Source of the DNA: Patellaria atrata CBS 101060
Taxonomy: Eukaryota
Direction: 5' to 3'
Length of the DNA: 64,000 bases
NCBI GenBank assembly: GCA_010093705.1
Contig: MU006104.1
Coordinates: forward strand, 62,001-126,000
Within the stretch, counting starts at the first letter, position 1; every line of letters starts with the position of its first letter. Below, piece by piece: positions 1 to 64,000 of the stretch. The notes under the pieces are model-generated. The model was not told where the DNA came from. It searched no databases and was given only the letters and a program-made list of their open reading frames with translations. Made by a program: the position numbers and the translations under genes.

Positions 1-110
1 GCCATCACCTTCCTATTTCAACAATAGCTTTTTCCTTTTCAACTCTAGATACCTTTACTTTCACAGAATCAATTTTCAATTTTCTAAAGCTAAGGCTATC
101 TCGAGTAACC

Positions 111-1684
111 TTACAGATTAGCCCTCTCACTCACCACCCCCTTCATCGCCTTCCCATCTCCCTTGCTCTCCCCCGCCCGCTCCTCCTCACCCGCAACGGC
201 CTTCGCCCAAACACCTTCCACATGCGGCTCACACCTATACCTGAGCAACCACTCCCCACAGCCGCCCCAACGCCACGGAAACGGATCATCCCCCTCCTCG
301 AACCCCATCTCCCGCGCACGCTTCCCTCCCTGCTGAAAAGCAGCATACGCGACATCCCTCCTTTGCTGCTCCTCCCCATCGTGCAGATGATATAGCGTCT
401 GCTGACGATTACCCGCCTCGACGACCCTCTCCGTCCTCGTGCGCCTGCACTCCTCGTAAACCCTGAGCGCGCGCCTCTTCCCCGCGACTTCCTTCCTCTC
501 CACGCGCGCGAGACACAGACCGAGCACCTCGGCGTCCTCGAGACTCATGCCCGCGCCGGACGCGAGGTACGGCAGCGTGGCGTGGACGGCGTCGCCAAGG
601 AGGGTGAAAGCACCGCTGGGATGGGACCAGGAGGGCTCGAGCGCGGGCCGGATGCACAGACGCCACTTGTGCACGCTTTCGCAGAGCGCGAGGAGTTTCG
701 GGATGCGAGGATCCCAGTCCGCGAAGAGGGCGCGCATTTCGTCGACGTTGCCGGCGAGGGTCGAGGGACCGTCTGGGGGGATGTCGTCCGGGACCAGAAG
801 GACCATGTTGAACAGCTTGCCGCCGCGGAGGACGTAATTAACGGCGTGGGCGGAGGGGCCGACCCAGTAGTTTACCTGGGGGTCTGTGACGAGGGGGGCG
901 AGCTCGGGGTCTTGCAGCATGGCCGAGGTGGAGAGGAGGAGACGGTAGGCGAGGTCACCTGTTTCGAGGGGGGCTTCGGGGTGGCCGAGGAGGATTTCCC
1001 GGCAGCGGGAGTTTATGCCGTCGGCGCCAATGATGAGGTCCGCGGTGAGCTTATCGCCTGTTACTAGTATCGCTGTTGCTGCTGCCTCGTCTTGGGATAC
1101 GATTACGTTTTGGACGCGCGCGTTAACCCGAACCTCGGCGCCTAGCTCGACCGCGCGGTCTAGGAGACACTTGTGCAGATTTGCGCGGTGGAAGTCCCAG
1201 AAGGGGGTTCCGCACTCCTGTTGGTAGTCGTGGAAGTCCATGTGGGCGAGGTGCTTGCCCTTCCAGCTGAGCATGTTGCACCGACGTGGACGGGTTGCGT
1301 GCGCGGAAAGGATCTCCTCCATTCCCCAGGAGAAGAGGATTCGCGAACTGTTAGGCAGACATTGTATGCCTGCGCCGATTTCTCCAATCTGTGGTGCGGA
1401 TTCAAGCACTTGTACTTTATGCCCGGCGAGCAGAATAGATATGGCGGCTCCGAGGCCGCCGAGGCCGGCGCCGATGATGAGGGTCTGGGGTTGTTAGGAG
1501 GGGGTAATGAAGGGATATATATAGAATGAGGATGGTGATAAGGGGAGCATAGATATGTACGAAATGGTAGAATAGATCTATAGGGAGAGTAGGTACGGGG
1601 TCAAAATTAACCCGCATGACTTACATTCAGCCTATCCTCTTCCTTCCTCTCAATCTTTTGCCTGATTTTCGGTGGTGAAGCCAT
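111..1684 (-). CDS. hxnX: FAD-dependent monooxygenase, salicylate hydroxylase/NicC-like; probable 6-hydroxynicotinate 3-monooxygenase (HxnX ortholog)
   Basis: Exon 1 1684-1625 (MASPPKIRQKIERKEEDRLN, donor GTAAGT) splices in frame to exon 2 at 1484 (after CTAAC...CAG), giving TLIIGAGLGG (FAD GxGxxG). Also carries IGADGINS (DG motif) and LLGDAVHATLPYLASGAGM (GD motif). C-terminus -ANL is PTS1-like. The symbol rests on family plus cluster context. Confidence 0.75.
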
Positions 1685-2156
1685 ACCTGTGATTTTTCTG
1701 TAACTCTCAAGCTCCAGGTTGTACTGGAATCAACGATTGAAGCATTCAATCAATAGCACAAAATCGGTTGCGGAGTTTTACAAGAATCATTCGGCCACAA
1801 GCAAGCAAGTAGGTCCTTGTACAGTATAATTCTCCTCAGCCTAATTCAAGGTTTGAGGTAGCGTCACTGCTCATGATAAACAGCGCAGCTCAAGCTCTAG
1901 TGTACAACAGACAGCTGTGGTGTCTTGTTGTACAGAAGGACAAACACAGCTTCACCGGACATAGTGAGCAGTTCTAGCTCTCCCATGACGAAAAAGACCT
2001 TATCATTAGGTACAAACGTACATTGTTTGTACATATTCCCGGCATATCGTGACGGAGTATTACATCTGCAGTAGGTACTCTTGTCAGATCGGAAGTCCGA
2101 ATACAAGGCTAACTTTATTAGTAAAATGTAGTACATCTGGATGCAGTCGTATCAAG

Positions 2157-2167
2157 AGTGGGGGTAA
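2157..2167. promoter_or_regulatory. AGTGGGGGTAA motif upstream of the hxnX-like gene (candidate C2H2 zinc-finger site, HxnR/CreA type)
   Basis: The identical 11-mer recurs at 7551-7561 in the hxnN/hxnV divergent promoter. Confidence 0.4.
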
Positions 2168-2584
2168 ATCTGACCGGAATCTTTCCGCAGATCAGAACTA
2201 AGTAGGACTAAGTAGGTAGAATGCTCTCCTGAGCTCCTCTCGCACAAATTTTGCTCTCAACCTAAAGAAAGTTACTCGGGACTCTTCCATCATTTGTTCC
2301 GCATGGGGTGGCTGACGTCTCACTTCGGATATGCCGACTCGACCATGAGAATTGCAAACCGAACCGGTGCAGATCTTAGGTTGTTACTCTGTGGATCTCA
2401 GAAGGATGGGATCTTTTATTTCTCATGTGCGAGATGGTACTCTAGACGGAGCTGGAAGAGTATCTGAAGGGTAACATCACTAGCCACGGAGGTATGATGC
2501 CACCGGTTTAAACACATCAGAGATATTTAATTGGTCATTCATGAATGATAGAGACTGAATTCTATGCATGAGCAACCAAGATTC

Positions 2585-3623
2585 TTAATTAGCTACCTGC
2601 TTCTTTAGAATATCTCCTGGAGGAGCTGGCATCATGGCTCCCTCTGGTGGTTGGTTCTTGGACTTGAAGTCGTCGCTCATTTCGCCCAGAGTAACCCACT
2701 CGACTCCTTCGTGAGAATTGATGTATTCGATAAGCCTTTCGTGCATGAGAAGGACATGGGGCCTACCAGACACATCTGGGTGGATGGTCATGGGAAAGAT
2801 GAACTCGTCGTACTCCCGATAGTAGTAATCAAAGTGGTCTTTCCAGATCGCTTCGACATCTCGCGGATTGACCCATCCATGACTATTGGGCGCGTTCTTG
2901 ATAAACATCATAGGTGGCTAGGAGAAATCAACAACCTGTATTGTTCGCGAAATGGAGCCTCACCTACCAAATCATCTATATACCATGACCCAGGTATCTC
3001 CACGAGACCAGTCTCTTTACCCTTAACCAATGGTTTCATCCACTCCTCTGCTTTTTTCGAATAATCAATCTTTGTCCATGTGTCGCCAGTTCTCAACCAG
3101 TAAGCTTGACAATCTTCATGACCCATACTGTGGTCGTATTCGATCCCGTATCTAAGAAGCAATTCTGTGCCCTCTTTGCTGGTTTCCCACCACGGGGCAA
3201 CGCTGCCTCGAGGAGGTTTACCACAGAAATCGGTGAGCAGCTTATATGTCTTATCGAGAACATCATGCTGCTGTTCTAGGGTCATATCTGCCGGGTTTTC
3301 ATGCGAATAGCCATGCAGACCAATCTCATGGCCTGCATCGCGCACCATAGCGCACTCCTCGGGGAATGTCTCTAAAGAATGGCCCGGAATGAACCATGTC
3401 GCCGTGATCTTGTATTTATCGAAGAGTTTGAGCAACCTCCGCGTGCCATGTGTTCCAGCGAAAATGCCTGTATACACGATCAATATCCATCGTGATAATG
3501 CTTATTGGCACGAGTACCTCTGGAAATATCGCTGCTTGAATCTGCTCCGCCATAAGATCCTAACCAGCCTGCGACTGCATCGATATCTACACCATAGCCT
3601 ACGAGCACTCGTTTCTTGCCCAT
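2585..3623 (-). CDS. hxnM: CE4/NodB polysaccharide-deacetylase-fold hydrolase of the HP0310/PuuE type; probable cyclic imide hydrolase (HxnM ortholog)
   Basis: ATG at 3623 gives [26 protein letters not shown]. Motifs [31 protein letters not shown] and [10 protein letters not shown] are present. Two introns (~3515-3470, ~2967-2917). No signal peptide. Confidence 0.8.
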
Positions 3624-4102
3624 TATTGCTGTCTAAGCTAGGTTAACTCAATGTGTCATATGGCGCTTGACGGAGAGAGTTTCACGAAACGGACTGATTT
3701 TCAGGAACAGGTGACGCAATGGGTGTATGTGTGTGGAAGAAGTACTAGACTACTCTAAAGCAAAGGGGAAACTGGACGTCTATCGACCTACGGGAATGCT
3801 CCCACTTTTGCTTTTTCTGGATGATTGTCACCGTTATCCAGGGCAAACCGTAGGCTGCGGGACATAGCTTTCTTCTTTGGCGGGGTTCACCCAAAGCTCT
3901 GTCATGCCCCGCTGCCCATGCAGCTATCCATAGCTCTGGACGCATGATACGGGAAAACTGTACAGGAATGGGAACTCACCCGTGACGTGTACCCGATGTA
4001 TGGTAGGTGGGGAGATTTGCTAATAGCAGATTCCATTTACCATTCTTCGTTGATTCTGGACATTTCCCCAATCCATTTTTTGAGACTCGATTGAGCGCAA
4101 TA

Positions 4103-5033
4103 ATGAGCCGAGTACGTCAATCACTCCGTGTGTTTAGTCCCTTAAGTTGGTATTGATAGATATCAACGATAGTTTTCATTGAAGGGACGGACAGCACTTG
4201 TCACTGGAGGTGCTCGTGGTTGTGGTCTTGCCTTCGCAGAAGGTCTCGCGGAAGCTGGCGCTCATGTTGCCATCTTTGACATAATTGACCCAGTCGAGGC
4301 TTTCTTCGATATTGAGAAGACCTATGGCGTAAAGACGTGTCATTACAAGTAAGTCACCAGTTCTTCTCTCAAGCAAATGAGTGACAGATATTAACAGTAA
4401 CAATAGGGTAGATGTCAGCTCGCTAGAAAGCCTGGAAGAGGGTTTCGAGGCTTTCAAGAAAGATTTCGGAGGTTCCTTGGACATTTGCGTTCCTTGTGCT
4501 GGTGTGAACAAGAATGTAGGATTTCTAGATACATCCCTGGAAGATTTCGAACGACTGATGAGCGTCAATGTGCGAGGTGTCTATTATACAGCCCAATTGG
4601 CAGCCAAGGCTATGATTGCGAACAAAACCACTCACGGTTCGATCATCCTAGTTGCTAGTATTGCTTCATACATGGCAATCCGGTCACAAATGTCATCAGC
4701 GTACTGCGGTACCAAAGGTGCAGTGAGGGCAATGTGCCCTGCCATAGCAGCGGAGCTTGTCAAGTATGGCATAAGAGTCAACAGTATTAGTCCTGGTTAT
4801 GTACGGACAGAAATGACGGCTCCATTCCCGCATCTACTTGAGAGCTGGAAGGACGAAATTATGAATGGTAGAATAGCAATGCCCGAAGATATCAGAGGAG
4901 GGTGTATTTTTCTAGCTTCAGATGCGAGTTTTTATATGGTAAATAAGCCCTAGCTCTTTCTCATCGATTATTCGCTGATTCGAAATAGACAGGTCAGGAC
5001 CTTTGTATAGACGGGGGTGTGACGAAGTGGTAG
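4103..5033 (+). CDS. hxnW: Short-chain dehydrogenase/reductase (polyol dehydrogenase type; probable HxnW ortholog)
   Basis: [18 protein letters not shown] (TGxxxGxG) from 4173, catalytic YCGTK and VNSISPG. The last exon [14 protein letters not shown] ends at TAG 5031-5033. Three introns; the first donor position is uncertain. Confidence 0.75.
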
Positions 5034-5318
5034 AAGGGACAAAGGACTTCGAAGGCACCTGGAAGGAACAGCGCATACATAGAACATGGTCGAGAATGTT
5101 TATCTTAGATTAAATACAATTCTGTGATACGATGATTGAAAATAAGATGTTGTAGAGCTGCTGGAGAAGAATCTTGATGACCATATTTGTTCAAGATCAA
5201 GATGGGAGGAATAACGCTAGTTCTAAAACGCGCTGTCACCTGACTGTTTCGACCTTAGAAATGTTCCTGACGCGAGAACTCTAGTTACATCCCCTTCCTA
5301 TTGCTATCTTCATCTAGT

Positions 5319-7396
5319 TTAATGCTTCGATTTGTTGATGATATCATCAATAACCTGAGCGACGCCGAGAACTTTTTCTTCTTCTAATCTGCGTCCAACA
5401 ATCTGCACGCTTATTGCCATGCCGTCCATCTTTTCAATATCATAAGTTTCCCAGTTCCATCTGTCTAGATCATTACGAGGGACATAAGATGATTGGATCT
5501 CATTGCCTGGATCCAACTCTTTCGAAACATCTCCAGACGGGATTACGACGGTGCTGTAATCTAGGAAATTCCAAATCTTGGTATATCCTACCCAGCGGCA
5601 TCTCCTATGCGGTACTGCACTGTGGGACATTGTAGGCATCAAGAGGATATCCACTTCGCGACCAGTAATAAGAGATCTCATGGAGTTCCACTTGTCCATA
5701 TAACGCTTCTGAGCCGCTAACTTACGTTTGTTGAGCTGCCAGTATTCATATACGGATATTGGCTTCCCTTTATTGACTAGAGCCTCAACATGCGGAATGA
5801 AAGGTTCTCCACCAGCTTGTACCTCACGGCGAATGTCTTCCCCACCATCAGCTGTATAGTATTGATCATAAACCCAAAGTTAGCGAATACAGTATTGCGA
5901 GGGTATAGGAATACATACCATTATTTCTATACATTCTCTGTGGTTATCTGCTGGATCCCAGTTTATGATCTCATGTCCTGCTTGTTTCAACTTCGCCGCG
6001 ACTTCCTTCAACACTCGTTCTATAGGCGGGTGAACCTTGACAACACCATCATCTAGCAAGAGTCCGATTACCAAAGGCCTTGATTTCACTTCATCATACA
6101 TAGCTTCTCGCCACGGTAGAGGGCAGCATTTTGGATCCAGTTTCCAGGGACATGAATTGATAACGGCTTTTGTTACCAGATGAATCGATGACAGACTACG
6201 AGCTAGTGGACCAATGACTGAAGGGACATGCTCTTGTCCTTCCGTGGAAACTGCTACATCCTGATATGGAAGGCGACCACTCTGAAAAGAATCAGCGTGG
6301 TAGCGGTCCAATGCTACAAGAGGAACGTACGCTCGGTTTTAGACCGTAAAGACCTAGCATATGCGCTGGAATGCGTATGCTACCGCCAATATCGGTTCCC
6401 CATCCAACCAAAGAGCCATTGAGCGCTAATAGCGCACCCTCGCCGCCCGTCGATCCCCCAGGGGTAAAATCTGGGTCCTTTGGGTGTACTGTCAGTCCCC
6501 AGAGCGGATTTTCAGTCTCGCACCACTAAAATTTATCAGTTAGTACGGATTAGTCCAGTCTTCTTTATCTTTCAATACCCTTTTTCAGCCACCGGAGGGT
6601 ACTTTCTGATAGTAGACAATATGTATAGTAAGCTGTGCTGTGACCAAGAAGTGCGATCACCATAAAGAGGAAAAAACGTACCATTATGCTCTGCGGTAGA
6701 TTAGTCTTCGCTATTATTACCGCTCCCATTTCCCTTAAAAGTTTTACTAGCACTGCATCATCTTTGGCAGGTTTGAAAGCTCTTCCAACATAGCCTATCG
6801 TCGAATCATAGTCCTTTACGTTGAATTGATCTTTCAAAGTCATAGGAATTCCATGCAATGGTCCGACGGTTTTTCCATACTTGCAGAATTCAACATCCAG
6901 TTCCCTCGCCTTTACAATTGCATCGTCGAAAAGAACTTCGGTAAGACTAGGCTCGTCAAACACATTGATAGTAACTGTGGAAAAACGGCAAACATACCAG
7001 TTTGTCTAGCACTGTCAGTCAAAAGACCTAGGGTATCTTACAGGCGCGAAGAATTACCAGCTTATGAGCAGCGCATGCTCTGATTGATATGTTAACTCAA
7101 GCTATAGTATCAACGTACAGTACACCACGCTTACTTTTGAATATATGCTCTTGCCACTTCAGAAGCCGTCAATTGACCGGACTCAAGTTTATGGTATAGC
7201 TCTGCAACATTTGCAATAGCTGTAACATCTTCCTCGCTTGATAGAAAGGCTCTCAACTATTTTGAAATTCAGACCTTCTTGGCACTTCTGAAAACGACGG
7301 ATATCGAATCACCTTTGAATGTCTTACGACAGCATCCTCTCGAGTCTGCCGCTTGCGCTGTGCTTTAATTACCCACTCTGGTTCTAGACTAGCCAT
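5319..7396 (-). CDS. hxnN: Amidase-signature family amidase (probable HxnN ortholog)
   Basis: GPLHGIPMTLKD (catalytic Lys), AKTNLPQS, TPGGSTGGEGAL, GTDIGGSIRIP and a C-terminal VQIVGRRLEEEKVL. Multi-intron gene starting MASLEPEW at 7396. Confidence 0.8.
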
Positions 7397-7550
7397 CGGT
7401 TCTCGCGATGAATACAGAACAAATTCTCTTGTTGAATACAAGATAGAAACGCAGTTAGAATATCAAAACTCCGTCTTTGATAGCAATTGATATCACTATG
7501 AGCGATTGGGGAATATTTGGGGCGATCTAAATCCACTGAGTACTCCGTAA

Positions 7551-7561
7551 AGTGGGGGTAA
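7551..7561. promoter_or_regulatory. AGTGGGGGTAA motif in the divergent hxnN/hxnV promoter
   Basis: Identical to 2157-2167. HGATAR (AreA-type) sites lie nearby at 7441 and 7478. Confidence 0.4.
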
Positions 7562-7916
7562 TTCTCACTCGTCACCGGGAGTTTGCCCGCATTACCTTAG
7601 CATTGCCCACTTACTACAACCTTACATCTCTCTCTAACAAAGATGGAACTCCTACGCTTCCTTTCCGACCGGTTTAGTAATGTTAGGAGAGGAGGTAAAG
7701 TCACGCCATTGAAAATAATGCCAGCGCATTTAGTGGCAGGTTGAGGAACATCGTCACAGCTGTTTCTTTGTTAACACTACATAGATCATACGCCCGGGGC
7801 AATAAAGTTCAGAAATAACCTCAAAACTCGAAGTTAGCCTCACCTCAAAGTGATGTAATACGTTTGCTCGAATACTCATCATGAAGCGTAGCCTTTCCCA
7901 GAAATCACCACCAAAC

Positions 7917-10063
7917 ATGTCTCCTAGCGCTCTACATCGGGAAGTCAACGGGGAACCAGCAGATGGCAGTATGGAGGTCGTTCAGCAAGAGGTCTCTAAT
8001 GGCCACAACGGCACTACCAATAATTCTCGAAGCGATGATCCATCTGTCGTAGTAGTTGGAGCAGGTCCAGCGGGATTGATGCTTGCGTTAGTACTATCCC
8101 CCCGCCCCTGGCCCAGCCCTTTAACCCAACACATATGATAGGTCAAATCTTGTACGGTATGGCATCAAAACGAAAATTGTAGACAATCGACCGAATAAAA
8201 CCTCAACAGGCAGAGCTGATGGACTTCAACCAAAGACCATCGAGACATTGCGTCAGATGAGGCTTGCGGACCCCGTTTTACGGAAAGGGGTCAGGATTTA
8301 TGATATATGCTTTTGGGTTCGTATGGGTGATCGCAAATCAAGACCTAAAACTAACTAGTAGGTTTTTCAGTCATCATCAAAGAATGAACAGCTACATCGA
8401 ACAGGAAGAGAAGTGCATTACCCGCCGGTTGTAGATGTCTTGGAACCGTATATCTTACTCGTTCACCAAGGAATGGTTGAAGAGTTATTCTTAGATGATC
8501 TAGCGGAAAGAGGTGTGCAAGTGGAAAGGGATACGACTTTCCTGGATTATGCAGGGTCGGAAGGAGGAGGACCGGTATTAGAACTTACATGCAAATTAGG
8601 ACTTTCGGAAAAGCTTAAAAAGATACGATCAGATTATATTGTAGGATGTGATGGCGCGCATTCCCAAGTTAGGAAATGTATTGATGGAGCAACACCAATA
8701 GGTACATCATCGGATGCAGTATGGGGTGTCTTAGATGGTGTTATTGACACGGACTTTCCTGACCTCTGGAGCAAAGTTGTTGTCTACTCGGAAGAGCATG
8801 GTTCAATCTTAATGATTCCCCGAGAAAGAAATATGACAAGGCTCTACATTGAACTAAAGTCAGAAGCAGGAGATGGTGCACAGAAACATTATGATCAGGA
8901 GTATGTCATGGCAAGGGCTCGAGACATTATGAAGCCATACAAAATCGAATGGACGACTGTTGGTAAGTTTTCATCCCTCAACTTATATTAACCGTATCTG
9001 ATAATTAGACAGAGTGGTTTGGTCGCTATCAGATCGGTCAAAGGGTAGCAGGCCGCTTCATTTGTGGAGATACAAGACTTTTCATTGCTGGAGACGTAAG
9101 TATATTTTTGCACCGGAAAGATCAAGTACTAATCACATTTAGGCAAGCCATACTCATTCTCCAAAAGCCGCCCAAGGCATGAATACCTCCATGCACGACT
9201 CCTGGAACTTAGCCTGGAAATTCAACCTCTCAATCCGTGGTCTAGCGAAACCAAATCTGCTCGGGACATACGAGCAGGAACGTCGCAAGATTGCCGAGGA
9301 CCTCATCGACTTCGACTACGAACACGCGAATGCTTTCCACGATGGTGATGCAGCGGCCCTCGCGGAAAACTTCAAGACGAACATCCGCTTTATAAGTGGC
9401 ATTGGTGCAGAATACGCAGCCAACATCCTCAACGAAAGCACCAAAAGTGCGCCCAAGGGAGACGCAAAACCTGGATGTCTCATGCCGCCATCCAAAGTAA
9501 CGCGATACATTGACGCCAATCCCGTGGACCTACAGTTGGATATCCCCATGCTCGGCCAATTCCGCGTCTTCCTCTTCACCCCAAAAATCCACGCTGCGAA
9601 ACCGTTCCTGGATGCCGTTTGCAACACTATCACATCCCAAACCTCCTTCCTGGGCCGATTAAGCGCAGCAGCAAGGGCATCTTATACCACCCAACCGGTC
9701 CCCAAGGCCGAATCAGACGCCTACGTACAAACCCAGCGCTACATCCCGCACTGTCCCCTCTTCACCTACGGACTCATCACCACGATGTCCAAAACGGATG
9801 TCGAAATCGCGGATCTCCCGCCCTTGCTGCAGGATAGTCGCTGGACGTTCTATCTCGACGACGTGCCGAAGTTGGATACGCGGGGTCAGACATGTACGCA
9901 GAAATGGCTGGGCGGTCTCGCGGATGGAGAAGTGGCCATCGTGAATGTGAGGCCGGATGGGTATGTGGGGAGTTTGGGGAGATGGCCGGTGGGGAGTGTG
10001 GAGGCTGGGGAGGCGGCTGGGATGTGGTTGGAGGGGTATTATGGGGGATTTTTGGAGGCTTAG
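7917..10063 (+). CDS. hxnV: Phenol 2-monooxygenase-like FAD monooxygenase (probable HxnV ortholog)
   Basis: [67 protein letters not shown] and a C-terminal thioredoxin-like VRPDGYVG. Four introns; alternative in-frame ATG at 7881. Confidence 0.8.
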
Positions 10064-11165
10064 AAGAGAAGAAATTATATATATCAATGGTGTTTTGAAG
10101 CATAACCTCTTCCATCGTGCATAGGGTCGTGAGTCATGATGCTTTGAATGAGATCCTGATAGGATGCTTTTCCTTCGTAGCCGATTGATACTACGCACCT
10201 TTTGCAGCTGCTTTGCAGAAGAATTAGTACTCGGGATATTGTGCATTATAGATCTGATTCTATCGCTGTATTCTGATGCACGAGTAGGAGTGAAAACCTT
10301 GCTATTTTCAGGGTGGTGACATAGTTGTAGTCGTGCAAGGCTGCGATGGTTGGACGGTGGGAGGGAATCCCGCACACAGCAAAGCGGTAGAACTACTCAG
10401 CTCATCATCATACTCGATAGGTCTGGAGATTCTAACGATGAAATCTGAAGGTCTTGATAGAGACGATAAGTACATAAACATTTGTACCTGAAAGTTATTG
10501 CATGATCGACTTAGTCTCAGCGCATGGAATTATGCCCATACCATCGCGGTCTAGTCAGAAGCCGCTACCATGGAGTTAAGCCTGGGTGTTCAAATTCAAG
10601 CTTCGCGCCCAGAGTGGTAGGGATGATATGAATGGGTATAGAATTGCTTCAACATGCTTGGTATTGCTTAGTAGCGCTTACAAGCCGGGAAACGGCATCA
10701 GGGGATTGCGTACGCAACTTTTGAACGAACGTCGAGCGTTTGAGAAAGTGGTAAGGTGGGCATCTGATTGTGTGCGGATGACGGGAGATGGGAGAGATGA
10801 GTGTTGGGGGGACGCGCAAGTGACTGGTTTGCTGTCCAATGAACGATGATGGTATGATGGCATGGGGCTGTCTGAGACGAGCAAAGCATCATAGAGCTAG
10901 ACTTACAAGTATTGAATAAGTAAGGAGGGTCTTCCCTAGTCTTGACAGCGAGTTTGCACTTCTCATTTTTCTCTTTTGCGATCTTATTCCGACGTCTTGT
11001 CATTGTTCTAGAGGATCTGGGACATCATATCATAGCAGGAGGATCAGACACATCCCAAAGGACGTCAGTCGTCAAACCTTTGAAAAATCTTAGTTTTTTC
11101 CTATCCTCGACGTCTTTTATCGACTTCTTCATCCTCTCAGTCGAAGCTTCGTAATAACATCCACC

Positions 11166-11599
11166 ATGTCGAATCAAGGCTATTACAACAACGGCCCCCA
11201 ATACCCTCAACAAAGGTACCCATCCCTCTCCTACTGTATCCTTTATCCCATCCCTCCCGCAAACTTCCCATCATCCCGCGCTCCCGTCCCCCCTTACCCC
11301 CGGGTACCACCCCTCGAAACAACCGGCACCTTATAAGCGCAGAGAGTGCGAACACCTTCCGATGTTCTGTCCTTGGCGGGGTGGTCGATGGGTATGCGGA
11401 CGCGCAGTTGCCCTGATAAATATCCACTCAAGCCCGACGGAGAGCCTGGGCTCCCGGACGCTGCACCGGTAATTCTACCAGTCCAAAGTAAACACTGCAA
11501 AAGCTCTGCCGCTACCTTGTAAGCATGACCATCCCTCCGGGGTTAGTGTATTCTCTCGCCTGAGGGCGAGTTCTTTTATTATTTTTTAATTTCTATCTT

Positions 11600-11632
<33 letters not shown>

Positions 11633-12577
11633 GCACTACTGATGGTTATTCTATTTATTGTTACTTTGATATGGTAGATGGCATTTTGACGCAGTAGATG
11701 GTGTTTTGATGCTGGTGTATGAGGTTTAGAACTGCTTGGGTGGATGTGGTGATGAGCTGTGTCTTGCGAAAATTTGCACAAAGGTACTTCCAAGGAAAAC
11801 ATTGCTCATGTGCGAAACGGGATCCTTCTCCCTCCCCATGGGTGGCTTCCCAATCCGGCTCTCGGCTATCAAGAATACCTCAGTTCGAATCCAGGCTATC
11901 TCCATTCGACTTTCTGGTTCGACTCTTTACTCGGAATATCTAAGGACCTTTGTAACCGGGACCGTTCACATCAACTGCACAACATCACACATGCTAATCT
12001 CGATTTCGTATTCGAGCACGAGGCTAACCTATCGCGTAGTTATGGCCCGCCGCAAGGTTACCAGCAAGGTCCGCCTCCGGTACGTTTTTCGTTTCCTTTG
12101 CCCCGCTCAATCACTTCTCTAGCAAAAGTCACAGAAGCACAAAGTCACAAAACCAACCGAGTCGAAGAAGCTCCAAGTCCCCAAAACCCTCAAGTCCCCA
12201 AACCTACCAATTCCCCAAATCCCCCAAGTCCGAATCCCAAGTCCTAAACCCACCCAAATCCCCCAAACACCCAAATCCCCAGGCACTCACGCGAAATAGA
12301 TGCAATACTCCCAAGCGCCCCCTCAAACCGTCTACGTCAAAGAAAAGAAAGACAGGGGATGTCTGATGTCATGGTATGTTCTCCCCCCCCTATCCCCTCT
12401 TACCCTTATCTCGCTCCTCGATTCCTTTCCTCCCAAACTCGGGATTCGGGGCCGAGGTTAAGGTTCGAAGTTTAAAGTCGGTAACTAATACAACCCAGTC
12501 TCGCCGTCCTCTGCTGCTGCTGGCTCTGCGAGGAAGGATGTGAGGAGTGCTGCGAGTGCTGTTTCGAGTGTTGTTAG
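11166..12577 (+). CDS. CYSTM-family cysteine-rich tail-anchored membrane protein (80 aa, 4 exons)
   Basis: Exons 11166-11215, 12040-12079, 12300-12373 and 12499-12577 join in frame (243 nt), all GT-AG: MSNQGYYNNGPQYPQQSYGPPQGYQQGPPPMQYSQAPPQTVYVKEKKDRGCLMSCLAVLCCCWLCEEGCEECCECCFECC*. Start context is CCACCATG. Confidence 0.85.
11601..11630 (+). repeat. (TGC)10 microsatellite in CYSTM intron 1
   Basis: Directly visible trinucleotide run. Confidence 0.95.
12170..12281 (+). repeat. Degenerate C/A-rich short tandem repeat (CCAAGTCCCC/CCCCAAAT units) in CYSTM intron 2
   Basis: Repeated ccaagtcc and ccccaaat motifs. Confidence 0.6.
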
Positions 12578-12896
12578 TCGTCCTGTCTTATGTCGTCGTG
12601 GCTTGTCTTGTCGTGTTCTGTACTATACACAAATCATTTATTTTTATACTGGAGGATTTGGGAGATAATTCTACGGGGTGGGTGTGGTTTCAATGTTGAG
12701 ACTGGGTATTCTGGTAGGTGGGATCAGCTTGGCTGGGTGTTTGGTAATTACTATTCCTCGTAGAGTCAGAAGCGACCTTGAAGGTTGTAATCTCAGACGA
12801 CTCAAATTTAAATCCACACCGGAAACGGAAGTTCGATTCAACAGTATCGACGTTAGTCCCTACGACGACAACCTGAGAGCTCTATCCATACGCTTG

Positions 12897-13012
12897 GAAA
12901 AAAAAAAAAACACAATCGAAACCACTGATCCCACTCAATACGTAAAAATATGTGAGGTATGTAAATCCTCGCAAAAAAAAAAAAAAAAGAAAAAAGAAAA
13001 AAGAAAAAAGAG
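12897..13012 (+). repeat. Poly(A)/A-rich tracts between the convergent CYSTM and VPS8 3' ends
   Basis: A-run at 12897-12910 and an A-rich run at 12973-13012, directly after the VPS8 stop. Confidence 0.9.
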
Positions 13013-13016
13013 AACA

Positions 13017-16000
13017 CTATACACAAATCGGACACCTCAACCCCTCCCCCTCCACTCCCTCCCCCCTCTCCTTCTCCAAACAACGCCGATGCCACAAATG
13101 CCTACAAGCGAACACAACCAGCGGACCCAACCCCTCACCCTCACCCTCACCCTCCCCATCGCCCCCCTCCTCCTTCACAACTCCCTTCCCCCTACTCAAC
13201 CTCCTCGCCTCCACGCCCCCCCTCCCCTCAACCCACCGTCTCCTCCTCTCCCCTTCCCTTTCCCCCTCCCTCCGTTCCCAAGACTCCCACACCGCACCCC
13301 CAACCCCAGGTCCCCAAACCCTCCTCCTGCATCCCTCGCACACCTGGCCTCTGGGCCTCCAGCCCCGTTGTCTTAGTTCCCCGACCTCCTGCACGTGGCC
13401 AAAGACATCTTTATCCAAGAACGCGTTCGCGAGGGCCAGGAGCGTGGACTCGAAGGCGTACGCGGCGAAGATGGCGGCGAGGGTTTGTCTGAGGTCCTGC
13501 AGGGTGGGGGAGCGAGCTGAGGCACGGGTCAGGAAGGCACGGAGGACGAGGAGGAAGGATGACGATTCCGTTGCTGAGCTGCGGGTTGCAGCTTCGTCTG
13601 TTGGTGGTGTGGGTTTGGAGGCAGATGTGGATGTGGATGTGGATGTGGCGGCGAGGAGGGCGGTGAAGGTATCTTGGACGAAAGAGCGGAGCGTGGATGT
13701 TATCTTCTCCGCGTTGACGGGGGAGGGGGCTGAGGTGGGATTGGCGAGGGAGGAAGAGACGGTGCGGGTTAGAGCGACTGAAACGTCGATGAGATCGAGC
13801 CAGAGGAGTTCGTGGAGGGCAAGATCCGCTTCTAAGACCGCTGCGTTGCGATTTTTGGGTCGCGGGGCGGTGGGGGATTGGTGTGCTGCGCGTGTTTGGC
13901 CTTGACAGAGCCAGATGCCGACTTTGACGTATTTTTCGACGGCTTCTAGGAGATCTTCGGCGGTTTCTTCGGTGTTGGAAGCGTCGGGACTCTCGGCGGC
14001 GGCGTCGATTAGACCTGTTAACGCTACTTCTAGGGTGTCTAAATGCTTCACGAGTCTATCCATCGCGTCTCGGACAAGACCGTCTCGTGCCATGAGTACG
14101 ATAGCTGCGTCGATAACACCGCTGCTTTCCATGGCAGGGAGAACTTCTCCTAGTCGAAGATCGCTTGTTGTGAGAAGAGCAACATAATCTGAGACATGTG
14201 GAGGGTCGAAACTACACATAAGACGAATATAACGCTCAATGATGCTGGGTGTAGTATTACTATCGGTCTGTCTTTCCATGGACTGTAATTCAGGCTCTAG
14301 TAGAACGCGTAGGAAAATAAACTGTGCGTATGATCCGTCCTCTAGAGCGTCTAGAACGTCCTGCAAGAGTTGCGGAGCATATTGTTTCAGTGTCAGAGCC
14401 GTCCTGGCAGTGTCAATGCTAGCTAGATCTTTTGCGTGTTTGACTATTACACGTTGAACATCCGTTACTTGTTTCTTACTGAGACCACGACTGGGTCTCA
14501 AGCAGTCCTCCAGATAATCGAAGATTTCCTCGCGATTGTCTTCATCATCGAAGTAAGCTTGTAGAAGCTTGGGATAATTCCGAGCAGCTCTGTAAACCGA
14601 CTTTAAAACGCGATGAAAGCTGGCTCTTTCAAAAGCCGGTATCAGCGTTGGTATATCTGAAGGCTTATATGCTGATAGAAGGTATTCGACACTGAGTTGA
14701 CAATCATCTGCAATCTCTTCTGATGGATAGTTGCATAAGCCAACTAGGATATTGTGCATCGACGAACCGGGCACTACGATGTGTTGAGGAAACTTAGGGA
14801 GGTTTCGGGCGAGGAACATATAGATATAGATAGCGTCTTCCCGCTCGAGATCTTCCGAAGTCACAAGGCCGAGTAATACGGTGACAATGTACTGCCTAGT
14901 AGGTGTGAGAGTAGTTGACACGCCTTGCTGCTTAGCACTTCCGTTCATTGCGGGTGTTTGTGTGCCATTCAGGAAACTATCCTCGAACGCCTCATTCAAC
15001 ATACTCATCAGGCTTCCAGTGTCAAATCGCATGATAAGGCGGAGATACGGATAAACAGGTTCTTCCGCCCCATTGATCGTGGTATTGAATACCTCTCTAC
15101 TACCTTGAGGCCACGCAACGGCTTTATTGGAGAATAGAAACCAATATAGCTCCCCTTTCGCTTTGGACGCTTCATCGTCTGAAAGAGCATTTCCGCTTGG
15201 ATATACTCGGCCTGTCAATGCATAAGCTAGAAAAGGAAATAGCTTCATTGCTGATGAATGGTATCTGGAATACAGCGCTTCGTCCATCTCACCACTGTCC
15301 ACGAGTACTTTGATAAGCGACAGAATATCTATTAGTGGTGTAATATAGTCCTCAATCGCTTGTGTCCATACATAAACAAGCGCATCATACAGTGTGTGTT
15401 GCTTGCACAAGCTCGTCACTTGGTTGATATCCATGGTTTGTGTTTCGAGATGACAGATCATTTCTTCTAGTCTTTCTGTACGTTCTTGCGAAGCATAGAA
15501 AGTTATAAGCTCTTTGAGAACATTCGGTGGAATACTTGTTATCTCTTCCTCAAGAATATAGGGTTCCAGGATTTCGAAGAAGATTCCCTCCGCAGAGCTC
15601 TCCTCGTATTTATCGTAGACATCTTCGAAAAGGAAGTCAAGCTCTTCCATGCTTAGACAGGCGGTGAAAGTCGATGCTGTTAGGTCGCTCAGTCGGAAAT
15701 TCATATCTTCAGTATTCTTGCCAGAGTCGCGTTGCCCGAAAGTGTACTTCAGCGAAGCGGTAATCATTTCGAGCAGTTTCTCCTGAACCAAGCCATGTCG
15801 GGCAGTATCATCCTCGGGGAGGCCAACGGTGAGTCTATCAGCATCGCCGTTGTAGTAAGATGTTGCGAGAGCTATGGCAGCAATGTAATCACCCTCCTCC
15901 ATTAAGGCAAATAGTCGATCTGCCCAGTTTGACAGTGAGCCAATTGAGACGTCGTTAAATCCAAGTAAAAATAACCGTCCTTTATACGCTCGAAAGCTCA

Positions 16001-17852
16001 TGTGAAAGGCATCCGCTACCACTCCATGCATAGAAACATCTTGTTCGTCGAGTTGCTCTACAACAGGCTGTAATTGCTTTGAGAAAAGGTCGTGGTGATA
16101 TATGTGCTTATGGATTAAGTCGAAAGAGTCGGTGACGCGAAGAGAATTGTCTTCCAAAATAAAAAGGCGCTGGCTTATCGTTAACAGAGCTAGGACTGAT
16201 CTACTCAGCCATTGGACAGCTACTATAGCTTCTTCTCCTCTCCACCGACTCCTTGGTTGGAAGTGGAGTTCTGGCCGTTTGTCCTTGTCCGGACTCTCGG
16301 TCGCTTCGACGTCGAGCACTGTAAGTATGTTCGACCAACAGTATACAAGTTTAGTCTTAGAAACAGTCTGTTTAGACTCGCCTGGTGGATTCTTCAACCT
16401 CACAGCAGGAAACCAAGCTAGACATCCACTCAGAGTGCTATGAGGAGCTAGCTCCTTTGGTCTCGAAGACTTATGTTGGGTCTCTGCAACGGGAGTTGTT
16501 GACACAATAACAAGGAGATACGGTGTCAAAAGAGCCGTTAGCCCTAACGTATCGGTTGGTTGTCCGATATTTCCTAGTGGTAGTGGCGCAAATGCCAGAA
16601 CTGAACTCGGTTTTCTTGGTCTTTCTGAGGAGTTTTCGGGGGATGGGTACCGGCCTAGAATACGAGCGGTCTTGACAGTTCGTCCAACCGCTCCTAAGCC
16701 TCGAGTAGCTAGATGTGAAAACGACATCCCGGCGTCGTCGGCTGATACTAGAGCAGTATGGCGGGTACCCAAAAATCCAATATGTAATACCGCCGCACCA
16801 GAGATATGACCATCGCTGGAGCGGTTCTGTAGGTGGGCTCGATTAATGGGTGATATGTGCAGAAATGGCTTTGCCGGACGATTAAGCTCCCATGTGAAAA
16901 TATTCCCACTTGCATGTCCACTAGCAATGTTGGAGTGATCAGCTGAGAAAGATAATGATGTTATAGTTCCACTTTCAATAGCTATGTAGACGTTAGTCCG
17001 CAATGCATTTGTTGCTCATAGTAAGGACAACCATACCTTTCGTGCCAAGCCCAATAATAGACTTCAGAGTTTGTTGATAGTCAAATATCAGAATGAGACC
17101 TTTGGATGTACCAATTGCAATAGACGCCGTGACCACCAAACATGTAGGCCTTCCCCAATTGCGCTTTCCAACCTCCGAGAACGCTTGTCCCGTGATTTTC
17201 TTCAGCTTTGTCCATCGTACAACTTCCCATGGAGGTTGAGGTGTCTCCGACTCGTCTTGGTTGGTGACTAGCTGACTAGAGATGGACGAATGTCTCGAAT
17301 GTGTATTTAAAAAAGCGGGAGAGAGCGCTCTCGGTGACGCAAGTGGTGAGGGCGAGAGACGAGCTGAGAATCTCCTTTCGAACGGTTGCAAAGACGGACG
17401 ATTGCCTGGTCTCGGTGAAGAGAAGTAGGATGCAGGTACACTACTCCCGGGTGATGACAGCAAGGAACCCTAGAAAAACTCAGAACCGTGTCCCAAAAGC
17501 CCTAGGTTTACTACCTTACCTGTATAGAGGGGATATCATCCGGAGTGGAGGCCACGGACGCTTCGGGACTTTCTGTTACCAGTTTAGCAGAGCGATGAGG
17601 TAAATCTATGCTCTGAGTCTCCGATGATTCTTCCTTGCTCTTAACCTTGTGAAATACCATCCCATTTTGACCTGTGACTGCCTCTTCCCTAATATGCTCG
17701 CGCTCCTCCTGAATGATCTTCGCGATGTCCGAGGGACCAGATGCGTCATCATTATCTGAACTCCTTACAAAACCATTTTTGATGTCTACTACCTCCTGAG
17801 ATACATCCTGATTGTCGTCGCTGACCTCGCTCCCCCCGTTTGTTGAGCTCAT
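13017..17852 (-). CDS. VPS8: CORVET complex subunit Vps8 (vacuolar protein sorting)
   Basis: Three exons (~17852-17519, ~17470-17037, ~16982-13017). N-terminal WD-like region (IAIGTSKGLILIFDYQQ), Vps8 domain (MICHLETQTMDINQVTSLCKQHTLYDAL) and C-terminal RING (CEGC...CRHLWHRRCL...CPIC). Confidence 0.9.
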
Positions 17853-18318
17853 GGGGCTCGTATTTCGTTGTTCATTGCTCCAAGCGGCAGGTGTAAAAGA
17901 TGGCGAGCTGAACTTGTATTCAGCAAATTGTCAGTCTATAGAGTCCGTCTGGATATGGGATGCGAAATTATTATAGTAGGGAGGGAGGAGCTCGTTGGAA
18001 TATGGTTCGTATCAGCGGCGGGGATGGGATGCGGGCGATTAGAGGGTGAAGGTCTAACTGCGGACTATATTCAGCTGAGTGTGTGAACCCGGAAATCTTT
18101 AGCGGATACTGTACATTGAATTCTATGTATTAACAATTAACTGCGGAGACTGGTCCTCGTTGCCTTGAAATGTGCCGTCGTGGTCGCAAGTATCAGAGCT
18201 CGAGCTCGACCGCGGCACCGCCGAGCATCATCCTTCCAGCTCAAAATCAACCACCACCGATGCCGCGCAACCTCCTTTGATCATAGTATCCGTGGCAGTT
18301 CAACTTAAGAACTCCAAA

Positions 18319-19152
18319 ATGTCTTCTATAGGTCCAAGTCTACCACCTCACCTATTGTCCAAGCGCAAACGCCCTGAGGACGACGAGGGAACCTTCCCAA
18401 CTCGATCCAAGACTCCAACCACTACCCGTTCTCCCACCCCCGAGAAGCGTCGCCGTGTCCTTGGACCTACTCCACCTCCCGCTCTCCTTGACGAACGCCC
18501 TCCACAGCCCACGCAAGAAGACTCAGACAGCAGCAGTGATGATGATTTCGGTCCAGCACCACCTACAGGTGGCGAAGCCACGATGATTTCTATCTTTGAA
18601 AAAGAGGAGCAGAATCGGCGTCAGACGAAGGACAGAAACCAGGAACCAGCATCTACGGCGATTCAAAGGGATGAGTGGATGATGGTACCGCCAAAACAGG
18701 ACGACCTAGCTGCACGTATGGATCCTTCAAAACTTACTAGAGCACGGAAGTTCAATAGTGGGAAGGGCGCGTCTGTACCCGGGCCTGGTGCTGAGGTTAG
18801 TACTGTGTGGACCGAAACACCAGAAGAGAAGCGGAAGCGCCTGGAGGATCAAGTTTTGGGAATTACATCAGTGCCAAATCTGAAAGACGCTCAACAAGCG
18901 GCGAAGAAGCGGGAAGCAGAGCAGACAGCGGAACGGCTAAAACAGAAGCAAATAAAGGAGCGAAGCAAGTCTTTAATGCAGGAGCACAAGGCACGGGTGG
19001 GGAAAGATGCGGAGGAGGATGATCCGAGCAAGAGGGCCTTTGATCGGGAGAAAGATATTGGAGGAAGTAAGATGGGTGCAAAGCAGCAGCGGGAGTTGTT
19101 GAACCGAGCTGCAGATTTTTCGTCCAGGTTTTCAGGAGGAAGTTATCTTTGA
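18319..19152 (+). CDS. GPALPP-motif / DUF3752 protein
   Basis: Starts MSSIGPSLPP. Has repeated GPxxPP motifs, RDEWMMVPP, WTETPEEK and RAFDREKD, and ends FSSRFSGGSYL. Divergent from VPS8. Confidence 0.85.
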   Translation: MSSIGPSLPPHLLSKRKRPEDDEGTFPTRSKTPTTTRSPTPEKRRRVLGPTPPPALLDERPPQPTQEDSDSSSDDDFGPAPPTGGEATMISIFEKEEQNRRQTKDRNQEPASTAIQRDEWMMVPPKQDDLAARMDPSKLTRARKFNSGKGASVPGPGAEVSTVWTETPEEKRKRLEDQVLGITSVPNLKDAQQAAKKREAEQTAERLKQKQIKERSKSLMQEHKARVGKDAEEDDPSKRAFDREKDIGGSKMGAKQQRELLNRAADFSSRFSGGSYL

Positions 19153-20178
19153 AAATAGGAAACAAATAGAGGGTGATCCTCCCCACAAGACTGCATTTAA
19201 TATACTCATGCTTCCTAGTGAAAGCCGATTTTTGCCGGGCGATTGTAAGTTCTTGTTTGCAATCGCATTCTGATATATGCTACATTATAGAATTCCCGTA
19301 CCCATTCTTCGCTCTTCAAGTATAGTCTACTCCATAATTCCACCCTACTCCTTGTGGAGTTCCGCTCTCAGAGAAGGCTCCTGTCTTTAGATAGGGCGCT
19401 CCCTTAGATTCAAGAGGCTCTCCGGGTACCTTCAGGCCCCTGTGTACAATGTACTTCTCAGATACAGTCCGCTGTTCACATCCACTACATCACTAGTAGA
19501 CTATAGGAACGCCTGAGATATAGTCCACTCCTCCCGTATCTCCCCTTTCATCACCTTCGCATCCCTCAACTTTCCTACACCTGCTAAATTAGTGTTAGAG
19601 ACGTTTTAACTACAAGGATCCACGTACCTGCATTGTATGTAGGGTTAAGGTCTACCGACGGCTGAAGGCTATCCCCATGTTTGCAAGTATCCTGTACGGG
19701 GAAGTCGATGGTTAACTGCTCGGTGGTTTTCCACTTGTAAACCAAAAAATTTCATAGGTGACCCACCTTCGTCGCCAGATCAGTCAAATGAAAATAACAG
19801 AACTCTAAATCTTACGTTTCCTTCGCGGCTCCGCTGGTATAGTCTAAGACGGCCCGGGTCTCGGCCTTGGCGACGGCGGTAGAGGCGGCAGCGGTGGTCT
19901 CGAAAGCTCCAGCTCGGTGTTGCCAATCTTCCAGCTTGAATGAGGAAAATTACCAACACAAGTTATGGTAAAAGTATGAATTGTGTTGTCTGTCTATCTA
20001 CGGAGGAGTGGTTACAACGAACCATCTCCAGTCCGTTCCTTCTGTCCACGATCCAAACGTGGTTGCTACCACTGGTCCTGAGCCGGATCGTGACAAGTGC
20101 CCCCGCTGATTAACCTATGTGGCGACCTCGCGGTTACTGATAGCTCTTTTCTTCCGTAAACGCATATAGTACTAAGGG

Positions 20179-20324
20179 GAATTAGGGAATGCCCGGTTCG
20201 TTCGCCGTCTGTAAGAGAGCTGAGAGGGTCCGTCATTTGATGTATTTGATGAAATTGAGGGAATGTTCGGTCCGTTCGTCATCCGTAAGTGAGCTGAGGC
20301 GGTCCGTTATTTGGTGCATTAGAT
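20179..20324 (+). repeat. Two-copy ~73-bp degenerate tandem duplication
   Basis: 20179-20250 (gaattagggaatgcccggttcgttcgccgtctgtaagagagctgagagggtccgtcatttgatgtatttgat) aligns with 20251-20324 (gaaattgagggaatgttcggtccgttcgtcatccgtaagtgagctgaggcggtccgttatttggtgcattagat). Confidence 0.85.
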
Positions 20325-21338
20325 AGAACTGAATTGGATATTTGAAAGGTGCTTTTCCGTGTGAGACCCATGTTGTACAACGGGGAGATGGGGATCGCCC
20401 GGTCCATCTTATGATGGTCCGTGGCCGATGGAATTGAGGTTGATAATTGGAAACGTGTTGGAGAGAGGGTGGAGTGGGCTAAAGTAGGGGTGGAAACGCG
20501 AAGTTCTTCGAATTTTAACTTTTTGTAATACCTCAAAAATGTATCTGGACTGTACATTATACATCACTGGTCTCTGGCGCCGTTTTTCAGTATTTAGAAA
20601 TCTCTCAATTAGCTAGCTTCTGCCATTACTAGTCCAAGTATATAACCGTACAATAGACTAGCCTACTATACCCTTCGAATTAAGTATATCCACCTCCACT
20701 GCTCAACTTATAGTTATGGTGTACTCAGTTACAATGTCCAACCCTAAGTGTACGTACTTGTGTGGGCTACACTCCTGTATCCTTTACCGCATTTCATCCT
20801 CTACCTAAAATATCCCCGACAAATCATGTACAACCCCCAGAGGAAATCCACAAAATGGCCTAGCCCTACTATATACTCCGTAGAAGCTGTATTTTACAAC
20901 CAGTTAAAACCAATTGAGTGTGGAGGTATGTGAATTGAGTAGTCCTATAGTGACTAAGGAGTGCTATATTAAATGGTTTAGTCCCACGACATGGTTCAAT
21001 ACCACTGAATCATACACCATGTATGCAATGAGTATCAGATGTTATTGAGAAGTTTGAATTTCGCCTATCCTACTATATTACAATGCAATATTCTCTACAC
21101 GGAGATAATAACCCTACCCCCGCCCCTCCCTCTGCGATGATATTTCAGCCTATCTGCACTGTACTGTTACTGAATGACTTGCGCCGTATAAGATCCCGAA
21201 ATCTCGTGCAAATGGGGATTATATGTACGCCTCTGCGGGTATAGAGAGTACAGAGCAACTAAAGAATGCAGGTCGTGACAAGGAAGGGATAGAGCATCCC
21301 CTACCTATGCAACTGTGTCTGCTCAATAGAACAAACTA

Positions 21339-22132
21339 CTACCAGTCGTCCTGCCAATACCGTCCCAATAACTTCCCATTTAATCCAGGTGGATTCTTCA
21401 GGTAATTGTGCAATAGAAATTTCACCGTCCGGCATTGGTCATGTCTTCCCTCAGTTTCGGTGTTGTTACTGCGGTAGCACGTGTGGCTGTTTGGACAACA
21501 CGCCCTGCCCTCGCATTCGCAGGTGTTGAATATTACCTTTGTGGCATCTTCCCGTGAACCCTTAGTTACGACCAGGGGATCTAGAAGTGGTCGTAGGTAC
21601 GGCACTATGAGCGCGACACTTAAGCGTTCCCACGAGAGCAGATCGCGGGTGATACCAAGGCCCAGGATATGTAATGATTTTAAACTTGGTGCTGTATCCG
21701 CAAGCATTCGCCAGACATTAGGGCGGTCTATAATTGACTGATCAACCTGCGTACGAATAGTACGAATAGTCCTCAATAACCGTCGATTCGTGATACCGAT
21801 CGTTTCAAGGAATCCATGCAGAACCTCCAGGTTATCGAATCTGAATTGAGTTTCTTTGTACAAGATAGCTGACGTTTCTTCATTGAGTGTACGATTGGCT
21901 AAGAGAAAGGGTAGTTCGGAAAGCTTTGCACTGGTCCTTGCTCGATTAACAAATGCGTCAGTAAATCCTCGAGCGGCTCTTGAACCAATGAACTCAATCA
22001 AGTTACATCACCCGGCCATCCTTGGGTAGGATAAGGTAGACCTCATCGCGGAGTTCTGCAGGATGCTTCAAGAAGGGAAATATTCCGCTTCAACTCTCTT
22101 CCGGGCCACTTGCGGCGCTTATCTCCCGACAT
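21339..22132 (-). pseudogene. Disrupted F-box-like (2EXR/DUF7730-like) protein gene, paralog of 22723-23568
   Basis: The F-box-like motif FPFLKHPAELRDEVY is bracketed by in-frame TGA (22090-22092) and TAA (22003-22005) and is out of frame with the 220-aa body, which aligns with the neighbouring gene. Confidence 0.65.
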
Positions 22133-22722
22133 GTAATGGCGGTAACGAGCTATCAACGTCCACCCTTGGCGGCTCGAGGCTTCGAGACTTCGTCTAGATT
22201 ATGTATTAGAACAATGTTATAGCAGATATATGATAGTGATCATACCTCTACTTCCAACAATTTGATAGGTTCACTTCTGATATAGAAATGTATGTATGGT
22301 TTGGCCAGTCTTATGTGATGCTCCGTGGTGTTAGGGACTTGAATATGTAGGAAAGAACTATTGAGAAAGGGAGGAAGAGAAGTGTTTTTGAGAGGGAGGA
22401 AAGAAGATTTCTTAAGAGAGGACGGGGGAGCGCTCTTGGCTTAGGAGCTAGGTCCCGCCAGTAAAAGTAAATAACACGAATGAAAGAAATCATTGCCGCG
22501 CGTGACTCTAGTTCCTTACTTTTGCAACATTGTGGTGAAGATAGAATGTGGTGGTAAGAACCAATGAGGTTGTTACAATCCAAAGGGGAAAGGAGAGGCT
22601 AGGTTATAGGTCTCGCTCTTACCTACCGCCTTAGTTCTATCCTCCAACAAAACTGGAAGATCTCAAATTCACCTTGCTTTACGAGCTTCAAGTTTCAACG
22701 AAGTCATGGCTGAGATGTCGGT

Positions 22723-23568
22723 ATGAAGCAGAAGAAAACGCAATCTTTGACGAGTCCTCCCCTGCTAGCTTTTAATCAGACAATGAGACATGCTGAGCCT
22801 CGGGTCTGTCCTGCTAAACAGCTGGAGAAGACTTCAACCAACTACTTCCGCTTCATGGACCTCCCCGCTGAACTCCGGATTGAAGTGTATCGTCATATAC
22901 TCAAGTCCCATACCGACAACAAAATACGTTTATATTGGTCTGATGAGACACATAACTTTGGGGTCCGAATGAGTGGGCTTTTCAAAGATAAAGTATCCTG
23001 GACCTCCAAGGGCGAAGTCATCAAATCCTGTCTAACAGCACATCCGTTACTGTTAACTAGCCGTGGGATCAATATGGAGACTGCGACTGTTTTGTTCAAA
23101 GAGTCATCATTCTTCTTTCAGGACTTGAAAGCTTTCCATACCTTTCTCCAGATGACCAGTCTCAGGAATCGGCAGCAATTAGCTTACATCAGCCTTAGAC
23201 CTCATACCGATTCAGATTTGCGTAGTTTCAACCACAGAACGTCGCAATTACTGGCGGATGCAGCAACGAACTTAAAAGCTCTTCATTTGATAGGATTTTA
23301 TGTTTGGAAAGGACAGGGTTCCAAAGGACTTCTTGAGACGGCTACTTCTAACGCCCGTAACTTAGTCGGATTCCTTGGCCCATTTTTGGATGCTTTGGTT
23401 GGAGTAAAAGGTTCGTTCTCTGAAGGAATCAAGGTTATACATACCCGATTCTGTGATTGTGGGTATGACCTTCCAACGGAGTGTGATGGCGCGCGCGATC
23501 ACAGTATGTGCATCACGACTAAGAGGCTCATGGGAGAATATTGGGATGAGAATCGCAGAAAGACATGA
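22723..23568 (+). CDS. F-box-like (FRFMDLPAELR) fungal hypothetical protein
   Basis: Intact 281-aa ORF with FRFMDLPAELRIEVYRHIL, LLLTSRGINMETATVLF..SFFF and a Cys/His-containing C-terminus. Confidence 0.75.
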   Translation: MKQKKTQSLTSPPLLAFNQTMRHAEPRVCPAKQLEKTSTNYFRFMDLPAELRIEVYRHILKSHTDNKIRLYWSDETHNFGVRMSGLFKDKVSWTSKGEVIKSCLTAHPLLLTSRGINMETATVLFKESSFFFQDLKAFHTFLQMTSLRNRQQLAYISLRPHTDSDLRSFNHRTSQLLADAATNLKALHLIGFYVWKGQGSKGLLETATSNARNLVGFLGPFLDALVGVKGSFSEGIKVIHTRFCDCGYDLPTECDGARDHSMCITTKRLMGEYWDENRRKT

Positions 23569-23851
23569 AGCAATTTTACAATCATCCTTTTTCCATCGCC
23601 TCGAAAACTTGTTCTACGACATAAGTAGACGAGGATCGAATTGAGGCGGATGCGCTGCGTAGAGGGAGTTGACCTCCCTGTCTTTCCTCTTCTCCTCACG
23701 GAAAAATTTATAAATAGCCGAAAAGAGTAGCGTAGATGAGGAATGTCTTTATGGGTGATACGGAAAGGGATATCCAAATTGTATATCAACAGTAAATATG
23801 CTCACCAACATAGATACCTATCTATAATCCATATATGACAGGGTATGGCTT

Positions 23852-26800
23852 TCAGACGTACTGACGCCTGCTCCACGCCGAATCGGCATCTACCACCCTT
23901 CGCCGGGAAATGAGACCGGCAGTTCTCACTATCGGTTTCGAGTAAGATATTTCATCATCCATCACCTTGACCTGTGCTGAGATGGGGGTAACGTCCTCTA
24001 TTCGCACCTGACTCACTGCTCCCGTTCCTGGCCCCGTAGAATGTACTTGCAATAAGCGCAGAACACCACGCCAGCAATTGCCCATTTCACCGGCCCATAT
24101 CAGGCCGATGATAATGATGATAACCGTTAGTGGGATCGCGATTGACCAGAAAATCCATTGCCTCGACGACATGTCACGAATATCTGATGTATTCATACCA
24201 AGGAAGCCGGAGACAAAGGAAAGGGAGGAAAACTATGGTTACGACCGTAAACGCATAAACGGCAGCTTCTTGCCGATCTTTATTCGAATCAATTTGACGG
24301 AGCAACTGGGGATTGTAAACATTAGTGTTATGAACTAAACGTTTTGTTTGGGGATGATCTGATGGTTGGGAAGTAAAGCTGATACACACCCATTCCCCTA
24401 TTTCATTAGCTTGGAAAGCCATATCGTTAAACGACTGTACTTTGCTTCGAAGCGAGAGAATATCACTTTCGAATATGCCTAGGTCTGTACTTTCCCCGGA
24501 ATACAGATATATTGATCGTCTAGATGATGGCTTTGATGTTTCTCGGATACCTCTCGTAAGCTCCTCTAGCACCCGTATTTGATCCTCAAACACAGCAATG
24601 ACAGCGGAAATCTCTTGCTTCCAAAAATTAATCTTGCCCTGATGAGCTCTTTTGAGCGGATCAGCTACGACTTCGAGCTCCTAAGATGTAGTTAGTCGAA
24701 TTCAATAGGAAAATCATATTCCAGGCTCATAAGCTGCTGTAAATACTCAGAGTATGAGTTCACGACATGATTGTCGCCATGAGGTAAGTCAGTCAAAACT
24801 TGCGAGACAACAAGGGACAATGCACTTCGGGGTAGAACCGCTTCTTTCATTCTCAATGGTAATTTTGCGAGATCTTTCATTAATTTTAGTTTTCCCTAAA
24901 AAAGAAGCCTGTTCGCCCTTTGAAAGTATAGACGGGCTTCTCGGATATCGTTTGCAGCTAGGGAGGACATAGACATGATGCAAATTGGCCAGGCGTTGAT
25001 CCACTGGTCTGGGATATCTATTGTCCATGGATCTGGGCATTGTCTCGAAGACATCAAGTTTGTAAGTTGCCCTGCTAAATGTGACAACCGAGCGAAATCT
25101 GAGATGATGAATCCTAATCTCTGGATGACCTAGAATTTGTGCGGCTTCGTCCTTACCCTTCGGTTCTACTTTCTTCTCTTTCGATGCTGCAGTGCTGGAT
25201 CCCAGCTGGATCGTCTTGAACTACGGAATCAGGTATTCGTTGAGTTTGACTAGTTCCATATTCTGTCGGCGGAGGCATCGTGAACTTCGACATGCTTGTC
25301 TAAGGGTTATAAGTACATTGTGCTTCGCAAACTGAAATCTACTTACCAGTAACAATAAAATCTGGTACACAGCGCCCCAGTACTTGAGCACTACGATATT
25401 CTCAACATCTGAAAGTACGAAGAACTCCAATAGTCTTTTGGCTGAAACGATAACTTTCCGAGTTCTTTCGTTTTGAAGGCTTTCCGCATTGTCAGGCTCT
25501 CCGAGAGAAGATTGCTCCCCAAATGTTCTTTCAACCTCTTTCCGCCGTTTTGGAAATATACACCGGTAATAAGAACGTTGAGAGCGTGAAACCTTGGTTT
25601 CCATGAAATTTTCAGATGCATCGAGAGCAGAAATGTACCTTTCCGCATCAATACGTTAACTGCCTGTGGTGTCCACATTCTGTACGTTTGTAAGGTCTTG
25701 CCCACGTGTAGAATTAGCACATTGAGACTCCTGAACGTCTTTACGTTCTACATTGGTCCATGTGAATACATGAAATCGAGCCGCATATGGGTCTTTGGGA
25801 AATTTGCCATTCGGCGTCTCATCCGAAGCCCCCGTTCCATTGGATGGCTGTGAAGGTTCAGTTGTAGATCGGTCAGGAATGGGCATGCGACTAAACATAT
25901 TAGTAGTCTCATCTATATCTGCTTCAGGAATGCTGGAATCTGATTTCTGATCAATTTGTACTTCAAGACCTTCCGTGGTTACCCGAGCATTTTCAGTTTC
26001 TGATTCATCCAGAGCAGCACGCGAGCGAGATGCAAGAGTCCGTCTGGGTCTCCTTTAAAGCATCAATGCGGTATTCTTCAACAAATGGTAGAGACGTACT
26101 TTGAATTTACTGCTAATCGAACCGAAATTCGAGCAGCTTGAGATATAATAGCCGTCCAATCGTTCTGCTCAACCCTTCTCCCTTTGTACCAAAGATTAAA
26201 ACCCTTGGTAAAATCCCACTGTTCTCCTTCATACTCATATAGCTCATAAAAGTCGGCAATGAAATTCTAGAATCTGGTTAGTACTACTAAGAAGAGGAGG
26301 GTTGATTGTTCAAGAGGACCCACAAACCATGTCTGACACTCATTAAGGGGTATACAGTAAACGCGACCAGAATCAACACAAACTTGTATAAAATTTGAAA
26401 TAGGGCTATCGTAGACTATCTTTAGGGAATCACGTTGTAGATCATGTACGGGTAATATAGCGCAAGTTATCAATAAATCTACACGTCTTAGTCATTCTGC
26501 AATTCTAAGGTAACGAAGTCTATATAGACTTACCATCTTCAAGTACAAGACTCCATATCTGGTTTACGTGAAAACAATGGTCCTTTGGCGTTGAAGGTAG
26601 CTTGCAGACAGCTTGCTGCATATCCCTCTCCCTTCGAGCGGACGGGTATCGAGTCTGAAGAAGAGTACGTTTCGGATGTATCTGGGATTTTGCAGATAAC
26701 TTATCCACTGTCGCTGGATATTTTCCAGGCTGAAATAAGGTAGACATAGAAATAGCACGGCGCTCTTGCCGGGTGATTTATCCCTCAAGCGACTCTCAGG

Positions 26801-27643
26801 CTCGAAAACGAAGTTGGGAATCATGTATCGACCTTCTCCACCAGATACTAATGGCTTGTCATAGTTCTTTAAGGCTATGTCCAACATGGCGGAGATGTTA
26901 GTCCGCTCTGTTGAGGACAATCCAGTTATATCGCTGGCTCGTTGAAGAAAAGACCTGAAGTCCATCTTCTCAACTTCGAAATGGATCCATCGAAATAGAG
27001 ATCTTGGCCCTTTCATACCCGGACGCGGCAAACCTCGATCCACGATGAGCTCCGCTTGTGCATCATCTCCGCCCCTACCATCGTCGATAAAATGAGATTT
27101 CAGTACGTTTAAATACACTGGAGGTTTGAAGCCATCCTTATTTGTATTGAATGATTGCAAGGCAAGACCGTGATTATCGGGAGATTCGGCCGTATTCACT
27201 TCATCGGAGCTATCATTGATAGATCTTATACTTTTCAGGGAGGAGCTGAAATCCAATTCATCCTCAGATGCATCCTCGCTCTCCACGGCCCATTCAGAAA
27301 ATTCGTGCAGCCGATTCCTTCGCGATTGCAACCACAGATTGCTTCTACCTCGCGGTGACGAAATCGTTTGATCATCTTGGTCAAATTGAACTCGGTTGGG
27401 CGGAGGAGGGATTACTTGGCTGGGATGATTGTCGCGTGTTTCAGGTAGTATTCGAATTTCATCATTATAAGCGTGAGCTTGCGGCACAGATTCCCTTTGT
27501 GCTGCATATCTCCATCTAGCGCTACTCCTTACGATTCTGCGCGTGTTGTACCCATCTCTTACTGTTGCGCGAAGAGGATCAGATCCCCACGCGCGATTTG
27601 ACGAGTAGTCATACATCGGTACTGCCTGAGGGGCCCTTCCCAA
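23852..27643 (-). pseudogene. Large fungal CorA-like Mg2+ transporter-domain gene, multiply disrupted
   Basis: C-terminal CorA-like QEAAVYAFTVVTIVFLP/LSFVSGFLGMNTSDIR...WIFWSIAIPLT. Frameshifts at ~24222 (FLP/LSF), ~24900 and ~26722 (LPYFSLE/KYP..HPKRTLLQ), plus an in-frame TAA at 25656-25658. The 5' end is uncertain. Confidence 0.75.
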
Positions 27644-28977
27644 AGATCAAATTTGAGAGGTACAATGATCGATATAAAACTGTACAGTATGAAGAAAGAG
27701 CTATTGCCATGTCGATTCATCCTTTACTTGAGGAGTATTATACATTGATTAGTTCAAGTAGTACCTCACGTTCAGGTAGGTCGAAGTTGATCCTGAGGTA
27801 ACCTTAAGATATTTGGTGGTCATTAGAATTACCCTTTTCCACATTCAGCTAGTAGCACTACCTTATTTGTACAAAGATACCTCACTGTTATGAACGACTC
27901 TTCACAACCTATTTATAAAGGCTTTTCATGGTATTTATATCACAGTTTCATAGGGCACTATGAGTGAGAAAACTATCTCTTATAATTCCTTCGTAGTATG
28001 CCAGCTTTCTAACCAGTGATTGTCCCATTATGTGAGCACAATCAAAGTAGAACTAGCGAGATTTCAGATACTGTAAAGCCTGCAGAACATCTATCAATCT
28101 TTCACCAGTTATACAAGCACTTGCTGAGACCTAATAAGGACAACAAGTTATGGTCCTTCGCGTGTCGCTTCAAGTGTCACGATGCAACAAGACAAAGAAG
28201 CCAGCCTGGCACACAGCAGGGGATCGCACATTGCCACCATCATCAGAAATCTAAGGAGCAGAGACAGACACAATCTTTTCGCAATAGAAACCCCAATCCA
28301 ACTTGACATGTTCTCAGAAGCTTCGAGATCTCCCTTCGTCCTTAGATGTGTAACTGTGCTGATGTGCTCTGGCATGATGAGATACGTCCGGTAGGCGAGG
28401 TTGACCTTAACCATCTCAAGCTCCCGTAAGCTTTATAGTTGTAATGGGTGTAAGGACTCTGTGACTTAGTTCCCCGTCGCGACTACCGTAGCGGCCCTCC
28501 CTACTTCTCGGCCATGAGCGGGAGCCGGGACCGCAGAAATCTAACCAACCTCCAGCGACGGCTTCTACAAGAATGACCAGCGGGACCCACAGTTCACATT
28601 TAACACGAGCGAATACTGGAACCTTGGTGCGAGCGGGAAGACCCAGGACCAGAAATATCGCGAAATGGATGCGGAGAAATGCTTTTCGAGAAATAACGAA
28701 GCGCCTGGTTGTCCATATACCAGTGTGGGACGGTGGGGACGACTTTTGATGACTGAAGATGGTTAATCTACCCTCATGATGATATCTGCGTAGTCGCGGA
28801 CTATTTTGTTTGATGTAATGATAATAGTAGATAGGAATGGGAACATTACTTGGTCAAGACCGAGAAAGGGGTTGTGGTGTGATAGATTTTTTTCCTAATT
28901 TTAAGTATGTGCCCTGTTTAACCTAACGTCATTATCGTATACTCACAGCCCTATCTCCATCTACATCTCCATCTCAC

Positions 28978-29548
28978 CTATTCCATCGCCCCATACCTCC
29001 AATCCCAACACAGATACAAAACTCTCCACACCACTACCAAAGCACTAAAGAGCCAAACCGCATCCACAAATACCGTCACCGCATCAGTACCCTGATACAC
29101 GTCGAGCAGCAGATGGCCAAAGGACGTCGGAACAATCCAAAGATTAGCCAAAACCGCTCTGAGGATGGCTCCTTCCAGAAAAAGAATCAGAAAGACGAAG
29201 TGCATGAAATTGGCGACGTCGTCTAGTCTTGTATCGTGGGCTGGGCGGGACCTCATGGTTCGTTGATGCGGTTGTTAGTTGAATCGTTGGTCTCCCTCGT
29301 GCGGTGGTAGTATTGCTTGGTTCGTAAAATTCCAATACGATGGATAGTGGTTCTGGGTTGAATGGTTCTTCGTCGTTGTACAGTTCTTTGTCACTGTACA
29401 GTTCTCCGTCGCTAGACAGACCTTCTTCGCTGAACAGTTCCTCACCGTTGAGCAGTTCCTCTTGGTACGCAGCTTATTCTTCTTCGCGCGGTTGCTCTCG
29501 ATTCAACGGATTTTGCTGGCTAGATGATCCAGAGTTTTCGCGCGCCAT
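28978..29548 (-). pseudogene. Orphan gene remnant: acidic hexapeptide repeats followed by a hydrophobic two-TM-like C-terminus
   Basis: ATG at 29548, in-frame TAA at 29474-29476, repeats EELLNG/EELFSE/EGLSSD/GELYSD/KELYND/EEPFNP, then a frame change into the hydrophobic ORF 29256-28978. Confidence 0.5.
29350..29462 (-). repeat. 18-bp coding minisatellite (~6 degenerate units)
   Basis: gaggaactgctcaacggt / gaggaactgttcagcgaa / gaaggtctgtctagcgac / ggagaactgtacagtgac / aaagaactgtacaacgac / gaagaaccattcaaccca on the minus strand. Confidence 0.8.
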
Positions 29549-30044
29549 CTCCTGAATGTGGGTTCTTCGTTTCTTCCTGTTATTCGAACTAACTGTAGGT
29601 TTTGAAGTTGCTATTTTTTTTTGTCGGAGGTGAAGATTTTGAGGACAATTGTGGGAGAAGAGTACTTATATACATGATGGGGCAGTTGCAATTTTGACAG
29701 GGCGCTAGTGTTGTGGGGATAGAACTGAGACTTCTCTGGTTCTCTCTTCCATGGTTCTACTACTTCATGTCCTTGGTATCTTAATTTGAATTCAGGAAAC
29801 TTCAACAAAAAAATTCGGAGGGAGTAGTTGCATTGCTGCCTTTTTCTTCTTATCTGGTTTATCCCATCAACTTGAAATTCAAGAACCCATTTCTTCTACA
29901 CACAGTCGCCAGATCCTTGAATGGCCTATATTATTTCAATAAGTTTGAAATGCGCGCTCAATTTTTCCTTTGTAGTATAATGTTCATTCGTGATTATTCG
30001 TGGTAAACCCGTATCCATAAATCCAATAGATCAACTACACATTC

Positions 30045-30802
30045 TTATCTTTCAGGCAAGCTTTGCAAGCGCGAACCCCTCGAAGGTAGTGCTTCCGGCC
30101 CAAAAGACAACGGTAGGAGCTAATAAAAACAATTCGTTAGCCCAACACCTTCCCTCTCACAACGACCTAATGTCAAACCACCACTTACCTCTCCCAAAGT
30201 CTTCACAACATAACTCCCATCTTTATCATGCATGAAAATAGGGGTATCAAGCTGTCCACCGTCTCATTAGCCGTTTTACTCCCTCTCTCACCTCCTATGA
30301 TCACCAAAGCACCTACCTCACAAAACTCCCTTATAAACTGTCTACACATCCCACACGGACTCGCCACGCCCGTTCCATCCTTATTAAGCACCGTATTCGT
30401 CGCCACTCCAATAGCTCTTACTCCACCTTTCACTTCCCTTTCCCCCATACCTTTACTTCCCAACATACCAAACCCCTTCATAACCGCATTCCCCATCGCA
30501 ACCCTCTCCGCACACGTCCCGACGGGGTATGCTGCATTCTCCACATTGGCGCCGACAATCACCTCCCCGGTCGTCGTCAAGATGGCCGCGCCAACTTGGA
30601 AGAGACTGTAGGGGCAATAGGCGAGTTCTTTTGCTTTGAGGGAAGCTTGGGTTAGTTCATTCAATTCGGTAGCTCTAAGACCGTGAATTGTGATTTCGTC
30701 CTCCTGGGTGGGTTGGACGGCATCGTTGGGATTGGAGGCGGCGGTATTCGAGTCGGGAGCGGCTGTGGACATCCTGAAAAGAGAGAAGGGAGAGCGGAAC
30801 AT
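30045..30802 (-). CDS. CDD1: Cytidine deaminase (homotetrameric type)
   Basis: AYCPYSLFQVGAA, GANVENAAYPVGTCAER and SPCGMCRQFIREF. Two 3' introns; the last exon is LLPLSFGPEAL...ER*. Second in-frame ATG at 30772. Confidence 0.9.
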
Positions 30803-31051
30803 GGTGGGATGGGATGGGAGCTTTAGCTTTGAAGAGATGTGGTGGGGCAAGGGCTTATCTTATCGGCATGTGACTTTGTGACGGATGCGGAATGAGGGGA
30901 ACTATTGGGAGGAGATTTGGACTTTTTAAGACTTTTAAAGTTCTGACACGGCGACAAAAGTGAATAGGCTCAAAGAAGAGTTTTCTAAATTGATATTGAA
31001 GGATATTGATCCCTGCGGGGAACAATTCAACTAGGATATCGGTATAGGCCT

Positions 31052-32528
31052 TCAAGATATTGGCACTGTCAACGGATTCATTGTACTTTCCAACCCTGGT
31101 TAGTAGATATCTATATGGGGAATATTAAGACTTACGATGCACCACCATCGACCACGAGATTAGCACCTGTGATATAGCTGCTAAAACCGCTGGCTAAGAA
31201 ACCAGCGACTCTTCCTACCTCATGTGGCAGGCCAGCTCTCTCCAGCCCAATAGTGTCTTTTCGTGCCTGATACCCAGTCAAACTACGGTCACTCAGCACA
31301 TTTAAGGGTTCAATCCTTACCTGTGATTGTGCACTCAAAGGAGGGAGTTGTGTGCTCATTCCACTTCGATCAAACTGTTTGACTTTAGACAAATAATCTT
31401 AGTCATTATAAAAAGCAGAACACTGACCTCCTTGGTGTCAAGATCGACACCATAATCAATCATTCCAGGGGAAATGCAGTTGATCCGAATACCGGTACCT
31501 GAAGGATGTTAGCGCCGCACAAAGTGCATACCCTTCTCGGATAAGACCTTTCAATGTCGCAACACCAGCTCGTACCACACCTAATGCGGCATGAGAGCTC
31601 ATAGTGAAAGCTGGACCCCAGCAACCTACGCGTGATCCAGTATTAGCGCTTTCAGTCTTTACTGACTACAGATAGGGATCGATGTACCTCCATACGTGCT
31701 CGCTACACTACTGACGACGATAATACTCCCGTATGTCTGGTCCTTGGGCGCAGCATTAGGATATTTTCCTTTCGGCGTTGTTTTCTTCATTGCCGGCGGT
31801 GCATACTTCAACGCAAAGAAAGGGGCCATTGAATTCGCCTCGAAGCATTTCCGGAGATCGTCAGGGCTAGTTTCGGTCACAGAAGGGGGTCCAAGTAAGC
31901 CAGAAGAGGTAACCCAGACATCAAGTCTACATACAGTCGAATATTAGCATGACGGCCAGGGAGGAGAAACGTAATCCTTACCTTCCCCAGAAGTTCAATA
32001 CGTCATCAATCAAACCGATCGTGTCTTCCTCCGTTGTGACGCGGTATGGGTATCCAATGACCTTTGTATTGGGGAATTTCTCGTTGACCTCGTCGGCAAG
32101 ATGATCATAGTCCTCCGTGGGGACATTGGAGCAGGCTTTTTGTATTGCGTATATTAGTTTGTTGCAAATATATCGTTTTGCAGGGAAATGGTAGGAACAA
32201 TCGCGTGCGGAAGAAAACGAATAGAAGGTATACCATAGATACACGCAGCACCATGAGCTATAGGCTGTCAGCATACTGTGAAAGCGGAGTACTTTAGTAT
32301 CGATCATTAAGCTCACCAGCCAATTCAATTGTAATTGCTTTCCCTACAGGCTGAGTCGCACCCGTCACAACACATACGAAACCATACTATGAACATCCCA
32401 ATGTTAGCAGACCCGACTACATCATGGCACATACATCTCTCCAATTGACTAACAAGCTTGCCGTCTGATCTATACGGTGAAAAGTGCTCTGAATCTGTCA
32501 TGGCGCTCATAATAGCTTGCGCTTCCAT
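31052..32528 (-). CDS. Atypical short-chain dehydrogenase/reductase family protein (multi-intron)
   Basis: VVTGATQPVG, LDVWVTSSGLLG, GSIIVVSSVAS, GIRINCISPG and FLASGFSSYITGANLVVDGG. The catalytic YxxxK position reads FTMSS. Confidence 0.8.
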
Positions 32529-32981
32529 CTTCAATTCACTTCGAACGTGGTCCTTTTGAACACCTCGAATTCGACACTAAGGCCAAGAATTAGAAAAGAA
32601 AAGTTAAGGTCGTAAAGCTCCATGACTAGCTCTGTCTTAGGAGAAAGAAAAGAAGCGATATGCGATTGGTGGTTTCGTCAAAGGGAGTTCAGATGGGATG
32701 GTCTCCTTGGTCCGTGGAGATGAGCTTTATCGTTATCAGCCCCACCTTATCGGGGAGAGCCAAGGAGAAGTATCAATATCAGACATTTCCGCAAATAATC
32801 ACCGAGGTGAAAGTAAACATCGGTTACCTCCATTGAGAATGAGTAGAAGAGGATAGTAAAAAAGAAGAATTCTTTGTTGATTCTGATAGAATCTATCATG
32901 GATGTCTGTCATTTTGTCTTAAGGTATCATGGACCACCAAGGTACCTAAGATTTATCTATACAACATTAGCCGTGACTACC

Positions 32982-34809
32982 TTACTCCTCTCCATCCTCT
33001 TCCTGCACTGTTCCTGTTTCCTCGGTATCTTCCTCAAAGGTATTATCTGGAACTTGGTACAGTCTCAAGACTGGCTTGTTCGGGTCCTTGACAAGTACAT
33101 ACTTGCCCTCCGGCATCTTCAAAACCACGTCCACAATAGTTCGAACGATGCCCCAACCATTGGCAAGATTCATTGCCATCTGGCTAGCAAAATCACGGGG
33201 CTTGTTGCTGAGAACACCTAAGATGACATGGTCGTTGTTGTTCTTAGGATTGCTACGAGATACGAAACTGCGGTAATGTTAGAATATGATTTGTGAGCTT
33301 TCAAGTGAAAAGTGGACGTACCCAAGTTTCATAGTATCAGCTTTGGCCAGTATACTCTGTACGGTCCAGCGCGCAAGTTTGCAGGAGTTATTTTTCATTT
33401 CTGTCGCGAGAACAGCACCTCGTTGGCTTTGAAGCTTCGATCGCCAGTCGAGAGCACCACCACTTCCCTGAGCTTTATTATCAAACTCATTGAGAGCTTT
33501 GATGGTCATGTATTGGTCATCTCCGCTAATATTGTTCTTTGCGATCGCATCCAACTCAGTTCGGACGATAAGATGCAAAGGCTCCTCATCCTGATTCAAA
33601 GATAGATCGAACCTCCTATATCTGTAAGCTTTGGAAGCTGGCGGATCAGTCTCTTCATTGGGATTGTAAAACGGATGCTCGTGGGTCATATCCTTTCTCG
33701 AGCTGTCAGACTCAATAACGACCTGTAGAGGGAAGACGTTATTGATGTGTGTAGCTTCGAGCATTAACTGGCTTGGGCTGTTTATTGAGTCTTTGTTACC
33801 CTCAGATAACTCCAAGGGGGCATCGGTAGCATTTTCATTGACTGTGACCATGTCCAGACTCGACCCTTCCCGTTTGTCGATGAAAAGCTGTTTACCCCGA
33901 CGGTGGAGTACAAGATCCCAGGAGTAGACCGATTTCGTAGCGCACATCAACATGGACAAAATATTGTCAGTTGTAAAGATGGTTGCTTCATCCTTATCCG
34001 CGAGCTCTTGAATGATGGGATCGCTAGAGGTTGTAACGTTGTAGGCCGCTCGTTCGAGAACGTTGAGTTTCCTTTCTGATGTCTTTGCGCCGGGTTGCTT
34101 GTCGTAAGTTCGATCGTAAGAGTATAAGAATCCGTAGCTGTCGATGTCCTCACCGTCACCTGTCTCGAGGTTGAGCTTCGCTAAACGAATGAAATCAATC
34201 TCTTCCAGAACCTGCCAGTCGGGTTTGACGTTGACAGATGCATCCCGGTTCCTCTGTGGCTTATCGTCTCTCCAGCCGAATCTTCTACCTCCTCTACCGC
34301 CGCGGCCACCCCGGTTGTCGTAACCTTGCTGACCACCGCGGCCACCAATTCGCTGGAATGTACCACGACCACCGCGCTGAGCTTGACCTCCTCTTTGGCC
34401 TCGGCCTCGGGCGAAGGTAGCAGTTCCCCGTCCGAACCCACGTCCCCTTGAAGCCGTCCGGCTGTTGTCTACCACGGAGAAAGTAGCTTCCTCCTCTGCC
34501 GCTTGAATGGCAAAAGGATTACTTTGGGCATTTGCGCCGTATACCTGCTGGTCTAATTGACATTAGCGAAGACGAATAGATAATATATAATAAATACTGA
34601 CCTCTGTAGTTCCTGTTGCCATATTGTTGGCGACCACCACGATCTTTATCCCTCCCCTCAGTCCAGTCTGCCATACGCCCTAATTTATCGGCCTTGGAGT
34701 AAGGCGCATAGGGGACACCTTCTAAAGTCGTCTCGGTCGAGACTGGAGGGCCCCAACCATCACTAGCGGGAAGTGAGGACACGAGGTCGGTCAATGATAT
34801 CGGTGCCAT
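32982..34809 (-). CDS. eIF3d: Eukaryotic translation initiation factor 3 subunit D
   Basis: [21 protein letters not shown]-rich region, [20 protein letters not shown] and [15 protein letters not shown]...[10 protein letters not shown]. Two introns. Confidence 0.95.
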
Positions 34810-35251
34810 ATTCTATGAAGAAGTTGTTGACGACTGATACTGGTGTTGTACGGTAATCTTTGATTTCTCGAAGTCTCGGCGGCAGCGGCGGTGGGATAAA
34901 AATCTTGGCACAAACCCTTGAACGCACGCAAGCGCGTCGCGTTTATCCCTTTGGCGGGCCTCCAACACCTCCACCTGTTTTCCTTCTTTATTCACATGTG
35001 TTACGAGTGATGCCTTCCTTTCCATTCAACGTATTTTTTACATCTTAGTAAGGTAATACCGATATTCCTTATCTTAATGCGTTCCTTTGTCTTGTCACAC
35101 TTTCTTTAAAGCTCAACTTACTAAGGTACATCACTCGACACTCACTTTGGGACTACGCGACTTGGAGCGTTTATATAAAGGCATCTTGAGGGTCGGACCT
35201 TTACTATGGACATAATACACAAGCTATCTCTTGTTCGTATTTGTCCTCATC

Positions 35252-37129
35252 ATGGAACTACGAGTACATATCTCCGCTTCTTCAAGCCGCAACGATGATG
35301 AACGATACAGAGCACAGGCGATCGCATACCTTAACTTCGAATCAATTAATATCATCCCCTTGACTACGGGAGCTCAAGGATGCAATGACGAGAGTAATAG
35401 AGCCTCGGAAATCGAAACTCGGGAGGAGCACAACTCGACAATAGCGAATCTGGAACCGGACGATAACGCATCCTTCGATCGCTCTTTCTTACCAGCCGAG
35501 ACTCAGTGCTCCTCATTTGCAGGCGCTATAACGAGCACTCCTCAAATTCGGAACCAGGACCCTAGGGATCAAGAATCCAAGGAGGAAGAGTTTGATGATA
35601 CGGAAGAAGATGACAGCGACGATGATATTCCACGTGGCTCCCAGAGTAGCTTAGAAAAGTTTGAAGAAATACAAAAGCACTGGAGAAACAAACAATCACT
35701 TGTTCCTCCGCGAACCCCATACAATGGTCAAACCAAAGGGATATCATCATTCAAGATTGACACCCCGGACTATATAGATGATACCCAGTTAGCTGCTGCA
35801 TTTCTAGAGAGCCAAATCCCGCGATTCACTATATATGAAGATGATTTCGATTCCTCATTCTCTACGGAACCGTCCCCAAAGCGTGTACGTCTGTCAGATG
35901 AGCATTTTCCGGAGAACGAGCACAAACCGAGTCCCCAGCTTGTTTCTATCGCCAAGCCCATTACACCCATACGTAAATTTAGATCGAAGTCTTCAAGCGT
36001 CTTTGTAAAACAAACGTCCGAAAGGAATGCCAAGAAGGCTTCCTCTGGTAGCGTAGATGACTCAGAGCAGCTGGCCATAAAGACCTCCCAACCCTTTATA
36101 TCAACGAGCTCTACAGATTGGGATGTGACCGAATTGGTCGTTGAGAATCCGTCGCAGGAAATCCGTGGTCCCGTTGCTAGCCCGATCGATCAAAACGCGG
36201 AAAAGAAACAATACACGTCGGATGCGAAGCATGCTCCTACTGCAGACGAGCCGGAGGAGGATTACTTGCCATCCAGTAATCCTAGTAAGCGATTGAATAC
36301 GAAACCGGCTCCTAGCGTGGACCAGTCGTCAGAGAGATACTTGCCGTCTAGTAGTCCTGTCAAGTCTTCGTGTAATGGAGAGGGATCGGTCGGAATCAGC
36401 AGTGATGACACCGAGTCTCTATCCGTGAATGTGAGATACTTAGACGTGCGATTACCAATTGGCAGTGAAGTGTCGTTCAAATCATCAAGCTCCGTTGATC
36501 CCTTTACTGCGCAACCTTCTATACCTGTTGTAGAAGTCCCTAATCACGCTACCCTTGATTTCTGGTCGACACTGGTTACACTACCATCGGCTACAGCGAG
36601 GATTGAAGTTGACAGCCGTGAGGTTGATGTAGACGGCAAACCCTTCAGAGTTTCTGTCATTGACTTTAGTCTTCTACCTATCAATATCTGCGGTCCAGCC
36701 CCCGAAACGAGTCTCGAGCCCATGCCTACCAAGCATCAAGTTCCTTCACGTTTTAGAGATGTCATGGCAGCATCCTCCGTTGTACAGAATTATCGCATCA
36801 GACGCCGCATTCGTGATGTTCATCCTTGGGAACGGTGTTACTGGCAGGTCGACACTGCGGACTGGCCGAAGGAGAAACAGCTTGAGTTCTGGGATTATAT
36901 CTATATGGAACTAAAGACTCAAGATGTGGGTTGGGGTCTAGAAGCATGCAGGATACCACCGGAGAACGATTCCAAGAGAGGTTTAGGTATAGTGTGGTTA
37001 CATTGCTGGGGTGACATGGCGATGCCGGTTTGGCTGTGGTTGTTCGTCGGCGGCTATCGGAACTTCAAACGGAGTTGTACGGAGTTGATTTCCGCGAGGG
37101 ATATGAATGTGGTCATTTTTATGGATTGA
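35252..37129 (+). CDS. Fungal hypothetical protein (long S/D/E-rich disordered middle, Trp-rich globular C-terminus)
   Basis: Intact ~625-aa ORF. N-terminal LRVHISA..DDERYRAQAIAYLNF and C-terminal R.VHPWERCYW..FW..GWG..CWG segments look domain-like. Divergent from eIF3d. Confidence 0.75.
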   Translation: MELRVHISASSSRNDDERYRAQAIAYLNFESINIIPLTTGAQGCNDESNRASEIETREEHNSTIANLEPDDNASFDRSFLPAETQCSSFAGAITSTPQIRNQDPRDQESKEEEFDDTEEDDSDDDIPRGSQSSLEKFEEIQKHWRNKQSLVPPRTPYNGQTKGISSFKIDTPDYIDDTQLAAAFLESQIPRFTIYEDDFDSSFSTEPSPKRVRLSDEHFPENEHKPSPQLVSIAKPITPIRKFRSKSSSVFVKQTSERNAKKASSGSVDDSEQLAIKTSQPFISTSSTDWDVTELVVENPSQEIRGPVASPIDQNAEKKQYTSDAKHAPTADEPEEDYLPSSNPSKRLNTKPAPSVDQSSERYLPSSSPVKSSCNGEGSVGISSDDTESLSVNVRYLDVRLPIGSEVSFKSSSSVDPFTAQPSIPVVEVPNHATLDFWSTLVTLPSATARIEVDSREVDVDGKPFRVSVIDFSLLPINICGPAPETSLEPMPTKHQVPSRFRDVMAASSVVQNYRIRRRIRDVHPWERCYWQVDTADWPKEKQLEFWDYIYMELKTQDVGWGLEACRIPPENDSKRGLGIVWLHCWGDMAMPVWLWLFVGGYRNFKRSCTELISARDMNVVIFMD

Positions 37130-40100
37130 TGAGTTGGGCAGCGGGACAATACGGTTAATTTTTACGACTGATGAACCTTGGACAGGGAGATATACCCGGA
37201 TTTTAACATTTTTATAGCTTCCATAATACCACATAGAATATGACTGTATTTTCCGAGAATAAATTATTTCCCCGTCCTTCACGCACAATATGAATTCATA
37301 TATCTTAAATACAGGTGAACCTCAACCTGAGTAACGAAATTCACAAACCACAACTATATCAAGTCTACTCATGCGTGCGTCCCCCTGTCCCTTTCCAAAT
37401 AATCATCTCTTCCCTTGCAACGGTTGGCATTCCTCAGCTACTTCACACTTTTTGTATAGATAGTGACGTACTACAAGATCTTTCTTTTAATGGGATCTTG
37501 GGATCTTGTACAGCTCAGTCAGGACCTTCACTGTGATAAGCGTATAGAGAGCTAGGAGTACCAACAGCACCGAAGGAATATCCCTCTTATTCAAAAATCT
37601 CTCTTTACAAAGCATTCAACGCAGCTAGCACTCTGACTAATACAACTCTCGGTACAAATCAACTCCCTCGTGTACGCATTTCCCGTAGTCACTGGAATCG
37701 GTTTCAATTAGAGGTCTAAACAAAGGTTTGACCGAAGGATGGGGGAAATGCTCCCCCAAATCGAAAAGATCATGGATGAGCTGACACAATCTCTTACGAG
37801 GATCGAAGAGATTCTCAGAAAGTCAACACAGAATGTTCAAAGACTTGAACAAACTTGGGTCCGTCCTGAACAGACAGGAAAGAGAGGATAGCAATAAGGA
37901 GGGAGCAAAAAAAGCTCGATTAAGTTGACTCGCGAGGAGGATTTCAAAACATATTCATTCTGCTATTCCTTTCGTTGAAACGCTTGGTTTACTAGAGATA
38001 AAGAGAAGGATTTGACTGCAATAATCGTTACTCCCTCACTGATGCCCAAATCGGAGAATATTCCGGCACAACAGTATATGATAGTGAGAACACATCTACT
38101 AACCCGCTCGAACTCGACTCGACTGCTCGTCTCCGGGGTTTCTGCGATTCTCTTGTTAACCTTGTTTCGCACAACTATTACTAACTTAATCCCCAGTACG
38201 GGGATAGGGGGGAAAATTCACGGATATGAGTCAGCGGATCGAGCAAATAGTGGATGAGATGTGGCCATCAGTAGAGATCGGAAATAGGGCAAGGGAGTCG
38301 GAGAAGTACGAAGGGTTCAGTAATGTTTTCTTAATCCACTATAGAAATATCGGAAGGAGAATATATGGATCTTTTTTTTTGACAGTCCTAGCTTACCAGA
38401 ATAAAGACGGGTGTATTACTCTTGCTCTTGTTTACTCTCTGGCCAGTCCTACTTGAACAGATTGCATGGTTACTTTCAACTAACACAACTCCCAGCATCT
38501 CGTACCGACTGGGCTCAGGTATGGCATCATGCATACCTTAACTTCCTATCCTGAAATATCGGGACCGCTCTTAGCCACTAGTATTGTCGGCAAATTTTCC
38601 CTTTGAAAATCTACGAAACGAGCATGACCTCTACAGAGGTGGGAAAGGAAAGTGGTATGCTGGATGATGAGCTTGCTGGGAAGGATTGAGGAAATTTGAA
38701 GTAGAAAAAATAGGATGTCCTCAATAGATAAATATCGAATATAAGGTTGACAGGTAATTGACGTTGTTAACTTACCAACATATGGCATGCGATATGACTG
38801 TTGCATGGAATGATTGTTCACTACTCTTGCTTGAACAAAGAAGTTTTATGTTTGTACTTAAATCCAGGGAAGAAGAACATCGCATGCTCTATTACAACAT
38901 TATCTGCATCACCTGCTGCAACATTCTCCACCCGGGGCCATAACCGAATAGTATGTCCCATCCTTGAATTGTATAATACTCCTGAGGCCCTGGGTTCGAG
39001 CCTCCCCAACGGGGGGAACTGTTTTTAATTTTGCAATTTTTTTTATTATCTTACTTTATCTATTCCTTTCTTTCTTTTCCCTTTTTTTTTCTTCTTCTTT
39101 GCACTGCATTTTGACGCTTGGGTGGTTGTGGTTTAAGCAAAGTAACATCTCTCTATCATAACGACCCCCCTCATTTACAACCTTCAATGAACCTAACACT
39201 TATCTAGCACCCTAAGCACTGTACATCTTAATAAATCGGGGATTATGATAAAGACATGAAAATACGAAGGAATGGTTAAGAAGTTAAGGGGCTGACACCA
39301 GGGGTAAGGGGCTTAGGGGGTTGAGATAAGCTAGTGCTTAGAAAAGCAAAATTTGGGAAAATCGCGTGTGGAACAACGTTGAGAAAGATGAGTTAAAATA
39401 GTACGCGAAAGTATCAAACCGTTCTACAATGAAAATGTATTGGAGTGTTGAATAGGGAACATGGCCGAGCTAGGGATTGGGATGTGGGAGAGTTTGTAAC
39501 GTTTTACGTTTCTGAGGTCACTATCTCTTCTATCATAGTAGAACTACTCACTTACTGTGCGATTACTGTGGGAGAGGACATCGGGCGGGACGGGTATAAT
39601 GAGCCAGATTGTATAAGCCGTAAGTTCACCGCGAGAATTAAAAGCTCCGTATTAAGCACACACTCAAACATTGGATATCATACCACGGCTACGAATGAAG
39701 ATTATAACGATATGAAAGCATCAAGGGAATATGACTCGTGACAAGGTAGAAGACGGTACGGATGTTTTGAATCACCCGGAGAAATCGTGTTGTCGGTGGG
39801 TGGGGTGAATACAGGCTTAATCTTTCAAATAAGTATTCGTTGGACTTAGATGCAAACGCCTTGCGTCAAAAAAATAGAGAATTGTTCAATTGGGAGGGAT
39901 GAGAGGAAACTTTTCGTACGCTGCTTCTACTAAAGGGGGCCACTGTGTGTTTCAACCAAGTAAGGGGATGCTGCAATAATACATTTATGATATTAAAAAG
40001 CTAGGAGAAATTAATGAACTGATCTGAATCTTGGAATTCTAGTCTACTAATACGGGTATTTGTCCTAGAACTTTTATGCATAAACTTCCGTTTGCGGGCG

Positions 40101-40163
40101 AGGTATAATATCGAATGACCTTTTATATCCACGCAGAAGATTCACCTTCATAAGGTAATCGAG

Positions 40164-41315
40164 TCAGACCGTTGGTCTAATCATACATTGAATACCCATT
40201 GAGGCTGCTTTCGTCAACACATCCTTTTCTTCATTTGGGTTGAGGAGGCGCCGTGTACCGTCCTTAGAGAGCACAATTCCCTGCACATGAAGACTTACTC
40301 GCGTTTTAGGTGATTTGCTTCTGAACTCTAGTAACACGTCCTTTTCCAACGCCGTCCCCTTTATATACCTCATTCTGTGACATATTGCGAGTTTCAATGC
40401 AGGTCTAGTGACCTGCGGAAATAATTGCCTGCCCATCCACGTTTCGAGGTGCCCTTTCACCAGCAGATTCAATTCCGCTAGTCTACAGCAGTTGCTGATT
40501 GTGTCCATACAGTTCAGGAAAGCTGCCTCCAGGCGGTCTCCTTCCGGCTCTCGAATAATCTCAAACCTTGTGTGAAGACATGAAGCTTCAATAAATGAGG
40601 CTAACAGGTTGTCCATTTCCTTCTGACTCTGCCATAGAGGTATATGAATTGAAAGGTGGCGGATTAGACCACAAGATTCCGCGCCTATGGTTCTCAGGAA
40701 GCATTCCAGTGCGATGAAACTGTGCGGGCCAGAAAACTTAAATTTGTTCTCTCGGTAAAAGACATCTCGTGCTACGCGGTGTTCCTCCCTGGAGATTCTG
40801 AAGAGTTCCACGGGGAACTTGATATGAGATCCTTGGGTGATGAATGACTCGCCTGGTACGTGAGAAGTTGTGTAATGACACTGAAAGCGATCGCACCGTT
40901 GGGAATTTCTCTCTTGCCTTAACGCAAAGTAGTTTCGAGAGACTCTCTCCTTAAGTTGAAGATCCGTATCGTTGGACTCGAACCACATGCGGTGCCAACC
41001 TCTCACGAAAAATGAATTGTAAGTTGCCGACATACCGGGATGATTTTCAGATCTGCCGATATCGATACCACGAAAGAGATCAATCGGTTGACTGCTGACT
41101 AAGAGGTGCTTGTAAATACCTTGTTTCAATTCGACTGGTAAGGAATTCCAACCGATTGCTGGTTTGACAATACTTTTGTCTATTGGTGAGGGCGTTGAAT
41201 AGAAACTGGTTGCTCCATGGGCTTCTTTCTCCTTTGCCACGTCAACAGCATTGCTTGATAGGGATTCTGAGGTTGTAAGTGTCAATTTTGCCATGTTATT
41301 CGTAATCCAGGTCAT
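40164..41315 (-). CDS. F-box-like fungal hypothetical protein
   Basis: Intact 383-aa ORF with IGWNSLPVELKQGIYKHLL and ELFRISREEHRVARDVFYRENKFKF...FLRTIG..IRHLSI. Confidence 0.75.
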   Translation of the reverse strand: MTWITNNMAKLTLTTSESLSSNAVDVAKEKEAHGATSFYSTPSPIDKSIVKPAIGWNSLPVELKQGIYKHLLVSSQPIDLFRGIDIGRSENHPGMSATYNSFFVRGWHRMWFESNDTDLQLKERVSRNYFALRQERNSQRCDRFQCHYTTSHVPGESFITQGSHIKFPVELFRISREEHRVARDVFYRENKFKFSGPHSFIALECFLRTIGAESCGLIRHLSIHIPLWQSQKEMDNLLASFIEASCLHTRFEIIREPEGDRLEAAFLNCMDTISNCCRLAELNLLVKGHLETWMGRQLFPQVTRPALKLAICHRMRYIKGTALEKDVLLEFRSKSPKTRVSLHVQGIVLSKDGTRRLLNPNEEKDVLTKAASMGIQCMIRPTV

Positions 41316-42690
41316 ATCGTTATCCAGATCGTGCCTAGAAACGCTGGGCCTAACCAGATTTCTTGATTAGTTAGTACCTCCAACTTTATGTTGTACACTA
41401 AATAAATATCTCGAAAAGTATTCTGACATGTAGAGCGAAACCATCTTATCGCTTATGATATGTCGTATACTCCCTAGAGCGGAGCGGAGAACAATGTTTG
41501 AAGCAACCGACCAGTAGCCCAGAAGTATCACTAGCGGGGGAAGGAACGACATACCTGGAGAAATCAGGAGCGCTTTTCTGTCGCTTACGTCGTGGAGTTC
41601 GAATTCGGTCGGCCATATTACCCAACCTTGGGCATCAGCAGTTCGCGAGGTGGATAATGACGTCGAAATCTAAGGGGTGTCACATCCGCCTATCGTAATA
41701 TACTTGCAACATCAACGAAATGGCCATACAAGAAAGTTATAAAGGGCGGGAAAACGAGAGAAGGGGAAAGAAGAAGAAGAAGTCAGCTTGTGAGGCAGTA
41801 AGTCTCACGAGTCTTGGGGCATGTGACTTTGAGGAGTCGTTACATTATCTCCACCCACATTCACAACTCATTGGGGTGGCGAAATCATGAGAATCGAAAA
41901 TGGACCAGCTAACAATGTTTTGAACATGAAATGGTGTGTCCCTCAGCTTGCTTCTTTTCTACCATGTCGGTATTCCTTAGTCTTGTACCTTTGCCGAATG
42001 AATTATGGTCAGTCGGTACATCGGAGATATCACGAGGTTCTGCATTGTATTGATGTTTAACCCATTCCTACGGGTGGGCACTTCCGTATATGTTCGGCCT
42101 TTGTATACAGTCACGCCTTGTAAAGTAAGCTCCTAGGGTGAAATCATACCCTCCACCGTCATAGGTTCCGCGCCTGATACACTCACTTTCGAGACGGTCG
42201 CCAACTGCTATGTATAAAGGTTTGAGACCGTATGAATGGCGCCCAAACTGTGCGTAGGCCTTGGTTGGAAAGCCCGTGGAGATTGGCAGATACTACAAGA
42301 TAGACGGTCTACAAGTAGTTGCTCGGCAAGCGCACAGAGGCCGGGAGATAACAACTTTGAGGTCGGGGGATTGAGATGGTCAAGTAACCCGTTTAGAGCA
42401 AGCTTTTCGTACGTTCTCGCCTTTTCTGTACATAGTTGAAGTCCTTTGATGGCGGAGTGTACAGTACAGCATATGAGTGACCCACAACAATGGACGAGAT
42501 CGTTATTGATGTCCCTAGGATTAAATCAGTGATATTATCTATTATAGCAAGTGTGTTCTGAGAGTAGTGTTCACTACGTGTTTAATTTAGAGCTCTCCAA
42601 TCCGCCGAAGCAATCTACAGTGACAAACCCTTGCCCATTCAACCCACCGCTTAAATCCCGCCATATCAATTAATCAGGCTCACCCTTCAA

Positions 42691-43890
42691 TCACCTCTCA
42701 CTTAATAACGATGGGTGCAAGTTTCGAATGCACACTCGAGGACCCATTGACCGGGCGTTCTCTACCACACCATCCGGTGGAGCGTCTGAATGGTCGTGCC
42801 AGCCCCTTTCAACCTGAAGTCTCGCGCGAACATTGGGATTACGAGCCGAGAAGTCGGATCAAAGTTCTTTCTCATACCTGCTACGTTCCAGATAGTAATT
42901 TTTTTTCTTGTAGGATGTCATGTGCTTAACCGTTATGGCTTGCGGTTCAACCCATTGTTGTCGCTTTTCATGCGGCAACAGCAGGTTGACATGGAGGACC
43001 CTGTCGCTGTGGACATCGTCGAAGAGATCAAAAAGTCGCAAGTAGGCACTTGAAAGGGGATCATCGCTCGGATCTACCGCTAGTTTTAACCTCGTCTCGT
43101 AGCACGAAGCTTCAATGTAATTAGTGGCGAGTCTATCCATGTGTATGCCGTCATGCAAGATTGGTGCATGGATCGTTATACGGTGTAGCATTCTGCTCGC
43201 TTTGGATCCAATCGTGGCGGGAAAACATTCAAGAGCTATAATACCATGTTGTCCGGAGAACACAAACTCGTTTTCTCGGTAAAAGACATCTTGAGCAAGG
43301 ACTGAGTCTTCCCCGGACGTACAGAAAAGCTCCACGGGATAGGTTTGGTGTTGTAATATCTGATGTACCTGACTTTATACCAGGAGCTAGTACCAACACC
43401 CTTTGACGAAGATGAAAGGGTGAGTCTTCTCTCACGGTTCCAATTCTTATAGCTCCGCAGCATCCTGTACTCCAGACGTCCAATGTCTCTTCTCACCGCG
43501 TTATCAACTTTATTTCTCGTAGTAGACTCCGCAGCGCCTTGTTGAAGAAGACCGTTGTACTTTTACTCCATTTCCGAATGGTGAAGTCCTGCATATTTGA
43601 TAATCAGCTTAGTACTAACAATTAGTAACCGATATACCTTCTTTTTGAATTCCACGGGTAAGCTCTTCCACCCCACAGTCGAAGTGATATCAGTGTTTTC
43701 GTTCCGCGAGTCGGGAGCGCTGATCGTCTCTCCATAACTATTCGCAACCTTGATTCATACACGAGATATAACCTAAGATAAAACAAAGCGTAAGAATTAC
43801 CTGAAATTCCGCCAGTCCAAGGGACTGATACGTCATGTTTGAGTTCCCTTCGCCGTCGGCGGTCTCAACCGAATCTATCCCGGTCATTGA
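42691..43890 (-). pseudogene. Pseudogenised tandem paralog of the 40164-41315 F-box-like gene
   Basis: VGWKSLPVEFKKKVYRLL, VELF..AQDVFYRENEFVFSGQHGIIALECF.ATIG and a C-terminal ARSMG all align with the intact copy. Premature TAA at 43563-43565, frameshift at ~43340 and premature TGA at 42859-42861. The 5' end is approximate. Confidence 0.8.
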
Positions 43891-44526
43891 AGAAGTAGAG
43901 CTAGTCTCACTCGGTAGTCCCAATCGTAGTCTAGGGAAAGATCTTCACATACCTGTAAACGGGTACCCTCAACCTTCCGCTTCTCTGAAATATGAGAATT
44001 GTTGTAGTCGGCCATCCTGTGCGGTCTCAGTCGGGACGAACGGCGACAAAGTTCTGTACGGTTGAGGGTGGGAGGCGAAGTCAAATTATATTAAGGTTAT
44101 TCGAGAGATATAGAGTAACCGTGCGGAGAGCGTTCCCAATTGGACAGGATCTACTCAATTCTGTTTTGGATGAGAAGGAAACGAAGTCCAAGGAGAAACT
44201 GCGCAAGTTGTCGAGAGAATATGTGCGTGAAGAAGAAGAAACGAGCACGAGAGAACCGGAAGGTCAAACAAGGCTAGATACGAACCTGAAGGAGCTCTAG
44301 AGGAAATGGATGAAGAGGTAATGAAGTAGATTGAAGTAGAAGAGCATTGTAAACGAGGGAACTGTAAATATATATTCTGGCGTGACAAGTTGAGATATCA
44401 GCGCAAACAGGTTATGATCGCCATGTGGGTTCAATTGAACTGTAGAAAAGAGAGACTCCGAGTGATTTTGTTTGAACATGATATTGGCAAGGGGACTCCA
44501 TTCTTACTGTATATGTCCCCAGAGCA

Positions 44527-46500
44527 CTATCTACTCAGAGCAATATCGTCAATCCTCAGCAGCATTTTCACGGTCTCTGCTGCTAACTCTATAGAACTAG
44601 TGCTCACAAGTAAAGGTTGCAGGACGTTCTCCTCAGCAATATTGTTCTTCACGCCTCCACTCTTGATGCTGATGCCTGCATTCTTCTCTCCTAGCGCATG
44701 TCGATGTCTAAGCTCTGTAACGACCTTGATGGAATTAAGTCCCGCGTTCTCCGCCAGTGTGACTGGGATGACCTCAAGAGCGTCTGCAAATGCTTTCCAG
44801 CAGATAGCTTCGGTACCTGTCAATGCACGAGCCTGAGTTGATAATTGATGTGCAACCTCGATTTCCGGTGCACCACCGCCAGCGAGAAGCGCCTTCTTCT
44901 TGACTAGACACCGTATTACGCAATGGGCATCGTGAAGACTTCGCTCTGCTTCATCGAGAATAAGACTATTCGCGCCTCTGCAGACGATTGAGACTGTCTG
45001 TGCTGACGCCTTGACCCCAGTGACCTTCACTATTCTCGCTCCGGAAGTTTGGACTTCTTCGATAAGATCTGCTGCGCCCAGCTTATCTTCTGTGAAGGAC
45101 TCAATGTCTGCGATAGGTTTGCAGCCCGTGCTCTTGCAGATGAACTCAATCTCATCCCGCTCAATGTCTTTTACAGCCAGAATACCAAGCTTGGAAAGGA
45201 AATGAAGGGAAAGGTCGTTCACAGCATCACGTAGAATAGACTTTTGAATGAACAACACATTGCACTTCGCCTTTTTGATCTTCTTCACCATGTTCAAAAG
45301 GTATGTCCGCTCTTCTTTGAGGATTTTGTCCATTTGACGATAATCATTTACGACAATGTTATTTTCCATCTGATGAAAAGTTAGTTTGTCAACTAGATTT
45401 ACGAAAGATCACATACATCGGGCTTTGGTGGACTCAATTGAAACTGAATGAGTCCTATCTTCGCTTTCTCTATTCGCGTTGGTCCACCGGCGCTCTTGAC
45501 TACTTGTTGGTTCAAGACTAGTCCGTCCACCATTTCACTTTCATCAATAGTCCCTCCAGGTTTCTTTAGTATTCTGATATTCTTGAGATCTGCGTTATCA
45601 GCCGTCTTTGGGTCAATAACCTTTAGTACGGAATCTACCGCCATTGGAGCTAGCTTTGGTTCTTGTGAGACGATTTTTGAAGATAATGATGTAGAGGCGG
45701 CTTTGAGGAGGGTAGCACGATCTGATAGAGATATTGGTATAGCCATCTCGTGCAGAATCTGTACCGCAGCGGCAGCAGCCCTTTGGAAAGACTCGGAAAT
45801 TACAGTTGGATGGATGCCTGCAGATTCATTTCGTCAGATATGTGTACAAATACTAGCTTTAGAAATAGACCTTTCTGTAATAACCGTTCTGCGGACCCTA
45901 GCAAGCTTCCCGCTATTACGACTACAGACGTAGTTCCATCACCCGCCTCGATATCTTGAGCATTTGCTAGATCTACGAGCATTTTCGCAGCTGGGTGCAT
46001 GACGCTCATGTCTTTTAACATGGTATTACCATCATTCGTCTGAAAAATGGTTATTACATGAAATCTATAAACGGTCGAAGATCCTGCTTGTGGCTAAGTC
46101 TTACGATTATTGTCTCGCCCTTTCCAGTTTGAATCTTGAAGTATATTAGCACCACACGTCAGAAATACAGGACTCCCACAACATACCATCTTATCCATAC
46201 CCCTTGGCCCCAGAGACTGGAATGTTTGCATCAGTTTGATTTATATAGGTACCTATAGCAAGATAGCTTACAGTCCGTATGGCGTCCGCAACAGCTGTAA
46301 TCAAATTAGTATATTTTCCAGGAACTTCAACGTAGATTACATACCCCTAGCAGCAACAATATTTGCTGTCCGGACAGCTTGAGGCTTTTCTTTATCCTAA
46401 CCCTCTGTAAGTTTCCCCACATAGGCTTCCATATCAGATCTCAACATACTCTGAATGCAGTATTGCTAGCGTTGGTGCTGCCGCCCTGAGCGTTTGCCAT
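44527..46500 (-). CDS. CCT4: T-complex protein 1 subunit delta (CCT chaperonin)
   Basis: [60 protein letters not shown] and [11 protein letters not shown]. Several short 5' exons of 23-53 nt. Confidence 0.95.
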
Positions 46501-46866
46501 TTTTCTAGAAGCTATATGCAAAGCAAGCTACTAAGTTATGGGGGAGTATCGGCGGTTTAAGGGGCGAAGACGTATTATAGATCTAACTTTGATATTGTCT
46601 ATGATTTTTGTAGGGCGACGCGAAGTTTCTAAGGTAAACCGCGACTTCGGCAGCCGGTTTGTGCCACAAGCGCAGTGTAGCTGTTAATTATGACTACTTT
46701 GTGAGCTTCCCTCGCCTTCGTTCGCTATACCTCTTTCCTGCTTCTTACGGCGCCAAATAAACATTTCGGTTCTATATCCTACCAATCAAACTGCTCTCAG
46801 ACACCAGTAGAACTGCGCAACAGGATCTAACCGTGTTCTCATCAACAACTTTCCATCTATTCCACC

Positions 46867-48394
46867 ATGCCCAGTGCCACCGGGTCCAACTGGGAGAAGT
46901 ACCAGAAGAAGTTCGCCGACGATGAGGTTGAAGAGAAGAAGATAACTCCTCTATCAGACGAGTGCGTTGAATTCATCTATTTTAGGGCTTATTAGTCAGC
47001 CGCTAATGAAATATAGGGACATTCAGGTGCTGAAGACGTATGGCGCGGCTCCGTATGCGGCGGAGCTCAAGAAGCTCGAGAAGGAGATAAAAGACAAGCA
47101 GACAAGCGTAAACGAGAAGATAGGTTTGTGACTATCTTTTTACTCCGACAGTTCTATACTAATATGCTGTAGGTGTTAAGGTATTTGCCTCTTACCAGCC
47201 GCGTACATGTCCGCATTCTAATAACGGAATTAGGAATCAGATACCGGTCTAGCACCACCACATCTATGGGACATTGCAGGAGACAGGCAACGAATGCAAG
47301 AGGAACAGCCACTACAAGTCGCAAGATGTACGAAGATAATACAAGACGAAAAGGATCCAGAGAAGAGCAAATATGTCATCAATGTCAAGCAAATAGCTAA
47401 ATTCGTCGTCAACCTGGGTGAGAGGGTGAGTCCGACGGATATCGAAGAGGGCATGCGAGTTGGGTATAAACACCACTTCCACTTCAGCTCATGACCCTTC
47501 TAACCATGCTCCAGGGTCGACCGAAACAAGTACCAAATTCTCCTCCCTCTTCCCCCTAAAATCGACCCATCCGTAACCATGATGACCGTAGAAGATAAAC
47601 CAGACGTAACCTACGGCGACGTTGGCGGCTGCAAAGAGCAGATTGAAAAGCTCCGCGAAGTCGTCGAAATGCCTCTGCTCTCCCCCGAGCGCTTCGTCAA
47701 CCTCGGAATCGACCCTCCCAAAGGCGCCCTCCTCTACGGCCCTCCCGGGACGGGAAAAACCCTCTGCGCCCGCGCTGTGGCTAATCGCACCGATGCAACC
47801 TTCATCCGCGTCATCGGCTCTGAGCTGGTGCAGAAGTACGTCGGCGAGGGCGCCCGCATGGTGCGCGAACTATTCGAAATGGCCCGCACGAAGAAAGCCT
47901 GCATCATCTTCTTCGACGAGATCGATGCAGTGGGCGGTGCACGCTTCGACGACGGCGCTGGCGGTGATAACGAGGTCCAGAGAACCATGTTGGAGCTCAT
48001 TACCCAGCTCGACGGCTTCGACTCCCGGGGGAACATCAAAGTCATGTTCGCCACCAATCGGCCCTCGACGTTGGACCCGGCGCTCATGCGTCCCGGCCGT
48101 ATCGACCGCAAAATCGAGTTCTCGCTCCCGGATATGGAGGGCCGCGCTAACATCCTTCGCATCCATGCCAAGAGTATGAGCGTCGAGCGCGATATCAGAT
48201 GGGAGCTCATCTCGCGGTTGTGTCCGAACAGCACGGGCGCGGAGCTCAGGAGCGTGGCGACGGAGGCGGGCATGTTCGCCATCAGGGCGCGGAGAAAAGT
48301 CGCGACGGAGAAGGACTTTTTGGCCGCCGTGGATAAGGTTATCAAGGGGAATCTGAAGTTTAATTCCACGGCGACTTATATGCAGTACAACTAA
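46867..48394 (+). CDS. RPT1: 26S proteasome regulatory AAA-ATPase subunit 7 (Rpt1/PSMC2)
   Basis: Starts [28 protein letters not shown], Walker A GPPGTGKT, Walker B IIFFDE, ends TATYMQYN. Includes an 8-nt microexon at 47173-47180. Confidence 0.95.
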
Positions 48395-48659
48395 TAAAAG
48401 TTTCGATTTATTGATTGTGGTCGCCGTGGAGTTGGTTTGCAGAACAGCATAAGGATGGCTTTGATAGTCCGTAGCATTGCGATATATTATAGCAATAGCA
48501 CTTTCAACAAAAGAAACGAAACTACTCAAGCATAGTATTTTAAAGAAGTAAACAGAAAGATTTCAGCATATATAACCTACACAAACTGGAGATACGCACA
48601 AAGGACTAACCCCATTTTCCCAACCCTTCCCTTCCACCACCTAATATCGCACACACCCC

Positions 48660-50911
48660 TTAATATGTCCGTTTGAACGGAGGCACAGCCTTACACTCCT
48701 TCTCATCCAGTGTCGTGCCGGTGACAGATCTATACCCCAAGTCGACCTTCCCATGCGGCTTCTTCTGCCACGTCAACGTATGCTTCATCCAATTCTGATC
48801 ATCTCTATCCGGGTAATCCTCTCTCGCATGCGCACCCCTCGACTCCTTTCTATTCGCCGCCGCCTCAGCCGTCTGCACCGCACACGTCAACAAGTTCCTC
48901 AACTCAAGCGTTTCCACGAGATCGCTGTTCCAAATCATGCTTCGATCTTTAGTACCGACTTGGCTAAACATCTGGTCCACTTCACGGATCTTGCGGACAC
49001 CCTCGTCGAGGGACTCTTGCGTGCGGAAGACAGAGACGTCTGTCTGCATAACCTTCTGCATCGCGGCGCGGATCTCGGCCGTCGGCTTAGGGCCATCGGC
49101 GGTGCGCATGTCGTCGATGACGGAGATGGTGTCTGCGCCAGCATCGGCAGCGATATCCTTATGGGCCTGGCCGGGGGTGAAATTGTCGCGGATAGTGTGA
49201 GAGACGGCGCGGCCGAAGACAATCAGATCAAGGAGAGAGTTGGCGCCGAGGCGGTTGGCGCCGTGGACAGAGACGCAGGCGGCTTCACCGCAGGCGAAAA
49301 GGCCGGGAACGACTTTGTCTTTGCCGTTTTCTTGGGTGAGGACTTCACCGGTGTACCGGGTGGGGATACCGCCCATATTGTAGTGGACAGTTGGGAGGAC
49401 AGGAATGGGTTGTTTACGGACGTCGACACCGGCGAAGATGGAGGCGGTCTCGGAGATACCGGGTAGACGGTCGTGGAGAATCTCAGGGGGTAAGTGGCTG
49501 AGTTGGAGATAGATGTGATCCTTATCAGGTCCGACGCCGCGTCCTTCTCTAATTTCCAAAGTCATAGACCGAGATACGACATCGCGACTGGCAAGATCCT
49601 TCGCCGTTGGAGCGTACCGTTCCATAAATCGCTCACCTTCTGAGTTGAGGAGGTACCCGCCCTCACCTCTTGAACCTTCCGTGATCAAGCAACCAGCGCC
49701 GTAGATACCAGTAGGATGGAACTGGACGAATTCGAGATCTTGGTTGGGTAGGCCAGCACGAGCAACCATCGCCATTCCGTCACCGGTACAGGTGTGTGCT
49801 GAGGTACAGCTGAAGTATGCGCGACCATAACCACCAGTAGCCAGAACCGTGTTGTGAGCCTTGAATCTGTGCAAGGTACCATCCTCTTGATTGTATGCGA
49901 CAACACCCTTGCACACGCCATCTTCCATGATTAGATCAGTAGCGAAGAATTCGACGAAGTATTGAGTGTTATGTCGAAGCGATTGTCCGTAGAGAGTGTG
50001 CAGGAGAGCATGACCGGTACGATCTGCGGCGGCACAGCATCGATATGCCTGTCCTCCTTTGCCATATTTCTGAGACTGTCCACCAAAAGCACGTTGATAT
50101 CTGTGTTCCATTAGTTCAATAAACTATCAAGCTCGGGGTTTACCAAATGTTTACATTCTTCCATCATCTGTTCTCGAAAAAGGACATCCGTAGTTCTCGA
50201 GCTCGATGACACTCTGAGGAGCCTCACGCGTCATATAATGGATAGCATCTTGATCACCCAACCAGTCAGAACCTTTTACAGTGTCGTACATGTGCCATCT
50301 CCAGTCATCCTCGTGCATACTAAAACTCAATGTCAGCGCCGCTCATTTCGGATTGAACATATGCATGTACCCACTTTCCTAAAGCAGCATTGATGCCTCC
50401 TTGTGCTGCGACAGTGTGTGATCTCGTTGGAAATAGCTTAGATATACACGCAGTCTTAAACCCAGCTTCAGCCAATCCAAAAGCTGCTCTCAGGCCAGCT
50501 CCACCAGCACCGACCACGATCGCATCGTACTCATGATCTATGACGGGATACTTGTGGCTGACATGGTGTGAAGCTTCTTTAGCTCGTAAAGGCTCGCTGG
50601 TGAAGATTCTGGAGACTGGTTTGGTCGAGGTAAATGAGCGGTTTTGGGAGCGAAGGCACTTGTAGAACTACATTATGAAACATTAGCAATAGTTATATAG
50701 GAGTGTATCAAAATGTCTCCTAGTAGCAGCTCTTAAGCTTGTACAATCATAGAGAAATGTGTAATTGAATGTTGCCGAGTGCTTCCTACGGAGCTTCGTT
50801 GCGGGGCGGTATTGCTCTGGTAGACATCGGGTAATAGCAATGCCATTGGTGATAGGAAACCTGACATACTTGACGGGAAGCAGCAACGCGCCGTAAACCG
50901 ACGGAACTCAT
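48660..50911 (-). CDS. SDH1: Succinate dehydrogenase flavoprotein subunit, mitochondrial
   Basis: Presequence [29 protein letters not shown]-binding [23 protein letters not shown] and C-terminal VPPFKRTY. At least three introns. Confidence 0.95.
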
Positions 50912-51434
50912 TTTGGTGGATATGGAGAAGAAAATGGGAGCTCTGCGAGTATGAAATTGATGATGAATTGATGTTAGAGCATCTCCCGTTGCCCTCGTCG
51001 TTTAGCGCCAATCACAGACGCCTCATTTGATATGACAAGACCGAACAAGAACACCACTGCCGAGGATGAGCTGCGGTCACGTGGCTCACATTCTCCCGAC
51101 CTTTCCACCCCTCCTCCCTCTACTCTATCCTTAAATAAGTTCGCGCAAACAAAAGGCCGATCAAATAATCGTCCACGGCGTATTCATGGAATTGGCTAAA
51201 TACGAGAACTCAGTCGGCATCACAGTGCTGATCAGGATAGTGATTACCACTTTAAAACCCTTATCAGGGGCTTCTCCTAAAATCACAATTTTAGTCATAT
51301 CAACAGTATATCAACAAGCTTATTTGAATTCATCATGGTATTTGATTTTTCCCGTTGAATGTCCTAAATCAACAGGGTACGCCGAGGTGATAACCGCCAG
51401 TCATGCAATACATACACCAGAAGAAAGAAGACAA

Positions 51435-52798
51435 CTAAGAAGCAACTGCAAGATCCTTCTTGAGTGTACCAAGGAATTGTTTCTTCTCTGCTGCCGTCTG
51501 GTAAGCACCATGACCGAACTTCGAAGAGGTATCGATCCATTTGAGATCGACCTTCTCCAAGGCTCTCCTGCTAGTGTGCACGAATAGAGACTTGCGGAGG
51601 GTTATGACTCGCTTCTTGACACCAGGGATGGAGCCCTTGATGAGCAAGAAGTCATTCTTGACTTGGCCGTAGTGCACGAAACCGCCCAGACTGCGATATA
51701 TCAGTAATTGCTCATATAAGTTAAAACACTTGGATAACTTACGGAGTGATCTGCTTCTCGGTACCGTCAGTGTCAGTGGTTGCGTTCCTCTTGTCAGCAC
51801 CCTTGCCGACACGGTAGATCTTGTGGTTGACCGAGGTACGGTGATGGTAACCCATTTGACCAGCACGAGCAACAGTCCATTGGACGTGGGACGGATGCCA
51901 TGCACCGATACAGGCGACCTTTCTCAGACCCTTGTGCGTCTTTCGGGGAAGCTTCTTGGTGCCCCATCTAGCTGTTACACCGTTGAATCCGTGACCCTTT
52001 GTTACCGCAATGGCGTCAATCATCTCATCCTGCTCGAAAATAGAGTTGATCTCGACAGACTTCTCGAAAAGTCCGTGGGCGAAATCAACCTTATCCGCGG
52101 GGCTACCACCGTTGACCTGGATCTCCATCAAGTGTGCCTTCTTTTGCTTGAGGGGAGTCAAGCTGATTTGACTGTGGGCGAGAACGCGGACAACAGTGCA
52201 GTACTTCTTGATGCGCTCAAGCTCGCGAGTGATAGACTGGCCGCTGTTCTCTGAGTGTTTCTTGGCATACTTGGTGAAAGCCTTCTTCTTGCTCTTGTAC
52301 CAGTTCTTGTAGAATCTGCGCCTAACTTCCTCGCTCAAGTGCTCGGCCCAGACGGTAGTGAGAGAACGAAGACCACGGGGAGTCTCGATGTAACCGACAA
52401 TGCCAACGACGACCATCTATGAGGAATCGTAAGTAACTGCCCTCTTATTGAAGGTATCATCTAAAATGGTAACGTACTGGAGGTGTTTCGACTACGGTGA
52501 CGGCCTCAACGATTTCCTTCTTGTTCAACTTCGCACCCGGTCGATCCAAGTCACGGACAATTGTGGTCATACCAGCCTTATAGCCAAGGGCAGCAGTAAG
52601 GTGGACGGGCTTCTTTGGGTCATCCTTAGGGAAACTAGATAGAATGAATTGTTAACTCAAGAACTGATATGTTGTTGTGCGCACAGCGAGCAAAATCTTT
52701 ACGAACCTCTTGACTTTTCCTCTATGTCTGGAAGCCCTCTTGCGAGGAAGAAAGGCCAATGAGCCGTGACGTGGAGCCTCGAACTTCCTGTGCGACAT
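51435..52798 (-). CDS. RPL3: 60S ribosomal protein L3 (uL3)
   Basis: [35 protein letters not shown] and [12 protein letters not shown]. Three introns. Confidence 0.97.
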
Positions 52799-53427
52799 TT
52801 TGGCTCAGGAAAGTTGTTGTTGTCGTTAATGAGAAGTTGAATGAGGTGGAGTGGGCTTGAAGTTCCTAGCACCAAAATTCGAGCGTGGGAGTTGAGCGTA
52901 AGCGAGTGCGCCGAACAATTTAGGATGCTCCGAATCTGAAGTCCAGCAGCGTCGTAAGGATAGGGAGTCACCACCTGCAGTTATTCGTTTCGCTGATTCC
53001 GTCGACTACAACCTAATAAGCTTGGTTGTCGTCAATTCGACTCCCCACTAGATCTACACTTGAAACATCGCTCTACTTTCCACATACAACTGTAACTCTC
53101 GCCTTCTCAACTTTAAAGACGTTTGTGTTAAGACTTACTTCCTGTTCCAGATCTTTGCCTTACCTCGCACTTAGCCTTATCCCCGCCACGCCAGTGGGTT
53201 CGCTCATAGCTGAAGGGTGGCCAGCTTGTCCACGAGCTCTTCCACTATCGTCTTCTACGATCTCATACAAAAAATTATCTGATTGCCCGATTTGCTATTC
53301 AGCGGTTGATCGTCGTCGGTATAATACAAGGACCCTCTCTCTTCGCTCTGCAATTAGCTCGGTGTTGTATCCTCCCACATTTCCGCGAAGCTAGAGGCTC
53401 TTACACCTCTAGGCGCGGCCGATAAAT

Positions 53428-55335
53428 ATGGTAGAAGTAGAGGGTAACCCAACAACTTGGAAGTTTACACAGTCAGTATATTCGCACCAGTCATATCGTA
53501 GTGCTCCTTTTCATATCATCTTCCAACTTAACAGAGCCAATACATCGCTGCTTCCTCTGTTTGAAGCCTTTTTGAAACCCACCGTTTCTTCAGATGCTAT
53601 AGAACTTGACTAACGGTTGTTTAGATGCTTTGGTGACAAAGGGGATGTAGAGGATATAACAGAAGGTAATCGTCACCTTCCGGATGTTGGCCCCATTCCC
53701 TCGCAAGCGGGTGGTTGGGGAATTTCCCTCCTCCATTTCAAGCTTATCATATACTAATTTAAATCAATTTCCAGCCGACATAATATCCACAGTCGAGTTT
53801 GATCAGACTGGTAATTATCTGGCTACTGGTGATAAAGGAGGTCGTGTCGTCCTGTTTGAGCGAAATGAGACAGTAAGTCCAAAGCTCTCACACATCCTTA
53901 TTCATTTTCTACCATGTTTCCCGGTGAACTAACGTCATGGTATTGATAGAAAAAGACTTGCGAATACAAATTTCACACAGAGTTTCAATCACATGAACCT
54001 GAATTCGATTATTTGAAGTCCCTTGAAATTGAGGAGAAGATTAACAAGATCAAATGGTGTCGTAGACAAAACGCATCACACTATCTTCTGTCTACTAACG
54101 ACAAAACCATAAAGTTATGGAAGGTGTTCGAGAAATCGTTAAAGGTTGTTGCAGAGAACAATCTATCCCATGAACTTACCCCTGGTGGAGGCGTTGCAGG
54201 TGGTGGTGGACCAGTGAGAAATCCGAATGTGCACTTCTCGTCTGCACTGGACCTCAAACTCCCCCGCTTAACACACCATGACACAGTGGTTGCTGCAGTT
54301 CCCAGGAAGACCTATGCGAATGCCCATGCGTACCACATCAACAGCATTTCGGTGAACAGTGACGGTGAGACATTTATTAGCAGTGATGACCTCCGCATCA
54401 ACCTTTGGAATTTAAACATCCAGGATCAGAGTTTCAACATTGTGGACATCAAACCGGCGAACATGGAAGAATTGACAGAGGTCATCACTGCTGCCGAATT
54501 TCATCCCATACATTGTAACGAGTTCATGTACGCAAGTTCGAAAGGGACGATCAAACTAGCTGATATGCGGGAGAGTGCACTCTGTGATCAGCATGCCAAA
54601 CGTATGTCTACTTCCGGACTTATAATTTTTTTTAACTAATACCTCTGAGTAGAATTTGAACAGGAAGAGGATCCCTCAGCTCGTTCTTTTTTCTCGGAAA
54701 TCATATCCTCCATATCAGACGTTCGCTTTTCCCACGATGGGCGTTACATATTGTCGCGCGATTATCTTACAGTCAAGATATGGGACGTCAACATGGAAAG
54801 AACTCCCGTCAAGACCATTCCAATCCACGAACATTTGCGACCACGACTTTGCGACACCTACGAGAACGATAGTATCTTTGATAAATTTGAGGTCGTCTTC
54901 TCTGGAGATGCAAAGAACGTAATGACCGGTAGCTACAACAACAACTTCATGATATACCCGTCAGACCCAGAAAAGGACACAGAAGTTGTGTTGCAAGCAG
55001 ATAAATCTGCATTCAAAGCTAAGAAGGTCGGAATACCTACACCAATGAATTCATCGACGAGCCCAACTTCCAGCTCGGGGAAGAGGAGCGGATCAAGAGC
55101 CGGAAGTCCAGCCGCAGGGTCAGTAGGCCAAGGCCAACGTATGCGGAAGGAAACAGATGCGGATCAAATTGATTTCAACAAGAAGATTTTGCACATGAGT
55201 TGGCATCCTAGCGAGGATAGCATAGCCATTGCAGCAACCAATAACGTAAGCTTTCCCTTCAGCCAGTTATCATGTATACCTTTTTAAAAACTGAGCTAAT
55301 TCCTGGTATAGCTTTTCGTCTTCTCGGCATTGTAG
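53428..55335 (+). CDS. CDC55: Protein phosphatase 2A regulatory subunit B55
   Basis: [55 protein letters not shown] and [15 protein letters not shown]. Multi-intron; divergent from RPL3. Confidence 0.95.
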
Positions 55336-55912
55336 AAAGACTGGGATGGGCCCAACGGCACGGCGTTCTCTGGTATTATACTTTGCCTCCCTTATGTTCG
55401 TGCTGCTCCATCTTCCTTACAACTACCATATCAAGGAGCAAGTGCGGTTAGAAGGAACGTTCTCTATTAACATGAGGCAACAAGGTGAGTTCAGGTAGAA
55501 GGTGCTTCCATGAGCGGATGGTAGCGCATGGATATGATGGATGATATCAGGACAAAGAGCTACCTTACTTATAGAGGCTTTCTGGCTTGCCTATTCTGAT
55601 CATGAGGTCAACGAACTTCCAGAATATGCCTCCCGCATATAGCCATTCATAATAGGAGGTATAAAAAAGATTGATATACCACATGTTCATATTTAAGGGC
55701 CACTTGAAATGTGACGTATGATATCGTACAAGGGGCAGGAGTGAAGAGGTTCAGCCCTACCCGATGCTAGCAGGGATTTGCAAAAGCCGACAGATGACCG
55801 TAGACCTTGAACAACAAAATTTCCCTACATCAACATCATGAATTTATAGAAACCTGTCCTGAATACCTGGGATCACGCAGTTAAGTCGAATTTAGACTAA
55901 TAAAATCGAACG

Positions 55913-57193
55913 ATGATACCTGCTTTACTACCGGTGGGCATAGCAGCCCTCATTTTTGGAGGTTGCTGCTCCAATGTAGTTGAATCTTACCCCATCCAAA
56001 AACTGCATTACTGATGGCAAGCTAGGTCTTCGCCTTAGAAACAATTGTCAAGTATGTACGTTTACAGGGTGGAAGAGACGATAGATCACTGACGAGAATC
56101 AAGGGAGCAATCTAACACTGGTCGGTCCCGCTTTCGAGTCTCTTGATTATGTCGTTGAAAATCCGCTTATACTGTTGATAAAGGTCTATTGATCACGTTA
56201 TTTCAGTTTCTTTTCACCACACTGGCGACATATCCATCTCAATTCTCGCAGGAAGGACGCTACTATCTCAGACCATCTACTGTACCTTTCCGAAAATGGG
56301 CAGTCAGCGCCGCCATGTTCTTCGCAGTGAACATGTTGAATAATTGGGCATTCGCCTTTGATATATCCGTACCAGTACATATTATTCTTCGCAGTTTTGG
56401 CAGTGTTACGACCATGGGTGCTGGGTGGCTTCGCGGCAAGAAGTACACCCCAATTCAAGTGTTCTCGGTCGCCCTTCTTACAGTTGGGGTACTCATCTCA
56501 GCCTGGGCGGACGCTCAATCGAAGGTACACGGTGATTCCATTCATCTTGTTAACAGTACTAAGGAATTTATATAGGGAAAATCTATGAGTACGGACAAGG
56601 ATGTGGAAACAAGGACATTCACGAGCACATCCCTTGAGACGGGTCTTGTAGTTCTTCTCATTGCTCAATTGCTGTCTGCATGGATGGGCGCCTACGTCGA
56701 AGATATATACCGTGAGCACGGTAAACACTGGGATGAGAATCTATTCTATTCGCACTTCCTCAGTCTCCCGATGTTTCTCCCATTACAGGATACCCTCCGT
56801 GACCAGTACAAAGGGTTAGCAGGATCAAGGTCTCTGATCATTTCTCCCGGTGTATCTTCATACTTGCCTGAAGCACTCCAGAAGATCCTCTCCTCGACTC
56901 CACGTGGTGTCTTCATGCTCATGCTTAACGCAACCACTCAATTGCTATGTATCAGCGGAGTGAACCTATTGAGTGCCAACTCGTCTGCCGTGACAGTGAC
57001 AATCGTCTTGAATATCCGCAAGTTGGTCAGCTTCATGTTCAGCATTTGGTTATTCGGCAATAAGATGAGCGGTCAGATGCTCCTCGGCGCGGTTATCGTT
57101 TTTGGTGCAGGAGCTCTATACGGGTGGGAGACGAGCGTTGGAATCAAGCAGAGAAAAGCTAAGGCAGAACAAGTGGGAAAGAAACAGCAGTAA
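55913..57193 (+). CDS. YEA4: UDP-N-acetylglucosamine/UDP-xylose nucleotide-sugar transporter (SLC35B4/Yea4 family)
   Basis: IFGGCCSNVFALE, LNNWAFAFDISVPVHIILRS, ENLFYSHFLSLP and TVTIVLNIRKLVS, with C-terminal KKQQ (KKxx ER retrieval). Small exons of 26 and 17 nt. Confidence 0.9.
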
Positions 57194-57703
57194 AAGTTTT
57201 GTCTGATCGCACATTTATCTTCTAGAGTCGTCATTTGACCTGCATATTAGAGTTCGGTATATCAGAGACAATAGAGCAGGATAGATAGCTATGCATAGCA
57301 ATATACATGCATAACCGAATTCCAGGAATAGAACAAACAGGAAAGGATATTCTTTCCTCGAATCGCAATATGTGTCAACAACTATTTCATAGCGGATAAG
57401 GTTCCAATTAGAATAATGAGATACACATCTCTATATATTAGTGCTAGACCCGTCATGCAAAAGGGGGAAGCGAGCGCGTTGGTTCTTACTGTTATCTAGT
57501 TGCGTCGTTGACAAGGGGCTCAAATACGAGCCGAAGATTTTCCGCTCTCAGCAGCAAGCTGTCACCTTTTTTTTATTCAGCTATCCACGAGGCCAAATAA
57601 TTAGAATAACACTTCCCTCCTGGTATGTAGAGCGCCAAATTGTCATTGACCTATATTCTCTATACTAACAATTGCCTAGGTCCCTCCTTCATTATCTTGT
57701 AGG

Positions 57704-60245
57704 ATGGCGACCGCATCTCCTCCGCCCTCAGTGAGGCATCGAGGGGGTAACTCCAAAAAGCGCTCTACAACCCCTAATCCAAGCACTGCCGTTGATAACG
57801 TCAATGAGGTTTTAGGCAAGGCAAAACAAGAGGCCAAAGATATTCTAGCAAAGGGAAAGCAAGAGGCTAAAGCTACTGTTGGCTCAGAACGGGACTACAA
57901 AATCTCCCTCGTAATAATCACGATTCTTGCTTTTATCACAAGGTTCTATGCCATCACACATCCCAATCAAGTAGTTTTCGATGAGGTCCATTTCGGAAAG
58001 GTACAATACATTGCTCTATGAATACCACTACCATAATTCAGTCATTAACTAACAATCCCTTACAGTTCGCGTCATACTATCTCCAGAGAACCTACTTCTT
58101 CGACGTCCATCCCCCTTTCGGTAAGCTTCTCTTCGCGTTCGCTGGCTGGCTAGTGGGGTATAATGGTGAATTCCTCTTCGAGAACATCGGGGACTCCTAT
58201 ATCAAGAATAGGGTCCCATATGTCGCGTACCGATCGATGCCAGCTACAATGGGAGCTCTTACAGTCCCAACGGTTTTCCTAATCATGTGGGAGTCCGGTT
58301 ATTCTCTCCCTGCTTGTATCGCTGCAACTGGACTGGTACTCTTTGATAATGCGCATATTGGCCAGACGAGACTTATACTACTGGATGCTACGCTTGTTTT
58401 TGCCATGGCGCTCAGTGTCCTATGTTACATCAAGTTTTACAAGCTTCGACATGTTCCCTTCAGTCGCAAGTGGTGGAAATGGCTACTCCTAACGGGCGTT
58501 GCCCTCAGTTGTGTCATCTCCACTAAATACGTCGGTGTTTTCACGTTCTTCTCCATTGGAGTTCCCGTGTTCCTTGACCTGTGGGACCTCCTTGACGTGA
58601 ATAGGCGGCAGGGCGCATTGTCAATGATGGAATTTGGCAAACACTTCGCAGCTCGTGCCATAGGTCTTATCATTGTTCCATTTTTTATTTATCTGTTCTG
58701 GTTCCAGGTCCACTTCACCATTCTAAGCCGTTCTGGACCGGGGGATGACTTCATGAGCCCTGAATTCCAGGAGACATTGTCTGATAACATCATGACTAGC
58801 CAAGCGGTGTCAATTGACTACTTTGATCATCTGACCATCCGCCATAAGGAGACCAAAGTGTATCTGCACAGTCACCCTGACAAGTACCCACTGCGTTACG
58901 ATGATGGACGTATCTCCAGTCAAGGTCAACAAGTCACTGGATATCCTCACAATGACACAAACAACCACTGGCAAATTCTCCCTACTGGTGATAAACCAGC
59001 TAAACTTGGACAACGGGTCAAGAACGGTGACATAGTTCGTCTAAAGCATTTGGTTACTGACACTGTGCTTTTGACCCACGATGTTGCATCACCATCCTTT
59101 CCGACAAACCAGGAATTCACAACTGTTGGCCCAGATGAAGCTAACGGAGACAGGTTAAATGATACAATGTTTGAGATTCGATGTGAGAGCCTAAAAGTTG
59201 GGCAAGATTTCAAGACTATGTCAGCCCAATTCAAGCTGATCCATGTTCCAACGAAAGTTGCTATGTGGACTCATACCAAACCACTTCCGGATTGGGGTTA
59301 CAAACAAGCCGAAATCAACGGTAACAAGAATGTCCAACAGCCCAGCAACATCTGGTACGTTGAAGAGATCGCATCTCTTCCTCCAGACAGCGAGCGCCTG
59401 CTCAAGGAACCACGTAGGATCAAGCACAGGCCATTCCTGAAGAAGTATTTCGAACTGCAACGCGCAATGTTCATCCACAACAATGCCCTCACTAGCAGTC
59501 ACCCTTATTCCAGCTTCCCTATCTCTTGGCCCTTCCTCCTCCGCGGCGTCAGCTTCTGGACCGAAAACGACACGCGCTCGCAGATCTACTTCCTCGGAAA
59601 CCCCATCGGCTGGTGGCTCGCGAGTTCCCTCATAGCTGTCTTCCTCGGTATCATTGGGGCCGATCAACTTGCTCAGCGCCGTGGTGTTGATGCGCTTGAT
59701 GAGAGTGAGTCCCTTTCTAATAACTTCATATCCCTTAACCCTTAACTCATAACCCCTGTCCCCTTATGCACGTTTCATGACTTCTTACAGACTATGGTCC
59801 AGGAACCCGTTTGCGTCTCTACAATTCCACCGGCTTCTTCTTCCTCACATGGGCAGCCCACTACATCCCCTTCTACATCATGGGCCGCCAACTCTTCCTG
59901 CACCACTACCTTCCCGCCCATCTTGCCTCGGCATTAGTAACTGGGGCTCTCGTCGAGTTTATCTTCAACATCGAGCCCGCCGCCATCGAGGACGCCATCC
60001 TCTCCGATAAGAAAGACGGCATTCCCGGTACCCCGGTCGGCTCGAGGAAAGGGGGAAGGCCTGTCAGGGAGCGGATGGGACAGCAAAGTCTTTATGCGGC
60101 ATGGGCGGCGACCCTGGTTATTTTAGCAGTGGTGATTTGGGGCTTCCTGTTCTTTGCACCGTTGACTTATGGGAAGCCCGGACTGAGCGTTGAGCAGGTC
60201 AAGGCGAGGAAGTGGTTGAATTACGATTTGCATTTTGCGAAATAG
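57704..60245 (+). CDS. PMT4: Dolichyl-phosphate-mannose:protein O-mannosyltransferase, PMT4 subfamily
   Basis: VVFDEVHFGK|FASYYLQRTYFFDVHPPFGKLL, MIR domains (YLHSHPDKYPLRYDDGRISSQGQQVTGY) and RQLFLHHYLPA. Two coding introns plus a probable 5'UTR intron at ~57623-57679. Confidence 0.92.
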
Positions 60246-61660
60246 AGGATCCTTTCCCTGAGCAAAAAAAGGTAAGTTTGAGATAAAGAGGAGGTCGAAG
60301 GTCTGAATGATGCGGAAGGACGAGTGAGGATGGAAGTTTAATGCTCTTGTGGAGGTGAGCAGCGGTCGGTCAGATGTTGTGCTCTTGTGTCATGTTGAAT
60401 TGAAGCGAAGCAAAATTTCTCTTTCTGCCTTTGTAGTTTCCTCATATGCGATGTAGGGACCCGGTTCTCAGATCAGGGGTTTGGACTGAGCGGTTTATCT
60501 ACTTTTACGCTTCTTTCTCTTCTCTTTTGTATGGTAGGGAAAAAATAAATAAGTTGTATGCTTAGTGTACATGATTTTCACATCTTGAGCGATATGAATG
60601 TATCCTTACTGTGAAGGATGATCCAGGGGGGTGATTTACGGTTGGAGAGAGTAAGTTGGGAAGGAGCGAAAGGGAGAATATGGGTTTGACGTTTAAGGGT
60701 CAAGTTTATACTGTCTACCCCTTTTACGTAGACATTTGCTCCAGTTGATTGATCGTCATTTCGGACAGTTATCATACAAACAGGGCGACGTGAAAGTCAG
60801 TTCGAACGCAGCATCTCTTGTGGTTCGCATCATGGTCGGCACTTCTATATTATCGTTGAATGGGGGGTAAGATACCCAAGTACGGTAGGCTGCTTGCTTC
60901 CGTTGAATGGAGCAGTATGGCCCTGCGGCAAACTCTTTATTGGAATACTGATGGTTAAACGCGCCCTCATTGAATGCTTGTCTATTGAGGGTGTAATTGT
61001 GATATATCCTTAAGCAGGTCCCAGGTTTAACTAGTTTTGTACAAGTATAGATATTTAGACTCGATGAATTGGTCTGCAAGGGGGATAAGTATATGTGATG
61101 GTTACATTGAGTTGTGAGATGTTTTAACGTGATGCGGTGAGCTGGGCGGAGGAGGGAGCCAGTGATGTTCGAATAGTTCTTTTCTATCGCTTTCAAAGTA
61201 GTTCTGAGTACAGCACTATAGTAATGATATCACGGGAATAAAAGGTCAGATTACGGAGAGAAGCTCTACTCATATCAAGCGAATGATGATTGCATATCAT
61301 GGAAAAGCCAACTTTGGAATAATGACTGACTTGATTAAGTATTTGCAATTTTCACCGTTCAGGAAACGTGGACAAAGTTTACTTAACAGTATATTGATAA
61401 AGAGAATAGATTTAAAGTACACGAACGCCAGCGACCAACGATAAAGAAAAAGAAAAGAGGTAATCAAAATCAAATAGGACCAATGATGGAGTCTAAAAAT
61501 CTATTTCCCAACAAACTACTCACAACAAACAACTCATAGAACAACTTGATAGCTCCCAAACCCGAAATCCCGTGACCAAAGGCCCCATTATCTCTGCCCC
61601 CAGTTGGGGTAGCAGATGTACCACGTATCTCATCGGAACGCGTGGGAACTGTTTCGCTCT

Positions 61661-61676
61661 CTTTTTTTTTTTTTTT
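61661..61676 (+). repeat. Poly(T) tract
   Basis: T-run of about 15 nt. Confidence 0.85.
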
Positions 61677-63306
61677 GTCTTTGTAGCGTCTCTCTTTCGT
61701 TGGCAGATTAAGTAGAGAGTAAATCCTACCTACCCTGTGATGATATCCTTTTTCTACTTACAGAACCAAGATGACGAATGGATTCAGCGCGGCGAAACTA
61801 TGAGCTGGTAGGGTGGGTGGTTGTTGGAGACAGACTAGTTGCTTCATTTTCACTTGATTTTCTTCGCTGTCCCTGGGGTCACTGGATATGAATGGTATAT
61901 CCGAATGTATAGCAAAAGGAGATTCCCAACCGTGGTGGGCTGGTGGAGAATACTCCAGATGTCGAGCATGTGAAATTATTACCCCCTCGTTAGAGCGGTA
62001 TAGTATGGAACGTACAGTACTAAGTTCATGGTGAGTAGTATGGTGATACCACGTCGACAGTACGGAAGAGTTTCACCTCAAGCCAAAGAATCGTATAGAA
62101 ATACCGTGAAATGATGTCTCCCTTTTGAACTTTGGCTTCATACGATGTCCATCGCTACTAGTTTGACCGATGGTTATGGGTGGGGAAGAGGATCACTGTC
62201 GTCCGTGCCGTCTGGTCCCTAAGACCCGTTATCAGGGATATCAAGAAGTCGACATTAGGGACTCAGTGATGCGTATACCAAGGATGATATTGCAGGAGTA
62301 TCTTTCGAGTCGTCAACAGTATCGCACCCGTCAGTGTCTACACCCTGAACTTGCTGACATCGCATATCCGTACTAAGAGGTCGACATCGACGATTTACGG
62401 TGTCCGGAATCCGCATGTCTGTTTAATCTTAAGGAGCAGAGTGATGCGATGGCAGAATCAGTGAGATAGATCCCATCCGGATCCGCTGAGTTTGAAGCAA
62501 AGAAAGTTAGTTTAGGAGTAAGTGAGGAAACCAGTTATGTTTTGCAGAGCTAAGGAAGCGGGAAGTAATGAACATCTTAAAGCTCAAATTGACGCTAAAT
62601 TATGTGCTACAGTGGAAGATAGGGTAGAAGTGATATGATACGCCTTTTTTCTGAACGCAAGCGCCTCCACCAACGCCACCGATGTCCACTTGCAGACAGG
62701 GTCTCATAAGATCGTCTAACGATCGCTAAATATATCGCGTGAATCATGATTGTCGTAATGTGAATACGAAAAGCCAGTCTTCCTCGTATTTACGCCGTGG
62801 ATACGCTCCGTGACAGGTTAAATCTTACCGGAGTTGAGTTCGCACTACAAACCACCATGCGCAGGAAATAACCCTCTAGAGATTTAGAAAGAGATCGGAG
62901 TGATATCAAATGGGAAAATTTTGGTGTTGCGCCAGATAACGCCGGTAACGATGTTAAAGAGGATTCTTTGGGGTGCTTGCAGAATTGCCCCCACGCTTCA
63001 CGCCACCACCTTTCTGCCCTGTGTTTTTCGAACGCCTATTTGCACTCTGATAGAGCTTGAAATGACAGTGATATAATTGAACATAAGAAATGATGGTTTG
63101 CATGCACTTCCCTTGTTGTGTGAGCCTTGGATGCTGTACTGTAGCCTTGGAAAGACGTAGAGCCTGGACTGTTTCGGCTACTGACCTCTGAGCAGAAGTA
63201 AGACTAGAGAGCACAACGGTATGTGTGTACTTGTACAGTATTGGTCATGACAAGGGGGATATGTTGTACTACCAAGAATACGAAAGGAATGCGAGGTACG
63301 GAGCAA

Positions 63307-64000
63307 CTAGTCCTGAGTAAAGGACCATGTGTCAAACATGTTGCTACTATCTGATAACGGCTCAAAGCTGTTGAACGAATCGACCGTAAAAGCCAATCCC
63401 ATTGAGCCACCAAATGCATTCTGGTCGAACACGGACGAATCCCCAAGCAGTGGCACGACTGCCTGGTTATTGTTGACATGTTGATCCACATCCGGCGAGT
63501 CAAAACTCTGCAACGTCTCAACGGTATTGGGATATGAACACTGTGAGGGTTGTTGAGAAGAAGGACCAGAAGGGCTCACCGAGCCAGTGAGACCGGTCCG
63601 GATTCGACTGATGAGATAGTCAGCTTTAGCCGCAAGGTCTCTCGTCACATTTGCGGCACTAGCCGCGATAGCGAAATTGTTGCCAAAATTTTCGAAAACG
63701 GCAATTGCATTGTTGATCGCCTTCCGAGCCGAGGGTGTAGACGGTGCAATAGGGTAAGCGAGCACAAAACCGATCATGGATAAGGTTGCGTTCCACTGCC
63801 ATTGGAACGGTTCATGCCACCCGCTTAGAATATCCGTCTCTGTCAGTACTTGATGCATAATATGAGTGATTGCAATCGCGTGGTTGACGCACGATATAGC
63901 GTGCCCTTCAGCTATTGGAGTTGCGCTGGATGCTGGAGAGAATGAGATGAAAGGTCGATATAGGTTCATTGAGAGGTTATGATAGAGGAGCTCTAAAAGC
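63307..64000 (-). CDS. 3' part of a fungal-specific transcription factor (Zn2Cys6 middle-homology-region type), truncated by the window edge
   Basis: Open frame from the window end: LLELLYHNLSMNLYRPFISF...CVNHAIAITHIMHQ...FQWQWNATLSMIG...AIAVFENFG, then an acidic/Phe activation-like tail. The DNA-binding domain lies outside the window. Confidence 0.7.
   Translation of the reverse strand, partial: LLELLYHNLSMNLYRPFISFSPASSATPIAEGHAISCVNHAIAITHIMHQVLTETDILSGWHEPFQWQWNATLSMIGFVLAYPIAPSTPSARKAINNAIAVFENFGNNFAIAASAANVTRDLAAKADYLISRIRTGLTGSVSPSGPSSQQPSQCSYPNTVETLQSFDSPDVDQHVNNNQAVVPLLGDSSVFDQNAFGGSMGLAFTVDSFNSFEPLSDSSNMFDTWSFTQD

Follow-up and report, generated by a model that had tools for sequence, protein, structure and literature searches.

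Results

Five enzyme genes and their neighbours to the left

The window, the whole stretch of 64,000 nucleotides analysed here, has its base 1 at C16:62001 (contig C16). Positions 111-10063 are occupied exactly by five adjacent intron-containing genes, and gene models and Pfam domains agree that they are the five neighbouring enzyme genes that a sequence-only reading had reported there. Their sequences support the view that these are orthologues of hxnX, hxnM, hxnW, hxnN and hxnV. The features are listed below.

1..110, no strand: left edge of the window; the cluster runs on beyond it along C16
111..1684, minus strand: probable hxnX orthologue, FAD monooxygenase; 1684..111, 2 exons, 477 aa; Pfam FAD_binding_3
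1685..2584, no strand: upstream of hxnX; 1 GHGGGG (predicted HxnR site), 3 HGATAR
2585..3623, minus strand: probable hxnM orthologue, HpPgdA-like CE4 hydrolase; 3623..2585, 3 exons, 312 aa; Pfam Polysacc_deac_1
3624..4102, no strand: shared divergent hxnM/hxnW upstream region; 3 GHGGGG
4103..5033, plus strand: probable hxnW orthologue, short-chain dehydrogenase; 4 exons, 253 aa; Pfam adh_short_C2
5319..7396, minus strand: probable hxnN orthologue, amidase-signature enzyme; 7396..5319, 8 exons; Pfam Amidase
5868..5918, minus strand: last hxnN intron, 51 nt; GT donor, branch-point-like CTAAC, 3' end AT
7397..7880, no strand: shared divergent hxnN/hxnV upstream region; 1 GHGGGG, 2 HGATAR
7881..10063, plus strand: probable hxnV orthologue; 5 exons, 658 aa; Pfam FAD_binding_3 and Phe_hydrox_dim
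55340-50809 in contig coordinates, minus strand: hxnS, with FATALH signature
55926-57200 in contig coordinates, plus strand: hxnT, old yellow enzyme family, divergent from hxnS
57894-61339 in contig coordinates, plus strand: hxnR, 932-aa open model adjoining hxnX; zf-C2H2 and Fungal_trans matches

The five genes had been taken as a single block. The block is real but is not the whole cluster: because hxnS, hxnT and hxnR follow on just beyond the window's left edge, the hxn cluster comprises eight genes in the order S-T-R-X-M-W-N-V. The gene strands bear out the proposed pairing, M/W and N/V being divergent couples, and hxnR and hxnX are convergent. On the left, hxnS is flanked by a PP2C-like gene; on the right, Vps8 is the first gene recognised past hxnV, and hxnP, hxnY and hxnZ were not found on that side. 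The frames of hxnS, hxnT and hxnR are intact, and all seven cluster genes other than hxnN have open frames with GT-AG introns, save one GC-AG. HxnR combines N-terminal C2H2 fingers with PF04082 and is linked to hxn genes. HxnS is set apart from HxA by a FATAL insertion and a His (PMC5746545); the protein encoded on C16 carries FATALH, and the hxA paralogue, which lies separately on C6, reads FTALF. For HxnT the family, position and His/Asn pair fit, the Tyr of the triad lying 10 residues further on, and its model has two exons against a three-exon model called broadly conserved in a preprint.

Signatures of the window enzymes

The hxn identities and the pathway assignment of the sequence-only reading are backed by synteny with hxnS, hxnT and hxnR, by residue signatures and by one literature-anchored best match. 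The comparison used the active-site residues reported for the A. nidulans enzymes (PMC9304392). In HxnX all eight (Q59, V223, H232, V234, Y236, V247, L248 and L249) were recovered, seven exactly spaced and the Gln one place off; this signature is common to 115 of 120 close homologues listed, and is complete in none of five X paralogues from the same genome. Paralogue L003 has 5/7 of the X positions, the catalytic residues being partly common to whole enzyme families. A tree placed the window X and ten cluster-located X copies in one clade (support 99/96), with three own-genome paralogues outside. The paralogues in this tree sit on long branches. The nearest solved structures are 8gsm (4-hydroxybenzoate decarboxylase) and 8x38 (vanillate 1-hydroxylase), ahead of NicC. 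Our gene model for hxnX is identical to public model P0001, and the protein departs from the consensus at 7/205 conserved columns, a level reached by 14 of 119 homologues. Its C-terminus is ANL (among the 120 homologues listed, ANL occurs in 12, AVL in 27 and SRL in 1), which lies outside the classic PTS1 consensus, and that of A. nidulans HxnX is SRL, a peroxisomal signal. By analogy, HxnX would be a decarboxylating 6-hydroxynicotinate 3-monooxygenase.

HxnM, a putative cyclic imidase by the same analogy, matched the A. nidulans enzyme at identical numbers in 8/8 residues (D13, D15, H87, H91, V125, D200, D201 and H248; PMC9304392). Its gene is single copy in the genome, and its nearest structure is HpPgdA (3qbu, E 4e-69). 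HxnW has TGxxxGxG at 14-21 and the tetrad N116, S146, Y161 and K165, against the published N119, S147, Y162 and K166; since motif and tetrad are general SDR features, its assignment is carried by cluster position. HxnV is predicted to be a phenol-hydroxylase-type FAD monooxygenase acting as 2,5-dihydroxypyridine hydroxylase. Compared with D65, I126, K231, L243, I245, R253 and Y255, its K-L-I-R-Y series was exactly spaced in all five positions, with the Asp one and the Ile two places off; an alternative acceptor would give a protein of 661 aa.

HxnN has its K-S-S triad at spacings of 75 and 24, equal to those published. It also provided the literature anchor, which was available for hxnN only: the A. 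terreus protein ATEG_05674 (P0352), which the available text of PMC7842363 gives as the cluster's amidase, had the window amidase as its best match in the genome (61% over 493 aa), with the main matches of other amidases at 37-40%.

The last intron of hxnN

The hxnN model includes an 8-nt microexon (7005-6998), and its last intron ends in AT, against AG in 15/15 relatives having this intron. A full-length HxnN of ancestral type (535 aa) results only if the intron is cut at GT..AT, the ancestral position. The intron contains an in-frame stop, which retention would bring into the message, and splicing at the next AG shifts the frame, which runs into a stop 24 codons on. The alternative to GT..AT is a shifted splice site that alters a conserved segment; the public amidase model takes such a shifted site, joining 5915 to 5851, and omits two small exons. 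An assembly error as the source of the AT was unsupported, as contigs from runs X1 and X2 give the same letters at this place; they are not independent support, because both runs come from one sample and may be the source of the assembly. The contigs, probably of DNA, contain no splice joints, which has no bearing on expression. Run X3 covered 164 bases only and was left out. We also rejected the idea that hxnN is a long-dead pseudogene, as a second lesion is absent and change at conserved columns is not in excess (5/193, with 42 of 101 homologues equally high). On sequence grounds hxnN appears to be either spliced non-canonically or recently impaired.

Recurrence, missing genes and upstream motifs

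Identical order and orientation of the five genes was found in 3 of 67 metagenome loci (L025, L026 and L060). N and V were divergent neighbours in 18/22 loci with both genes and M and W in 7/7, some of the loci being near-duplicates. All five window genes are nearer to cluster copies elsewhere than to their own-genome paralogues. Orthologues of hxnP, hxnY and hxnZ were not found in the genome when the best candidates were scored, in an assembly that may be incomplete. The best own-genome matches reached 40-42% for P, 38-43% for Z and 30% for Y, and identity among cluster copies elsewhere is 55-94%, 65-91% and 69-75%, respectively.

GHGGGG was present in all five upstream regions, with 7 found against 2.85 expected; 11 of 500 shuffles reached 7 in a scan that tried three motifs against a background of shuffled sequence. 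AreA-type HGATAR sites were not enriched upstream (10 found, 11.4 expected).

Discussion

The genes, their order and the signatures of orthology were observed directly, and they point very strongly to an eight-gene hxn cluster through which nicotinate, 6-hydroxynicotinate or 2,5-dihydroxypyridine would be used as nitrogen source, or detoxified, as in A. nidulans. The individual reactions and the regulation are all drawn from that species by analogy. HxnS would hydroxylate nicotinate to 6-hydroxynicotinate, which HxnX would convert by decarboxylation and hydroxylation to 2,5-dihydroxypyridine; HxnV would then hydroxylate this to 2,3,6-trihydroxypyridine. Ring reduction by HxnT followed by oxidation by HxnW would yield 3-hydroxypiperidine-2,6-dione, an imide that HxnM is predicted to open to alpha-hydroxyglutaramate; ammonium would finally be released by HxnN or a different amidase. 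HxnR may activate the genes via three divergent promoters (S/T, M/W and N/V) and the hxnX promoter.

All five enzyme families are common in fungal genomes, with 32 SDR and 19 amidase matches in this one, so that a salicylate hydroxylase, a polysaccharide deacetylase, an SDR, an acetamidase and a phenol hydroxylase might lie together by chance as unrelated paralogues. We consider this virtually inconceivable: the recurrence of the block and of its divergent pairs at other loci, and the closeness of the genes to cluster copies rather than to their own paralogues, speak against it, and synteny with hxnS, hxnT and hxnR had already refuted it. Another possibility is that the genes are hxn orthologues whose main substrate is a different aromatic or pyridine from wood decay (4-hydroxybenzoate, vanillate and pyridines derived from quinolinate are examples); the dedicated transporters would then have been lost in a shift to an internally made substrate. 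In the PDB, X is most similar to decarboxylating hydroxylases of the hydroxybenzoate type, the A. terreus cluster is induced on salicylate according to the available text of PMC7842363, and the failure to find hxnP, hxnY and hxnZ would also fit. However, the X signature is that of HxnX, a more distant X paralogue (45%) lies separately on C4, neither hxnR nor any of the seven catalytic genes has been lost, and M, N and S would presumably have no role in the breakdown of nitrogen-free aromatics; we therefore think a change of substrate very improbable.

Decay of the cluster deserves somewhat more weight, although it too seems unlikely. Here P, Y and Z would be gone, the splice acceptor of hxnN lost and growth on nicotinate no longer supported. 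The AT in the contigs of both runs, the stop or frameshift that follows from retention or from use of the next AG, the three orthologues not found and the departures of X at conserved columns, above those of most homologues, are what would be expected of it. Against decay, the other seven genes are open, N itself shows few departures, and deletion of hxnN, hxnP, hxnZ or hxnY in A. nidulans merely weakens growth (PMC9304392). A natural cluster without hxnY, hxnP and hxnZ agrees with the mild deletion phenotypes of these three. We tentatively suggest, as a reading with perhaps some promise but still on the doubtful side, that this is a stripped-down working eight-gene cluster without HxnP, HxnZ and HxnY, its terminal amidase made through a non-canonical GT-AT intron. 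If so, the cluster would be a natural test of HxnY lying outside the core pathway, and inefficient splicing of the GT-AT intron would throttle the last, ammonium-releasing step.

Taken as the eight-gene nicotinate cluster, the locus adds one more ordinary case to a known family, its pathway having been worked out in A. nidulans and its gene order published, and there is little gain here for the pathway itself. Its worth lies in annotation. The expectation that automated names would miss the pathway held true for two public models, called 'FAD binding domain-containing protein' and 'amidase'; the public amidase model also has the skipped exons and shifted splice site described above. Beyond this, a natural cluster without hxnY, hxnP and hxnZ could help settle the role of HxnY, and the AG-to-AT change in hxnN would mark either an early stage in the loss of the gene or a GT-AT intron of a rare kind that still works.

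Comparison with known systems

The single block and its promoter pairings had been implied to be new. This did not survive comparison with the literature: section 2.3 of Bokor 2021 (PMC8478523), in its available text, describes the divergent M/W and N/V pairs as conserved outside Aspergillus, the single block is the published state there, and it is A. nidulans that is rearranged. As the same text has it, in the 11-gene hxn cluster of Cyphellophora europaea hxnR and hxnP flank the genes X, M, W, N and V; X and V enclose N and M, which W keeps apart, the couples are V-N and W-M, and S-T is divergent too. This is the order found here; the present cluster differs in the missing hxnP, hxnY and hxnZ and in the last hxnN intron without AG.

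The A. nidulans regulon has the same seven catalytic genes and regulator, and its published active-site residues are kept here; its genes form three clusters with X/W divergent, in contrast to one cluster with M/W and N/V divergent (Amon 2017, PMC5746545; Bokor 2022, PMC9304392). HxnX ends in SRL in A. nidulans and in ANL here, and function is proven for the A. nidulans regulon and predicted for the present cluster. In the available text of Martins 2021 (PMC7842363), on the A. terreus nicotinate cluster with an Ascomycota survey, the same five extra genes are recurrently clustered, and in A. terreus itself the nine-gene cluster does not include the deacetylase and amidase genes, which are located elsewhere. 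The Pseudomonas putida NicC (PDB 5eow) is matched by X at E 1e-43, and its substrate His and Tyr are kept in X. The nic pathway of P. putida cleaves the ring of 2,5-dihydroxypyridine oxidatively, whereas the route in fungi proceeds by hydroxylation, reduction and hydrolysis (PMC9304392).

The hxn cluster and its borders

In the assembly studied (G000; 28.7 Mb, 127 contigs, with the window at C16:62001-126000), positions 111-10063 of the window are occupied by five genes, all with introns, which on sequence comparison we consider correctly identified as members of the known hxn cluster of fungal nicotinate catabolism. A Pfam search agrees with the enzyme families proposed in the sequence-only reading, and the divergent M/W and N/V pairs described there are both borne out by the gene models:

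1684..111, minus strand: hxnX, 477 aa (same as public model P0001)
3623..2585, minus strand: hxnM, 312 aa
4103..5033, plus strand: hxnW, 253 aa
7396..5319, minus strand: hxnN, 535 aa
7881..10063, plus strand: hxnV, 658 aa

The closest named homologues of hxnX, among the matches listed, belong to genera that we take to be Dothideomycetes. GC content is 0.56-0.68 over hxnX and the hxnV 3' end (window 1-1500 and 9501-10000) and lower, 0.41-0.50, over M, W and N; similar increases occur at 12001-14000 and 48001-50000. By eye, two pairs of neighbouring ORFs (21339-23568 and 40164-43374) resemble tandem paralogues. In A. nidulans X, M, W, N and V have 461, 307, 254, 543 and 620 aa (PMC8478523, Table 1).

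The five-gene block that had been put forward is real and is not the whole cluster, as S-, T- and R-type genes adjoin it on the left:

C16:55340-50809, minus strand: xanthine-dehydrogenase-type gene (hxnS), 1493 aa, frame open
C16:55926-57200, plus strand: old yellow enzyme (hxnT), 408 aa, frame open, divergent from hxnS
C16:57894-61339, plus strand: C2H2 and Fungal_trans regulator (hxnR), 932 aa, frame open, convergent with hxnX

The first of these carries FATALH, the HxnS signature (Amon 2017, PMC5746545), its C6 paralogue having the HxA form FTALF instead. The cluster order is therefore <S T> R> <X <M W> <N V>. A PP2C-like gene borders the cluster on its left side; on its right come a short gene of several exons whose product abounds in Tyr, Pro and Gln (window 11166-12470; no Pfam match in the single frame scanned) and then Vps8. 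The first hxnR intron (C16:58099-58162; locus L011) interrupts the second zinc finger and starts at a GC donor, against GT in four related loci; the second (C16:58625-59105), at 481 nt, far exceeds the other introns.

Evidence for orthology

Orthology was judged by four indirect tests: published residues, distance from paralogues, a tree of X and an A. terreus amidase as anchor. Set against the residues given for A. nidulans in Bokor 2022 (PMC9304392), HxnM has 8/8 at identical numbering; HxnX has 7/7 with exact spacing and Gln shifted one place; HxnV keeps K-L-I-R-Y at exact spacing, its Asp being displaced by one position and its Ile by two; in HxnW the cofactor motif lies at 14-21 and the tetrad is shifted by 1-3 places; and HxnN has triad spacings of 75 and 24. 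As a control, the full X signature was found in none of five X paralogues of the same genome (one, L003, reaches 5/7) and in 115 of 120 close homologues among the matches listed.

Copies located in clusters of other fungi are closer than any paralogue in the genome: 51-66% vs 45% at best for X, 65-86% vs at most 38% for W (leaving out two 32% matches, L038 and L040, regarded as other SDRs), 54-70% vs at most 42% for N (metagenome locus L051, a partial match, has 32%) and 48-64% vs 32-33% for V (45% over a 59-residue piece). M has a single copy in the genome. A 26-row tree of X places the window copy in a 99/96 clade with 10 cluster-located copies and 12 database homologues, and three long-branched paralogues from the same genome fall apart from it. 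The amidase ATEG_05674 (P0352), named as the cluster amidase by Martins 2021 (PMC7842363), has window hxnN as its top match in the genome (61% over 493 aa).

Against the hxn reading, the solved structures closest to X are 4-hydroxybenzoate decarboxylase and vanillate 1-hydroxylase, with NicC behind; X ends in ANL, not SRL; and the hxnT model has two exons, whereas three are described as broadly conserved (bioRxiv 2021.04.19.440407). The 45% paralogue of X (G000:C4:916239-919013; L002, L090) adjoins an MFS transporter gene, possibly forming with it a small hydroxybenzoate-type catabolic pair.

The last hxnN intron

The last intron of hxnN has an unusual 3' end:

5918..5868, minus strand: 51 nt, GT donor, CTAAC element, 3' end AT

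Among 19 related loci examined, the flanking motif was recovered in 16; 15 of these have the intron at the same place, ending in AG in 15/15, and one (L080) has no intron there. The contigs of two runs, both from one sample, offer no alternative letter at the AT. Retention of the intron gives an in-frame stop, and use of the next AG, 16 bases downstream, gives a frameshift with a stop after 24 codons; we regard a null or near-null hxnN as quite possible, a little short of probable. No further lesion was found in hxnN, and deviations in its protein affect 5 of 193 conserved columns, which is typical. Splicing at the ancestral GT-AT site is a more tentative proposition. Such introns exist but are rare: a corrected annotation of Ganoderma lists 18 such sites (0.02%; PMC11590231), and one case is conserved between human and mouse (PMC1557818). 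Splicing at shifted sites seems to us somewhat more doubtful again. The public model P0121 moves the donor 4 bases further in and joins it to the AG 16 bases on (window 5918-5852), removing four residues and altering two in a conserved segment. Of the 113 homologues that span this segment (120 aligned, among the matches listed), 112 have it intact, the exception being P0121 itself. The public model also omits two small exons of 22 and 8 nt (window 7135-6947). Deletion of hxnN in A. nidulans is leaky, other amidases compensating (PMC9304392), and the genome has several other amidases, so the pathway could still run even with hxnN impaired. A minimal working cluster whose last enzyme is made via a GT-AT intron is, in our estimate, rather unlikely.

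Probable regulation and pathway, and genes not found

The predicted HxnR motif GHGGGG (PMC8478523) is present in 5/5 upstream regions (7 seen vs 2.85 expected; 11/500 shuffles equally high), and a relaxed form occurs 25 times vs 13.55 expected (2/500 shuffles); AreA-type HGATAR sites are not enriched there (10 vs 11.42; 360/500). With three motifs tried, against shuffles rather than control promoters, these counts lend modest support only to HxnR control through the predicted sites. The cluster most likely works by the A. nidulans nicotinate route (PMC9304392), from which every step is taken: S would convert nicotinate to 6-hydroxynicotinate, X this to 2,5-dihydroxypyridine, V this to 2,3,6-trihydroxypyridine, T this to dihydroxypiperidinone, W this to 3-hydroxypiperidine-2,6-dione, M this to alpha-hydroxyglutaramate and N, last, this to alpha-hydroxyglutarate and ammonium, the whole presumably under HxnR control.

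Cluster-located copies of P, Y and Z in metagenome loci, identified from their position and Pfam family, were searched in the genome and no orthologue was found: best matches were 40-42% for hxnP, 38-43% for hxnZ and 30% for hxnY (47% over 43 residues), vs 55-94%, 65-91% and 69-75% among cluster copies, and none of seven DIOX_N matches is near HxnY. As the search scores best candidates only and the assembly is possibly incomplete, hxnP, hxnY and hxnZ have probably, rather than provably, been lost. This fits the A. nidulans deletions of hxnP, Y or Z, which merely weaken growth (PMC9304392).

Comparison with clusters of other fungi

V as query retrieved 67 metagenome loci, 31 of them with at least two hxn genes. 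The exact window block occurs in three (L025, L026, L060); N and V are divergent and adjacent in 18 of 22 loci holding both, and M and W in 7/7, counts that are not independent because several loci are near-duplicates. Nine loci (L044, L045, L047, L050, L051, L056-L058, L072) have an X-M-N-V block without hxnW between M and N. A Rieske-type ring-hydroxylating oxygenase gene (PF00355 and PF00848) adjoins hxnV in seven of the 67:

L022/L023:6671-7984; also L034, L052, L055, L075, L081: Rieske gene beside hxnV

L022, L023 and L034 have the order Z-Y-P-W-Rieske-V, X, M and N being absent from the fragment, and in L022 an FMN dehydrogenase (pfdB-like) comes after this series. In its main text, section 2.5 of PMC8478523 lists no Rieske gene under the 'additional genes'. 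These loci could represent a variant cluster with a different entry substrate.

We found no literature tying the species of P0001 to nicotinate; its genus is absent from the main text of bioRxiv 2021.04.19.440407. Figure S5B of PMC8478523 may still include this genome or similar ones. The block and its pairings, implied to be novel in the sequence-only reading, had already been published. In Cyphellophora europaea, X, M, W, N and V lie between hxnR and hxnP; X and V enclose N and M, which W separates from each other (Bokor 2021, PMC8478523), and the divergent couples V-N and W-M are conserved over Pezizomycotina classes, Aspergillus excepted (PMC8478523). The five genes of the window belong to a known cluster whose arrangement is already on record.
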